NCBI GenBank assembly: GCA_024275415.1
Contig: JAJRZD010000043.1
Span: 1 to 32,000 of the forward strand
Length of the DNA stretch: 32,000 bases
From: an archaeon
GTDB taxonomy: Archaea > Asgardarchaeota > Thorarchaeia > Thorarchaeales > Thorarchaeaceae
Reading direction: 5' to 3'
Shown: piece after piece, positions 1-32,000 of the stretch
Numbering within the stretch: position 1 is the first letter of the stretch
How the letters are laid out: the number at the start of each line of letters is the position of its first letter
The notes under the pieces: model-generated
Told to the model about the DNA's origin: nothing
Database searches by the model: none
Seen by the model: the letters and a program-made list of their open reading frames with translations, nothing else
Program-made: the position numbers and the translations under genes

Positions 1-241
1 ACACAAAATACTGATTTCTTAGCCTCCCTCTCAATACGCCTATTGCCTGACCTTTCGAGTCATCAGCGATATAGAAGAAAGAATTCGGGTCGCTAAATTG
101 GCTTGTAATCTCAGAGAGTTCCGTTTGAGTGTTCCAATCGAATACATGCTCCCCTTCGAACCAGTACTGTTTGGACATCAGTCGCATCCATACGTCCTTG
201 AATTCCTCTAGATTCTCTGCAACCCTGATAGAAAACTACAT
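1..241 (-). CDS. Partial ORF running off the window edge, probably a GNAT-family acetyltransferase N-terminus; apparent ATG (241-239) is followed immediately by TAG (238-236)
   Basis: Manual translation: M*FSIRVAENLEEFKDVWMRLMSKQYWFEGEHVFDWNTQTELSEITSQFSDPNSFFYIADDSKGQAIGVLRGRLRNQYFV, open to the edge after the TAG. FSIR and FFYIADD..GQAIGVL resemble GNAT strands beta1-beta3. Next in-frame ATG is at 187. Confidence 0.5.
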
Positions 242-441
242 GACCTGTACCGTGCGGCAAATCTCATTAGTTTTACTACCATCCCGGAGGCGGGAGTGTT
301 CTTTTCTATCCGAATGTGAGTTTGGAAATTATCACCATGATATGACCACGAGAGTCCACCGCAACACGCACAAGCGAGCTCGCACATACGATAGAAGTTT
401 AGACTTCAAGTGATAGGGAGCCAGCTGTCTGCGACAATGGG

Positions 442-637
442 TTTAGAAAGAAGGGGTTGCCAACAGCTGCGAGAAATCTGGATCTATCGTGGTAGGTGGC
501 TATATACAACCGGACAGTACTAAGGCATAAGGTCGAATGACACGCGATGCTGACCACACAGAGTCGTTCCCAGTGCCGTTTTCTGGGAGGACAAGACTCT
601 GGTGTCCAGACTTGTCCAGATTAGAATGAACGGTCTT
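442..637 (+). ncRNA. Candidate structured ncRNA element, copy 1 (family unknown); span includes the putative promoter
   Basis: Homologous to 14897-15098. Stems: GACAC 539-543/GTGTC 602-606, CAGAGTC 559-565/GACTCTG 595-601, CCCAG 569-573/CTGGG 583-587, GGACAAG 589-595/CTTGTCC 611-617. Loop GCCGTT 575-580 is complementary to tail AACGGT 629-634. Confidence 0.55.
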
Positions 638-697
638 GCTGCAACCAATTCGTATTTCATCAGGAGAAATCCGCACCTGATCGTCAATGATTTCCAC

Positions 698-1177
698 TTA
701 GCAAGCATCACAAGGGGGGAACATCTCTAGGACAAGTTGAATAGCGGTCGCAACATAATCAAGACAGACCTTTTCAAATAATCCCTCATCGTTCGCTTTC
801 TTAAGATTCTCGGGATTGCTGATATCAAGCCCTAGAAGGTCTTTGCATTGCAAGGAACCGTGTTTCTCTTTGAAAAGCCTGATGAACTCGTGTACGTACT
901 CGTATGACTTTCTTTGATGCTCCTTGTGATCCTTGTATGTCTGTTCCAATAGTAGACCTATCGCTATCACTGCCCCGTTGACTGCTCCGCACACCTCACC
1001 GCATAGACCTAGCCCACCGCCAAAGCCAGCAGCAATGCGGGTTATGGAGGGAATCTTTAGGTCACGGGCTTCAAGTGTCGATTTCAGTACTGCTTGAGCG
1101 CAGTTATACCCATCAATGAAGAGTTTCTTTGCCTTCTTTATAGCGTCTTCGTGGAGCATCATCATTCCTTCCATCAC
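698..1177 (-). CDS. C_GCAxxG_C_C family putative redox-active protein
   Basis: Motifs YNCAQAVL, GFGGG, CGEVCGAVNG and LQCKDLLG, plus a later conserved Cys; extra C-terminal CDAC. Confidence 0.9.
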   Translation of the reverse strand: MMEGMMMLHEDAIKKAKKLFIDGYNCAQAVLKSTLEARDLKIPSITRIAAGFGGGLGLCGEVCGAVNGAVIAIGLLLEQTYKDHKEHQRKSYEYVHEFIRLFKEKHGSLQCKDLLGLDISNPENLKKANDEGLFEKVCLDYVATAIQLVLEMFPPCDAC

Positions 1178-1524
1178 ATTGGCTTTGCTGTCAAGTGTCT
1201 AGACGAAAGTAGAACTTGAGCTTTTCGTATTGTATTTCTTATACGTATTCGGGCTATTCTCACTTACATAATCTAAATTAAAATCGTAATTGGGGTGGCA
1301 CTTTAAAGAGTAATTTAGGTCCGGCATGAGTCTTGGATCTGGTCAGTTCATCTCAGTGGGACTTTGGAATTGCTGCCATTGGCTTAAGAGGAATCCCTTT
1401 GTTCTAGACGTAGGATCACTGACCTATTAGTTAGTGGATTTCCTTATGACGCACACTAATTTCAAAGAGTGATACTTTAATAGGAGTTAAGTTATTTAGA
1501 ATGTCAGGTTTAATAAAATTCTAA

Positions 1525-2034
1525 ATGGACGTTGGAACCATGGAACGCCTTCTGCTTGTTGATATGGATAAATGCACAGGCTGCAAGCAATGCTCCCTTG
1601 CATGTTCTTTGATTAAAGAGGATTTGTTCGACCCACATAGGGGGCGGATTAAGATCCTCAAGAGAGAAGACATCGCTCTCGGCATTCAGTTGCTCTGTGA
1701 ACAATGTGATGCTCATCCTTGTATTGATGCATGCCCTGACAACGCCCTTTCGAGAAATGATGATACTGGGATAATCACTGTGAATATTGATACATGTAGC
1801 AGCTGTGATTCATGTGTCAAGGCGTGTCCCTATCACGGAATCAGGTTGCATCCCGAAACCGGGAAGCCACTGATATGTGACCTATGTGGTGGTGACCCCT
1901 ATTGTGTCCAACACTGTGTTCCAGGCGCATTGTGTTGGATTGATGCGACAGATGATTTGATGAAGCAGAAGAAAAAGCTGCGTTCTGCACGAATGGCTAA
2001 ATACCGAGACCTGAAGAAGGAGGCGGCAAAATAG
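1525..2034 (+). CDS. 4Fe-4S dicluster (four-cluster, DmsB/HybA-like) electron-transfer subunit of the AOR (start may be ATG 1540)
   Basis: CTGCKQCSLAC, CEQCDAHPCIDACP, CSSCDSCVKACP, CDLCGGDPYCVQHC; stop codon abuts the AOR ATG at 2035. Confidence 0.92.
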   Translation: MDVGTMERLLLVDMDKCTGCKQCSLACSLIKEDLFDPHRGRIKILKREDIALGIQLLCEQCDAHPCIDACPDNALSRNDDTGIITVNIDTCSSCDSCVKACPYHGIRLHPETGKPLICDLCGGDPYCVQHCVPGALCWIDATDDLMKQKKKLRSARMAKYRDLKKEAAK

Positions 2035-3957
2035 ATGTACGGGCATCAAGGACAGATTCTACATGTGGATCTCAAAACAGGAAAGATTTGGACAGAGAAC
2101 TTACCTGAAGAGTGGAGGCAAATCTATGTAGGCTCCAGGGGGATAAATGCCAAACTTCTCTGGGACTACTGCAAGGATCCAGAGATAACGTGGGATGATC
2201 CACGAAATGTGATAATCTATGGCCCCGGGGCATTGACAGGGACTACCGCCCCAGCATCAGGTAGGACCTCGGTGACAACGGTGGGTTGCACAACTGGGAT
2301 GTACTTGAAGAGCAATACGGGCGGGCATTGGGGTGCTGAACTGAAATTTGCTGGGTATGACCATCTCGTTGTACATGAAATCGCAGACAGCCCATCATAC
2401 ATCCATATCGAGAACGACCATGTTGAGATAAAAGATGCCAGCGGTCTCTGGGGCAAGGACATCATCGAAACTGACACTCTATTGAAGAAGTGGCACGGTG
2501 AGGACTCAAGAGGTCTCTACATCGGGCCTGCTGGTGAACGACTTGTTCGGGCGGCGTCCATTCAGTGTTCATTGTATCATGCAGCCGGTCGAGGTGGCGG
2601 GGCCGCTGTCATGGGCAAGAAGAATCTGAAAGCGATTTCCGTAAGGGGAACGCAGCCAATCAAAATCAAGGATCCGAAGAAGTTTGCAGAAGTTGCGAAG
2701 GAAATGCGAGAATTGTTAAGGGCGGACAGTGGAGCACAGTCACTTCACGAGTTCGGCACATCAGGCTCGATAGCTGGTGTGAACGAGCTACACGCATTTC
2801 CTGGTAGAAACTGGCAAACTGGATATACGCCGAATGTCCATCCCATAACGGGCCAAGCATTGAATGAGAAAGGCTATCTCAAGCGACGCGTGGCGTGTTT
2901 TGGCTGTACAATTGGATGTCACAGATATTCTGTCATCGACGAAGGTCCGAACGCCGGCATTGCCAGCGGAGGCCCTGAATACGAAACCTTTGGTGCACTG
3001 GGTAACGGACCAGGTATCATTGATACCGAAGGTGTCCTACTATTGAATGAACTCTGCAACCGGATTGGACTGGACACTATCTCAGCTGGCACAATTGTCC
3101 AGTGGGCGATTGAAAGCTACGAAAGGGGTGTCCTTACAAAGGAGGATACCGATGGTCTCGAACTCGGATGGGGCAAATTAGAGGAAACAATCAAAGCAGT
3201 AGAAAAGATGGCCTTGCGAGATGGGAAACTCGGAGAGCTCCTAGGGGACGGGCTCAAGATTGCCACGAAAAAGGTTGGGAAAGACTCATACAAATGGGCT
3301 ATCATGAATGCCAAGGGTCTTGAACAGTCCAATGTGGAAACCCGCTCGGCAAAGGCATATGCATTAGCTTTCGCAGTCAACCCCAGAGGGAACGACCACC
3401 TGATGACAGAAACCTTTGCAGAGTTCGGAGCCAGTCCTGAAGCAGTCGAACTCATAGAGAAGCTTACTGGTGATAAGAAATGGGCTTCGCCTCATTTCAC
3501 TGAATATCGTGCAGAGATCGTCCGGTGGCACGAGGATTGCTATGAGATCACAGAAGCATTGGGATTCTGTGTCTTCACATCGACCGCGGCATATGGTGTG
3601 AACCCCGACAATATGGCAAGATTATACTCCGCAGCAACAGGCCTAAAAATGTCAGAGGAAGAACTTATGCTCTCCGGCAGGCGGGTTGTGACCCTTGAGA
3701 AAGCATTCAATGTCACTCGTGGGGCGACCAGAGAGCACGATAACCTGCCTTGGCGGTTGATGCATGAAGGGGCTGCTTCTGGACCATTAAAAGGAGAGAT
3801 GAACTCTCCGGAGGAACTCAAAGAGATGCTCGACAAATACTATACCCTTCACGAATGGGACTTGAAGACCAGCTGGCCATTAAAGGCGACCTATGAGAAA
3901 CTTGGTCTGAAGGAAGTCGCAGATTATCTTGCCAATCTTGGCAAGCTCCCTCAGTAA
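2035..3957 (+). CDS. aor: Tungsten-dependent aldehyde:ferredoxin oxidoreductase (AFOR/WOR family)
   Basis: 640 aa; SNTGG, GPAGE, GRGGGAAVMGKKNLKA, CFGCTIGC (Fe-S ligands), GPEYET, GLDTISAG, C-terminal YY..HEWD. Confidence 0.93.
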   Translation: MYGHQGQILHVDLKTGKIWTENLPEEWRQIYVGSRGINAKLLWDYCKDPEITWDDPRNVIIYGPGALTGTTAPASGRTSVTTVGCTTGMYLKSNTGGHWGAELKFAGYDHLVVHEIADSPSYIHIENDHVEIKDASGLWGKDIIETDTLLKKWHGEDSRGLYIGPAGERLVRAASIQCSLYHAAGRGGGAAVMGKKNLKAISVRGTQPIKIKDPKKFAEVAKEMRELLRADSGAQSLHEFGTSGSIAGVNELHAFPGRNWQTGYTPNVHPITGQALNEKGYLKRRVACFGCTIGCHRYSVIDEGPNAGIASGGPEYETFGALGNGPGIIDTEGVLLLNELCNRIGLDTISAGTIVQWAIESYERGVLTKEDTDGLELGWGKLEETIKAVEKMALRDGKLGELLGDGLKIATKKVGKDSYKWAIMNAKGLEQSNVETRSAKAYALAFAVNPRGNDHLMTETFAEFGASPEAVELIEKLTGDKKWASPHFTEYRAEIVRWHEDCYEITEALGFCVFTSTAAYGVNPDNMARLYSAATGLKMSEEELMLSGRRVVTLEKAFNVTRGATREHDNLPWRLMHEGAASGPLKGEMNSPEELKEMLDKYYTLHEWDLKTSWPLKATYEKLGLKEVADYLANLGKLPQ

Positions 3958-4005
3958 AGGGGGAGCCCAATAATCTCCAGTGTTTCAAAACAAGGATGTG
4001 TATTC

Positions 4006-5019
4006 ATGCAAGGCTACAAGGAATTCGGAGTCGCGATGACAGGGGTCTTTCCTGTCAAGGATGCAATCGAACTGGCAATGTCCGCGGAGAAACTGGGCTT
4101 CGGATCTGTCTGGTTCGCTGAGGACTACTTCTTCAGGGGCGGAATCCCCTATATGGCCGCTGGTGCAATGGCCACTGAGAAGATACGGATCGGACTAGGA
4201 GTCGTAAACCCGTACTCTCGACATCCTGCCCTCATCGCAATGGAGTTCGCCACTCTTGATGAGCTCTCCAACAAAAGAACCGTGTTCGGACTTGGTTCGG
4301 GCGTGCCGTATTGGATGTCACAAATGGGTTACAGCGTAAAGAAACCTCTTTCCAGAACTCGTTCCTGCGTTGAACTGGTACGAAAGATCATGTCTGGCGA
4401 GCTAATCAATCACAAAGATGCGTTCTTTGAAGCAAAGGATGTCCAGCTCATTTTCGAACCAGTCCGGAAAAACCCCCCGATCTATCTGGCATTTGAGGGG
4501 AAGATGGGACTCTCGCTTGCTGGAGAAATCGCTGACGGGGTCATACTGTCTATCTTCAACACAGCAAGCTATGTGAAGTTCGCGTGGGCACGAATAAGGG
4601 AAGGTGCAAAAAAGGTAGGTAGAAAACTGGACGAGTACGAGATGGTGTCGTATTTGCCGATGGTAATTGATTACGATTTGGACAAAGCTATAACCATCGC
4701 CCGAGAATTCATGAAGCTCTATTTGCCTCACTCTCAACCAGGTGGGCCCCTAATGGAGCACGCAGGGATATCGAAAGAAACCACGATAGCATTCAAAGAG
4801 GCTGAAAGTGCAGGAGAAGACATCGCTTCGCTGATCACAGATGAAATGGTGCTTACCCTTGGAGTCGTTGGCGATTCGGAGTCCTGCCTGAATCAAATTC
4901 AAGAGATTGTGGATGCTGGAGCCAATACACCCGTCCTGTTCCCTGTTCCAGGAACTCAAGTCATACCCACGGTGGAAACCATAGCAAAAGATATCATTCC
5001 GCATATGAATCCTAGTTGA
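4006..5019 (+). CDS. LLM-class (luciferase-like/Mer-like) flavin- or F420-dependent oxidoreductase
   Basis: GFGSVWFAEDY, IGLGVVNPYSRHP, LDELSNKR..FGLGSG, PPIYLA, GEIADGVIL. Confidence 0.88.
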   Translation: MQGYKEFGVAMTGVFPVKDAIELAMSAEKLGFGSVWFAEDYFFRGGIPYMAAGAMATEKIRIGLGVVNPYSRHPALIAMEFATLDELSNKRTVFGLGSGVPYWMSQMGYSVKKPLSRTRSCVELVRKIMSGELINHKDAFFEAKDVQLIFEPVRKNPPIYLAFEGKMGLSLAGEIADGVILSIFNTASYVKFAWARIREGAKKVGRKLDEYEMVSYLPMVIDYDLDKAITIAREFMKLYLPHSQPGGPLMEHAGISKETTIAFKEAESAGEDIASLITDEMVLTLGVVGDSESCLNQIQEIVDAGANTPVLFPVPGTQVIPTVETIAKDIIPHMNPS

Positions 5020-5034
5020 AAGGAGAATGTTCTG

Positions 5035-6246
5035 TTGGATGAGGAGTGTATACCTGAAAAGGAGCGCCAACGTGCTAGACTGGTCGGGTACGTTCTTACA
5101 ATCCTTGCCACATTCTCATTAGGTGTAACTGAGATATTCGCTCCATGGTATGCAGGAAAGCTAGGAGCTTCTGATTTTGAGATTGGATTGGCGATGGGTT
5201 CATTTGGAATCGTGTATATGTTCTCGCCAATACTAGGAGGTCGGATTTCCGATAGGATTGGGAGAAAGAAATCGCTCCTTGTTGCTACTGCTTCATACCT
5301 CAGCATCATCGTCCTCTACCCGCAACCGTTCATCATCCCGCTTCATATCATTCTTATCCGGTCCTTGGAAGGACTGTTTTTTGGACTCTTCTACCCAACC
5401 GTGGAGGCTTTGATTGCTGAGTTGTGTCCGGAGTCCCAAGGGGCAGTGCTGGGGAACTTCTCTGTTTCGTGGAGCCTAGGTATGACGATGAGCCCGGGTG
5501 CTATCGCATTCATGGTGCTTATGGTCGGTAACGTTTCAATCATCTATGTGGTGATGGCTGTAGAACTGGTTGCACTAGGAATGATAGCCGGATTTGTAGG
5601 TCAATACTCAACAGTCCAAGGCCACCAAATGGCTATGAATGAGCTGATTGAGCGCTATCCCACAGACAACCCGATCAAACCAGTCAGAGAGGGCGTGCAT
5701 ACTAGTGCAAGGTTTGTAGCCTCGTATGTTTCAATCGCATTGTTTGGATTCACTTCCACAACACTCCTTGCATTCTTTACCACGTATATAGAAACGATGA
5801 CGCCATATGGCCCAGAGGTATTCGGTTCGTTGCTAATGGTCTGGAATGTCACGAGAACCATTGCTTTCTTCGTTTCCAGCAGACTATCTCACCAAGGGAT
5901 GGGCCGACTAATGATTGTTGGAAGCTTTCTTGTGACTTTGGGGATGCTGACCATATTCATCACGATTGATATTATCATGCTGACTACTGCGATGGTACTA
6001 ACTGGATTTGGAGTAGGTTTTGCATATCTCGGAGCTTTGTATTCGGTCATATCTGCGACAGATAATGAGAAGGGACGATACGCCGGATTCATAGAGAGCC
6101 TTGCTGGAGTCGGTTTCTTCGTTGGACCTATCGCAGCAGGTTATGCTGCAGGTTTCTTTGCAACAGGGCCCTACATCCTGACGACTGTCTATGCCCTCAT
6201 ATCATTCGTGTTGGTACTGCTCCTTCTCAGAAAGGACGAAGAGTGA
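5035..6246 (+). CDS. MFS transporter (TTG start)
   Basis: About 12 hydrophobic segments; MFS motif A GRISDRIGRK; AGGAGA upstream. Confidence 0.9.
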   Translation: MDEECIPEKERQRARLVGYVLTILATFSLGVTEIFAPWYAGKLGASDFEIGLAMGSFGIVYMFSPILGGRISDRIGRKKSLLVATASYLSIIVLYPQPFIIPLHIILIRSLEGLFFGLFYPTVEALIAELCPESQGAVLGNFSVSWSLGMTMSPGAIAFMVLMVGNVSIIYVVMAVELVALGMIAGFVGQYSTVQGHQMAMNELIERYPTDNPIKPVREGVHTSARFVASYVSIALFGFTSTTLLAFFTTYIETMTPYGPEVFGSLLMVWNVTRTIAFFVSSRLSHQGMGRLMIVGSFLVTLGMLTIFITIDIIMLTTAMVLTGFGVGFAYLGALYSVISATDNEKGRYAGFIESLAGVGFFVGPIAAGYAAGFFATGPYILTTVYALISFVLVLLLLRKDEE

Positions 6247-6254
6247 GTATAGTC

Positions 6255-7028
6255 CTACTCTCGTAGCACCTCATCGAATCGACCACTAAGACTGGGTATC
6301 TCTGTGACGGATTTTCGAGGTGGCGTAGGATATGCGATCTTGCTGTGTGTCAGTCCAGTTTCAATCAGGGTCACTGCTGTCCATATACCTACCACATATG
6401 GATCCAAGATGGGTACTTTATACCTCATAGAGACCTCTGAAAGATTGAGATGATGTGAAAGTCCCGTGCAACCCAGAATGACAACATCCGCTCCATCGTC
6501 CTTGATTGCACGTTCTACTAGTGAAGAGAATTGCTCTTGGACAGCCGCAGGGTTACGCTCAATCTCTAAAACAGGTACGTCAAGAAATCGTACACTTGCA
6601 CAAAAGGAATCCAGCCCTTCTCTACGCACACCTTCGTGCATACATCTCACAAGCGATTGTCCTTGCACAGTGATTATGCTAAACCGGGTTCCTAATGTTA
6701 ATGCGAGATGCAAAGACGCTTGTCTGATTCCAATAACTGGTATGGACGTTATCTCTCGGGCAGCAGAGAGGACTGGATCACACGCACAATCAATGACAAT
6801 AGCATCTACTTCTCTTTCATCTGCGTGAACTATCTGTTCTAAGATGAATGGCGCATTGTATGCTTCGTCAGCATGAGACTCCACACTATGAGTACCGAAT
6901 CTAGCGAACATATTGAGGATCTCGTATCCAGAAGGGGTATGTTTCTTTACGAATTTAGTTTTTGCTGGATCCGTCAGCCAGTCTTTTCCGGTAACCCCAA
7001 TAAGTGCTATTTTTCTCATTTTCTGCAC
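6255..7028 (-). CDS. Asp/Glu/hydantoin racemase family protein (hydantoin/allantoin racemase-like; start may be ATG 7019)
   Basis: Two catalytic Cys motifs IDCACDP and ILGCTG; PILDP near the C-terminus. Confidence 0.88.
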   Translation of the reverse strand: MQKMRKIALIGVTGKDWLTDPAKTKFVKKHTPSGYEILNMFARFGTHSVESHADEAYNAPFILEQIVHADEREVDAIVIDCACDPVLSAAREITSIPVIGIRQASLHLALTLGTRFSIITVQGQSLVRCMHEGVRREGLDSFCASVRFLDVPVLEIERNPAAVQEQFSSLVERAIKDDGADVVILGCTGLSHHLNLSEVSMRYKVPILDPYVVGIWTAVTLIETGLTHSKIAYPTPPRKSVTEIPSLSGRFDEVLRE

Positions 7029-7048
7029 CAGAAAAGTTTTGATTCTAC

Positions 7049-8167
7049 CTAGTGCAGGTTCCCAATAATCTCTTCCATTGGCTTGTACTCGATCTCTGGG
7101 TGTCCATAACGTTCGGGGGAAAATGCTTTGCGACCAATATTGGTACTTCCGGCATATCTGAGTCGTTCATGAGCCTCAATAGCGGTGATGGTCACTGGGA
7201 CACCTTTCTTCAAGTCTGCACTCATTATTCCATGGCCGGTTTGTGGGTCGTGCAAGCAGATGAGGTCTGGAAATATGACAACAGGCTTCTCATCACAGCG
7301 GAGCATCATATACTCGTTCTTGACTGTGATTTCGAGCTTTCCATCGACTTCATCTGAATCAATAGTGACTGATACATGCCAGTGCCCAGCTCTATCTTCG
7401 CCATGTACATTCTCGACCACGCCAGATGCGAGATACTTGCCATCCATGATATCAAGGAATGCATCGATTGGATTATTGCCAGCTGCATTGGCATCTCGAA
7501 TTGCCCTACCAATCTCTATCGATTTTGATATGCTATGAGGAATCACAGATTTCTTCAGCTGTGCTCCAGTCTGGAAATAATGATTGTTTGCACCTGCACC
7601 CCCATCATTGACAACAGTGAACCTGCCAATCTCATCAGCCAGTGCAGGAGAAGTTGTTTTTTCTACTATGATTACACTGCCATTCTTGGTAACGACAGGC
7701 ATCGGGCACAAAGGTATATCGAATCCAATGAATGAAACCATTTGCGTTTCGGGTGCTGAACGACCAAGCCCATCACCATCCACAGTTGTGATACCTGCAC
7801 GTGCAGCAAGGGACAGCATGACTGTTGTATTCGTACCACCTAGCTCGAAGGGAACTAGATGATCTACTTTCTTACCAGCAACCTTCTCAGAAATCTGCAT
7901 GGCTTCAAACAGCTCGTATCGACTCTCCCACGCATTGAGCATGTCACCAATTGATGTGAACGCCTTGACAGAGCCCATGTAGCCGCCACATACAATGAAC
8001 GCGTCATCGTCAACCTCATCCGGGGGGATTATCTCGTAGACCCTTCCGCGTTCGTAGTCCCAATCGACCATTGGCTTTCCGAAACCTACAGGATCGCCTC
8101 CGCCGCCTGTTCCGAGGATGCCGACTCCGGTGAGCATGTCATATGCATTCTCTTTGGTCAGTTTCAT
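7049..8167 (-). CDS. DUF917 family protein, paralog 1
   Basis: GILGTGGGGDP, ELGGTN, DGDGLGRSAPE, VKNEY, IFPDLI. Confidence 0.88.
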   Translation of the reverse strand: MKLTKENAYDMLTGVGILGTGGGGDPVGFGKPMVDWDYERGRVYEIIPPDEVDDDAFIVCGGYMGSVKAFTSIGDMLNAWESRYELFEAMQISEKVAGKKVDHLVPFELGGTNTTVMLSLAARAGITTVDGDGLGRSAPETQMVSFIGFDIPLCPMPVVTKNGSVIIVEKTTSPALADEIGRFTVVNDGGAGANNHYFQTGAQLKKSVIPHSISKSIEIGRAIRDANAAGNNPIDAFLDIMDGKYLASGVVENVHGEDRAGHWHVSVTIDSDEVDGKLEITVKNEYMMLRCDEKPVVIFPDLICLHDPQTGHGIMSADLKKGVPVTITAIEAHERLRYAGSTNIGRKAFSPERYGHPEIEYKPMEEIIGNLH

Positions 8168-8180
8168 TCGGAACTACTCC

Positions 8181-8981
8181 CTATTCCGCTTTGCGTTTTC
8201 CATCCATAGACTGTACTATTTTGTACCATCTCTTCTTCGTCCCAATCTTAGCTCTGGAATTCCAGCTCCGTGTCTTGGGAGCCTCTTCTATCATCCTATG
8301 CAGCTTGTTGGCACGTTCGATGACAAGATCCTTCTGTTCTTGGGTCAATTGTTCAATGGTTGGGACGAAATTGACAAGTTTCTTGATGTTCTCAGTGACA
8401 GTGTAATAGAAGCCCCAATCATCGCTGAGGATGCTCGTTATGTATGCACCATTCACCATCGAGTCGTCATCATCTTCGGATACATCATAAGTGAGAAACG
8501 TAATGACAAGATCGTAAAGATCCTTAGCATTTATCTCAACAATCTGTGTTTTCTCTAAAAAGAGGTCAGCCAAGGAGATGGTGTATTTGTCGATTTCGAG
8601 TCGCTGGGGTTTCTTGAAGTCAATCAGATGACAGAAATCAAGATGGTCATAGAAGACATCAATCTTCCAACCAGTGTGAGGATTCATGAATAGGTCTCTT
8701 AGAGTGGATGCTCGCGCGAACCCAGGTGGTATCCACTTGTATCCAAGGTCATCGCGAAACAGGTTGATTATGTTCTTTTGATTCTTATAATATCCAACAA
8801 AGTCGATATCCGTTGGAACGCGTCCCATGCTCTCGTGAAGTTCGACGAGATCAGGGCATTTGATTCTGAAGGCCAAACATCCGATTACACGCAGAGGCCA
8901 GCCGTTCTCTGCAGCTGCATTCACAATTCTGATTGCCTCTTGCTGGTGGTCTTCAAGGATTTCACCATATTTCCCTGACAC
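8181..8981 (-). CDS. Uncharacterized nucleotidyltransferase-fold protein
   Basis: N-terminal LRVIGCLAF...PTDIDFV and a third acidic strand KIDVF match the pol-beta NTase hG..DhD...D pattern; helical C-terminus. Confidence 0.6.
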   Translation of the reverse strand: MSGKYGEILEDHQQEAIRIVNAAAENGWPLRVIGCLAFRIKCPDLVELHESMGRVPTDIDFVGYYKNQKNIINLFRDDLGYKWIPPGFARASTLRDLFMNPHTGWKIDVFYDHLDFCHLIDFKKPQRLEIDKYTISLADLFLEKTQIVEINAKDLYDLVITFLTYDVSEDDDDSMVNGAYITSILSDDWGFYYTVTENIKKLVNFVPTIEQLTQEQKDLVIERANKLHRMIEEAPKTRSWNSRAKIGTKKRWYKIVQSMDGKRKAE

Positions 8982-9130
8982 TTTTTACATCTCCAAGTCC
9001 AATGTCACAGAGTGAAAGTATAATATCACTTTAATATCTATCGAATTCGAATCTGATTTCTTAAAGGCTAGACCACTAAACTATTAATGTAGGTTAGAGA
9101 ATATTATGCTTAATCGGAGGAAAAAAACCG

Positions 9131-10081
9131 ATGAGTCTAAGGATATTTCAGGCATGTGACCCCCATGGCAGCATGAAAACATGGCACCAGATGTGCCGAG
9201 CACCAAAAGTGTTCAAAGTGGATGTTGCCATGATGTGTGGCGACCTGACAGGAAAAGCGATAATGCCGATAATAAAAGAAAAGGAAAACAGATGGTTTGC
9301 TCAACCTTTTGGTCGCAAGAAAGTATTCAAGAAACAGAAGGATCTTGACAAATTCATCGAGTTCACCTCCACAGAGGGATATTATCCTATCGTTCTCGAC
9401 CCTGACGAGTTGGCAGAACTCAAGGAGGACAGTGGAAAGGTGAAATCTCTCTTTGATAGGCTTATGACAGAGCGAATGAAACAATGGCTTGACCAAGCGA
9501 CAGAGATGATTCCTGAACATGTGGTACTTGTGGTCAACCCCGGGAATGATGATCCGTGGGTGATCGATGATATCATAAAGGAACACGAACGCACAATATA
9601 CCCATTGAAACAAGTCGTTGAGATTTCTGATAAACACAAACTAATCTCGTTAGAATACGTGAACTCGACACCTTGGGACACGCATCGCGAATGCGACGAA
9701 GAAGAGTTGATGGAACGGCTTGAAGCCGAGTTCGCAAGAGTGACTGAATCTGATTACGAGAACCTCCTTTGTAACTTTCACGCTCCTCCGCATGGTTCCG
9801 GTCTTGATACTGCTCCCAAGCTTACTGAAGATCATCGAATCACCTATTCAGGAGGCTTTGCCCTTACCGAAGCTGTAGGAAGTACAGCTGTCAGAGAGGT
9901 CATCGAGAAGTATCAGCCACTTGTTGCTATGCACGGGCATATTCACGAATCAGTTGGATTCACAAGTATTGGACGGACACTTTGTGTTAACCCTGGATCC
10001 GAATACCGTGAGGGAATCCTGAAAGGGATGCTAATCACAATTGATGACCGAAAAGCCACAGCAGGCAGAGTTGAACTCTAA
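9131..10081 (+). CDS. Calcineurin-like metallophosphoesterase (Icc-related)
   Basis: All five motifs present: DPH, CGD, PGNDD, FHAPP, HGHIHE. Confidence 0.9.
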   Translation: MSLRIFQACDPHGSMKTWHQMCRAPKVFKVDVAMMCGDLTGKAIMPIIKEKENRWFAQPFGRKKVFKKQKDLDKFIEFTSTEGYYPIVLDPDELAELKEDSGKVKSLFDRLMTERMKQWLDQATEMIPEHVVLVVNPGNDDPWVIDDIIKEHERTIYPLKQVVEISDKHKLISLEYVNSTPWDTHRECDEEELMERLEAEFARVTESDYENLLCNFHAPPHGSGLDTAPKLTEDHRITYSGGFALTEAVGSTAVREVIEKYQPLVAMHGHIHESVGFTSIGRTLCVNPGSEYREGILKGMLITIDDRKATAGRVEL

Positions 10082-10096
10082 CATTTTTGGGAAGTC

Positions 10097-10114
10097 GGGA
10101 CCTGAAAAGGTCCC
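10097..10114 (+). terminator. Perfect 7-bp hairpin with GAAA tetraloop after the phosphoesterase gene (terminator or RNA-stability element)
   Basis: GGGACCT-GAAA-AGGTCCC, 16 nt after the stop codon. Confidence 0.4.
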
Positions 10115-10201
10115 ATCTAATTTCTTAAACCCATTAGATTTAAAGTGCCGTATGGATGACATTTTCTTATAGATTGATTAAATACGAATTGGTGTTCATC
10201 G

Positions 10202-11320
10202 ATGAGATTTGATTTAAGGGACAGGACAGATGTCGAAGATCTGACAACCGGTTGTACATTCTTTGGAACTGGTGGTGGTGGTGATAAAAAAGTTGGTCTG
10301 GATATGCTCTATCCTCATGTAGATACAGGAAAGACAATCAAAATAATAGATGTCGCAGATGTGAATGATAATGATTGGGTGGCATGCCCATACTACTCTG
10401 GAACGATTGCACCCCCGACCGCCGAAGTAGAGGCATCAAGAACAAGATTTCCCTGGGATTCCTATGAACAAGAACTTGATATCGGACTCTCTATCATCGA
10501 AGACTATCTTGATATCAAGTTCCAATCTGTCGCTCCATTTGAGCTGGGGGGTGTCAATACTCCCGCGCCCATAGACGCAGCGACCAAACATGGGATTCAA
10601 TGTGTGGATGGCGATTATGCTGGACGCGCAGTGCCTGAGATATGTCAGAATACAGTCTGCATTGAAAAATTCCCTATGGCGCCCCTTGCACTGGTCGATT
10701 GGTATGGGAACAGGACACTTGTTCAGGATATAGTGAATTACGAGATGGGCGAACGCATCTCTAAAGCATTAAGCGAGTCTGCATGGGGCCGAGTTGGCAA
10801 TGTGGGGTTTCCATTGCAAGGGGCGGAATTCAAGAAAGTAATCATCCCAGGTACGTTATCGACAAGTTACAATATTGGGCGCTTGATACGCAAAAGCAGA
10901 GAAGATGGAGATGATCCAGCAGAAAGAATTGTTGAAAATCACGGTGGTTGGGTTATGTTCAAGGGGGAAGTAGTGGAGAAGAAATGGGAGAATAAAGCAG
11001 GATATATGTGGGGTGAAACGCTTGTCAAGGGCATAGGAGACGTACAAGGTAGGAAACTGAGAATCTGGTTCAAAAATGAGAATCATATCACATGGTTAGA
11101 TGACTCTCCTTGGGTCACAAGTCCTGACCTTATCATCGTGATTGAACAACATACTGGCGAGCCACTAACAAACACCGACATCAACCCTGGTGACAATGTG
11201 AGTGTGATTGGTATGAAAGCAGCGCACCCGATGTTCCGTACGGCTGGAGGGCTTGCAGTTCTCGGGCCAAAACACTTCGGTTTTGATATGACATATAGGC
11301 CAATCGAAGACCTAGTGTGA
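10202..11320 (+). CDS. DUF917 family protein, paralog 2
   Basis: TFFGTGGGGD, ELGGVN, DGDYAGRAVPE, FKNEN, TSPDLI. Confidence 0.88.
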   Translation: MRFDLRDRTDVEDLTTGCTFFGTGGGGDKKVGLDMLYPHVDTGKTIKIIDVADVNDNDWVACPYYSGTIAPPTAEVEASRTRFPWDSYEQELDIGLSIIEDYLDIKFQSVAPFELGGVNTPAPIDAATKHGIQCVDGDYAGRAVPEICQNTVCIEKFPMAPLALVDWYGNRTLVQDIVNYEMGERISKALSESAWGRVGNVGFPLQGAEFKKVIIPGTLSTSYNIGRLIRKSREDGDDPAERIVENHGGWVMFKGEVVEKKWENKAGYMWGETLVKGIGDVQGRKLRIWFKNENHITWLDDSPWVTSPDLIIVIEQHTGEPLTNTDINPGDNVSVIGMKAAHPMFRTAGGLAVLGPKHFGFDMTYRPIEDLV

Positions 11321-11327
11321 TGAATCA

Positions 11328-12029
11328 CTACAACACTATGTAGCCTGTATAGTGTTTCCTATACCAATTTGGCTCATTAGCGAAACGAACCGACTCATAG
11401 TCATTGTTGTAGAATTTGATAGGGTTCTTATCGGGATCCTCATCGGTCTTCTTCATGAGTCGTCGTGTATGGTGAATTGTTGTCTGAGCCCATCGCTTTA
11501 ATGCTAGCTTTTCTCTCCGCAACAAGGAGGGGTTATCCTCCCAGTACTTGTCAATGGCGCGGGCGATTTGTAGGTTGTAGTAGTGTCCGGCAGTCCACGC
11601 CACGACCATAACGAACCCCGCAAACACAGCAAACCCGATGGCATAGGGGATGTAATCAGTGAGCGCAAAGAAAAATGTGAGTACTGTTGCAGGAACAGCA
11701 AACGTGATCAGGATAAGAGATAGAAACCGGAGCGCCTGTCGCCGCGAATACATTTTTTTCACATCGGGAACCTGCGGAGATATCGCCGCAAATCGATGCA
11801 GAACCGTCCTCACAATCTTCCATTGTTTGACGAATGACCTGCCAATCCTGCCTTCTCCGACAGCATTCTCGATGAATGTCAGGTCAAATGCCCGATGTAT
11901 CCTGTAGCCATCGAATACAGTTATTATGTCCTTGCTCCATTTCAGATCAAGTCCTGATGGATCAAACTCGTATGTGTCCAAGTTAATCTTCGTGGGAGGT
12001 TTTTTCGAACCCGGTTTACCTTTACTCAA
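11328..12029 (-). CDS. Hypothetical membrane protein (2 TM helices)
   Basis: 233-aa ORF with a central hydrophobic hairpin; family not recognised. Confidence 0.7.
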   Translation of the reverse strand: MSKGKPGSKKPPTKINLDTYEFDPSGLDLKWSKDIITVFDGYRIHRAFDLTFIENAVGEGRIGRSFVKQWKIVRTVLHRFAAISPQVPDVKKMYSRRQALRFLSLILITFAVPATVLTFFFALTDYIPYAIGFAVFAGFVMVVAWTAGHYYNLQIARAIDKYWEDNPSLLRREKLALKRWAQTTIHHTRRLMKKTDEDPDKNPIKFYNNDYESVRFANEPNWYRKHYTGYIVL

Positions 12030-12169
12030 TCCTATCGCCTCGGGAAGATATCATCATGCTATTTAATCGCCCAACATAAGGATTCCCTTTGTCTTCATCG
12101 AGTGTTTAAGTATTAGAAACAAAACATCAATAAGACGTTTAACTTCATCAGTGGGTTAATCCGGATAAG

Positions 12170-13093
12170 GTGAGTCCCATGAACAACTTGGATATCTATG
12201 AACATATCAGCAAGGATCCATATAATGAGCAGGGAGGCGAACTACGATTCAGTTCATCAGGGATGGAATTCATCCTTCCCCGCAAGAAAAGAGGACGAAA
12301 ATACAAAATTCTATTCGAGGTCTTGTGGGATGAAGTTCTTGCCTATGATTGTAGTGAGATTCAATTCTGCAAGGATGAAAAGACATGGCCTTTGAATGAG
12401 CAATTGCCAGATGATTATTCTCCAGTTGGCACAGCAGGGATGTTTTTCGTTTTTATGCGAGCTAAGGGTGAGGCGTATTTTCAAATTTGGGCAATTATTC
12501 CCCAAGAAGATATCCAAGTTGTATCTGAGATTGCCTCAAAATACGTTGGTCGTGACAAGCTGTCCGGACTAGCACATCATGGCACAACAGCGGCAGTAAG
12601 GCTAGTTCTAAACAACTGTAATGTCATCGAACGCTTGCGGCTCAAATGGCACGACTGGGTTAGGAGAGGACCTTCTATCAGGCCAAGAGCTAAATTCAAG
12701 GAACTGGATCCTGAACTCGTCTTTTGCAAGGAAGGAATGGCTATTGACTTCTTTGGAGCTAGTCCTAAATTAGAGCAGATGTCCACGTTCTGGCCATGGC
12801 GAGTTATCCGGTCTATCAATATCCTTGATAGCGAGGTGCCTGAGATTGCCTTCATATGGCATGAGGACAGCTACACCTTCCGTTTGCAAGTATGGGATGA
12901 TGAAGACCGAAAAGCCATCCTTGATGCGGCAAGGAATGCATTAGAAACGTACAGGTCAAGTGATGACGTATCCGAGATGAAATTAATCCGTCCTTGGTCA
13001 TTCCCTTCAACATTCTATGAAACATGGGATGATTTGAAACCAAATGCCTGCAAGGCCAGTAGGGAAGGTTTCCCACCAATCTTTGAGGAATGA
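12170..13093 (+). CDS. Hypothetical protein, possibly two tandem PH-like domains
   Basis: 307-aa ORF; internal repeat ELRFSSSGMEF...LWDEV vs ELVFCKEGMAI...PWRVI. Confidence 0.65.
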   Translation: MSPMNNLDIYEHISKDPYNEQGGELRFSSSGMEFILPRKKRGRKYKILFEVLWDEVLAYDCSEIQFCKDEKTWPLNEQLPDDYSPVGTAGMFFVFMRAKGEAYFQIWAIIPQEDIQVVSEIASKYVGRDKLSGLAHHGTTAAVRLVLNNCNVIERLRLKWHDWVRRGPSIRPRAKFKELDPELVFCKEGMAIDFFGASPKLEQMSTFWPWRVIRSINILDSEVPEIAFIWHEDSYTFRLQVWDDEDRKAILDAARNALETYRSSDDVSEMKLIRPWSFPSTFYETWDDLKPNACKASREGFPPIFEE

Positions 13094-13158
13094 TATCGAA
13101 AAAAGAAGAGGAGGAAGCCTGGAAAATTCCAGGTTCCTTTCTTTCACTGAATTATTGA

Positions 13159-14730
13159 TCACTCGGGCGGTAGCTGTCCAAACACCGCAGCCATATCTAC
13201 ACCCTTCGCCTTGTTCTTGGCACCGTAGTACATGTACATCAACTGACCGAACAGATAGATGAACACAGTGAACAGCGTTTCAAACGGTAACCCTGATGGA
13301 ACAAAGCTGATGAGAGCGTAGAAGAACACCGCTCCGCTCACAATTCCTGCCAGCGACACTAACGGGAATCCAAGTATGGTCCATGCACCAGATCGTTCCC
13401 ACAAGGTCGGACGGTAGTACGGTAATGCCACCTCAACCAGTGAGAACTGCCATCGAATGAAGGTGTATGTGAACAGGACGCCGATGGCTATTGATACATC
13501 ATACCATATTGCCATTACAATTATGACTACTTGGACAATAAGCCAGTAGTACAGAGAATTGTGGGGCACATGATACTTGGGATGGATGTCTGCCATCATC
13601 TCTGGACACATCCGATCCATTGCCATTGCATGGAACGGTCGCGTCACCCATAGTGCATTCGAAGGTCCATCCAATGTGCTCGCATACAACGGACCAAGGA
13701 TTATGAACACAGCAAGACCAGGGTTGTCAGCAAGAGCCACGGCTGCAAAATTCCCAAAGCCTGGAAAGATGTCTGCTGTGGAGGCTGGATTCCAAGAGGC
13801 AATGTTGTTCCAGTATAGCACATCACCCATGCTTGTTTCAAGTGCATATGCAGAGAGCATGAAGAGTGCGCCGATTCCAACAACACCACCCATGCAGCTC
13901 AAGGGGATGTTCCTACTTGGCTGTGAAACTTCTCCTGCAACTGGCATGATGAGGTATGGCCACATGATACCTACCGCAGTAGTAAGAGCACCGGCTACTG
14001 CACCTAGATTCAGCGTCTGCCAAGCTGAGATATCTGTTATCCCAATACCCGCTGCTGCTGCTTGAAGGTCAGCGATCTCATGACCGGTTCCTGCGAATAC
14101 AGTGTCCCATATCCCGGAAATATTGGTCGTGAGTAGCACGATATCAGCCAATACGACAGCAGCGATATTGATTATTCCCAGGATTATCACAAACCAGCCC
14201 AGTGTGCGTACGCTCAGATAGCTGAAGATGAATCCTATGGCGGTCAGTATCAACGCGAGAATTACAACAGGCACATAATCTGTGTAGCTCCCGAGTGCTG
14301 TCCCTAGGTCGATGAATGTCTGGTTGTTTGTTATTGTGCCAAGCACAAGAAAACCACCCGCTGATACTCTAGCTGCAAAGAAGCTAGCGGATCCCCGGAA
14401 TACTGGATTGGTAATGACTGAACGCCAACCTTCCATTACACCGAAAAGCGGATGGAGACCTCGACCGACAAAGTGGTACGAAGCACCGGACCGTGGCATC
14501 GCAAGCATCAGACACATTGTACCTAAACCTTCGAAAAGTATGGCAAATGTACCTACTGCGAAGGTGGGCACAAGATGCGCGCCCGCAACCCATGTTGATA
14601 CCTGTGGAGCCACGAAATGGAAGTACGGTCCAACAGTCAACGCAATTGGAAGAATCAACGCGAACCACGGACCTACTTCTTTCACGAGTCCGGAGCTTTC
14701 CCTAACGAATAGCAATTGATCGTTGCTCAT
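13159..14730 (-). CDS. APC family amino acid/amine permease
   Basis: N-terminal FVRESSGLVKEVG typical of archaeal APC permeases; AGEV motif, RPFHAMAMDRMCP, about 12-13 TM; AAAGGAG upstream. Confidence 0.9.
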   Translation of the reverse strand: MSNDQLLFVRESSGLVKEVGPWFALILPIALTVGPYFHFVAPQVSTWVAGAHLVPTFAVGTFAILFEGLGTMCLMLAMPRSGASYHFVGRGLHPLFGVMEGWRSVITNPVFRGSASFFAARVSAGGFLVLGTITNNQTFIDLGTALGSYTDYVPVVILALILTAIGFIFSYLSVRTLGWFVIILGIINIAAVVLADIVLLTTNISGIWDTVFAGTGHEIADLQAAAAGIGITDISAWQTLNLGAVAGALTTAVGIMWPYLIMPVAGEVSQPSRNIPLSCMGGVVGIGALFMLSAYALETSMGDVLYWNNIASWNPASTADIFPGFGNFAAVALADNPGLAVFIILGPLYASTLDGPSNALWVTRPFHAMAMDRMCPEMMADIHPKYHVPHNSLYYWLIVQVVIIVMAIWYDVSIAIGVLFTYTFIRWQFSLVEVALPYYRPTLWERSGAWTILGFPLVSLAGIVSGAVFFYALISFVPSGLPFETLFTVFIYLFGQLMYMYYGAKNKAKGVDMAAVFGQLPPE

Positions 14731-14896
14731 TTTTCGGGGTTCTCCTTTGTTTTTTCTCTCTCACGGCGGATTTGATTCTCTCCGTGATAACATTCCTTAG
14801 AGGATTCCTGATATTTAACCCTTGTTAGATTAAGAAAAATTGTCGAATCTATCCATTGTTAAAGACTGTTAAAGTATGAACTGGTAAATCCCACAA

Positions 14897-15098
14897 CTTA
14901 AAGATAGGTTGACAACAGCTGTACAAGACCTAGACGATCATGGACATCTTGTTGTGGGTGCTTGGATAGTTTCGACGAAACATACTCGGTGAGGTCATCC
15001 ATGACATACGTAGGATCTCACGGAGTCCACCCAGTGCCGTTCTCTGGAAGTACAGCACTCTGGTGTCAAAGCTTGTATAACTTACAATAAACGGTCTA
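14897..15098 (+). ncRNA. Candidate structured ncRNA element, copy 2 (family unknown); span includes the putative promoter
   Basis: Stems: GACCT 14927-31/AGGTC 14992-96, TGACAT 15002-07/GTGTCA 15063-68, CGGAGT 15021-26/ACTCTG 15057-62, CCAG 15031-34/CTGG 15044-47, GTACAG 15050-55/TTGTAT 15073-78. Loop GCCGTT 15036-41 is complementary to AACGGT 15090-95. Confidence 0.55.
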
Positions 15099-15119
15099 AT
15101 ACATACCTGTAAACAAACC

Positions 15120-16007
15120 TTACTCCAGATCCTTGAAAAAGTCCTCATCGAGAAGATAGACATTCACTGGAACCGTACGAATCCCTGTCTTGCTCTCTGT
15201 GAGGATATGCAGAATGATTTCTTTGTCCATGATATGAACAGGAGTAGTGGATACATTGGGTACAAGCGCTTCTTCGCGTCCTTCGTCATCTACAATACCA
15301 TTAGAGATCAATACACCTTGATTTGCCCCATATTTAGGGAGTGCACCCCGAATCTCAAGGATGGTTTCTTTAGTTATCTTCTCATCCAGGCCGCATTTCT
15401 TTACATGGAACACTACAGGGGCTCGGCCTCCGTCATCCAGCCAAGAAGTAGTCAAGATAATCGTGTTGTTGTACCGATCCATCTCTTTCACTTCCGCTCC
15501 GTCTTTTCCGACACGAGCTCTGATGTTCGTAAGGATGACAATGGCTAACTGTTTGAATGCATCAAGGCTGAGGTTCGCAATGGCCTGGTTGAGCTTGCTT
15601 CGCGTGACCTTGTTGAATTCAGAAGCTCGTTTGCGGACTTCTTTGACTGACTCCTCATCTATTGCGCCCTCACATAGCTCGTTGTATTGGTATAGTCCAG
15701 GACCTTTTCTGACAAAATAGGCTGGCCGATCGTCACGCAATGCCTGTTTCTGTTCAATAGAGAGGGATGCTGAAACAGAAGCGGGATCGCGTCCCAAGTC
15801 CTCTGCGATGTCCGTGTAGTGAACTGGCTTGTGCCTTGCATGTTTCGCAAGCCATTTCTTTAAAGTCAATCGTTGGTCTTTATTGTCCACTGTCAAGGTC
15901 ATCAACAGCATCAAGTTGAACGTTGCATGAACCGATTTAAGGCTCAGCGTTTGAATGTAAAACTGCATTAGTACGTATATATCTTTCTTAAGTATATAAT
16001 CGACCAC
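15120..16007 (-). CDS. HARE-HTH (HB1/ASXL) domain fused to an Mrr-like restriction-endonuclease-fold domain; true start probably near 15911 or 15902
   Basis: N-terminal VHYTDIAEDL...YFVRKGPGLYQY (HARE-HTH-like); C-terminal LS.DAFKQL...HVKK...TILEIRGAL...ANQGVLISNG...EA (Mrr_cat-like). Confidence 0.75.
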   Translation of the reverse strand: MVDYILKKDIYVLMQFYIQTLSLKSVHATFNLMLLMTLTVDNKDQRLTLKKWLAKHARHKPVHYTDIAEDLGRDPASVSASLSIEQKQALRDDRPAYFVRKGPGLYQYNELCEGAIDEESVKEVRKRASEFNKVTRSKLNQAIANLSLDAFKQLAIVILTNIRARVGKDGAEVKEMDRYNNTIILTTSWLDDGGRAPVVFHVKKCGLDEKITKETILEIRGALPKYGANQGVLISNGIVDDEGREEALVPNVSTTPVHIMDKEIILHILTESKTGIRTVPVNVYLLDEDFFKDLE

Positions 16008-16054
16008 AATTTTAATACTGATTTAATGTTAGAGATAGTGGAGACAACAGAAAA

Positions 16055-16345
16055 ATGATACAGGTATATGTCAAGCTTATGGGAAAAGGTCTCAAGTCTC
16101 ACGAGCATGATATGTTCCCTTTCGAGATTGGCACGAACACGACTGTACGCGGGTTGATAGATGCCCTTCACAGCAACTACAGAGAACGCTTCGAGGTATA
16201 TTTGGAGGAAATCGAGAATCGGACGTTGCGAAAGGATGCTATCGTTATTGTGAATGGTGCCAACATGGTGACAAAAGACGGGCTGGATACCAAGTTGTCA
16301 AAGGGAGACCTTGTTGTGTTCATGATCGCAGCGGTTGGTGGATGA
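16055..16345 (+). CDS. MoaD/ThiS/SAMP ubiquitin-like sulfur carrier
   Basis: 96 aa; IVIVNG, LDTKLSKGDLVVFM, C-terminal VGG. Confidence 0.9.
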   Translation: MIQVYVKLMGKGLKSHEHDMFPFEIGTNTTVRGLIDALHSNYRERFEVYLEEIENRTLRKDAIVIVNGANMVTKDGLDTKLSKGDLVVFMIAAVGG

Positions 16346-16423
16346 ACAAGTAACATTGATCCACCTTTTACTGATATGCGACCATCCGTTTTCTTTTGTT
16401 TCGAACAGCTTGTTGTGGAGCAT

Positions 16424-17620
16424 CTAATCATCAGGGATATAGTAAGGGTCAAGAATCTCCTCGTCAACGATGCCAGCACTAACCGCGACAAGCTCTGCAA
16501 TGTCCAACACTCTGATTGGTGCATCAGCTTTGTACACTGCATGAGTCAGGTTCATCTCACACGCTGGACAGATGGTTGACAGTATCTCTGCGTCAGTTGC
16601 TTGGACATGAACCAGGCGTTCCGCTGAAACCTTTTCTGAGTGTTCTGAGAACATTAGCTTCACACCGCCACCGCCTCCACAACAGAAAGCATCTGCTCTC
16701 ACACGATCCATCTCAACAAACTTGATTCCAGGGAGGGCTTTGATGACCTTGCGAGGGGATTCATAAATCTCTTTATACCGTCCAATCTCGCACGGGTCAT
16801 GGTATGTAACCACGACATCAATCGAGTTCTTCAGTTCCAACTTTCCGCGTTCTATGATCTCTTCGAGCACCTCGCTGGTATGTTTCACTTTGAAGGGCAG
16901 TGTTTCGACCCCTAGGATGCTTGGGTATTCCTCATCGAACGCCCTAAAACAACTCGGGCACGGTGTGATGATTTCCTTCACACCACGCTCAGAGAGCATA
17001 TCGACATAATCCTGCACCCACTTGGTCGCATGTTCCATTTTCCCAGAAATCCAGAAGGGTGTTCCACAACACTTCTGGTCGTCGCCCAAGAAGTCAAGCT
17101 TGTATCCAGCAGCTTGCAAAACACGTACGAGGATGTTCGTCTTCTCCTTGAAGCGATGACTTGCAAGACACCCTGGATAGAACAGAATGCCTGAACCAGA
17201 CTCGAATTGAAGCCCACTAGCCCATGCACTATGTGCTTTGGCACTTTCCTGAAAGATATTCCCGGACTCATAGGCACTGTCAGCCATCTGGGCCCCCTCG
17301 ACTGGGATTGGGATCCCTTGCTCTACAAAGTCCTCACGCATTGCCTTCGTGATAGCAATCACATCGATCTGTGCTGCTTTCTTGCATTCCTCGCGACACC
17401 TCGCACACATGAAACACCCGAAGATTCGCTCCGCCAGATCCTCAGAGTACTTGAGTTTGCCTTCAAGGATGCCTCGGGCTATAGCCATCCGACCCCGAGC
17501 AGTAGAAGACTCCCAGTATTGCGTGAAGACCTCTGGACAGCGCTCATTGAATTCCTGACCCCGACAGAAATTGCACCTGCCGCAGGCATAGATCATATCC
17601 TTATATTCGTCAATCCTCAT
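16424..17620 (-). CDS. Fe-S oxidoreductase with 4Fe-4S dicluster plus two CCG domains (GlcF/GlpC/HdrD-like)
   Basis: CGRCNFC..CP, CFMCARC..EC, YPGC, CCG, PCPSC, YHDPC, FCCGGGGG, CPAC; 4-nt overlap with the upstream FAD gene. Confidence 0.9.
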   Translation of the reverse strand: MRIDEYKDMIYACGRCNFCRGQEFNERCPEVFTQYWESSTARGRMAIARGILEGKLKYSEDLAERIFGCFMCARCREECKKAAQIDVIAITKAMREDFVEQGIPIPVEGAQMADSAYESGNIFQESAKAHSAWASGLQFESGSGILFYPGCLASHRFKEKTNILVRVLQAAGYKLDFLGDDQKCCGTPFWISGKMEHATKWVQDYVDMLSERGVKEIITPCPSCFRAFDEEYPSILGVETLPFKVKHTSEVLEEIIERGKLELKNSIDVVVTYHDPCEIGRYKEIYESPRKVIKALPGIKFVEMDRVRADAFCCGGGGGVKLMFSEHSEKVSAERLVHVQATDAEILSTICPACEMNLTHAVYKADAPIRVLDIAELVAVSAGIVDEEILDPYYIPDD

Positions 17621-18996
17621 TGCAGTTCCTCCTTCGGGATCATGATACCTCGTTGAAGGATATTCTTCGGGTCAAGAGTCTTCTTCAGCATCTTCAACAG
17701 CCTGTAATAACCAGTGTCATGGGACGCAAGGTACGGCATGAGTCCATCCTTTCCCCCAATGCCATACGGCACAAGTGGGCCCTCATGACATATCTCATTG
17801 ATTTCATTTGCCAGTTTGATAATCTCATCCCATTCCTCGGGTTCTTTGTAATTTGTGACCATAAATGCCAACCAAGAACGGGGCACGACTTGACCACCGA
17901 ATCCGGCTTTCTTGTAGCCCCTCTTCTCTACCAGTTCTTCCTTCCACACTTTGTAGAGAAAGCGTATTTTGTCGATGGCGATGGTACCAGCCCCGAAGAA
18001 ATGCCAGACCCCAGCGGCAAAGATATCGGTTAATCCTGTCAGTATCCTGTCGAAGTAGTCGTGTGCCGGGGCTGGATCCATACTCTCATAGCCATGCTCT
18101 TTGAGCCATTGAAGAATCCTCCTCTTCCTGTGATCGATTATTTCCTCTTCATAGCCAAACACATCCATCATCACGAGAAAGGCATCAGGCTCATTTGGGT
18201 CAACCCAGAGATAGATTCCCTGAAGGTACTCGTCTCCCACATGACGATTGATGAAATGTCCGAACTCTATAACATCATCTAACGAAGACATCATAGTGAG
18301 CAGTCGCTCCTTAAAATTACTCACAGGTCTTATCCGTAGCGTGAGCTCAGTGCAGACACCAAGGACTCCTTCTGCACCGATGAACATCCCCGCAAGATCA
18401 GGCCCTAAGCATTGACGCTTGATTTTACCAGCGCCTGGCCAGGCTGCACTCCCCGTTTCGACGATATCACCATTCGGTAATACCATCTGCAGGGTTATCA
18501 CATCAGAATCTCCGTGGTACCCGAATTTGGCGGTTGAGTGAGGACCACTCCCTGCCTTCATCACTGAGCCCCCTACAGTCATCGCAGGGCCTCCCGCTTC
18601 ACTACAGAGATATGTAAGTCCCTGTTTTCGAAGCTCCCTATCTAGTTTTGAGAAGGTGCAACTTGGCTGCACAGTTACCGTGAGGTTCCTCTCATCAATG
18701 TCCAATATCTGATTCATCCTTGCCATATCGAGAAGGATGCCTGGCTCTTGGGGGAGATACGCATCCCAGTGAGAGGTGCCGCCCCCGCGGATATAGACAG
18801 GGATGTCATGTTCATTTGCAATCCGGAGAATCTCTTGGATTTCCTCCTTGGTTTCAGGCATGACTACATGAGTCGGGAACTTCTGTCGTGCAGGGCTAAG
18901 GTCTCGGGAGTACGGTATTATGTCAAAATCCTTGTCAGTGACTCTTTCGGGCCCAACAATCGATGACAACAGACTAGTGATGTCAACATCAGCCAT
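17617..18996 (-). CDS. FAD-binding oxidoreductase, VAO/GlcD/D-lactate dehydrogenase family
   Basis: P..VVMPETKEE, IRGGGTS, LDMARMNQILDID, TVGG, VLPNGDIV, GAEGVLGVCTELTL, C-terminal LKKTLDPKNIL. Confidence 0.9.
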   Translation of the reverse strand: MADVDITSLLSSIVGPERVTDKDFDIIPYSRDLSPARQKFPTHVVMPETKEEIQEILRIANEHDIPVYIRGGGTSHWDAYLPQEPGILLDMARMNQILDIDERNLTVTVQPSCTFSKLDRELRKQGLTYLCSEAGGPAMTVGGSVMKAGSGPHSTAKFGYHGDSDVITLQMVLPNGDIVETGSAAWPGAGKIKRQCLGPDLAGMFIGAEGVLGVCTELTLRIRPVSNFKERLLTMMSSLDDVIEFGHFINRHVGDEYLQGIYLWVDPNEPDAFLVMMDVFGYEEEIIDHRKRRILQWLKEHGYESMDPAPAHDYFDRILTGLTDIFAAGVWHFFGAGTIAIDKIRFLYKVWKEELVEKRGYKKAGFGGQVVPRSWLAFMVTNYKEPEEWDEIIKLANEINEICHEGPLVPYGIGGKDGLMPYLASHDTGYYRLLKMLKKTLDPKNILQRGIMIPKEELQ

Positions 18997-19101
18997 GGAA
19001 TTTCACTCCATAATCTGAAGAAGTGGTATGCTCAATATTAAACACTCCGGTCGAACATTAACACGCTTTAAGATTCTGCTTCGAATGAGTTTAATATCAT
19101 A

Positions 19102-20268
19102 GTGCATACGAAAAAGTGGAAGGTCTTTGTCATGAAGGCTCGTGAGAGATTCTACAAGGCGATGGAACACGAAGAACCAGACCGCGTCCCGTTAGACATC
19201 TGGATAACCCCCGCAGCATATGAAACTACCAAAAAGCATCTGGGTCTAGACGTTCCAGAAGAGCAGGAATGGGGAATAATGGCACCTCTTAAAGTTTCAG
19301 AGGAATTCCTCAGACGGCTACACATTGATTTTAGACGTGTGTACATGAATCCGGCAGCCGGTTTCAAGATGACGACCTACCCTGATGGCTCGACTGACAC
19401 AGAGTACGGTTTCCGGGGAAAATGGTTCGGCCCGTATTGGGAAATCACTTATCACCCATGGGCTGAGTTCACCGAGGTCGAGCAGGTTCTGCAGTACGAA
19501 TGGCCAGACCCAGAAGACCCTTCTCGGATGGAGGGCGTCACAGAATGGGCGAAACACCTGCACGAGGAAACAGACTATGCAGTGGTGGGTATGGTCGGTG
19601 GCCCCTGGGGTGTCTTCGAGATCAGTGCCCATTATATGCGTGGATTCCAGAAATTCTTGCTGGACTTGATGAAAAGACCTGATCTGGCAGACGCCATGAT
19701 GAAAAAATCGATGGCTCTGGCTTTGGACATGAATCGAGTCTTCCTCGATGAGATAGGCGACTATCTTGACATTGTTCTGGTCGGGGATGATCTTGGACAT
19801 CAGCATGGGCTGCTTATGAGTCCAAAAATGTACCGGGAGCACATCAAGCCATTGCATAAGAGAATCTATGGCGACATCCACAGACGTGCACCTCATGTCA
19901 AGATTCTGTATCATAGCTGTGGAGCAATTGAGCCGATGATTAATGATCTCATCGAGGTAGGAGTGGACATCCTGAACCCTATCCAGCCATTGGCGAAAGG
20001 AATGGATTCCTTCGGCTTGAAGCAAAGATACGGGGACAGGCTGTCATTCCACGGTGCCATAGACCTTCAACATGCAATGTCTGAGAAGGGAACCATAGAG
20101 GATCTCCATCGAGAGATAGACATACGAATCACAGCATTGGCTCCTGATGGAGGTTACATCTTTGCGCCTGCTCACAATATTCAGCCTGACTCGAGTGCCG
20201 AGAAAATCATCGAGATGTATGACTATGCGGAGAGAAGAGGACAGTATCCAATAATGCCTATGGAATAG
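19102..20268 (+). CDS. Uroporphyrinogen decarboxylase-family protein (MtaA/CmuA-like; start probably ATG 19132)
   Basis: EPDRVP, GDDLGHQHG, YHSCG, LNPIQP, FHGAID, GGYIFAPAHNIQ. Confidence 0.85.
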   Translation: MHTKKWKVFVMKARERFYKAMEHEEPDRVPLDIWITPAAYETTKKHLGLDVPEEQEWGIMAPLKVSEEFLRRLHIDFRRVYMNPAAGFKMTTYPDGSTDTEYGFRGKWFGPYWEITYHPWAEFTEVEQVLQYEWPDPEDPSRMEGVTEWAKHLHEETDYAVVGMVGGPWGVFEISAHYMRGFQKFLLDLMKRPDLADAMMKKSMALALDMNRVFLDEIGDYLDIVLVGDDLGHQHGLLMSPKMYREHIKPLHKRIYGDIHRRAPHVKILYHSCGAIEPMINDLIEVGVDILNPIQPLAKGMDSFGLKQRYGDRLSFHGAIDLQHAMSEKGTIEDLHREIDIRITALAPDGGYIFAPAHNIQPDSSAEKIIEMYDYAERRGQYPIMPME

Positions 20269-20920
20269 GTCGTTCTTTATGCAGGTCGTGAGGGTCGTTT
20301 CCCTCTTTGAGCCGCTCCTCCCACCAGCGGTCAGTCCCCACGACTTCCTCCGCAGCATCAAGGACTTTGTCTACCACATCTATTGGGATTACCACAACGC
20401 CATCACCATCACCAAAGACCAAATCCCCAGGATGAACCGTCACACCACCACATACGATTGGCTTGTTCATTGATTCCATGTCCATCCGCCCGCGCATCGT
20501 TCCCGGATGGCGACCCCTCGCATAGACGGGGAACTGCATCCTGTCGATGTCGCTTATGTCCCTGACGGTACCATCTATCACGGCACCCCTGACTCCGAGT
20601 GGCAATCCTATCCTTGTCAGCACCTGCCCCCATGCAGAGCAGTCGTTGGCACCTGATGTGTCAATCAAGATGACATCACCACTAGACGCCTTTGTTGCAA
20701 GGGACATGAAGAGATCCAGCTGATGTTCGTCATACGGGTGATTCACTGGAGATCGTACGAGCTTGCCAGTCCTTGCAAAGCCAATCATTTGGCATGTCTG
20801 TGTTAAGGGACGGATACCTGAGTCCATGCACACTCTCCGCAATCCAATGGTGTCTGCTGCATCCGAGATAGCTGCTGCATAGAGGTTCGATGCCCTCCTG
20901 ATAATCTCGTTCTTGTCCAC
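20258..20920 (-). CDS. RraA family / HMG-CHA aldolase-like protein
   Basis: AISDAAD, GDVILID, SAWGQ, GAVIDGTVRDI, VHPGDLVFGDGDGVVVIP. Confidence 0.88.
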   Translation of the reverse strand: MDKNEIIRRASNLYAAAISDAADTIGLRRVCMDSGIRPLTQTCQMIGFARTGKLVRSPVNHPYDEHQLDLFMSLATKASSGDVILIDTSGANDCSAWGQVLTRIGLPLGVRGAVIDGTVRDISDIDRMQFPVYARGRHPGTMRGRMDMESMNKPIVCGGVTVHPGDLVFGDGDGVVVIPIDVVDKVLDAAEEVVGTDRWWEERLKEGNDPHDLHKERPIP

Positions 20921-20927
20921 TTGTACA

Positions 20928-21410
20928 TCATTCCTTACTTTTCTCGAATCTGTATATACAGTACTTGTCCCCTCGCATCATACATCTTGTCAACAGCAAT
21001 CTTGTACTCGGATCAACAGCCTGTCCAATTCCTTCATCGATTTTCGTGACCCAGTGGCATATATCTTCCTTAGCACTCAATGACCTAAACCCCTCAAGCC
21101 AGGGACAGTGGGTGACCTTGATTTCCATCTCGTCTGGAGTGTCCAATATCTTCTCAAGATCGAACCCAAAATAGGGGTGTGCCTGCTCGAAGAAGTCGTA
21201 GATAGATGATAGGTCGCCTTTTCGTAACGTCCCATTCTGAATGCCATCAGTGCCGAGATGAAGTCCGTGGATCCGATTTGCTTCTGCGATTTCCTGTAGA
21301 CCGGATTCGCCCGCAATTCTCCGAATGGCTTCAACGTACAATGCATGAGCGCTTGCTAGGGTGAACATGTTCACTTGTCGGACATCTTCAGCCGTTGGTT
21401 TCTGCATCAA
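20928..21410 (-). CDS. L-2-amino-thiazoline-4-carboxylate hydrolase-like (V4R-related) protein
   Basis: VTHCPW, EDICHW...D, LTRCMMRGDKYCIYRF Cys pattern. Confidence 0.7.
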   Translation of the reverse strand: MMQKPTAEDVRQVNMFTLASAHALYVEAIRRIAGESGLQEIAEANRIHGLHLGTDGIQNGTLRKGDLSSIYDFFEQAHPYFGFDLEKILDTPDEMEIKVTHCPWLEGFRSLSAKEDICHWVTKIDEGIGQAVDPSTRLLLTRCMMRGDKYCIYRFEKSKE

Positions 21411-21528
21411 GGTTTCACAGAATCATTAACATCAAAGCACCTCATTAAACTTGTCTTAATGAGAACCATGTTCCCTTTAATAGGATATATAACTAGGGGC
21501 ACAGCCCGCCAAGTACAGGTGTTGGTTT

Positions 21529-22689
21529 GTGCTAGCAAGACGGAATCAGCATATCATGGCGAGCGAGATTAGACTTATTTTCAACAAGATTGTGGGACGG
21601 TCTGACATCGTCGACCTCACAGTCGGACTTCCTGACTACGACACACCAGACTACATCAAAGAAGCCGCAAAGGACGCGCTGGATCAGGGCTATACTCGTT
21701 ACACTCACAATGCTGGGTATATCGAAACAAGAGAAGCCATGTCAAAAAAGCTGAAGCATGACAATGGGATCACCGCAGATCCTGAGAGCGAGGTCATGAT
21801 GACCGCAGGAGGGATGGGCGCATTGCTCCTTGCAAACCTCGTTCTTATCGACCCTGGTGATGAGGTCATCTATCCGGATCCGGGATTCGTGAGCCATCCT
21901 GCACATATCGAGTTGGCAGGTGGAATTGGAGTGCCAGTGAAGCTGAAAAAGGCAAACAATTTTGGCATGTCAGCAGATGATGTCGAGGCATTGATCACCG
22001 ACAAGACTAAGGCGCTCGTCCTCAATTCACCTAATAATCCGACAGGTGGTGTCACGCCAGAAAAGGAGCTACGGAAGATAGCAGACCTAGCCGAACAGCA
22101 CGATTTCTATATACTCGCAGACGAGGCCTATGAGAAATACGTTTACGATGGGAAAAAGCCGAGCTTCATAGGGTCGTTCCCGGGGATGATGGAACGGACA
22201 ATCTCCATTTTCTCACTATCAAAGTCCTATGCCATGACAGGATGGCGAATTGGTGCTGTGGCGGGCCCTAGCGAGGTCGTGCAGGCGATGGTGAAGCTAC
22301 AGGAACATGTTCTGGCTATGCCCACATCAATCGCACAGAAGGCAGCAGAGGCAGCTGTTACTGGATCACAAGACTGTATTAGAGATATGCTGGCTACATT
22401 CTCAAGGCGAAGAGACCTCATAACCAAGGGGCTGAATGCTATTGAAGGTGTAGAGATGAAACCACCTGGTGGCGCATTCTATGCTTTCCCTGACATGTCT
22501 GCATTCAACATGTCATCGCAGGAGTTAGTGATGAACATTCTGGACAATACTAACGTGGCAACAGTTCACGGGTCTGCCTTTGGGAAATACGGCGAAGGAT
22601 TCCTACGATTATGTTATGCCGTATCTACAGAAAGAATCGAGGAGGCACTATCACGATTAGACTCATACCTCCACAAGCTTCTGAGATGA
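21529..22689 (+). CDS. PLP-dependent aminotransferase class I/II (AspAT-like; start probably ATG 21556)
   Basis: LNSPNNPTG, DEAYE, SLSKSYAMTGWRIG (PLP lysine), GAFYAF, GEGFLRL. Confidence 0.93.
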   Translation: MLARRNQHIMASEIRLIFNKIVGRSDIVDLTVGLPDYDTPDYIKEAAKDALDQGYTRYTHNAGYIETREAMSKKLKHDNGITADPESEVMMTAGGMGALLLANLVLIDPGDEVIYPDPGFVSHPAHIELAGGIGVPVKLKKANNFGMSADDVEALITDKTKALVLNSPNNPTGGVTPEKELRKIADLAEQHDFYILADEAYEKYVYDGKKPSFIGSFPGMMERTISIFSLSKSYAMTGWRIGAVAGPSEVVQAMVKLQEHVLAMPTSIAQKAAEAAVTGSQDCIRDMLATFSRRRDLITKGLNAIEGVEMKPPGGAFYAFPDMSAFNMSSQELVMNILDNTNVATVHGSAFGKYGEGFLRLCYAVSTERIEEALSRLDSYLHKLLR

Positions 22690-22739
22690 TGGTGTCCCAT
22701 TCGAAAAGTAAAAGTAGGAATTCTTAGAATGACTTTAAG

Positions 22740-25085
22740 ATGACTTTAAGAACAAATCGCTTGAAGGAGAACGTGCTTTTCTCAGAACCAACGATATCCT
22801 CAGAGCGGGCTAGGATCTTCACCGAGTCAGTCAAGGAGAATGAGCGCGACCCAACCGGAATCCGACTGGCAAAAGCTTTCGCTGATGTTCTTGACCAGAT
22901 GACTATTCGGATTGAGGATGGTGAAATGATTGTTGGGAATATGGGCCCCACTCCACGCTCCTGTCAGGTCTTTCCGGAATATAGCTGGACTTGGATAGCG
23001 GACGAGCTTGACCGCCTTGAACATAGAAGGACAGAGCGATTTGTAATCTCAGACGATGATAAACGAACTCTTCGTAGGGTGTTCGAGTACTGGAAAGGAA
23101 AAAGCACCGCAGAAATAGCGATGGGAAAGATACCTGAGCAATCCAAGAAGGCATCGAAGGCGGGACTCTTCACGATTGGTGCACCTGGAACAGGGATTGG
23201 ACATGTCATCGTAGACTACCAACGGGTAATTAGAGTTGGAATAAAAGGACTCCTAGCAGAGATTGCTCAAAGGAAGCCTGATGCCGATGAGAACGCAAGA
23301 ATCCTCTATGAGGCGATGGAGATACAGCTTGATGCGGTCATAAGATTCGCACATCGTTTTAGCACACTTGCCAGTGACATGGCATCCATCGAGGAGGAGC
23401 CAGTTCGACAAGCAGAACTAAAGGAGATCTCAAGGATTTGCCGAGTCGTTCCCGAGAATCCTGCGAAAACATTCCACGAAGCATTACAATCATTTTGGTT
23501 CATCCACCTGCTGACACAGATAGAGTCGAACGGGCATTCAATGTCAACGGGTCGCTTCGACCAGTACCTATACCCATTCCTTGAGCAAGATCTTGAAGAA
23601 GGTAGGCTTTCAGAAGATGACGCAATCGAACTCCTTGAGATGCTATGGATCAAGTTCAGCTCGTTAATCAAGCTGAGGAACGAGTACTATAGTATTGCAT
23701 TCGCAGGGCACCCGATGTTCCAGAACCTTACGCTGGGTGGACAGGACAAGAATGGGAACGACGCCTGCAATCTCCTGACAAAACTTGCATTACAGGCGAC
23801 ATCCAACATCCAAGTCACACAGCCGACGGTATCATTCCGCTGGCATGAAAAGACACCAAGATCGATGAAAGAACAGGTGATTGACCTCGTATCCAAGGGT
23901 CTTGGGATGCCAGGGATTTTCAACGACGAAGTAATCATCCCAATGATGAAGGAGAAGGGAACAGACCCCAGAGAATGCTACAACTACTCGATCCTTGGCT
24001 GTGTGGAACCGATAATCGAAGGGAAATCGGATCCACGACCAAACATCGGTTATGTCAACCTTCCCAAGATATTGGAAATCACACTAAACAATGGCATAGA
24101 TCCAAAGACTGGAGAGCAGGTAGGACTGCAAACAGGAAATCCCACTGAATTCAGCAGTTTCGAAGACCTCTGGAACGCATATCAGGAACAGATTGACTAT
24201 GCAATAGAGATGCTCACTGAGGCTGACCGGGTGGCTGCGAGGGTACTCGCTGAGTACAAACCAACACCGTTCATCTCATCATTGCTCCAAGGCTGTATTG
24301 AAAACGGGAAATCCATGCAGGATGGGGGTGCTGTCTATAATTCAGGCGGAATCATGGGTGTTGGACTGGCAATTGCAGCAGACTCGCTGGAGAACATCCG
24401 TTTCTTCGTCTTTGACAGGAAAGAGGTATCCATGAAGGATTTGCTGGATGCTCTTTCGAGGGACTTCGATGGTTATGAAATTCTCCGTCAGAAGCTCCTG
24501 AAACATCCTCGAAAATACGGGAATGACATCGAGGATGTCGATTTCCTAGCGCGGGACACAGGTAGGACATTCTGCAACGCTATTCAGAAACGTATGACCA
24601 CGAGGAACGGATCTTATCATGGAGCGCTGTTCTCCGTTTCGATGTACATCCCTCAAGGAGAAGTGCTTGGTGCGACACCAGATGGTCGGAGGGCTGGACT
24701 CATGGTATCCGACGGGGTTTCACCGGCACAGAACAGAGACCTCAACGGCCCCACTGCAGCGATGAAATCAGTGGCAAGACTCGATCATGGGCTGTGCTAC
24801 AACGGGACTCTCTACAACATGAAGTTCACTCCAGACCTGTTCGCATCGCCAGCGAACCGTGAGAAGTTCTCCCAATTGATTGATGCATATTTCAAGCTAG
24901 GCGGACTCCACATCCAGTTCAACGTCGTGTCACGAGAAGTACTTGAGGACGCAAAGACCCATCCAGAGAACCACAGGAACCTCATAGTAAGGGTCGCAGG
25001 ATACAGTGCCTTCTTCGTAGAACTGGATCCCTTTGTGCAGGACGAGATAATTGCTCGGACTGAATTCACTGCAGGTCACCTTTGA
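22740..25085 (+). CDS. Glycyl radical enzyme, PFL-like/diol-dehydratase-type eliminase
   Basis: 781 aa; ESNGHS, GRFDQY, FQNLTLGG, GCVEP (Cys421), TPDGR, RVAGYS (Gly754). The single-Cys GCVE motif argues against true PFL. Confidence 0.93.
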   Translation: MTLRTNRLKENVLFSEPTISSERARIFTESVKENERDPTGIRLAKAFADVLDQMTIRIEDGEMIVGNMGPTPRSCQVFPEYSWTWIADELDRLEHRRTERFVISDDDKRTLRRVFEYWKGKSTAEIAMGKIPEQSKKASKAGLFTIGAPGTGIGHVIVDYQRVIRVGIKGLLAEIAQRKPDADENARILYEAMEIQLDAVIRFAHRFSTLASDMASIEEEPVRQAELKEISRICRVVPENPAKTFHEALQSFWFIHLLTQIESNGHSMSTGRFDQYLYPFLEQDLEEGRLSEDDAIELLEMLWIKFSSLIKLRNEYYSIAFAGHPMFQNLTLGGQDKNGNDACNLLTKLALQATSNIQVTQPTVSFRWHEKTPRSMKEQVIDLVSKGLGMPGIFNDEVIIPMMKEKGTDPRECYNYSILGCVEPIIEGKSDPRPNIGYVNLPKILEITLNNGIDPKTGEQVGLQTGNPTEFSSFEDLWNAYQEQIDYAIEMLTEADRVAARVLAEYKPTPFISSLLQGCIENGKSMQDGGAVYNSGGIMGVGLAIAADSLENIRFFVFDRKEVSMKDLLDALSRDFDGYEILRQKLLKHPRKYGNDIEDVDFLARDTGRTFCNAIQKRMTTRNGSYHGALFSVSMYIPQGEVLGATPDGRRAGLMVSDGVSPAQNRDLNGPTAAMKSVARLDHGLCYNGTLYNMKFTPDLFASPANREKFSQLIDAYFKLGGLHIQFNVVSREVLEDAKTHPENHRNLIVRVAGYSAFFVELDPFVQDEIIARTEFTAGHL

Positions 25086-25140
25086 CTTTAACAAAAATTT
25101 AAGAACAATGGGGCTTCTTTAGCTTCCTCGTGAGATAAAA

Positions 25141-26136
25141 ATGGGCTTTGATGTGCTGACTTTTGGAGAAGTGATGCTTCGGCTATCCCCACCCGATTTT
25201 ATGAGGATCGAGCAAACTGACAAGTTCAATGCTCATGCCGGAGGGGCAGAGATGAATGTTGCAGTGGCATGTTCACGTCTTGGTCTTTCCTCAGCATATG
25301 TCACCAAGCTAGGTGATAATTCGATTGGACATTTTATCAGAAACCAAGCTCGTATGCATGGCGTTGATACATCCAACATCTTATGGGATCCCGACAGTCG
25401 TTGTGGAGTTTACTTTGTCGAGTTCGGGGCTGCTCCTAGAACCAACAGGGTGATCTACGACCGTAAGCACTCTGCCATCAGCAAGGTCAAACCAGGGGAG
25501 GTGGAGTGGGATAGGCTATTCAAAGAAACATCTTTGTTCCATGCTAGCGGTATTACTCCAGCCCTCAGCAAGTCGTGTGCCGATACGACTCTCGAAGCCC
25601 TCAAATCCGCAAAAGCGAATGACACTGTTGTTTCGTATGATGTGAACTACCGTGGCAAGCTCTGGACTCCAGAAGAAGCAAACAAGTTCACTGAGCCCGC
25701 ATCCGAACTCATTGACATCCTCATCACAACAGAAGAGGACACAAAGGTCGTCTACAGCATCGAGGGGGATAGTTATGAGGAAGTGGCTAAGAAACTCGTC
25801 GAGAAGTTCGGGTTCAAGGTCGTGGTCATCACGCTGCGCGAAACCCCCAGCGTGTGGCGGAACAAATGGTCGGTCTTCGCCTATTCCGAAGGAAAGGTGT
25901 ACAAGAGCCCAGTCTACGATGTGGAAGTCGTCGATAGACTTGGCGGTGGCGACTCGTGCAGTGCAGGTTTCATCTATGGATACCTGAAGTTCAATGACCT
26001 GCAAATGGCTGTAGACTTCGGAGCGGCATTTTCGGCACTCAAACATTCAGTCCCCGGAGACCTCGCGTTCATCAACAAGGAAGAGGTAGAGAAGCTGATG
26101 AAGGGGAGAGAAAGAGGGTTGAGGATAGAGAGGTGA
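25141..26136 (+). CDS. kdgK: PfkB-family sugar kinase, 2-keto-3-deoxygluconate kinase-like
   Basis: FGEVMLRLSP, GGAEMNVA, YDRKHSA, DVNYRGKLW, VDRLGGGDS; adjacent to eda. Confidence 0.85.
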   Translation: MGFDVLTFGEVMLRLSPPDFMRIEQTDKFNAHAGGAEMNVAVACSRLGLSSAYVTKLGDNSIGHFIRNQARMHGVDTSNILWDPDSRCGVYFVEFGAAPRTNRVIYDRKHSAISKVKPGEVEWDRLFKETSLFHASGITPALSKSCADTTLEALKSAKANDTVVSYDVNYRGKLWTPEEANKFTEPASELIDILITTEEDTKVVYSIEGDSYEEVAKKLVEKFGFKVVVITLRETPSVWRNKWSVFAYSEGKVYKSPVYDVEVVDRLGGGDSCSAGFIYGYLKFNDLQMAVDFGAAFSALKHSVPGDLAFINKEEVEKLMKGRERGLRIER

Positions 26137-26816
26137 ATGTAATGGGCTGGAATAAGGAAGATGCAATGAATCTCATCAAAGAAACAGGAATCATCCCGAT
26201 CATCCGTGTGCAGAACCCAGATGATGCCATAATGGTTGCCGATGCGTTCATAGAAGGCGGTATCAACATCATAGAGGTCACATTCAGCGTGCCCAATGCT
26301 ATAGAAGTAGTCGAAGAGCTGTCAAACAGGTTAGGGGACGAAGTGCTCATCGGAACAGGAACCGTCATGGATGGTGTTACCGCCCGAAGAGCGATATTAG
26401 CAGGAGCGGAATTCATCGTCAGCCCCATTTTCTCTCGCGACCTGATAGAAACTGCCAGAAGGTATGCAAAGCCCTGTTTCCCAGGGGCACTCACGCCTAC
26501 TGAAATCGTCACTGCCTATGAGATGGGTGCAGACGCAGTCAAGGTGTTTCCCGCAGGGAACGTAGGTGGTGCAGCTTACATCAAAGCTGTCCGTGCTCCA
26601 ATTTCACACATCCCGCTCATCCCAACTGGTGGGGTGAACTTGGAAACCGCTGGACCACTGCTTGATGCAGGCGCGTTCGCCCTTGGTGTTGGAAGCGCTA
26701 TCACTGACAAGAAGGCAATCGCAGAAGAAAAGTGGGAGATAATAACTGAAAATGTGAGGGAATTCCTCGATGTTGTGAAAGCACATCGAGGACAATCCGA
26801 TGCAAGGATACTATGA
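26133..26816 (+). CDS. eda: KDPG/KHG aldolase (start probably ATG 26142)
   Basis: IIEVT, IGTGTV, FIVSP, PGALTPTEI, VKVFPA (Schiff-base Lys), IPTGGV; GAGGTGA SD overlapping the kdgK stop. Confidence 0.92.
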   Translation: MNVMGWNKEDAMNLIKETGIIPIIRVQNPDDAIMVADAFIEGGINIIEVTFSVPNAIEVVEELSNRLGDEVLIGTGTVMDGVTARRAILAGAEFIVSPIFSRDLIETARRYAKPCFPGALTPTEIVTAYEMGADAVKVFPAGNVGGAAYIKAVRAPISHIPLIPTGGVNLETAGPLLDAGAFALGVGSAITDKKAIAEEKWEIITENVREFLDVVKAHRGQSDARIL

Positions 26817-27281
26817 CGCTGTCAATCTCTGCAGGATGTTATCGTAATCCATGTAGGAGCGCAGCCCAGGGAGTTGACCTACAGGCTTCCCGTTCTTGAA
26901 GGCAATCACCATGGGAACTGACTGCACTCCGAACTGAGCAGTGGTTCGGGGATTGCGGTCGATGTCAATCTTTCCAAAAAATGCTTTCCCTCTGTAGTCT
27001 TGCGCCAACTCTGCGAAGATAGGAGCAAGCATCTTACAGGGGTTGCACCACTCGCCGTAGAAATCAACGAGCGCAGTCTTGGTTCTTTGGATAGTGTTCC
27101 AAAACGTATTATCAAACAATAGATTGACCTGCCCGTTTGCCATCGGCTCTGCTACTTGAGGTGTCTGAGGCGATCCCTGAGCCTGCTGCATGATCTGTTG
27201 CATCTTTCTCCGTCGTATTTCTGCTAGTTCATCATCCATTGTCACGGCACACTCCTTCGCTTGTGCAGTATTGCTACACAA
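26811..27281 (-). CDS. trxA: Thioredoxin with archaeal N-terminal helical extension (start probably ATG 27239)
   Basis: VDFYGEWCNPC, KIDID, FGVQSVP; N-terminal DDELAEIRRRKMQQ. Confidence 0.9.
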   Translation of the reverse strand: MCSNTAQAKECAVTMDDELAEIRRRKMQQIMQQAQGSPQTPQVAEPMANGQVNLLFDNTFWNTIQRTKTALVDFYGEWCNPCKMLAPIFAELAQDYRGKAFFGKIDIDRNPRTTAQFGVQSVPMVIAFKNGKPVGQLPGLRSYMDYDNILQRLTAS

Positions 27282-27374
27282 CCGTTTAAGAACCCTTCGT
27301 TTGTGTCAACTGATTGCGTTATAACTCGATTTAAAATGCAATACGATTCGGAGTGGGGTTGAGGAGTCCATTAA

Positions 27375-28277
27375 ATGCTCGATGGTGACTTCAGATATTA
27401 CGTCCTTCTAATCATCGCCACTTTCACATGGGGAGCATCATGGATTGCGGCAAAAATCTTGGTTGCTCTCGCTCCACCTTTCACAATCGGGTTCTTCCGG
27501 TTCATGGTCGCAAGCATCTTCTTCATCTCGTATCTGAAGTTGACTGGGGTTTCATTTCGAAGACTTGTGACTAGGGAACGATTGCGGTGGCTGGTCTTGC
27601 TAGGTCTAACAGGGATACTTGGATATGGTATCCTATTCTTGGTAGGAATGCAGTTCACTACGGCCGCCCAGGGGTCAATCATTGCCGGCTTCAACCCGAT
27701 CACTATCAGCATCTTTGCACATCTGATCCATCACGAGCGCTTAAAGAGGCGGTGGCAATATACAGGGTTTGCCACGGGATTCCTAGGAGTGGTCTTCGTC
27801 GTTGGGGTTCAGTCGTTACTTGATTTCAGGCTGGAATATCTGATTGGCAACCTGATCATTCTAGGGGCCATGTGTGTCTGGGGTCTTTACTCGTCAATCG
27901 CCAAGGAAGCAATGAAGACTATGACTCCTCTAGAAGCAAACACAGGAGCAGTGTTAGTGGGAATGTTGCTGTTTGGCATCGGAGCCATTGCAGAGCAACC
28001 ATGGATGTTTGTCACCTTCGATGACATCAACTTTTGGTGGAATATCTTCTTCCTCGGAGCTTTCACCACTTTCGTTGGCTTCTTCTTGTTCTTCGTAGGG
28101 ATTGAGAAGCTCGGGGCAACCAGGGCTGGGGGATTCATCAATTTCGTGCCAGTGTTCGGTACTGCGTTGTCAGTTATCATACTTGCAGAAACTATCTATT
28201 GGACGTTCATTGTCGGTCTTGTCCTTGTTATCTTGGGAGTGACAATTATTAATTATCCAATACAGCACAAAGAGTAA
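27375..28277 (+). CDS. EamA/DMT family transporter
   Basis: TWGASW, RFMVA, two ~5-TM repeats, LGATRAGGFINFVPVF. Confidence 0.92.
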   Translation: MLDGDFRYYVLLIIATFTWGASWIAAKILVALAPPFTIGFFRFMVASIFFISYLKLTGVSFRRLVTRERLRWLVLLGLTGILGYGILFLVGMQFTTAAQGSIIAGFNPITISIFAHLIHHERLKRRWQYTGFATGFLGVVFVVGVQSLLDFRLEYLIGNLIILGAMCVWGLYSSIAKEAMKTMTPLEANTGAVLVGMLLFGIGAIAEQPWMFVTFDDINFWWNIFFLGAFTTFVGFFLFFVGIEKLGATRAGGFINFVPVFGTALSVIILAETIYWTFIVGLVLVILGVTIINYPIQHKE

Positions 28278-28317
28278 AAGGCTTCCCGAGGTCAGTACGT
28301 ATCGTCAAAAATTCGCT

Positions 28318-29757
28318 TTGGTGAGAGAGTTGGAGCAAGAAAACCAATTGGATACAATATTCGATAGACCTAGGGCACTCCGATTCATCGGGCTTACGCA
28401 GATGCTATTTGGACTATTGGGACTAATCGCAGGGATTGGGCTTCTTCTCGCGATGGAAACTGGGGTCGCTGACCCTGATGCGACACCCCCATATGTTCTT
28501 CTCATATTCGTTGGTGTTGCGATACCCTGTCTTGTGATAGGCAATTATGTTGATGATTTACGAAGGCGAGCCGTCATCGCCCAAATACTATACAGCTTTA
28601 CGGCGGTCATCCTCACTGCGTTATTCCTAGGCGTGTACGGAATAGACTACCATTGGACATTCCCCTGGTATGAAACGACCTTTGACGTGTTCATCGGCAA
28701 CCTCGCTGCTGCCATCCTAGTCATCCAGTTGCTCTTTGGGCTCTACCTTATCGTCAAATGGAGCGATGTAGTTCCTCCACCAGGTGTGACAATAGAACGC
28801 GACAGAACACGAGCAAGGTTGATCGAAAGGGGAGAACTCCCAAGTCCACTCTCTACACACCTCCTCGCGGCGGACGGCAAAACAGAGCTACCACAAGAGG
28901 AAGGACAGAGGTTGCTCCAAGTCAGAAAGCTCGTCACCGAAGAAGGCATGGCAATCTTATGCTCCAACTGTGGTGGTGCAACGCCTCTGACAAAGGTTGA
29001 CGATGACAATACACTGAGATGCGATTATTGTGGAGTCCGACTCGCAGTATCAAGTGTCTTCGTTCCTTGCGAACACCATCCAGAGTATCTTGCTGCCACA
29101 AGCTGTGCGGTCTGTGGAGATCATTTCTGTAGGATGTGTCTTACAGCTCAAGAGCCTCCGGTGGATGAACGTTGGGAAGGATCCACTGTTTTCCTATGCC
29201 AAAAATGCTTTGAGGGACGTTTCAAACCGGCTGTGACTACCTCATCGCTGGTTCTTCCAATTGAAAATCTCTTTGGCGTTGCTGGGGGACGGTTCTCCAA
29301 GCTCGGTCAATTGTACGGAAAATTCCTGCGGGCCTACGGAGGAATCATGAAGCATGTGGTTCGATTCTCATTGCGGATGGCTAGCAGTATGGGTAGGTCA
29401 GGTCGAGGTGGTCGTGGAGGCGATAACGCTGCGTCGTTCTTCATCCTGATGATTATCATCATCATAGCGATACCTATCGCTGTTGGATTCATTCTTCTTG
29501 TTGCAGGTATTGTTATCATTCCTCTCTTGTTCTACGTTGGACTTGTTGGCGTGGCAATTGAAGCAGTGCGTATCATACGGAGGACTGATTTTATCTCACT
29601 TCAGGAGGCACGAGAGAAGGGCATCAAGCTTGCCAAGCCAGTTGAGAAGAAAGAATCAGTGCTTCGAGAAACAACTCGCTCATGGGAAGGGCCGAGTCTG
29701 GCAGGTGCTAGCAGAAAAAGCGCATTCGAATCGCGTAGAGATTACTTCGGGAGTTGA
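28318..29757 (+). CDS. Hypothetical membrane protein: ~4 TM, Zn ribbon, B-box-like Zn finger, RGG patch, TM
   Basis: CSNCGG...CDYCG; CEHHP-x6-CAVCGDHFCRMC...CQKC; MGRSGRGGRGG. Confidence 0.75.
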   Translation: MVRELEQENQLDTIFDRPRALRFIGLTQMLFGLLGLIAGIGLLLAMETGVADPDATPPYVLLIFVGVAIPCLVIGNYVDDLRRRAVIAQILYSFTAVILTALFLGVYGIDYHWTFPWYETTFDVFIGNLAAAILVIQLLFGLYLIVKWSDVVPPPGVTIERDRTRARLIERGELPSPLSTHLLAADGKTELPQEEGQRLLQVRKLVTEEGMAILCSNCGGATPLTKVDDDNTLRCDYCGVRLAVSSVFVPCEHHPEYLAATSCAVCGDHFCRMCLTAQEPPVDERWEGSTVFLCQKCFEGRFKPAVTTSSLVLPIENLFGVAGGRFSKLGQLYGKFLRAYGGIMKHVVRFSLRMASSMGRSGRGGRGGDNAASFFILMIIIIIAIPIAVGFILLVAGIVIIPLLFYVGLVGVAIEAVRIIRRTDFISLQEAREKGIKLAKPVEKKESVLRETTRSWEGPSLAGASRKSAFESRRDYFGS

Positions 29758-30578
29758 GAGAGATGACAAGCGAAGTCATATTATGTCCGGTGTGCGGTGG
29801 CAAGGTCATATTCCAAGCTGCTGACACCGTGTCTAGATGCTCATACTGTGGGAGCCCAGTCCTCGGAAAAAGTCAAGACCGTAATTGTGTTCATCATCCT
29901 GACACACTTGCCAAGGCTGTATGTAATATCTGTGGTGACTTGATCTGTGAGCTAGACATGCAAAAGAGGGTCGGCAACTACGGAGGGAAGCTCTTCACCG
30001 TGGTCAACTGCACGAAGAGGGAATGCGTGCGTGAGAGTGAGTGGGCACGTCCGGTGAATCCGGAGTACGAGCGACTGACGAACATGGATTGGGCAGACAA
30101 GATAGACAACAGCATTCTGAGGATCACAGGGATGGGAGCGCTCTTGATGGTCATCTTCGAGCTATTCTTCTTCCTTTCTATGCTTTATATCCAGTTCCTC
30201 ACACCTTGGGGACTTTCCGATAATATCCCATATTGGTTCATTCGAGGCGACCAAGTCATTGTCCTAAGCATAGTAGGTAATTTCATCTCAGCCATGTTGC
30301 TACAGACTGGGCTTCAAGTGTACATTCACGAACGGCAGCTAGGGGCTGGTCTCATGCTATTCGTAATACTGGTCATTGAGGTCGTCGTTCTCGTCTTCCG
30401 GGGTCTCCAGTTCAATCTGCTGAATTTCCCGAATGGCATGTACCTTCTGTTCCTGCTGGGAGCCTTCGTCTTTGCATCATTTCTGGTCTTTGTCGGAGCC
30501 CTTCTTGCAATCAGGATTGGCTGGAAGAAGCGGAAGCAACTTGAAAGAGCGATGGCTGAACTTGGACTGAGCAAATAA
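29754..30578 (+). CDS. Hypothetical membrane protein: Zn ribbon, B-box-like Zn finger, ~4 TM (start TTG 29754 or ATG 29763)
   Basis: CPVCGG...CSYCG; CVHHP-x6-CNICGDLIC...CTKREC; hydrophobic C-terminal half. Confidence 0.75.
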   Translation: MREMTSEVILCPVCGGKVIFQAADTVSRCSYCGSPVLGKSQDRNCVHHPDTLAKAVCNICGDLICELDMQKRVGNYGGKLFTVVNCTKRECVRESEWARPVNPEYERLTNMDWADKIDNSILRITGMGALLMVIFELFFFLSMLYIQFLTPWGLSDNIPYWFIRGDQVIVLSIVGNFISAMLLQTGLQVYIHERQLGAGLMLFVILVIEVVVLVFRGLQFNLLNFPNGMYLLFLLGAFVFASFLVFVGALLAIRIGWKKRKQLERAMAELGLSK

Positions 30579-30595
30579 AGGAGAAAGCCTCTCCC

Positions 30596-32000
30596 TTACT
30601 CGATGTCAAAGAGATCGATGAATCGAAAACGCTCGACATCGACGAGTCCTTTGTCTGTTATCTTCAGTTTAGGGATGACGGGAAGGGAGAGGAACGCCAT
30701 TGCCATGAAGGGCTCAGTAAGAGCAGTCCCAAGATCTTTTGCTGCCTCTTTCAGTTCAATAATCTTATCGCTCACCTCCTCCACAGACCTGTCGGACATC
30801 AATCCAGCAATAGGCAAAGGCAACGAGGAAAGAACCTTTCCGTCCTTGACAATCGCAATCCCTCCTTGCATCCGGACAATCTGGATGACCGCCTCGATAA
30901 TGTCCCTATCGTTCGTGCCTACGGCCACAATGTTATGGCTGTCATGAGCGATTGACGAAACCATAGCACCCTCCTTGATGCCCATGCCCTTCACAAAGCC
31001 AATCCCAGTGGGAGGTGTAGCATTGTGTCGCTCCACGATGACAATCTTGGATATGTCCCTGTCTATATCTGGCACGACGACACCATCATTCACCTTCACA
31101 TCCTCGATTAACCTCTCGGTAATCAACTGCTCGGGGACAACACCAATCACGTTCATTTGCTCGCCCTTTGGTTTGACCTTGAAATCGTCCAGTTCAAGCC
31201 AATGTATGTTCACCGAGCGGCGCAACCGAGGTTGCTCTTGCACTCCGAAATCAGTGACAAGCTTGCCATCCTTTGCTACAATGGTTCCCTGTTTGAAGAC
31301 AAGTTCGACATTGACTTTCTCCAGAGAATCCAGCACAACTAGGTCTGCATAGTACCCAGGCGCAACCGCACCAAGATACTGGATACCATAATGCCGTGCT
31401 GTAGAAAGAGAAGCCACCTTTATCGCAAGTACCGGATCCAGACCATAACCGATAGCCTCTCTGATGATACTATCCATATGTCCTTTCGTGATTAGGTCGA
31501 GTGTGTTCCGGTCATCCGTAACGAAACTACAGGAAAGGGCTGTGTCTGGAGTAATGAGTCCTACCAGATCCTTCAGGTTCTTGGCTGTGGATCCTTCACG
31601 GATATGGATGTGCATACCCACACCAAGCTTTTCCTTTGCTTCCTCAAGAGTGGTACACTCGTGCTCTGAGGTTATCCGTGCTGCTGCATAAGCGTTCAAC
31701 TCAGTGCTGGAGATATGAGGCGCGTGACCATCGACTCGTTTTCCCAACTTCAAAGAAACCTTGATCTTCTCAAGGATTTCGGGATCTTTGAAAATGACTC
31801 CCGGATAGTTCATCGCTTCTGCCAGTCCGAGAACATAGTGCTCGGTCATGAGAGGTTTGATGTCCAAGAAATCAAGAGTGACACCATTTGTTTCCATGTC
31901 AGTAGATGGAACACAAGATGGTAGCATGATATAGAATTCCAAAGGTCCCCCACGCATGCTCTTGCTCATGTACATGATGCCTTCCATACCCAGTACATTC
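30596..32000 (-). CDS. ade: Adenine deaminase (5' end beyond the window)
   Basis: LAEAMNYPGV, DGHAP, EHECTT, IREGS, FVTDD, HDSHN, LPLPIAGLMS, FLSLPVIPKLKITDKGL. Confidence 0.93.
   Translation of the reverse strand, partial: NVLGMEGIMYMSKSMRGGPLEFYIMLPSCVPSTDMETNGVTLDFLDIKPLMTEHYVLGLAEAMNYPGVIFKDPEILEKIKVSLKLGKRVDGHAPHISSTELNAYAAARITSEHECTTLEEAKEKLGVGMHIHIREGSTAKNLKDLVGLITPDTALSCSFVTDDRNTLDLITKGHMDSIIREAIGYGLDPVLAIKVASLSTARHYGIQYLGAVAPGYYADLVVLDSLEKVNVELVFKQGTIVAKDGKLVTDFGVQEQPRLRRSVNIHWLELDDFKVKPKGEQMNVIGVVPEQLITERLIEDVKVNDGVVVPDIDRDISKIVIVERHNATPPTGIGFVKGMGIKEGAMVSSIAHDSHNIVAVGTNDRDIIEAVIQIVRMQGGIAIVKDGKVLSSLPLPIAGLMSDRSVEEVSDKIIELKEAAKDLGTALTEPFMAMAFLSLPVIPKLKITDKGLVDVERFRFIDLFDIE

Follow-up and report, generated by a model that had tools for sequence, protein, structure and literature searches.

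Two related elements, copies A and B, in the 32,000-nt stretch of archaeal DNA that we analysed (the window) very probably (probability about 0.85) derive from an IS607-family transposon as miniature, non-autonomous, MITE- or PATE-like elements that carry a TnpB-type omega-RNA scaffold. The structured RNA that a preliminary description saw in them is real, but it is of a known kind and not a new RNA class. Since the 3′ core of the elements lies over the stop codon of a nuclease gene in sister loci, comparison of sequences identifies that core as the predicted omega-RNA scaffold of a 713-aa TnpB/Cas12f-like nuclease, combined with the transposon right end.

Two members of a mobile, multicopy family

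The relationship between copies A and B (Table 1) is evident from their cores, 569-636 and 15030-15097, which blastn aligns without gaps at 79.4% identity over 68 nt, bearing out the 54/68 matches counted previously. Two further blocks singled out in the preliminary description, GGTTG(C/A)CAACAGCTG (455-469 and 14907-14921) and AGGTC..ATGACA, are likewise present in both. What had been taken for two copies is a multicopy family: homolog searches of the source genome returned 56 copies with blastn, 83 matches with nhmmer (53 of them near-full-length) and 63 matches with a covariance model. Identity among copies at distinct loci in the genome reaches at most ~94% (range 75-94%, median 82.5%), with copy B up to 93% identical to sister copies. 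When we sampled 36 genomes of this taxonomic family, 24 had the elements, which there span 13 genera at up to ~60 copies per genome; the 24 genomes sampled outside that taxonomic family had none. The Arf-like GTPase and Roadblock genes that lie nearby suggest that the host belongs to an Asgard lineage. A search of the whole window with the Rfam 15 covariance models gave no match at the gathering threshold, in agreement with the earlier failure to recognise a known family; the sole match below threshold was mir-9230 (E 6.3, 14 bits versus a threshold of 100).

Family members start with GG-GTTGCnAACAGCTG (GGGTTG) and stop at ...AAUGAACGG (AACGG(T)), between unrelated flanks. Copy A begins GG-GTTGCCAACAGCTG and ends GAATGAACGG, followed by T, and copy B begins (A)GG-TTGACAACAGCTG and ends CAATAAACGG, again followed by T. 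Conservation breaks off sharply after AACGG(T), downstream of which the sequence is fully variable in 57 copies. The true end is AACGG (633 in copy A, 15094 in copy B); the CT at 635-636 and 15096-15097, originally counted into the core, is coincidental flank.

We compared two paralogous pairs of occupied and empty sites (C37:2704-2893 versus C37:14905-15140, and C53:2208-2373 versus C39:5639-5781). In these, insertion occurred precisely at a GG dinucleotide without target duplication, and the T after AACGG and the sequence beyond it are target DNA. Junction logos likewise have a GG core at both junctions, and neither a terminal inverted repeat nor a target-site duplication was found at the copy boundaries. 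Insertion at GG without target duplication is the signature of an IS607 serine transposase. Only 5 of 54 copies have a C immediately before the left GG, but at the right end this position is a C (AACGG); by analogy with the logic described for an IS607 IStron (bioRxiv 10.1101/2023.11.20.567912), this base may tell self (the right end) from non-self (the TAM).

Among the family's insertion sites there is no conserved target, conserved neighbour or orientation rule, and no flanking protein is common to the copies that were compared. Insertion sites are not shared with congeners, and copy B is missing from the orthologous intergenic region of three of them. The elements are thus short (157-221 nt), free of ORFs, multicopy and polymorphic for presence or absence, and they retain both ends of the autonomous element, all of which are properties of MITE- and PATE-type elements.

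Table 1. Features of copies A and B and the evidence for each.
Feature	Position	Strand	Evidence
Copy A, whole miniature element, subfamily A (~180 nt)	454..634	+	nhmmer HMM positions 1-190, E 9.7e-46; CM R1 101.4 bits; sharp boundaries in alignment of 46-56 copies
Left GG crossover core, common to element and target; preceding base is the putative TAM position	454..455	+	GGG kept in 47-48/54 copies; empty paralogous sites have GG only
Copy A left end: GTTGCCAAC and CAGCTG palindromes, degenerate TGGAC(A) subterminal repeat (479-484)	456..500	+	Left end conserved across subfamilies
Internal TATA box (TATATACA), putative archaeal promoter ~22 nt upstream of scaffold start	501..508	+	TATA-like box at fixed distance in 56/74 copies
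Omega-RNA-like scaffold of copy A, ~105 nt	529..633	+	Pair counts (74 sequences); independent compensation among tnpB-linked copies; homology to tnpB 3′ end and right end
P1 helix, copy A	531-534 with 552-555	+	Pair counts
PKa helix, copy A	539-543 with 602-606	+	Pair counts
P3 helix, copy A	559-565 with 595-601	+	Pair counts
P4 helix, copy A	569-573 with 583-587	+	Pair counts
PKb helix, copy A	589-595 with 611-617	+	Pair counts
PKc helix, copy A	576-580 with 629-633	+	Pair counts
Putative guide of copy A, target-derived 3′ flank after right-end AACGG	634..653	+	Variable flank in 57 copies; empty sites
Copy B, whole miniature element, subfamily B (~189 nt)	14906..15095	+	nhmmer E 8.2e-53; CM 117.5 bits
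Copy B counterpart of the internal TATA box, mutated: TTGGATAG, against TTGTATAG in sister copies	14962..14969	+	Subfamily B alignment
Omega-RNA-like scaffold of copy B, GAGGTC to AACGG	14991..15094	+	CM R1 model positions 1-108; pair counts
Putative guide of copy B (3′ flank)	15095..15114	+	Variable flank; by analogy

Scaffold fold and putative internal promoter

Several measures indicate that the fold is conserved. Across 74 family members, 88.2% of the cells in six helices pair, compared with 36-45% when the partners are slid, and double-change cells number 130 versus 22-44; none of 500 shuffles reached any measure, although genomes of one taxonomic family are kin and these shuffle statistics therefore overstate the number of independent events. 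The stems proposed in the preliminary description, GACAC/GTGTC, CAGAGT/ACTCTG and GGACAAG/CTTGTCC, all hold, as do CCCAG/CTGGG and the CCGTT/AACGG part of the loop-tail pseudoknot; the last T of that pseudoknot as first drawn (GCCGTT/AACGGT) is target-derived, as the empty sites reveal. The one compensatory change reported between the two copies, G590:C616 to T15051:A15077, is real and marks the best co-varying pair of the family (UA 35, GC 23, CG 5). PKb occurs with UA, GC and CG, and P3 switches from CAGAGU:ACUCUG to AGGAGU:ACUCCU, and in short elements of different genera two of its pairs have 12 double changes each. Further compensation is seen in tnpB-linked copies (GGACA:TGTCC, GGGCA:TGCCC, GCACA:TGTGC and AGACA:TGTCT); a loop GUCGUU pairs with a tail AACGAC, and the loop-tail pairing is compensated in loci L089 and L086. 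In the tnpB-linked scaffolds we could not make out P1, P3 or PKa, which counts against our model, in which the nuclease would accept the scaffold of the short form.

Many copies in the genome carry unpaired cells in their stems. G-U cells exceed A-C cells only modestly (162 versus 121), so the pairing counts alone leave the strand unfixed. Moreover, a subterminal inverted repeat (TGGACA/TGTCCA) overlaps with the RNA, and the sequence may therefore be conserved in part for transposase binding at the DNA level; the palindromes and subterminal repeat of the left end are putative TnpA_S binding sites. Of the earlier suggestion of a ribozyme-like, guide-like or mobile RNA, the mobile, guide-type and structured parts stand, while nothing supports a ribozyme, nor the alternative, switch-like folds. 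The two variable internal segments that had been offered as guides are indels, one set in the left end and the other in the P1 loop, that differ between subfamilies. The scaffold, with its conserved secondary structure and guide-adjacent pseudoknot, is instead followed by variable flanking DNA, as in omega RNAs, and by analogy the 3′ flank of copy A would serve as its guide.

In the short elements the left end is joined to a ~105-nt scaffold, with a conserved TATA box ~22-25 nt ahead of the latter. A TATA-like box stands at this fixed distance in 56 of the 74 copies, which come from 13 genera, while the spacer sequence varies, and the genome encodes TBP. It therefore appears, from sequence, that each copy is transcribed from its own internal promoter. 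The TATA-like boxes previously proposed (442-449 and 14897-14904) fall outside the element, and other copies do not conserve them.

Nuclease and transposase genes of related elements

We fetched 20 sister-genome loci. In 19 of them the 3′ core (HMM positions 125-190) lies over the stop codon of the 713-aa TnpB/Cas12f-like gene, and the remaining one (L097) is cut by a contig end; in this genome the core coincides with the stop codon of a TnpB-like ORF of contig C120 (nhmmer E 2.9e-7). The overlap of the tnpB 3′ end with the right end that characterises omega RNAs is thus present in these loci; the window copies themselves have no gene. This homology, together with the IS607 ends and GG sites, overturns the earlier view of a candidate new class from which omega RNA was excluded. 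The nuclease retains the RuvC D/E/D residues and an intact zinc ribbon, and its AF2 model matches Cas12f, TnpB and Fanzor2 over 500-640 columns (E 5e-9).

One sister locus, L087, also has an IS607 tnpA upstream, whose 204-aa product scores 176 bits on the NF033518 IS607 transposase model (cutoff 110) and hits PF00239 at 3.5e-20. In addition, contig C57 of the present genome (G000:C57) holds an intact IS607 element with a 190-aa TnpA, a TnpB and the same termini (GGGTTAACAACAG...CAACGG-T). In both, TnpA is a serine recombinase with an N-terminal MerR-like HTH; the window copies lack tnpA, as expected of a non-autonomous element. The left end resembles those of these two tnpA-tnpB elements, of the C120 element, which keeps a tnpA HTH stub, and of L095 (nhmmer HMM 1-54). 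A PATE of the IS200/IS605 (Y1) type was rejected, as the Y1 transposase (PF01797) was not found in this genome (92.9% complete) and GG cores form the junctions.

This 92.9%-complete assembly contains no intact gene for the cognate 713-aa nuclease. Its remnants are a fragment of residues 401-713 on C120, without the WED and REC domains that hold RNA, and a 31-aa stub on C117. RNA-bearing genomes mostly have the nuclease gene too, and the TnpB-like protein had no match in any of the ten RNA-negative genomes also searched with it; promoter-equipped RNAs are far more numerous than nuclease genes. Because the cognate gene here is only truncated, the copies in this genome may now be idle, and their recent activity is doubtful in view of the missing nuclease, the divergence of the copies, the unpaired cells and the mutated TATA box of copy B.

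One of the closest parallels is the IStron of Clostridium botulinum, an IS607-family element with TnpB and omega RNA that has a strict GG core of TnpA_S, a TGGG TAM and a scaffold ending ...UCGG (bioRxiv 10.1101/2023.11.20.567912). As there, a serine-recombinase TnpA with a MerR-type HTH is encoded upstream of tnpB (L087 and G000:C57), insertion is scarless with GG at both junctions, the base before GG distinguishes TAM from right end, and the scaffold ends ...CGG immediately before a putative guide supplied by the 3′ flank. Unlike the IStron, the present family has no group I intron, its nuclease is 713 rather than ~400 aa, its host is an archaeon, and the majority of its copies are miniatures that lack genes but have a promoter of their own; its scaffold sequence has no Rfam match, including to RAGATH-18 and the IS605-orfB motifs. 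Gene-less PATEs, IS200/IS605 derivatives whose omega RNAs are used in trans, have been described in Geobacillus stearothermophilus (bioRxiv 10.1101/2023.03.14.532601). Our elements are likewise protein-free, multicopy combinations of left and right end, whose omega RNA would need a TnpB encoded elsewhere. PATEs, however, are moved as single-stranded DNA by a Y1 (HUH) TnpA and have subterminal hairpins and a 4-5-nt TAM, whereas here no Y1 transposase was found, both the ends and the GG core conform to the serine-recombinase type of IS607, and a TATA promoter is set directly before the scaffold. With the ISDra2 and ISFba1 TnpB omega/reRNAs and the Cas12f sgRNA the scaffold shares its origin from gene 3′ end plus right end, a guide-adjacent pseudoknot and a 3′ guide, and the predicted fold of the partner protein matches those TnpBs and Cas12f-type nucleases. 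It differs from those RNAs in having no detectable sequence or covariance-model similarity, in the additional helices P1, P3 and PKa of the short form, and in a far larger partner.

Proposed mechanism, alternatives and meaning

In the model that we favour, the autonomous form would comprise the left end, tnpA, the tnpB-like gene and a right end that overlaps the end of the latter gene and encodes the omega (guide) RNA scaffold; deletion of the genes would leave the short form, with its TATA box ~22-25 nt before a pseudoknotted scaffold ending ...AACGG. Serine TnpA acting in trans would move the element by GG-GG recombination, C57 being one intact IS607 element with the same termini. Each copy would produce, from its own promoter, a transcript of the scaffold and its 3′ flank, to be taken up in trans by the TnpB-like nuclease, which would then cut the emptied donor site (a non-C base and GG, then flank sequence), so that recombination restores the element. 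A role in such homing and retention has been shown for IS605 and IS607 TnpB. As a tentative extension, possible though doubtful, the promoter-equipped miniatures could be the main guide-RNA carriers for the large nuclease, dozens of single-guide genes serving one or a few effectors in trans, with P1, P3 and PKa having evolved after release from coding constraint. If so, one effector with many guide genes would be a step between omega RNA and CRISPR-like arrays, or else a nuclease hyperparasite.

We regard as unlikely an account in which the elements are IS607-derived MITEs, DNA-level parasites or relics moved by TnpA in trans, whose RNA fold is an inherited remnant, untranscribed or unused. 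The missing intact nuclease gene, the 75-94% identity with scattered stem mismatches, the mutated copy B TATA and the subterminal repeats overlapping the RNA region fit such an account, but short elements of different genera compensate in helices that tnpB-linked copies lack (P3 above all), the TATA-to-scaffold distance is held while the spacer drifts, and genomes with the RNA mostly have the nuclease gene; moreover, the genome is not fully assembled, and assembly often misses IS elements that occur in many copies. TnpB-derived RNA-guided regulators reportedly exist, and the excess of promoter-equipped RNAs over nuclease genes, along with a sole cognate ORF that is a truncated RuvC half, could point to domesticated RNAs that guide a TnpB relative, truncated or without nuclease activity, or some other protein in neighbour-gene regulation rather than transposon retention. 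We hold this to be highly improbable, as the guides are whatever flank lies at the landing site, with no rule of target, neighbour or orientation, congeners lack the same insertion sites, and the truncated ORF lacks the RNA-holding domains. We give almost no credence to a free-standing class, such as a switch or a self-cleaving ribozyme, with no relation to the guide RNAs of transposons: for all its compact, multiply pseudoknotted, co-varying fold and lack of an Rfam match, it was rejected on the homology of the core to tnpB-like 3′ ends, the transposon ends, the GG sites, and a left end common to tnpA/tnpB elements.

The reading as IS607 miniatures explains a conspicuous unannotated repeat as transposon guide-RNA cassettes. 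We infer transcription of the RNA and its use in trans by the nuclease because of sequence homology and the conserved promoter. The principle of gene-less omega-RNA elements is already known; the present family extends it from bacterial Y1-type IS605 to archaeal serine-recombinase IS607 elements. It also offers ~500 natural scaffold variants of one guide RNA with clear covariation, in effect a natural mutagenesis, and a candidate RNA-guided enzyme: a divergent TnpB-like nuclease of unusual size, for which the scaffold is defined and the TAM is likely of GG type.

A multicopy family with fixed ends

The two window copies, read in the preliminary description as a candidate new structured noncoding RNA, belong to a multicopy family of short, gene-less elements. 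Within the source assembly (3.5 Mb, 127 contigs, 92.9% complete), where the window corresponds to C21:1-32000, copy A as the query returned 44 matches, blastn with copies A and B found 56 loci, and searches with an nhmmer profile and a covariance model gave 83 hits (53 near full length) and 63 hits, respectively. Copy alignments distinguished three or more subfamilies, with lengths of about 180, 189 and 211 nt, whose members all start at (G)GGTTGCnAACAGCTG and stop at ...ACAAT(A/G)AACGG-T; outside these limits the flanks are unrelated. There were no terminal inverted repeats at the element tips and no target duplications at the ends. Clustering of flanking ORFs revealed no protein-coding gene common to the flanks, and a shared neighbour gene was rejected, as the clusters consisted of paralogous histidine kinases, membrane proteins and spurious frames across the repeat.

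Several observations made on the two window copies withstood closer analysis. The 54/68 identity reported for their gap-free cores was upheld by blastn, the shared block GGTTG(C/A)CAACAGCTG was confirmed in both, and the claimed stems were found when the two regions were aligned. The TATA boxes assigned to each copy turned out to be ordinary flank, lacking conservation among copies and lying outside the true limits of the elements (see table). Rfam at the gathering threshold gave no match in the whole window, Rfam E-value scans of copies A and B returned a single, meaningless sub-threshold miRNA match, and a tRNA/tmRNA search of the window found none. Copy A is neighboured by a 94-aa ORF without a family match and a gene for a C_GCAxxG_C_C redox protein.

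Of 36 genomes sampled from the same taxonomic family, 24 were matched by the covariance model (2-56 hits each), against none of 24 sampled from other families of the phylum. Many copies on many contigs of a sister-genus genome (G013) have identical covariance-model scores (97.4, 97.6 and 87.0 bits), which suggests a recent transposition burst there. Outside the window but on its contig, a tiny derivative that fuses the outermost 38 nt of the left end with the final 26 nt of the right end gives a hint of what mobility minimally requires.

Coordinates of the elements and associated features (C, contigs of the source genome; L, fetched loci)
Feature	Location	Strand
Copy A, true limits	window 454-634	
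Copy B, true limits	window 14906-15095	
Gap-free core, copies A and B	window 569-636; 15030-15097	
GGTTG(C/A) block, copies A and B	window 455-469; 14907-14921	
Supposed TATA boxes (ordinary flank)	window 442-449; 14897-14904	
Aldehyde:ferredoxin oxidoreductase and 4Fe-4S partner, beyond copy A	window 1525-3957	
Amino-acid permease gene, neighbour of copy B	window 13159-14730	-
Mrr-like restriction endonuclease-domain gene, neighbour of copy B	window 15120-16007	-
Tiny derivative	C21:95560-95625	
Hit at stop codon of truncated TnpB-like ORF	C120:7852-7791	
Arf/Ras-like small GTPase gene	L031:2536-3174	-
Roadblock/LC7 gene	L031:3286-3747	-
Intact IS607 element	C57:14319-16117 (L032:1820-3618)	-
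TnpB-like frame unrelated to the family	C82 near 6449-6592 (L033)	
Copy with rejoined-flank match	C122:64067-64254	
Rejoined-flank match	C2:~830-870	
TnpB/Cas12f-like nuclease gene, outside window	L085:1498-3639	-

The conserved RNA and a TnpB-like nuclease

A TnpB-like ORF on contig C120 of the source genome (PF07282, 5.9e-15) has a weaker nhmmer hit (E 2.9e-7) exactly at its stop codon, where the DNA reads ...TCCAGTGCCGTTGCTGGACGGACTGCCTGA-TGTCCAGGTTTGTCCAACTTTCAATCAACGG-T and has the same hairpin, GGAC/GTCC helix and AACGG tail as the short elements. This ORF is a truncated fusion that spans residues 401-713 alone of the full-length protein, with a tnpA helix-turn-helix stub upstream in a different frame. 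Its stretch THRDRLARF was considered as a recombinase remnant and rejected, because it aligns to full-length nuclease homologues (from query position 31-36 onward). The truncated element adjoins genes for an Arf/Ras-like small GTPase and a Roadblock/LC7 protein, typical eukaryote-signature genes that suggest an Asgard-type archaeon.

With the C120 protein as query, 25 of the 40 genomes searched in the same taxonomic family had homologues, mostly as open frames of 710-760 aa, and the 3' core of the element (HMM 125-190) lies at the 3' end of the nuclease gene in 19 of 20 fetched loci, the twentieth (L097) being cut by a contig end. All ten RNA-negative genomes that were also searched with the nuclease protein were without a nuclease match. 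No TnpB or TnpA was present within 1.5 kb of the best hits to the short elements in relatives.

The nucleases, recorded at L085 and 12 further loci (alignment A5), are far larger than ordinary TnpB. The half with RuvC and the zinc ribbon is intact in them. In a 713-aa representative (P0002), the RuvC Asp/Glu/Asp residues and the zinc ribbon are retained, and the match to the NCBIfam model 'RNA-guided endonuclease TnpB' covers residues 476-698 only. The N-terminal ~475 aa of the family matched no Pfam or NCBIfam model, and an ESM Atlas look-up with the N-terminal 470 aa produced nothing usable. An AlphaFold model of the representative (13 homologues in the alignment, pLDDT 71) matches Cas12f, Cas12k, Fanzor2 and TnpB structures over 500-640 columns (best E 5e-9), the matches to Cas12f, TnpB and Fanzor2 being full length. 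From the core homology at the 3' ends of the genes, the match at the C120 stop codon and the fold and residues of the nuclease, we infer that the conserved RNA is the omega-RNA scaffold and right end of this TnpB-like nuclease family. A third TnpB-like frame in the source genome, on C82 (563-aa open frame, PF07282 1.6e-11), is unrelated to the element family.

Pairing in the scaffold

A covariance model was built from 46 copies, and 74 copies from 13 genera were aligned to it; pairs were then counted for a structure of six helices, among them three pseudoknots missing from the model. Among the 74 copies, 88.2% of cells were paired, as against 36-45% with the partners slid, double changes occurred at 22 of 35 pairs and in 130 cells (22-44 when slid), and none of 500 shuffles reached any measure. 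These statistics overstate independence, given the kinship of genomes within one taxonomic family. The alignment is itself fitted to three of the six helices. The pair G590:C616 of copy A, described as compensated by U15051:A15077 in copy B, is UA in 35 copies, GC in 23 and CG in 5 of this alignment, and helix P3 varies from CAGAGU:ACUCUG to AGGAGU:ACUCCU.

Independent compensation is seen in the tnpB-linked scaffolds, with GGACA:TGTCC, GGGCA:TGCCC, GCACA:TGTGC and AGACA:TGTCT in one set and TCCAG:CTGGA, CCCAG:CTGGG and GCCAG:TTGGC in another, and a loop GUCGUU is matched by a tail AACGAC. Helices P1, P3 and PKa were not evident in these tnpB-linked copies. A TGGACA/TGTCCA subterminal repeat overlaps the RNA region. 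G-U cells (162) versus A-C cells (121) weakly favour the + strand; the strand, which such counts cannot settle, was assigned from gene and promoter orientation. Single-sequence MFE folding yielded z-scores of -2.0 and +0.6 for the + strand and of -1.1 and -1.8 for the - strand, values that are not decisive, as such folds ignore pseudoknots.

Whole-element RNAalifold was uninformative because subfamily indels were misaligned, and mutual information with APC was set aside because subfamily (phylogenetic) signal dominated. Changing the MAFFT gap penalties left GACAC of subfamily A out of register, so a hand shift was applied for our own counts; the tool-based pair count, with subfamily A misaligned in PKa, is conservative.

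IS607-type ends, insertion sites and promoter

Gene-less IS200/IS605 derivatives known as PATEs carry omega RNAs for use in trans (bioRxiv 10.1101/2023.03.14.532601). That reading was dropped for the present elements, as a search of the 92.9% complete genome for a Y1 transposase found none. The gene-bearing relatives point instead to IS607. At one sister-genome nuclease locus (L087), a gene upstream of that for the nuclease encodes a serine recombinase of 204 aa that has a MerR-type HTH and scores 176 bits (cutoff 110) as 'IS607 family transposase', and the left end resembles that of the short elements (GACAAACCTAGACAT); a tnpB-only element (L095) has a left end that matches HMM 1-54. The source genome itself holds an intact IS607 element on contig C57, encoding a 190-aa TnpA and a 409-aa TnpB, whose termini are as in the short elements (GGGTTAACAACAG...GGGCAACGG-T) and whose omega body is unrelated. 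This element may supply transposase in trans.

Insertion sites agree with an IS607 assignment. Junction logos showed GGG at the left end (47-48 of 54 copies) and, at the right end, AACGG-T. In two pairs of occupied and empty paralogues (C37; C53/C39), the insertion point is exactly a GG dinucleotide; nothing is duplicated, and the target supplies the base that follows the right GG. The base before GG is C at the right end, and C is depleted before the left GG (5 of 54 copies). In a published IS607 element the core is strictly GG, the TAM is TGGG, the scaffold ends in ...UCGG and the base before GG discriminates self from non-self (bioRxiv 10.1101/2023.11.20.567912), with which the GG core and C-before-GG asymmetry found here agree. 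Three congeners lack copy B in the orthologous intergenic DNA, whose divergence is too great for the junction to be located; the corresponding comparison for copy A found no congener with matches to both of its flanks. Guide-like matches to flanks elsewhere numbered three with at most one mismatch, about chance level. One, a 24-nt stretch on contig C2 that matches the two flanks of a copy on C122 when these are joined (ATTGGA + TTAAATGAATGxACATG), resembles a short TAM-plus-target site, and the other two look like chance.

IS607 TnpB homing has been described (bioRxiv 10.1101/2023.11.20.567912); in the literature searched, we did not find a description of an IS607-type miniature with its own promoter at high copy number in an archaeal family, combined with a 713-aa TnpB-like nuclease. 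In the source assembly the cognate nuclease gene was seen in truncated form only, and no two copies at distinct loci are more than ~94% alike, so the present activity of the short elements in this genome is uncertain.

A TATA-like box (TTTATATA, TTTAAATA or TGTATAG) occurs within the elements in all subfamilies and in 56 of 74 copies across genera. Its 3' end lies ~22-25 nt ahead of the conserved (G/A)AGGUC scaffold start, across a spacer whose sequence varies freely, and the organism encodes TBP. The same left-end TATA stands ahead of tnpA or tnpB in the gene-bearing elements; the deletion that formed the short elements would thus have brought this putative transposon promoter immediately upstream of the scaffold.

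Follow-up and report, generated by a model that had tools for sequence, protein, structure and literature searches.

A lineage-specific glycyl radical eliminase encoded with a 2-keto-3-deoxygluconate kinase and a KDPG aldolase in an Asgard archaeon: a candidate source of their sugar-acid substrate

A Thorarchaeota-type archaeon, represented by an Asgard MAG of 92.9% completeness, encodes a glycyl radical enzyme (GRE) that appears from its sequence to define a new 1,2-eliminase family among the GREs, one restricted to a single Thorarchaeota-type family. Its gene heads an array with those of a KdgK-like kinase and a KDPG/KHG aldolase (Eda), in a stretch of 32,000 nucleotides analysed here and called the window. 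The GRE has been kept, moved, broken and deleted along with KdgK and Eda, and the 2-keto-3-deoxy sugar acid that feeds them is therefore probably its product. We give about even chances to a radical eliminase that feeds KdgK and Eda in this way, the class of its own substrate being presumed. The three genes themselves are best explained as one dispensable catabolic cassette.

ORF calls and domain scans agree on the head-to-tail arrangement (Table 1). They bear out the shared direction given in the preliminary description, and the gap of 55 nt between GRE and kdgK (25086-25140). The 4-nt overlap it reported between kdgK and eda holds if Eda starts at GTG 26133; it gives way to a 5-nt gap, matching the orthologs, with the in-frame ATG 26142, the more likely start. 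KdgK reaches 152 bits with Pfam PfkB, and its closest solved structure is KdgK of T. maritima (TM0067, 2afb; 273 bits, E 4e-80). Eda scores 191.6 bits against TIGR01182 (cut-off 156); its closest natural relatives of solved structure are the KDPG aldolase entries 1vlw/1wa3 of T. maritima (128 bits), which rank behind a designed nanocage chain. The two genes, adjacent here, are each single copy in the genome. In T. maritima their substrate comes from conventional enzymes acting on uronates and on altronate/mannonate; supply enzymes of that type were not found in our genome.

Table 1 The cassette and its neighbours in the window
Feature	Position	Strand	Description	Basis
CCG/Fe-S subunit	16424-17620	-		Pfam, NCBIfam
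GlcD-like FAD_binding_4 protein	17617-18996	-		Pfam, NCBIfam
URO-D/MtaA-like protein	19102-20268	+	invariant His271-x-Cys273	Pfam URO-D, 94.8 bits
RraA/HMG-aldolase-like protein	20258-20920	-	invariant Arg120-Asp121; part of divergent pair 20258-21410	Pfam
ATC_hydrolase-family small protein	20928-21410	-	four invariant Cys; part of the same divergent pair	Pfam
Class I/II aminotransferase	21529-22689	+	50 nt upstream of GRE	Pfam Aminotran_1_2, 254.5 bits
GRE	22740-25085	+	781 aa; glycyl radical enzyme, 1,2-eliminase type	Pfam, NCBIfam, alignment to 1r8w
KdgK	25141-26136	+	331 aa; PfkB-family 2-keto-3-deoxygluconate kinase homolog	Pfam, best solved relative
Eda	26133-26816 (GTG start) or 26142-26816 (ATG start)	+	KDPG/KHG aldolase	TIGR01182

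The GRE has the full architecture of its superfamily, with PFL-like and Gly_radical domains at 716.6 and 116 bits (Pfam), and the CxE eliminase motif (Cys421-x-Glu423), a logic it has in common with HypD, HpfG, HpsG, CutC, IslA, PflD/YbiW and HplG; of these, PflD and YbiW likewise feed a sugar-phosphate aldolase. It passes TIGR01774 (NCBIfam; cut-off 678) with 738.6 bits and falls below every NCBIfam equivalog cut-off (542-605 bits versus 1000-1109). End-to-end alignments were obtained with DhaB1 of C. butyricum, the B12-independent glycerol dehydratase (1r8w/1r9d, 664 bits), and with the GRE 1,2-propanediol dehydratase of R. inulinivorans (5i2a, 634 bits). Close homologs, 63-73% identical, form one 50%-identity cluster and were found solely within one Thorarchaeota-type family, the next representative being 43% identical. 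This distance and the missed cut-offs set the GRE apart from the characterised enzymes. According to a 2026 review, none of the characterised GREs uses a sugar acid as substrate, and the archaeal PFL-like GREs all lack a characterised function.

The active site combines a conserved catalytic core with a changed pocket. Thiyl Cys421 (in GCVEP), Glu423, His155, the pair His266-Ser267, Arg433, Asn435 and radical Gly754 (in RVAGYSA) are invariant in an alignment of 119 family members. Glycerol and propanediol dehydratases share the Cys-x-Glu thiyl loop, the hydroxyl-protonating His, the His-Ser pair and the RVxG glycyl motif; Glu435 and His164, to which the catalytic roles in glycerol dehydratase are assigned (review PMC13450708), are both conserved. 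Where glycerol dehydratase has Asn156, Tyr339, Trp445, His446, Asp447 and Tyr640, the GRE family has Ala, His/Phe, Arg, Pro/Gln, Asn and Phe; Ala148-Pro149, Arg433, Asn435 and Phe631 are invariant in the 119 members, against Asn156-Tyr157, Trp445, Asp447 and Tyr640. We take Tyr339, Trp445, Asp447 and Tyr640 to be positions of substrate contact. The net change is the loss of one acid and the gain of one base, and the invariant replacements of Trp445 by Arg433 and of Asp447 by Asn435 suggest an anionic substrate. Besides aldonates, other anionic compounds (amino-aldonates, anhydro-aldonates, glycerate) fit these changes equally well. The Arg/Gln/Arg triad that binds the anion in C-S lyases is absent from the corresponding segments of the GRE, whose single additional Arg comes after the Cys loop. 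The nearest relative with both Arg433 and Asn435, P0122 (42% identity), lies in a gene cluster with a sugar transporter, a sugar kinase and an aldehyde oxidoreductase.

About 40 of the 44 loci with sufficient flanking sequence show the order aminotransferase-GRE-PfkB-Eda, amid varying surroundings and in different species: the linkage is thus not peculiar to this genome. We compared 72 genomes of the class, at least 80% complete and, where related, non-independent as samples: the GRE ortholog and KdgK are both present in the same 53 and both missing from the same 19. Both states are seen within seven genera. Because the two genes mostly sit side by side, part of their co-absence in fragmented MAGs reflects assembly; a one-contig genome of 3.2 Mb also lacks both. 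Two same-genus genomes, G013 and G015, keep the gene order of the window minus exactly GRE-KdgK-Eda. In G002 all the genes are present, with the GRE on another contig than aminotransferase-KdgK-Eda. In G004 the GRE has three stop codons and KdgK two, both being pseudogenes beside an intact aminotransferase; a search for an activase in that genome found none.

The window of our genome contains no activase, and none adjoins the GRE. The genome's single radical-SAM activase lies outside the window, on contig C30:79421-80284, and would activate the GRE in trans. Five genomes with this ortholog as their only GRE match (E<=1e-50) each have one unlinked activase, 52-58% identical to that of our genome, and three genomes without any GRE match have no activase.

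Domain scans agree with the preliminary description that the window holds no conventional aldonate dehydratase, and its argument of a missing dehydratase holds genome-wide and in most related genomes as well. In the host's own genome, at its 92.9% completeness, there is no match to IlvD/Edd, UxuA, UxaA/GarD, UxaC or KduI; the enolase superfamily gives one weak match (MR_MLE_C, 34 bits, in a 459-aa frame). Such dehydratases are rare in the lineage: UxuA was found in 0 of 72 genomes, IlvD/Edd in 6 and strong enolase-superfamily matches in 18. A possible acid-sugar dehydratase of the enolase superfamily occurs in 16 of the 53 cassette-bearing genomes. On the supply side, no sugar dehydrogenase or lactonase, the enzymes that make aldonates, was identified in the conserved cluster, nor a glucose dehydrogenase or lactonase upstream, and the Zn-ADH encoded at some loci lacks an ortholog in our genome.

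We propose the following mechanism. The Cys421 thiyl radical would take a hydrogen from the carbinol carbon beside the carboxylate, C2 of an aldonate or close analogue, while Arg433 and Asn435 may hold the carboxylate. Glu423 would deprotonate the C2 hydroxyl and His155 protonate the leaving oxygen on C3; loss of that oxygen and return of the hydrogen would give a 2-keto-3-deoxy sugar acid. KdgK would then phosphorylate it, and Eda cleave the product to pyruvate and glyceraldehyde 3-phosphate. The earlier idea that the GRE is the missing aldonate dehydratase stands in part. Of the outcomes that the preliminary description named as counting against it, the two open to sequence analysis, linkage peculiar to this genome and clustering with a characterised enzyme, were not observed: linkage, a distinct family and a step missing genome-wide favour it, and the specific aldonate or gluconate chemistry gains no support.

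A smaller substrate is the first alternative. The GRE might dehydrate an anionic diol or hydroxy acid (glycerate, 3,4-dihydroxybutyrate or a dihydroxypropanesulfonate-like compound) in a side branch or sink of sugar-acid metabolism, no KDG being made. The closest characterised enzymes (glycerol and propanediol dehydratases, HpfG) all use three-carbon terminal diols; the diol-handling His155, His266-Ser267 and Glu423 are retained, and exchanging an acid for an Arg is the minimal change expected from a glycerol to a glycerate-type site. We nevertheless regard this as unlikely: KdgK and Eda would be left without a source of substrate in a genome lacking the conventional routes, and co-occurrence with KdgK, deletion as one cassette and joint decay would all go unexplained. 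Glycerate is not among the intermediates of the KdgK/Eda route, since with KdgK present the aldolase yields pyruvate and glyceraldehyde 3-phosphate. The setting differs from that of glycerol and propanediol dehydratases: the host is archaeal, KdgK and Eda take the place of partners, an adjacent activase is lacking, and neither 1,3-propanediol dehydrogenase nor microcompartment genes were seen in the window or the loci.

The preliminary description had omitted the upstream class I/II aminotransferase, the recurrent divergent genes, and the activase, absent from the window and presumably acting in trans. The aminotransferase adjoins the GRE in about 40 loci and still stands beside KdgK-Eda where the GRE has moved; a plain aldonate route leaves this strict conservation unexplained, which hints at an amino-bearing substrate. 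The GRE might thus act on a 2-amino-2-deoxy-aldonate such as glucosaminate: abstraction at C2 and departure of the C3 hydroxyl would yield a 2-imino-3-deoxy acid, then KDG and ammonia, with the aminotransferase in the same amino-acid-like metabolism. HypD offers a precedent: it abstracts a hydrogen adjacent to nitrogen and then expels the β-hydroxyl (review PMC13450708). P0121 and P0124, which are near relatives and carry Arg at position 433, lie in amino-acid gene contexts. An amino-acid-permease-like gene is found repeatedly at a distance of about 9 kb, although in one of the two locus types its conservation is weak (26-28% identity). Against this reading, the aminotransferase would be superfluous if the GRE itself frees ammonia. 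Its ortholog is also kept in three GRE-negative genomes (G013, G015 and G005) and is therefore not dedicated to the cassette, and its best solved relatives (329 bits) are deposited as general enzymes, 1dju as 'aromatic aminotransferase' and 1gd9 as 'aspartate aminotransferase'. An amino-aldonate is accordingly a doubtful candidate, and the aminotransferase, which has several weaker paralogs in the genome (26-37% identity), can be separated from the cassette and is probably not essential to it.

The URO-D/MtaA-like gene and the divergent ATC_hydrolase-family and RraA-like pair stand beside the cassette in most loci. Orthologs of the RraA-like and URO-D/MtaA-like proteins were not found in five GRE-negative genomes, and the latter has no solved relative at E<=1e-5. 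A probable accessory role falls to the aminotransferase and to the divergent RraA-like and URO-D-like genes; they could serve, for example, a non-phosphorylative branch or the handling of the pyruvate produced. The GlcD-like and CCG/Fe-S genes look like a putative 2-hydroxy-acid dehydrogenase of lactate or glycolate type. They are frequent neighbours of the cassette, occurring within about 7 kb upstream in loci sharing the window's gene order, and have many paralogs in the genome; their link to the cassette is uncertain.

Could the gene order be inherited synteny, with no functional coupling? All carriers belong to one family-level lineage and are not independent, and adjacency inflates co-absence in fragmented assemblies. 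On the other hand, the neighbouring genes have been reshuffled, giving at least two layouts around an intact unit, and the unlinked pair of G002, the joint decay in G004 and the clean deletions in G013 and G015 speak for coupling. We judge mere synteny to be quite improbable.

The chemistry might instead be that of an isomerase-type ether-cleaving enzyme like YbiW/PflD. By opening the ring of an anhydro sugar acid such as 3,6-anhydrogalactonate, derived from red-algal polysaccharide, it would directly provide KdgK and Eda with a 2-keto-3-deoxy acid. Product and downstream genes would be those of the preferred radical elimination, and related MAGs come from sediments. In isomerase-class HplG and YbiW, too, the Glu stands two positions beyond the catalytic Cys, so this motif cannot separate dehydratases from ring-opening enzymes. 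Yet the GRE is closer to the dehydratases than to PflD/YbiW (515/484 bits), and no agar or carrageenan breakdown genes turned up among the annotated loci; we consider ether cleavage very unlikely.

An alkyl- or benzyl-succinate synthase unrelated to KdgK and Eda, as suggested by the public name of family member P0049 ('Benzylsuccinate synthase alpha subunit') and by the Ass/Bss annotation of Hermodarchaeota/Thorarchaeota GREs on 29-33% identity and a single Cys (Zhang et al. 2021, PMC8163825), proteins that may or may not belong to this family, is hardly credible for a GRE that has the eliminase CxE motif, tracks sugar-acid genes, has no annotated small-subunit gene beside it in the loci examined and scores 300-315 bits with solved succinate synthases, under half of its score with glycerol dehydratase.

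A radical eliminase that supplies KdgK and Eda would occupy the same place in the pathway as Edd/IlvD, the enolase-superfamily gluconate dehydratase, UxuA and UxaA, which provide a 2-keto-3-deoxy acid for KdgK/Eda. These conventional aldonate dehydratases have unrelated folds and use Fe-S or metal-ion acid-base chemistry, whereas the GRE of this archaeal family is a lineage-specific, oxygen-sensitive enzyme that relies on a protein radical.

The glycyl radical enzyme (GRE) of the window lies in a co-directional run of four genes, in a metagenome-assembled genome of 3.5 Mb (127 contigs, 92.9% complete). The aminotransferase and GRE genes are separated by 50 nt. At the kinase/aldolase junction, a GTG start of Eda at 26133 gives a 4-nt overlap and the in-frame ATG at 26142 a 5-nt gap, the latter being the arrangement of the orthologs. 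Among solved structures, the kinase matches KdgK of T. maritima best (273 bits, E 4e-80), and its NCBIfam equivalog scores are 311 (cut-off 440) and 183 (cut-off 400). The nearest natural solved relative of Eda is the KDPG aldolase of the same organism; KdgK and Eda are each present in a single copy in the host genome. The preliminary description had reported a GRE/kinase/Eda run on one strand, with a 55-nt gap followed by a 4-nt overlap. Our reading frames, gaps and kinase and aldolase assignments agree with it, so that this observation was correct, the overlap existing only with the GTG start; it had overlooked the aminotransferase gene and the fact that the window encodes no activase.

Genes of the cassette and the preceding aminotransferase, with the basis of each assignment
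Feature	Position	Strand	Basis
Class I/II aminotransferase	21529-22689	+	Pfam/ORF scan
Glycyl radical enzyme (GRE), 781 aa	22740-25085	+	PF02901 716.6 bits, PF01228 116 bits
PfkB kinase (KdgK-like)	25141-26136	+	best solved match T. maritima KdgK 2afb
KDPG/KHG aldolase (Eda)	26133-26816	+	TIGR01182 191.6 bits vs cut-off 156.05

Two short elements lie near the starts of these genes. One is a direct tandem repeat of 11 nt, ATGACTTTAAG twice, which extends across the GRE start (22729-22750); its first copy makes an out-of-frame mini-ORF of four codons (ATG ACT TTA AGA TGA), whose stop overlaps the true ATG at 22740. The A/T-rich AAAAATTTAAG at 25095-25106, about 40 nt 5' of the kdgK ATG and within the 55-nt gap, might be an internal archaeal promoter.

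We compared 53 loci from different species-level genomes, together with four contigs. Of the 44 loci whose flanks are long enough, about 40 show the order aminotransferase-GRE-PfkB-Eda, in at least two layouts of the wider neighbourhood. Among 72 genomes of the class that are at least 80% complete, a GRE ortholog (at least 60% identity) is found in 53; KdgK is present in exactly these 53 and missing from exactly the 19 others. Presence and absence of the two genes both occur inside seven genera, and genomes without them include one in a single contig of 3.2 Mb (G008) and one in 10 contigs that is 98% complete (G003). As the genes are usually adjacent, part of this co-absence may be an assembly effect, and the 72 genomes, being related, are non-independent samples.

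Three observations escape these objections of adjacency and kinship. In two genomes of the host's own genus (G015 and G013), the aminotransferase, thioredoxin, EamA, two membrane proteins and adenine deaminase follow the order of the window minus precisely the 4.1-kb GRE-KdgK-Eda block (22690-26810). In genome G002, the GRE and an aminotransferase-KdgK-Eda group are both present, on different contigs. Finally, G004 (97% complete) carries three in-frame stops in the GRE and two in KdgK, and its aminotransferase is intact; a search of the same genome returned no activase. GRE, KdgK and Eda thus behave as one unit that is kept, moved, decayed or deleted together. The genomic evidence for coupling of the GRE to KdgK and Eda is strong, and the three genes probably act in one pathway.

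The preliminary description had proposed the GRE as a missing aldonate dehydratase, as no conventional enzyme for this step was seen in the window. The argument holds well beyond it: in the host genome, at its 92.9% completeness, we found no match to IlvD/Edd, UxuA, UxaA/GarD, uronate isomerase or KduI, and one 34-bit match to MR_MLE_C, in a 459-aa frame. Across the 72 genomes, UxuA is absent, IlvD/Edd occurs in 6 and strong enolase-superfamily matches in 18, 16 of which are among the 53 carriers of the cassette. Since conventional dehydratases are absent or rare, most carriers have no known way to make 2-keto-3-deoxygluconate (KDG). The same scarcity of IlvD/Edd, which is missing from the host and present in just 6 of its 72 relatives, suggests that branched-chain amino acids are probably beyond the reach of most of the lineage by the usual route.

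A search for displacement by classical dehydratases beside KdgK homologs of other Asgard families gave no clean result (genomes G152 and G094). The G152 homolog adjoins an SDR and a beta-keto-acid cleavage enzyme. In G094 (locus L087, C13:33200-53100, at about 3398-11756), homologs of KdgK and Eda with 60% and 51% identity to those of the host stand as a pair, preceded by an HpcH/HpaI class II aldolase. Some 1.4 kb further upstream stand two HGD-D proteins and two BcrAD/BadFG ATPases, a four-gene set resembling benzoyl-CoA reductase or 2-hydroxyacyl-CoA dehydratase (Bcr/HgdAB-like). By this resemblance, a different radical enzyme system would lie beside the same sugar-acid genes, which may be a coincidence.

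The closest homologs of the GRE are 63-73% identical to it and all come from metagenome-assembled genomes labelled Thorarchaeota, Hermodarchaeota, Odinarchaeota or Promethearchaeota. Within the genome collection, all of them belong to a single family-level lineage of 16 genera, and clustering of a library at 50% identity puts the entire family into one cluster, with the next representative just 43% identical; the family is therefore sharply bounded and lineage-specific. The protein combines the PFL-like barrel with a glycine radical domain at its C-terminus; the RVxG motif of this domain, here RVAGYSA with Gly754, is kept in 119 family members. Glycerol dehydratase ranks first among solved structures (664 bits), before propanediol dehydratase (634) and the GRE of entry 9rco (623); true PFL scores 165 bits. 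A single cysteine lies in the invariant GCVEP (420-424), followed two residues on by a glutamate. This CxE motif is common to six C-O cleaving eliminases and CutC, and an equivalent glutamate is reported in C-S lyases and also in the isomerases HplG and YbiW (PMC13450708). The GRE stays below all the NCBIfam equivalog cut-offs tested, namely HypD (605 vs 1100), CutC (577 vs 1050), HpfG/HpsG (590/542 vs 1000) and PflD (597 vs 1109). Judged by its sequence, it is thus an eliminase-type enzyme that belongs to no characterised specificity group.

A second GRE paralog of the host (locus L073, C23:3424-5781) is 37-38% identical and adjoins the genes of ribosomal proteins L3 and L4. A single in-frame TAA interrupts it close to the N-terminus, and its longest uninterrupted reading frame begins at 3574 (735 aa). 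This may reflect a pseudogene, an error of assembly or a shorter start.

In glycerol dehydratase, proton transfer is assigned to His164 and Glu435 (PMC13450708), which the alignment places at His155 and Glu423 of the GRE. A His-Ser pair and the glycine loop are likewise retained. The substrate side differs: positions Asn156, Tyr339, Trp445, Asp447 and Tyr640 of glycerol dehydratase, which we take to be substrate contacts, have all changed. The segment after the cysteine loop reads GKSDPRPN instead of GKTEGWHD, turning Trp445 into Arg433 and Asp447 into Asn435; Asn156-Tyr157 becomes Ala148-Pro149, Tyr339 becomes His or Phe (His324 here) and Tyr640 becomes Phe631. Arg433, Asn435, Ala148-Pro149 and Phe631 are invariant in the 119 family members. 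With an acid lost and a base gained beside the catalytic loop, these changes point to an anionic substrate.

The nearest outside representative with both Arg433 and Asn435 is P0122 (42% identity). Besides two GRE/activase pairs, its gene cluster encodes a sugar ABC transporter, an FGGY kinase, a cupin-type sugar-phosphate isomerase and an aldehyde oxidoreductase. Two further outside relatives with arginine at position 433 stand in amino-acid gene contexts. Taken together, the relatives' contexts support a polar, anionic small molecule as the probable substrate. On the metagenomic contigs of P0122 (L084/L085), one of the cluster's GREs has the Arg/Asn pair of the Asgard family, the oxidoreductase is of the aldehyde:ferredoxin type, and a ThiS-like gene and a D-2-hydroxyacid dehydrogenase are also present.

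The direct-elimination mechanism given for glycerol dehydratase (PMC13450708) served as our model, and we infer every step by analogy with it. Cys421 would abstract a hydrogen from the carbinol carbon that neighbours the carboxylate, the latter presumably bound by Arg433 and Asn435. Glu423 would accept the hydroxyl proton while His155 protonates the departing C3 oxygen, and a 2-keto-3-deoxy acid would result once the hydrogen is given back. Whether the GRE makes a keto-deoxy acid is in our view evenly balanced, and gluconate specifically is an improbable substrate. Three alternatives are live: an amino-aldonate handled by HypD-like chemistry, an anhydro-aldonate opened as in YbiW/PflD, and a small hydroxy acid such as glycerate. 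The feature is real and conserved; we judge the GRE to be a new variant in specificity among the GRE eliminases, with a putative substrate.

Two other readings were rejected. A plain glycerol dehydratase is contradicted by the pocket, as the GRE has none of GWHD, Asn156, Tyr339 and Tyr640, by which glycerol and propanediol dehydratases are recognised. Unlike at the loci of those enzymes, no activase adjoins the GRE in the window or about 50 related loci, and neither 1,3-propanediol dehydrogenase nor microcompartment shell families were found in the same set. Asgard GREs have been called alkyl- or benzylsuccinate synthases (PMC8163825), and a public record names one family member (P0049) a benzylsuccinate synthase; this label does not fit the present family, which scores 300 bits with TutD and 315 with MasD vs 664 with glycerol dehydratase and has no gene annotated as an X-succinate synthase small subunit in the neighbourhoods examined, a verdict that covers this family only.

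The host's one activase (C30:79421-80284; TIGR02494, 323.9 bits, above cut-off) is encoded away from this GRE, at a site where its neighbours are another GRE, a GNAT and an MFS transporter. Five genomes in which this ortholog is the only GRE match (E<=1e-50) have exactly one activase each, unlinked and 52-58% identical to that of the host, and none was found in three genomes without any GRE match. The simplest reading is that the GRE is activated in trans by a shared activase.

Orthologs of the aminotransferase occur in 52 of the 53 carriers, the exception stopping at a contig edge. The gene is also present in 3 of the 19 non-carriers and remains at the deletion sites, hence it is associated with the cassette but probably not essential to it. 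Its closest solved relatives were deposited as aromatic and aspartate aminotransferases, and the host has several weaker paralogs. An RraA/HMG-aldolase-like protein with an invariant Arg-Asp pair, a URO-D/MtaA-like protein and a small four-cysteine protein of the ATC_hydrolase family also recur as neighbours, and a GlcD-like/CCG pair is often present. Searches of five non-carrier genomes returned no ortholog of the RraA-like or the URO-D-like protein, so these genes may belong to the cassette system; comparison with solved structures indicated no function for either. Speculatively, the RraA-like protein would be the class II aldolase of a non-phosphorylative branch for 6-deoxy sugar acids, with a nearby aldehyde:ferredoxin oxidoreductase and the GlcD-like dehydrogenase as partners.

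The URO-D-like and ATC_hydrolase-family proteins are both encoded in the region 19102-21410. The former has an invariant His271-x-Cys273, like the zinc site of MtaA-type methyltransferases, and no invariant second cysteine. The four invariant cysteines of the latter (102, 118, 143 and 151) suggest a metal or Fe-S site. In some loci a Zn-ADH, SCP2, extra GlcD-like proteins and inositol-1-phosphate synthase stand beside the operon; a lead to glucose or inositol oxidation was dropped, because the host has no ADH ortholog and the others lie on a separate contig (C116).

The six C-O cleaving GRE eliminases listed in a 2026 review from the Drennan laboratory act on glycerol, propanediol, dihydroxypropanesulfonate and three hydroxyprolines, with no sugar acid among them, and the PFL-like GREs of characterised function are all bacterial (PMC13450708, June 2026). 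We searched the literature for GREs tied to 2-keto-3-deoxy acids and for GREs linked with an aminotransferase, a kinase and an aldolase; the only papers retrieved concerned sulfoquinovose and sulfonates. It is possible, if not quite an even prospect, that the enzyme described here is the first sugar-acid dehydratase (or ring-opening eliminase) of the glycyl radical type, giving an Asgard lineage a radical, anaerobic entry to KdgK and Eda. The system lends itself to experiment, with three downstream coupling enzymes, one candidate activase, and Arg433 and Asn435 as clear mutation targets.

If the GRE supplies KdgK and Eda, it would bring a new substrate class to radical enzymology and a new way into sugar-acid catabolism of the Entner-Doudoroff type, a strictly anaerobic radical entry replacing Fe-S, enolase-type and UxuA-type dehydratases. 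Among archaeal PFL-like GREs it would be the first to which a function can be assigned. GREs of Thorarchaeota-type Asgard archaea have been read as alkane or toluene activators (PMC8163825), and those published as hydrocarbon-activating Ass/Bss would need comparison with this family. For these archaea, which are related to the host lineage of eukaryotes, it would define a concrete, testable carbohydrate-fermenting trait.
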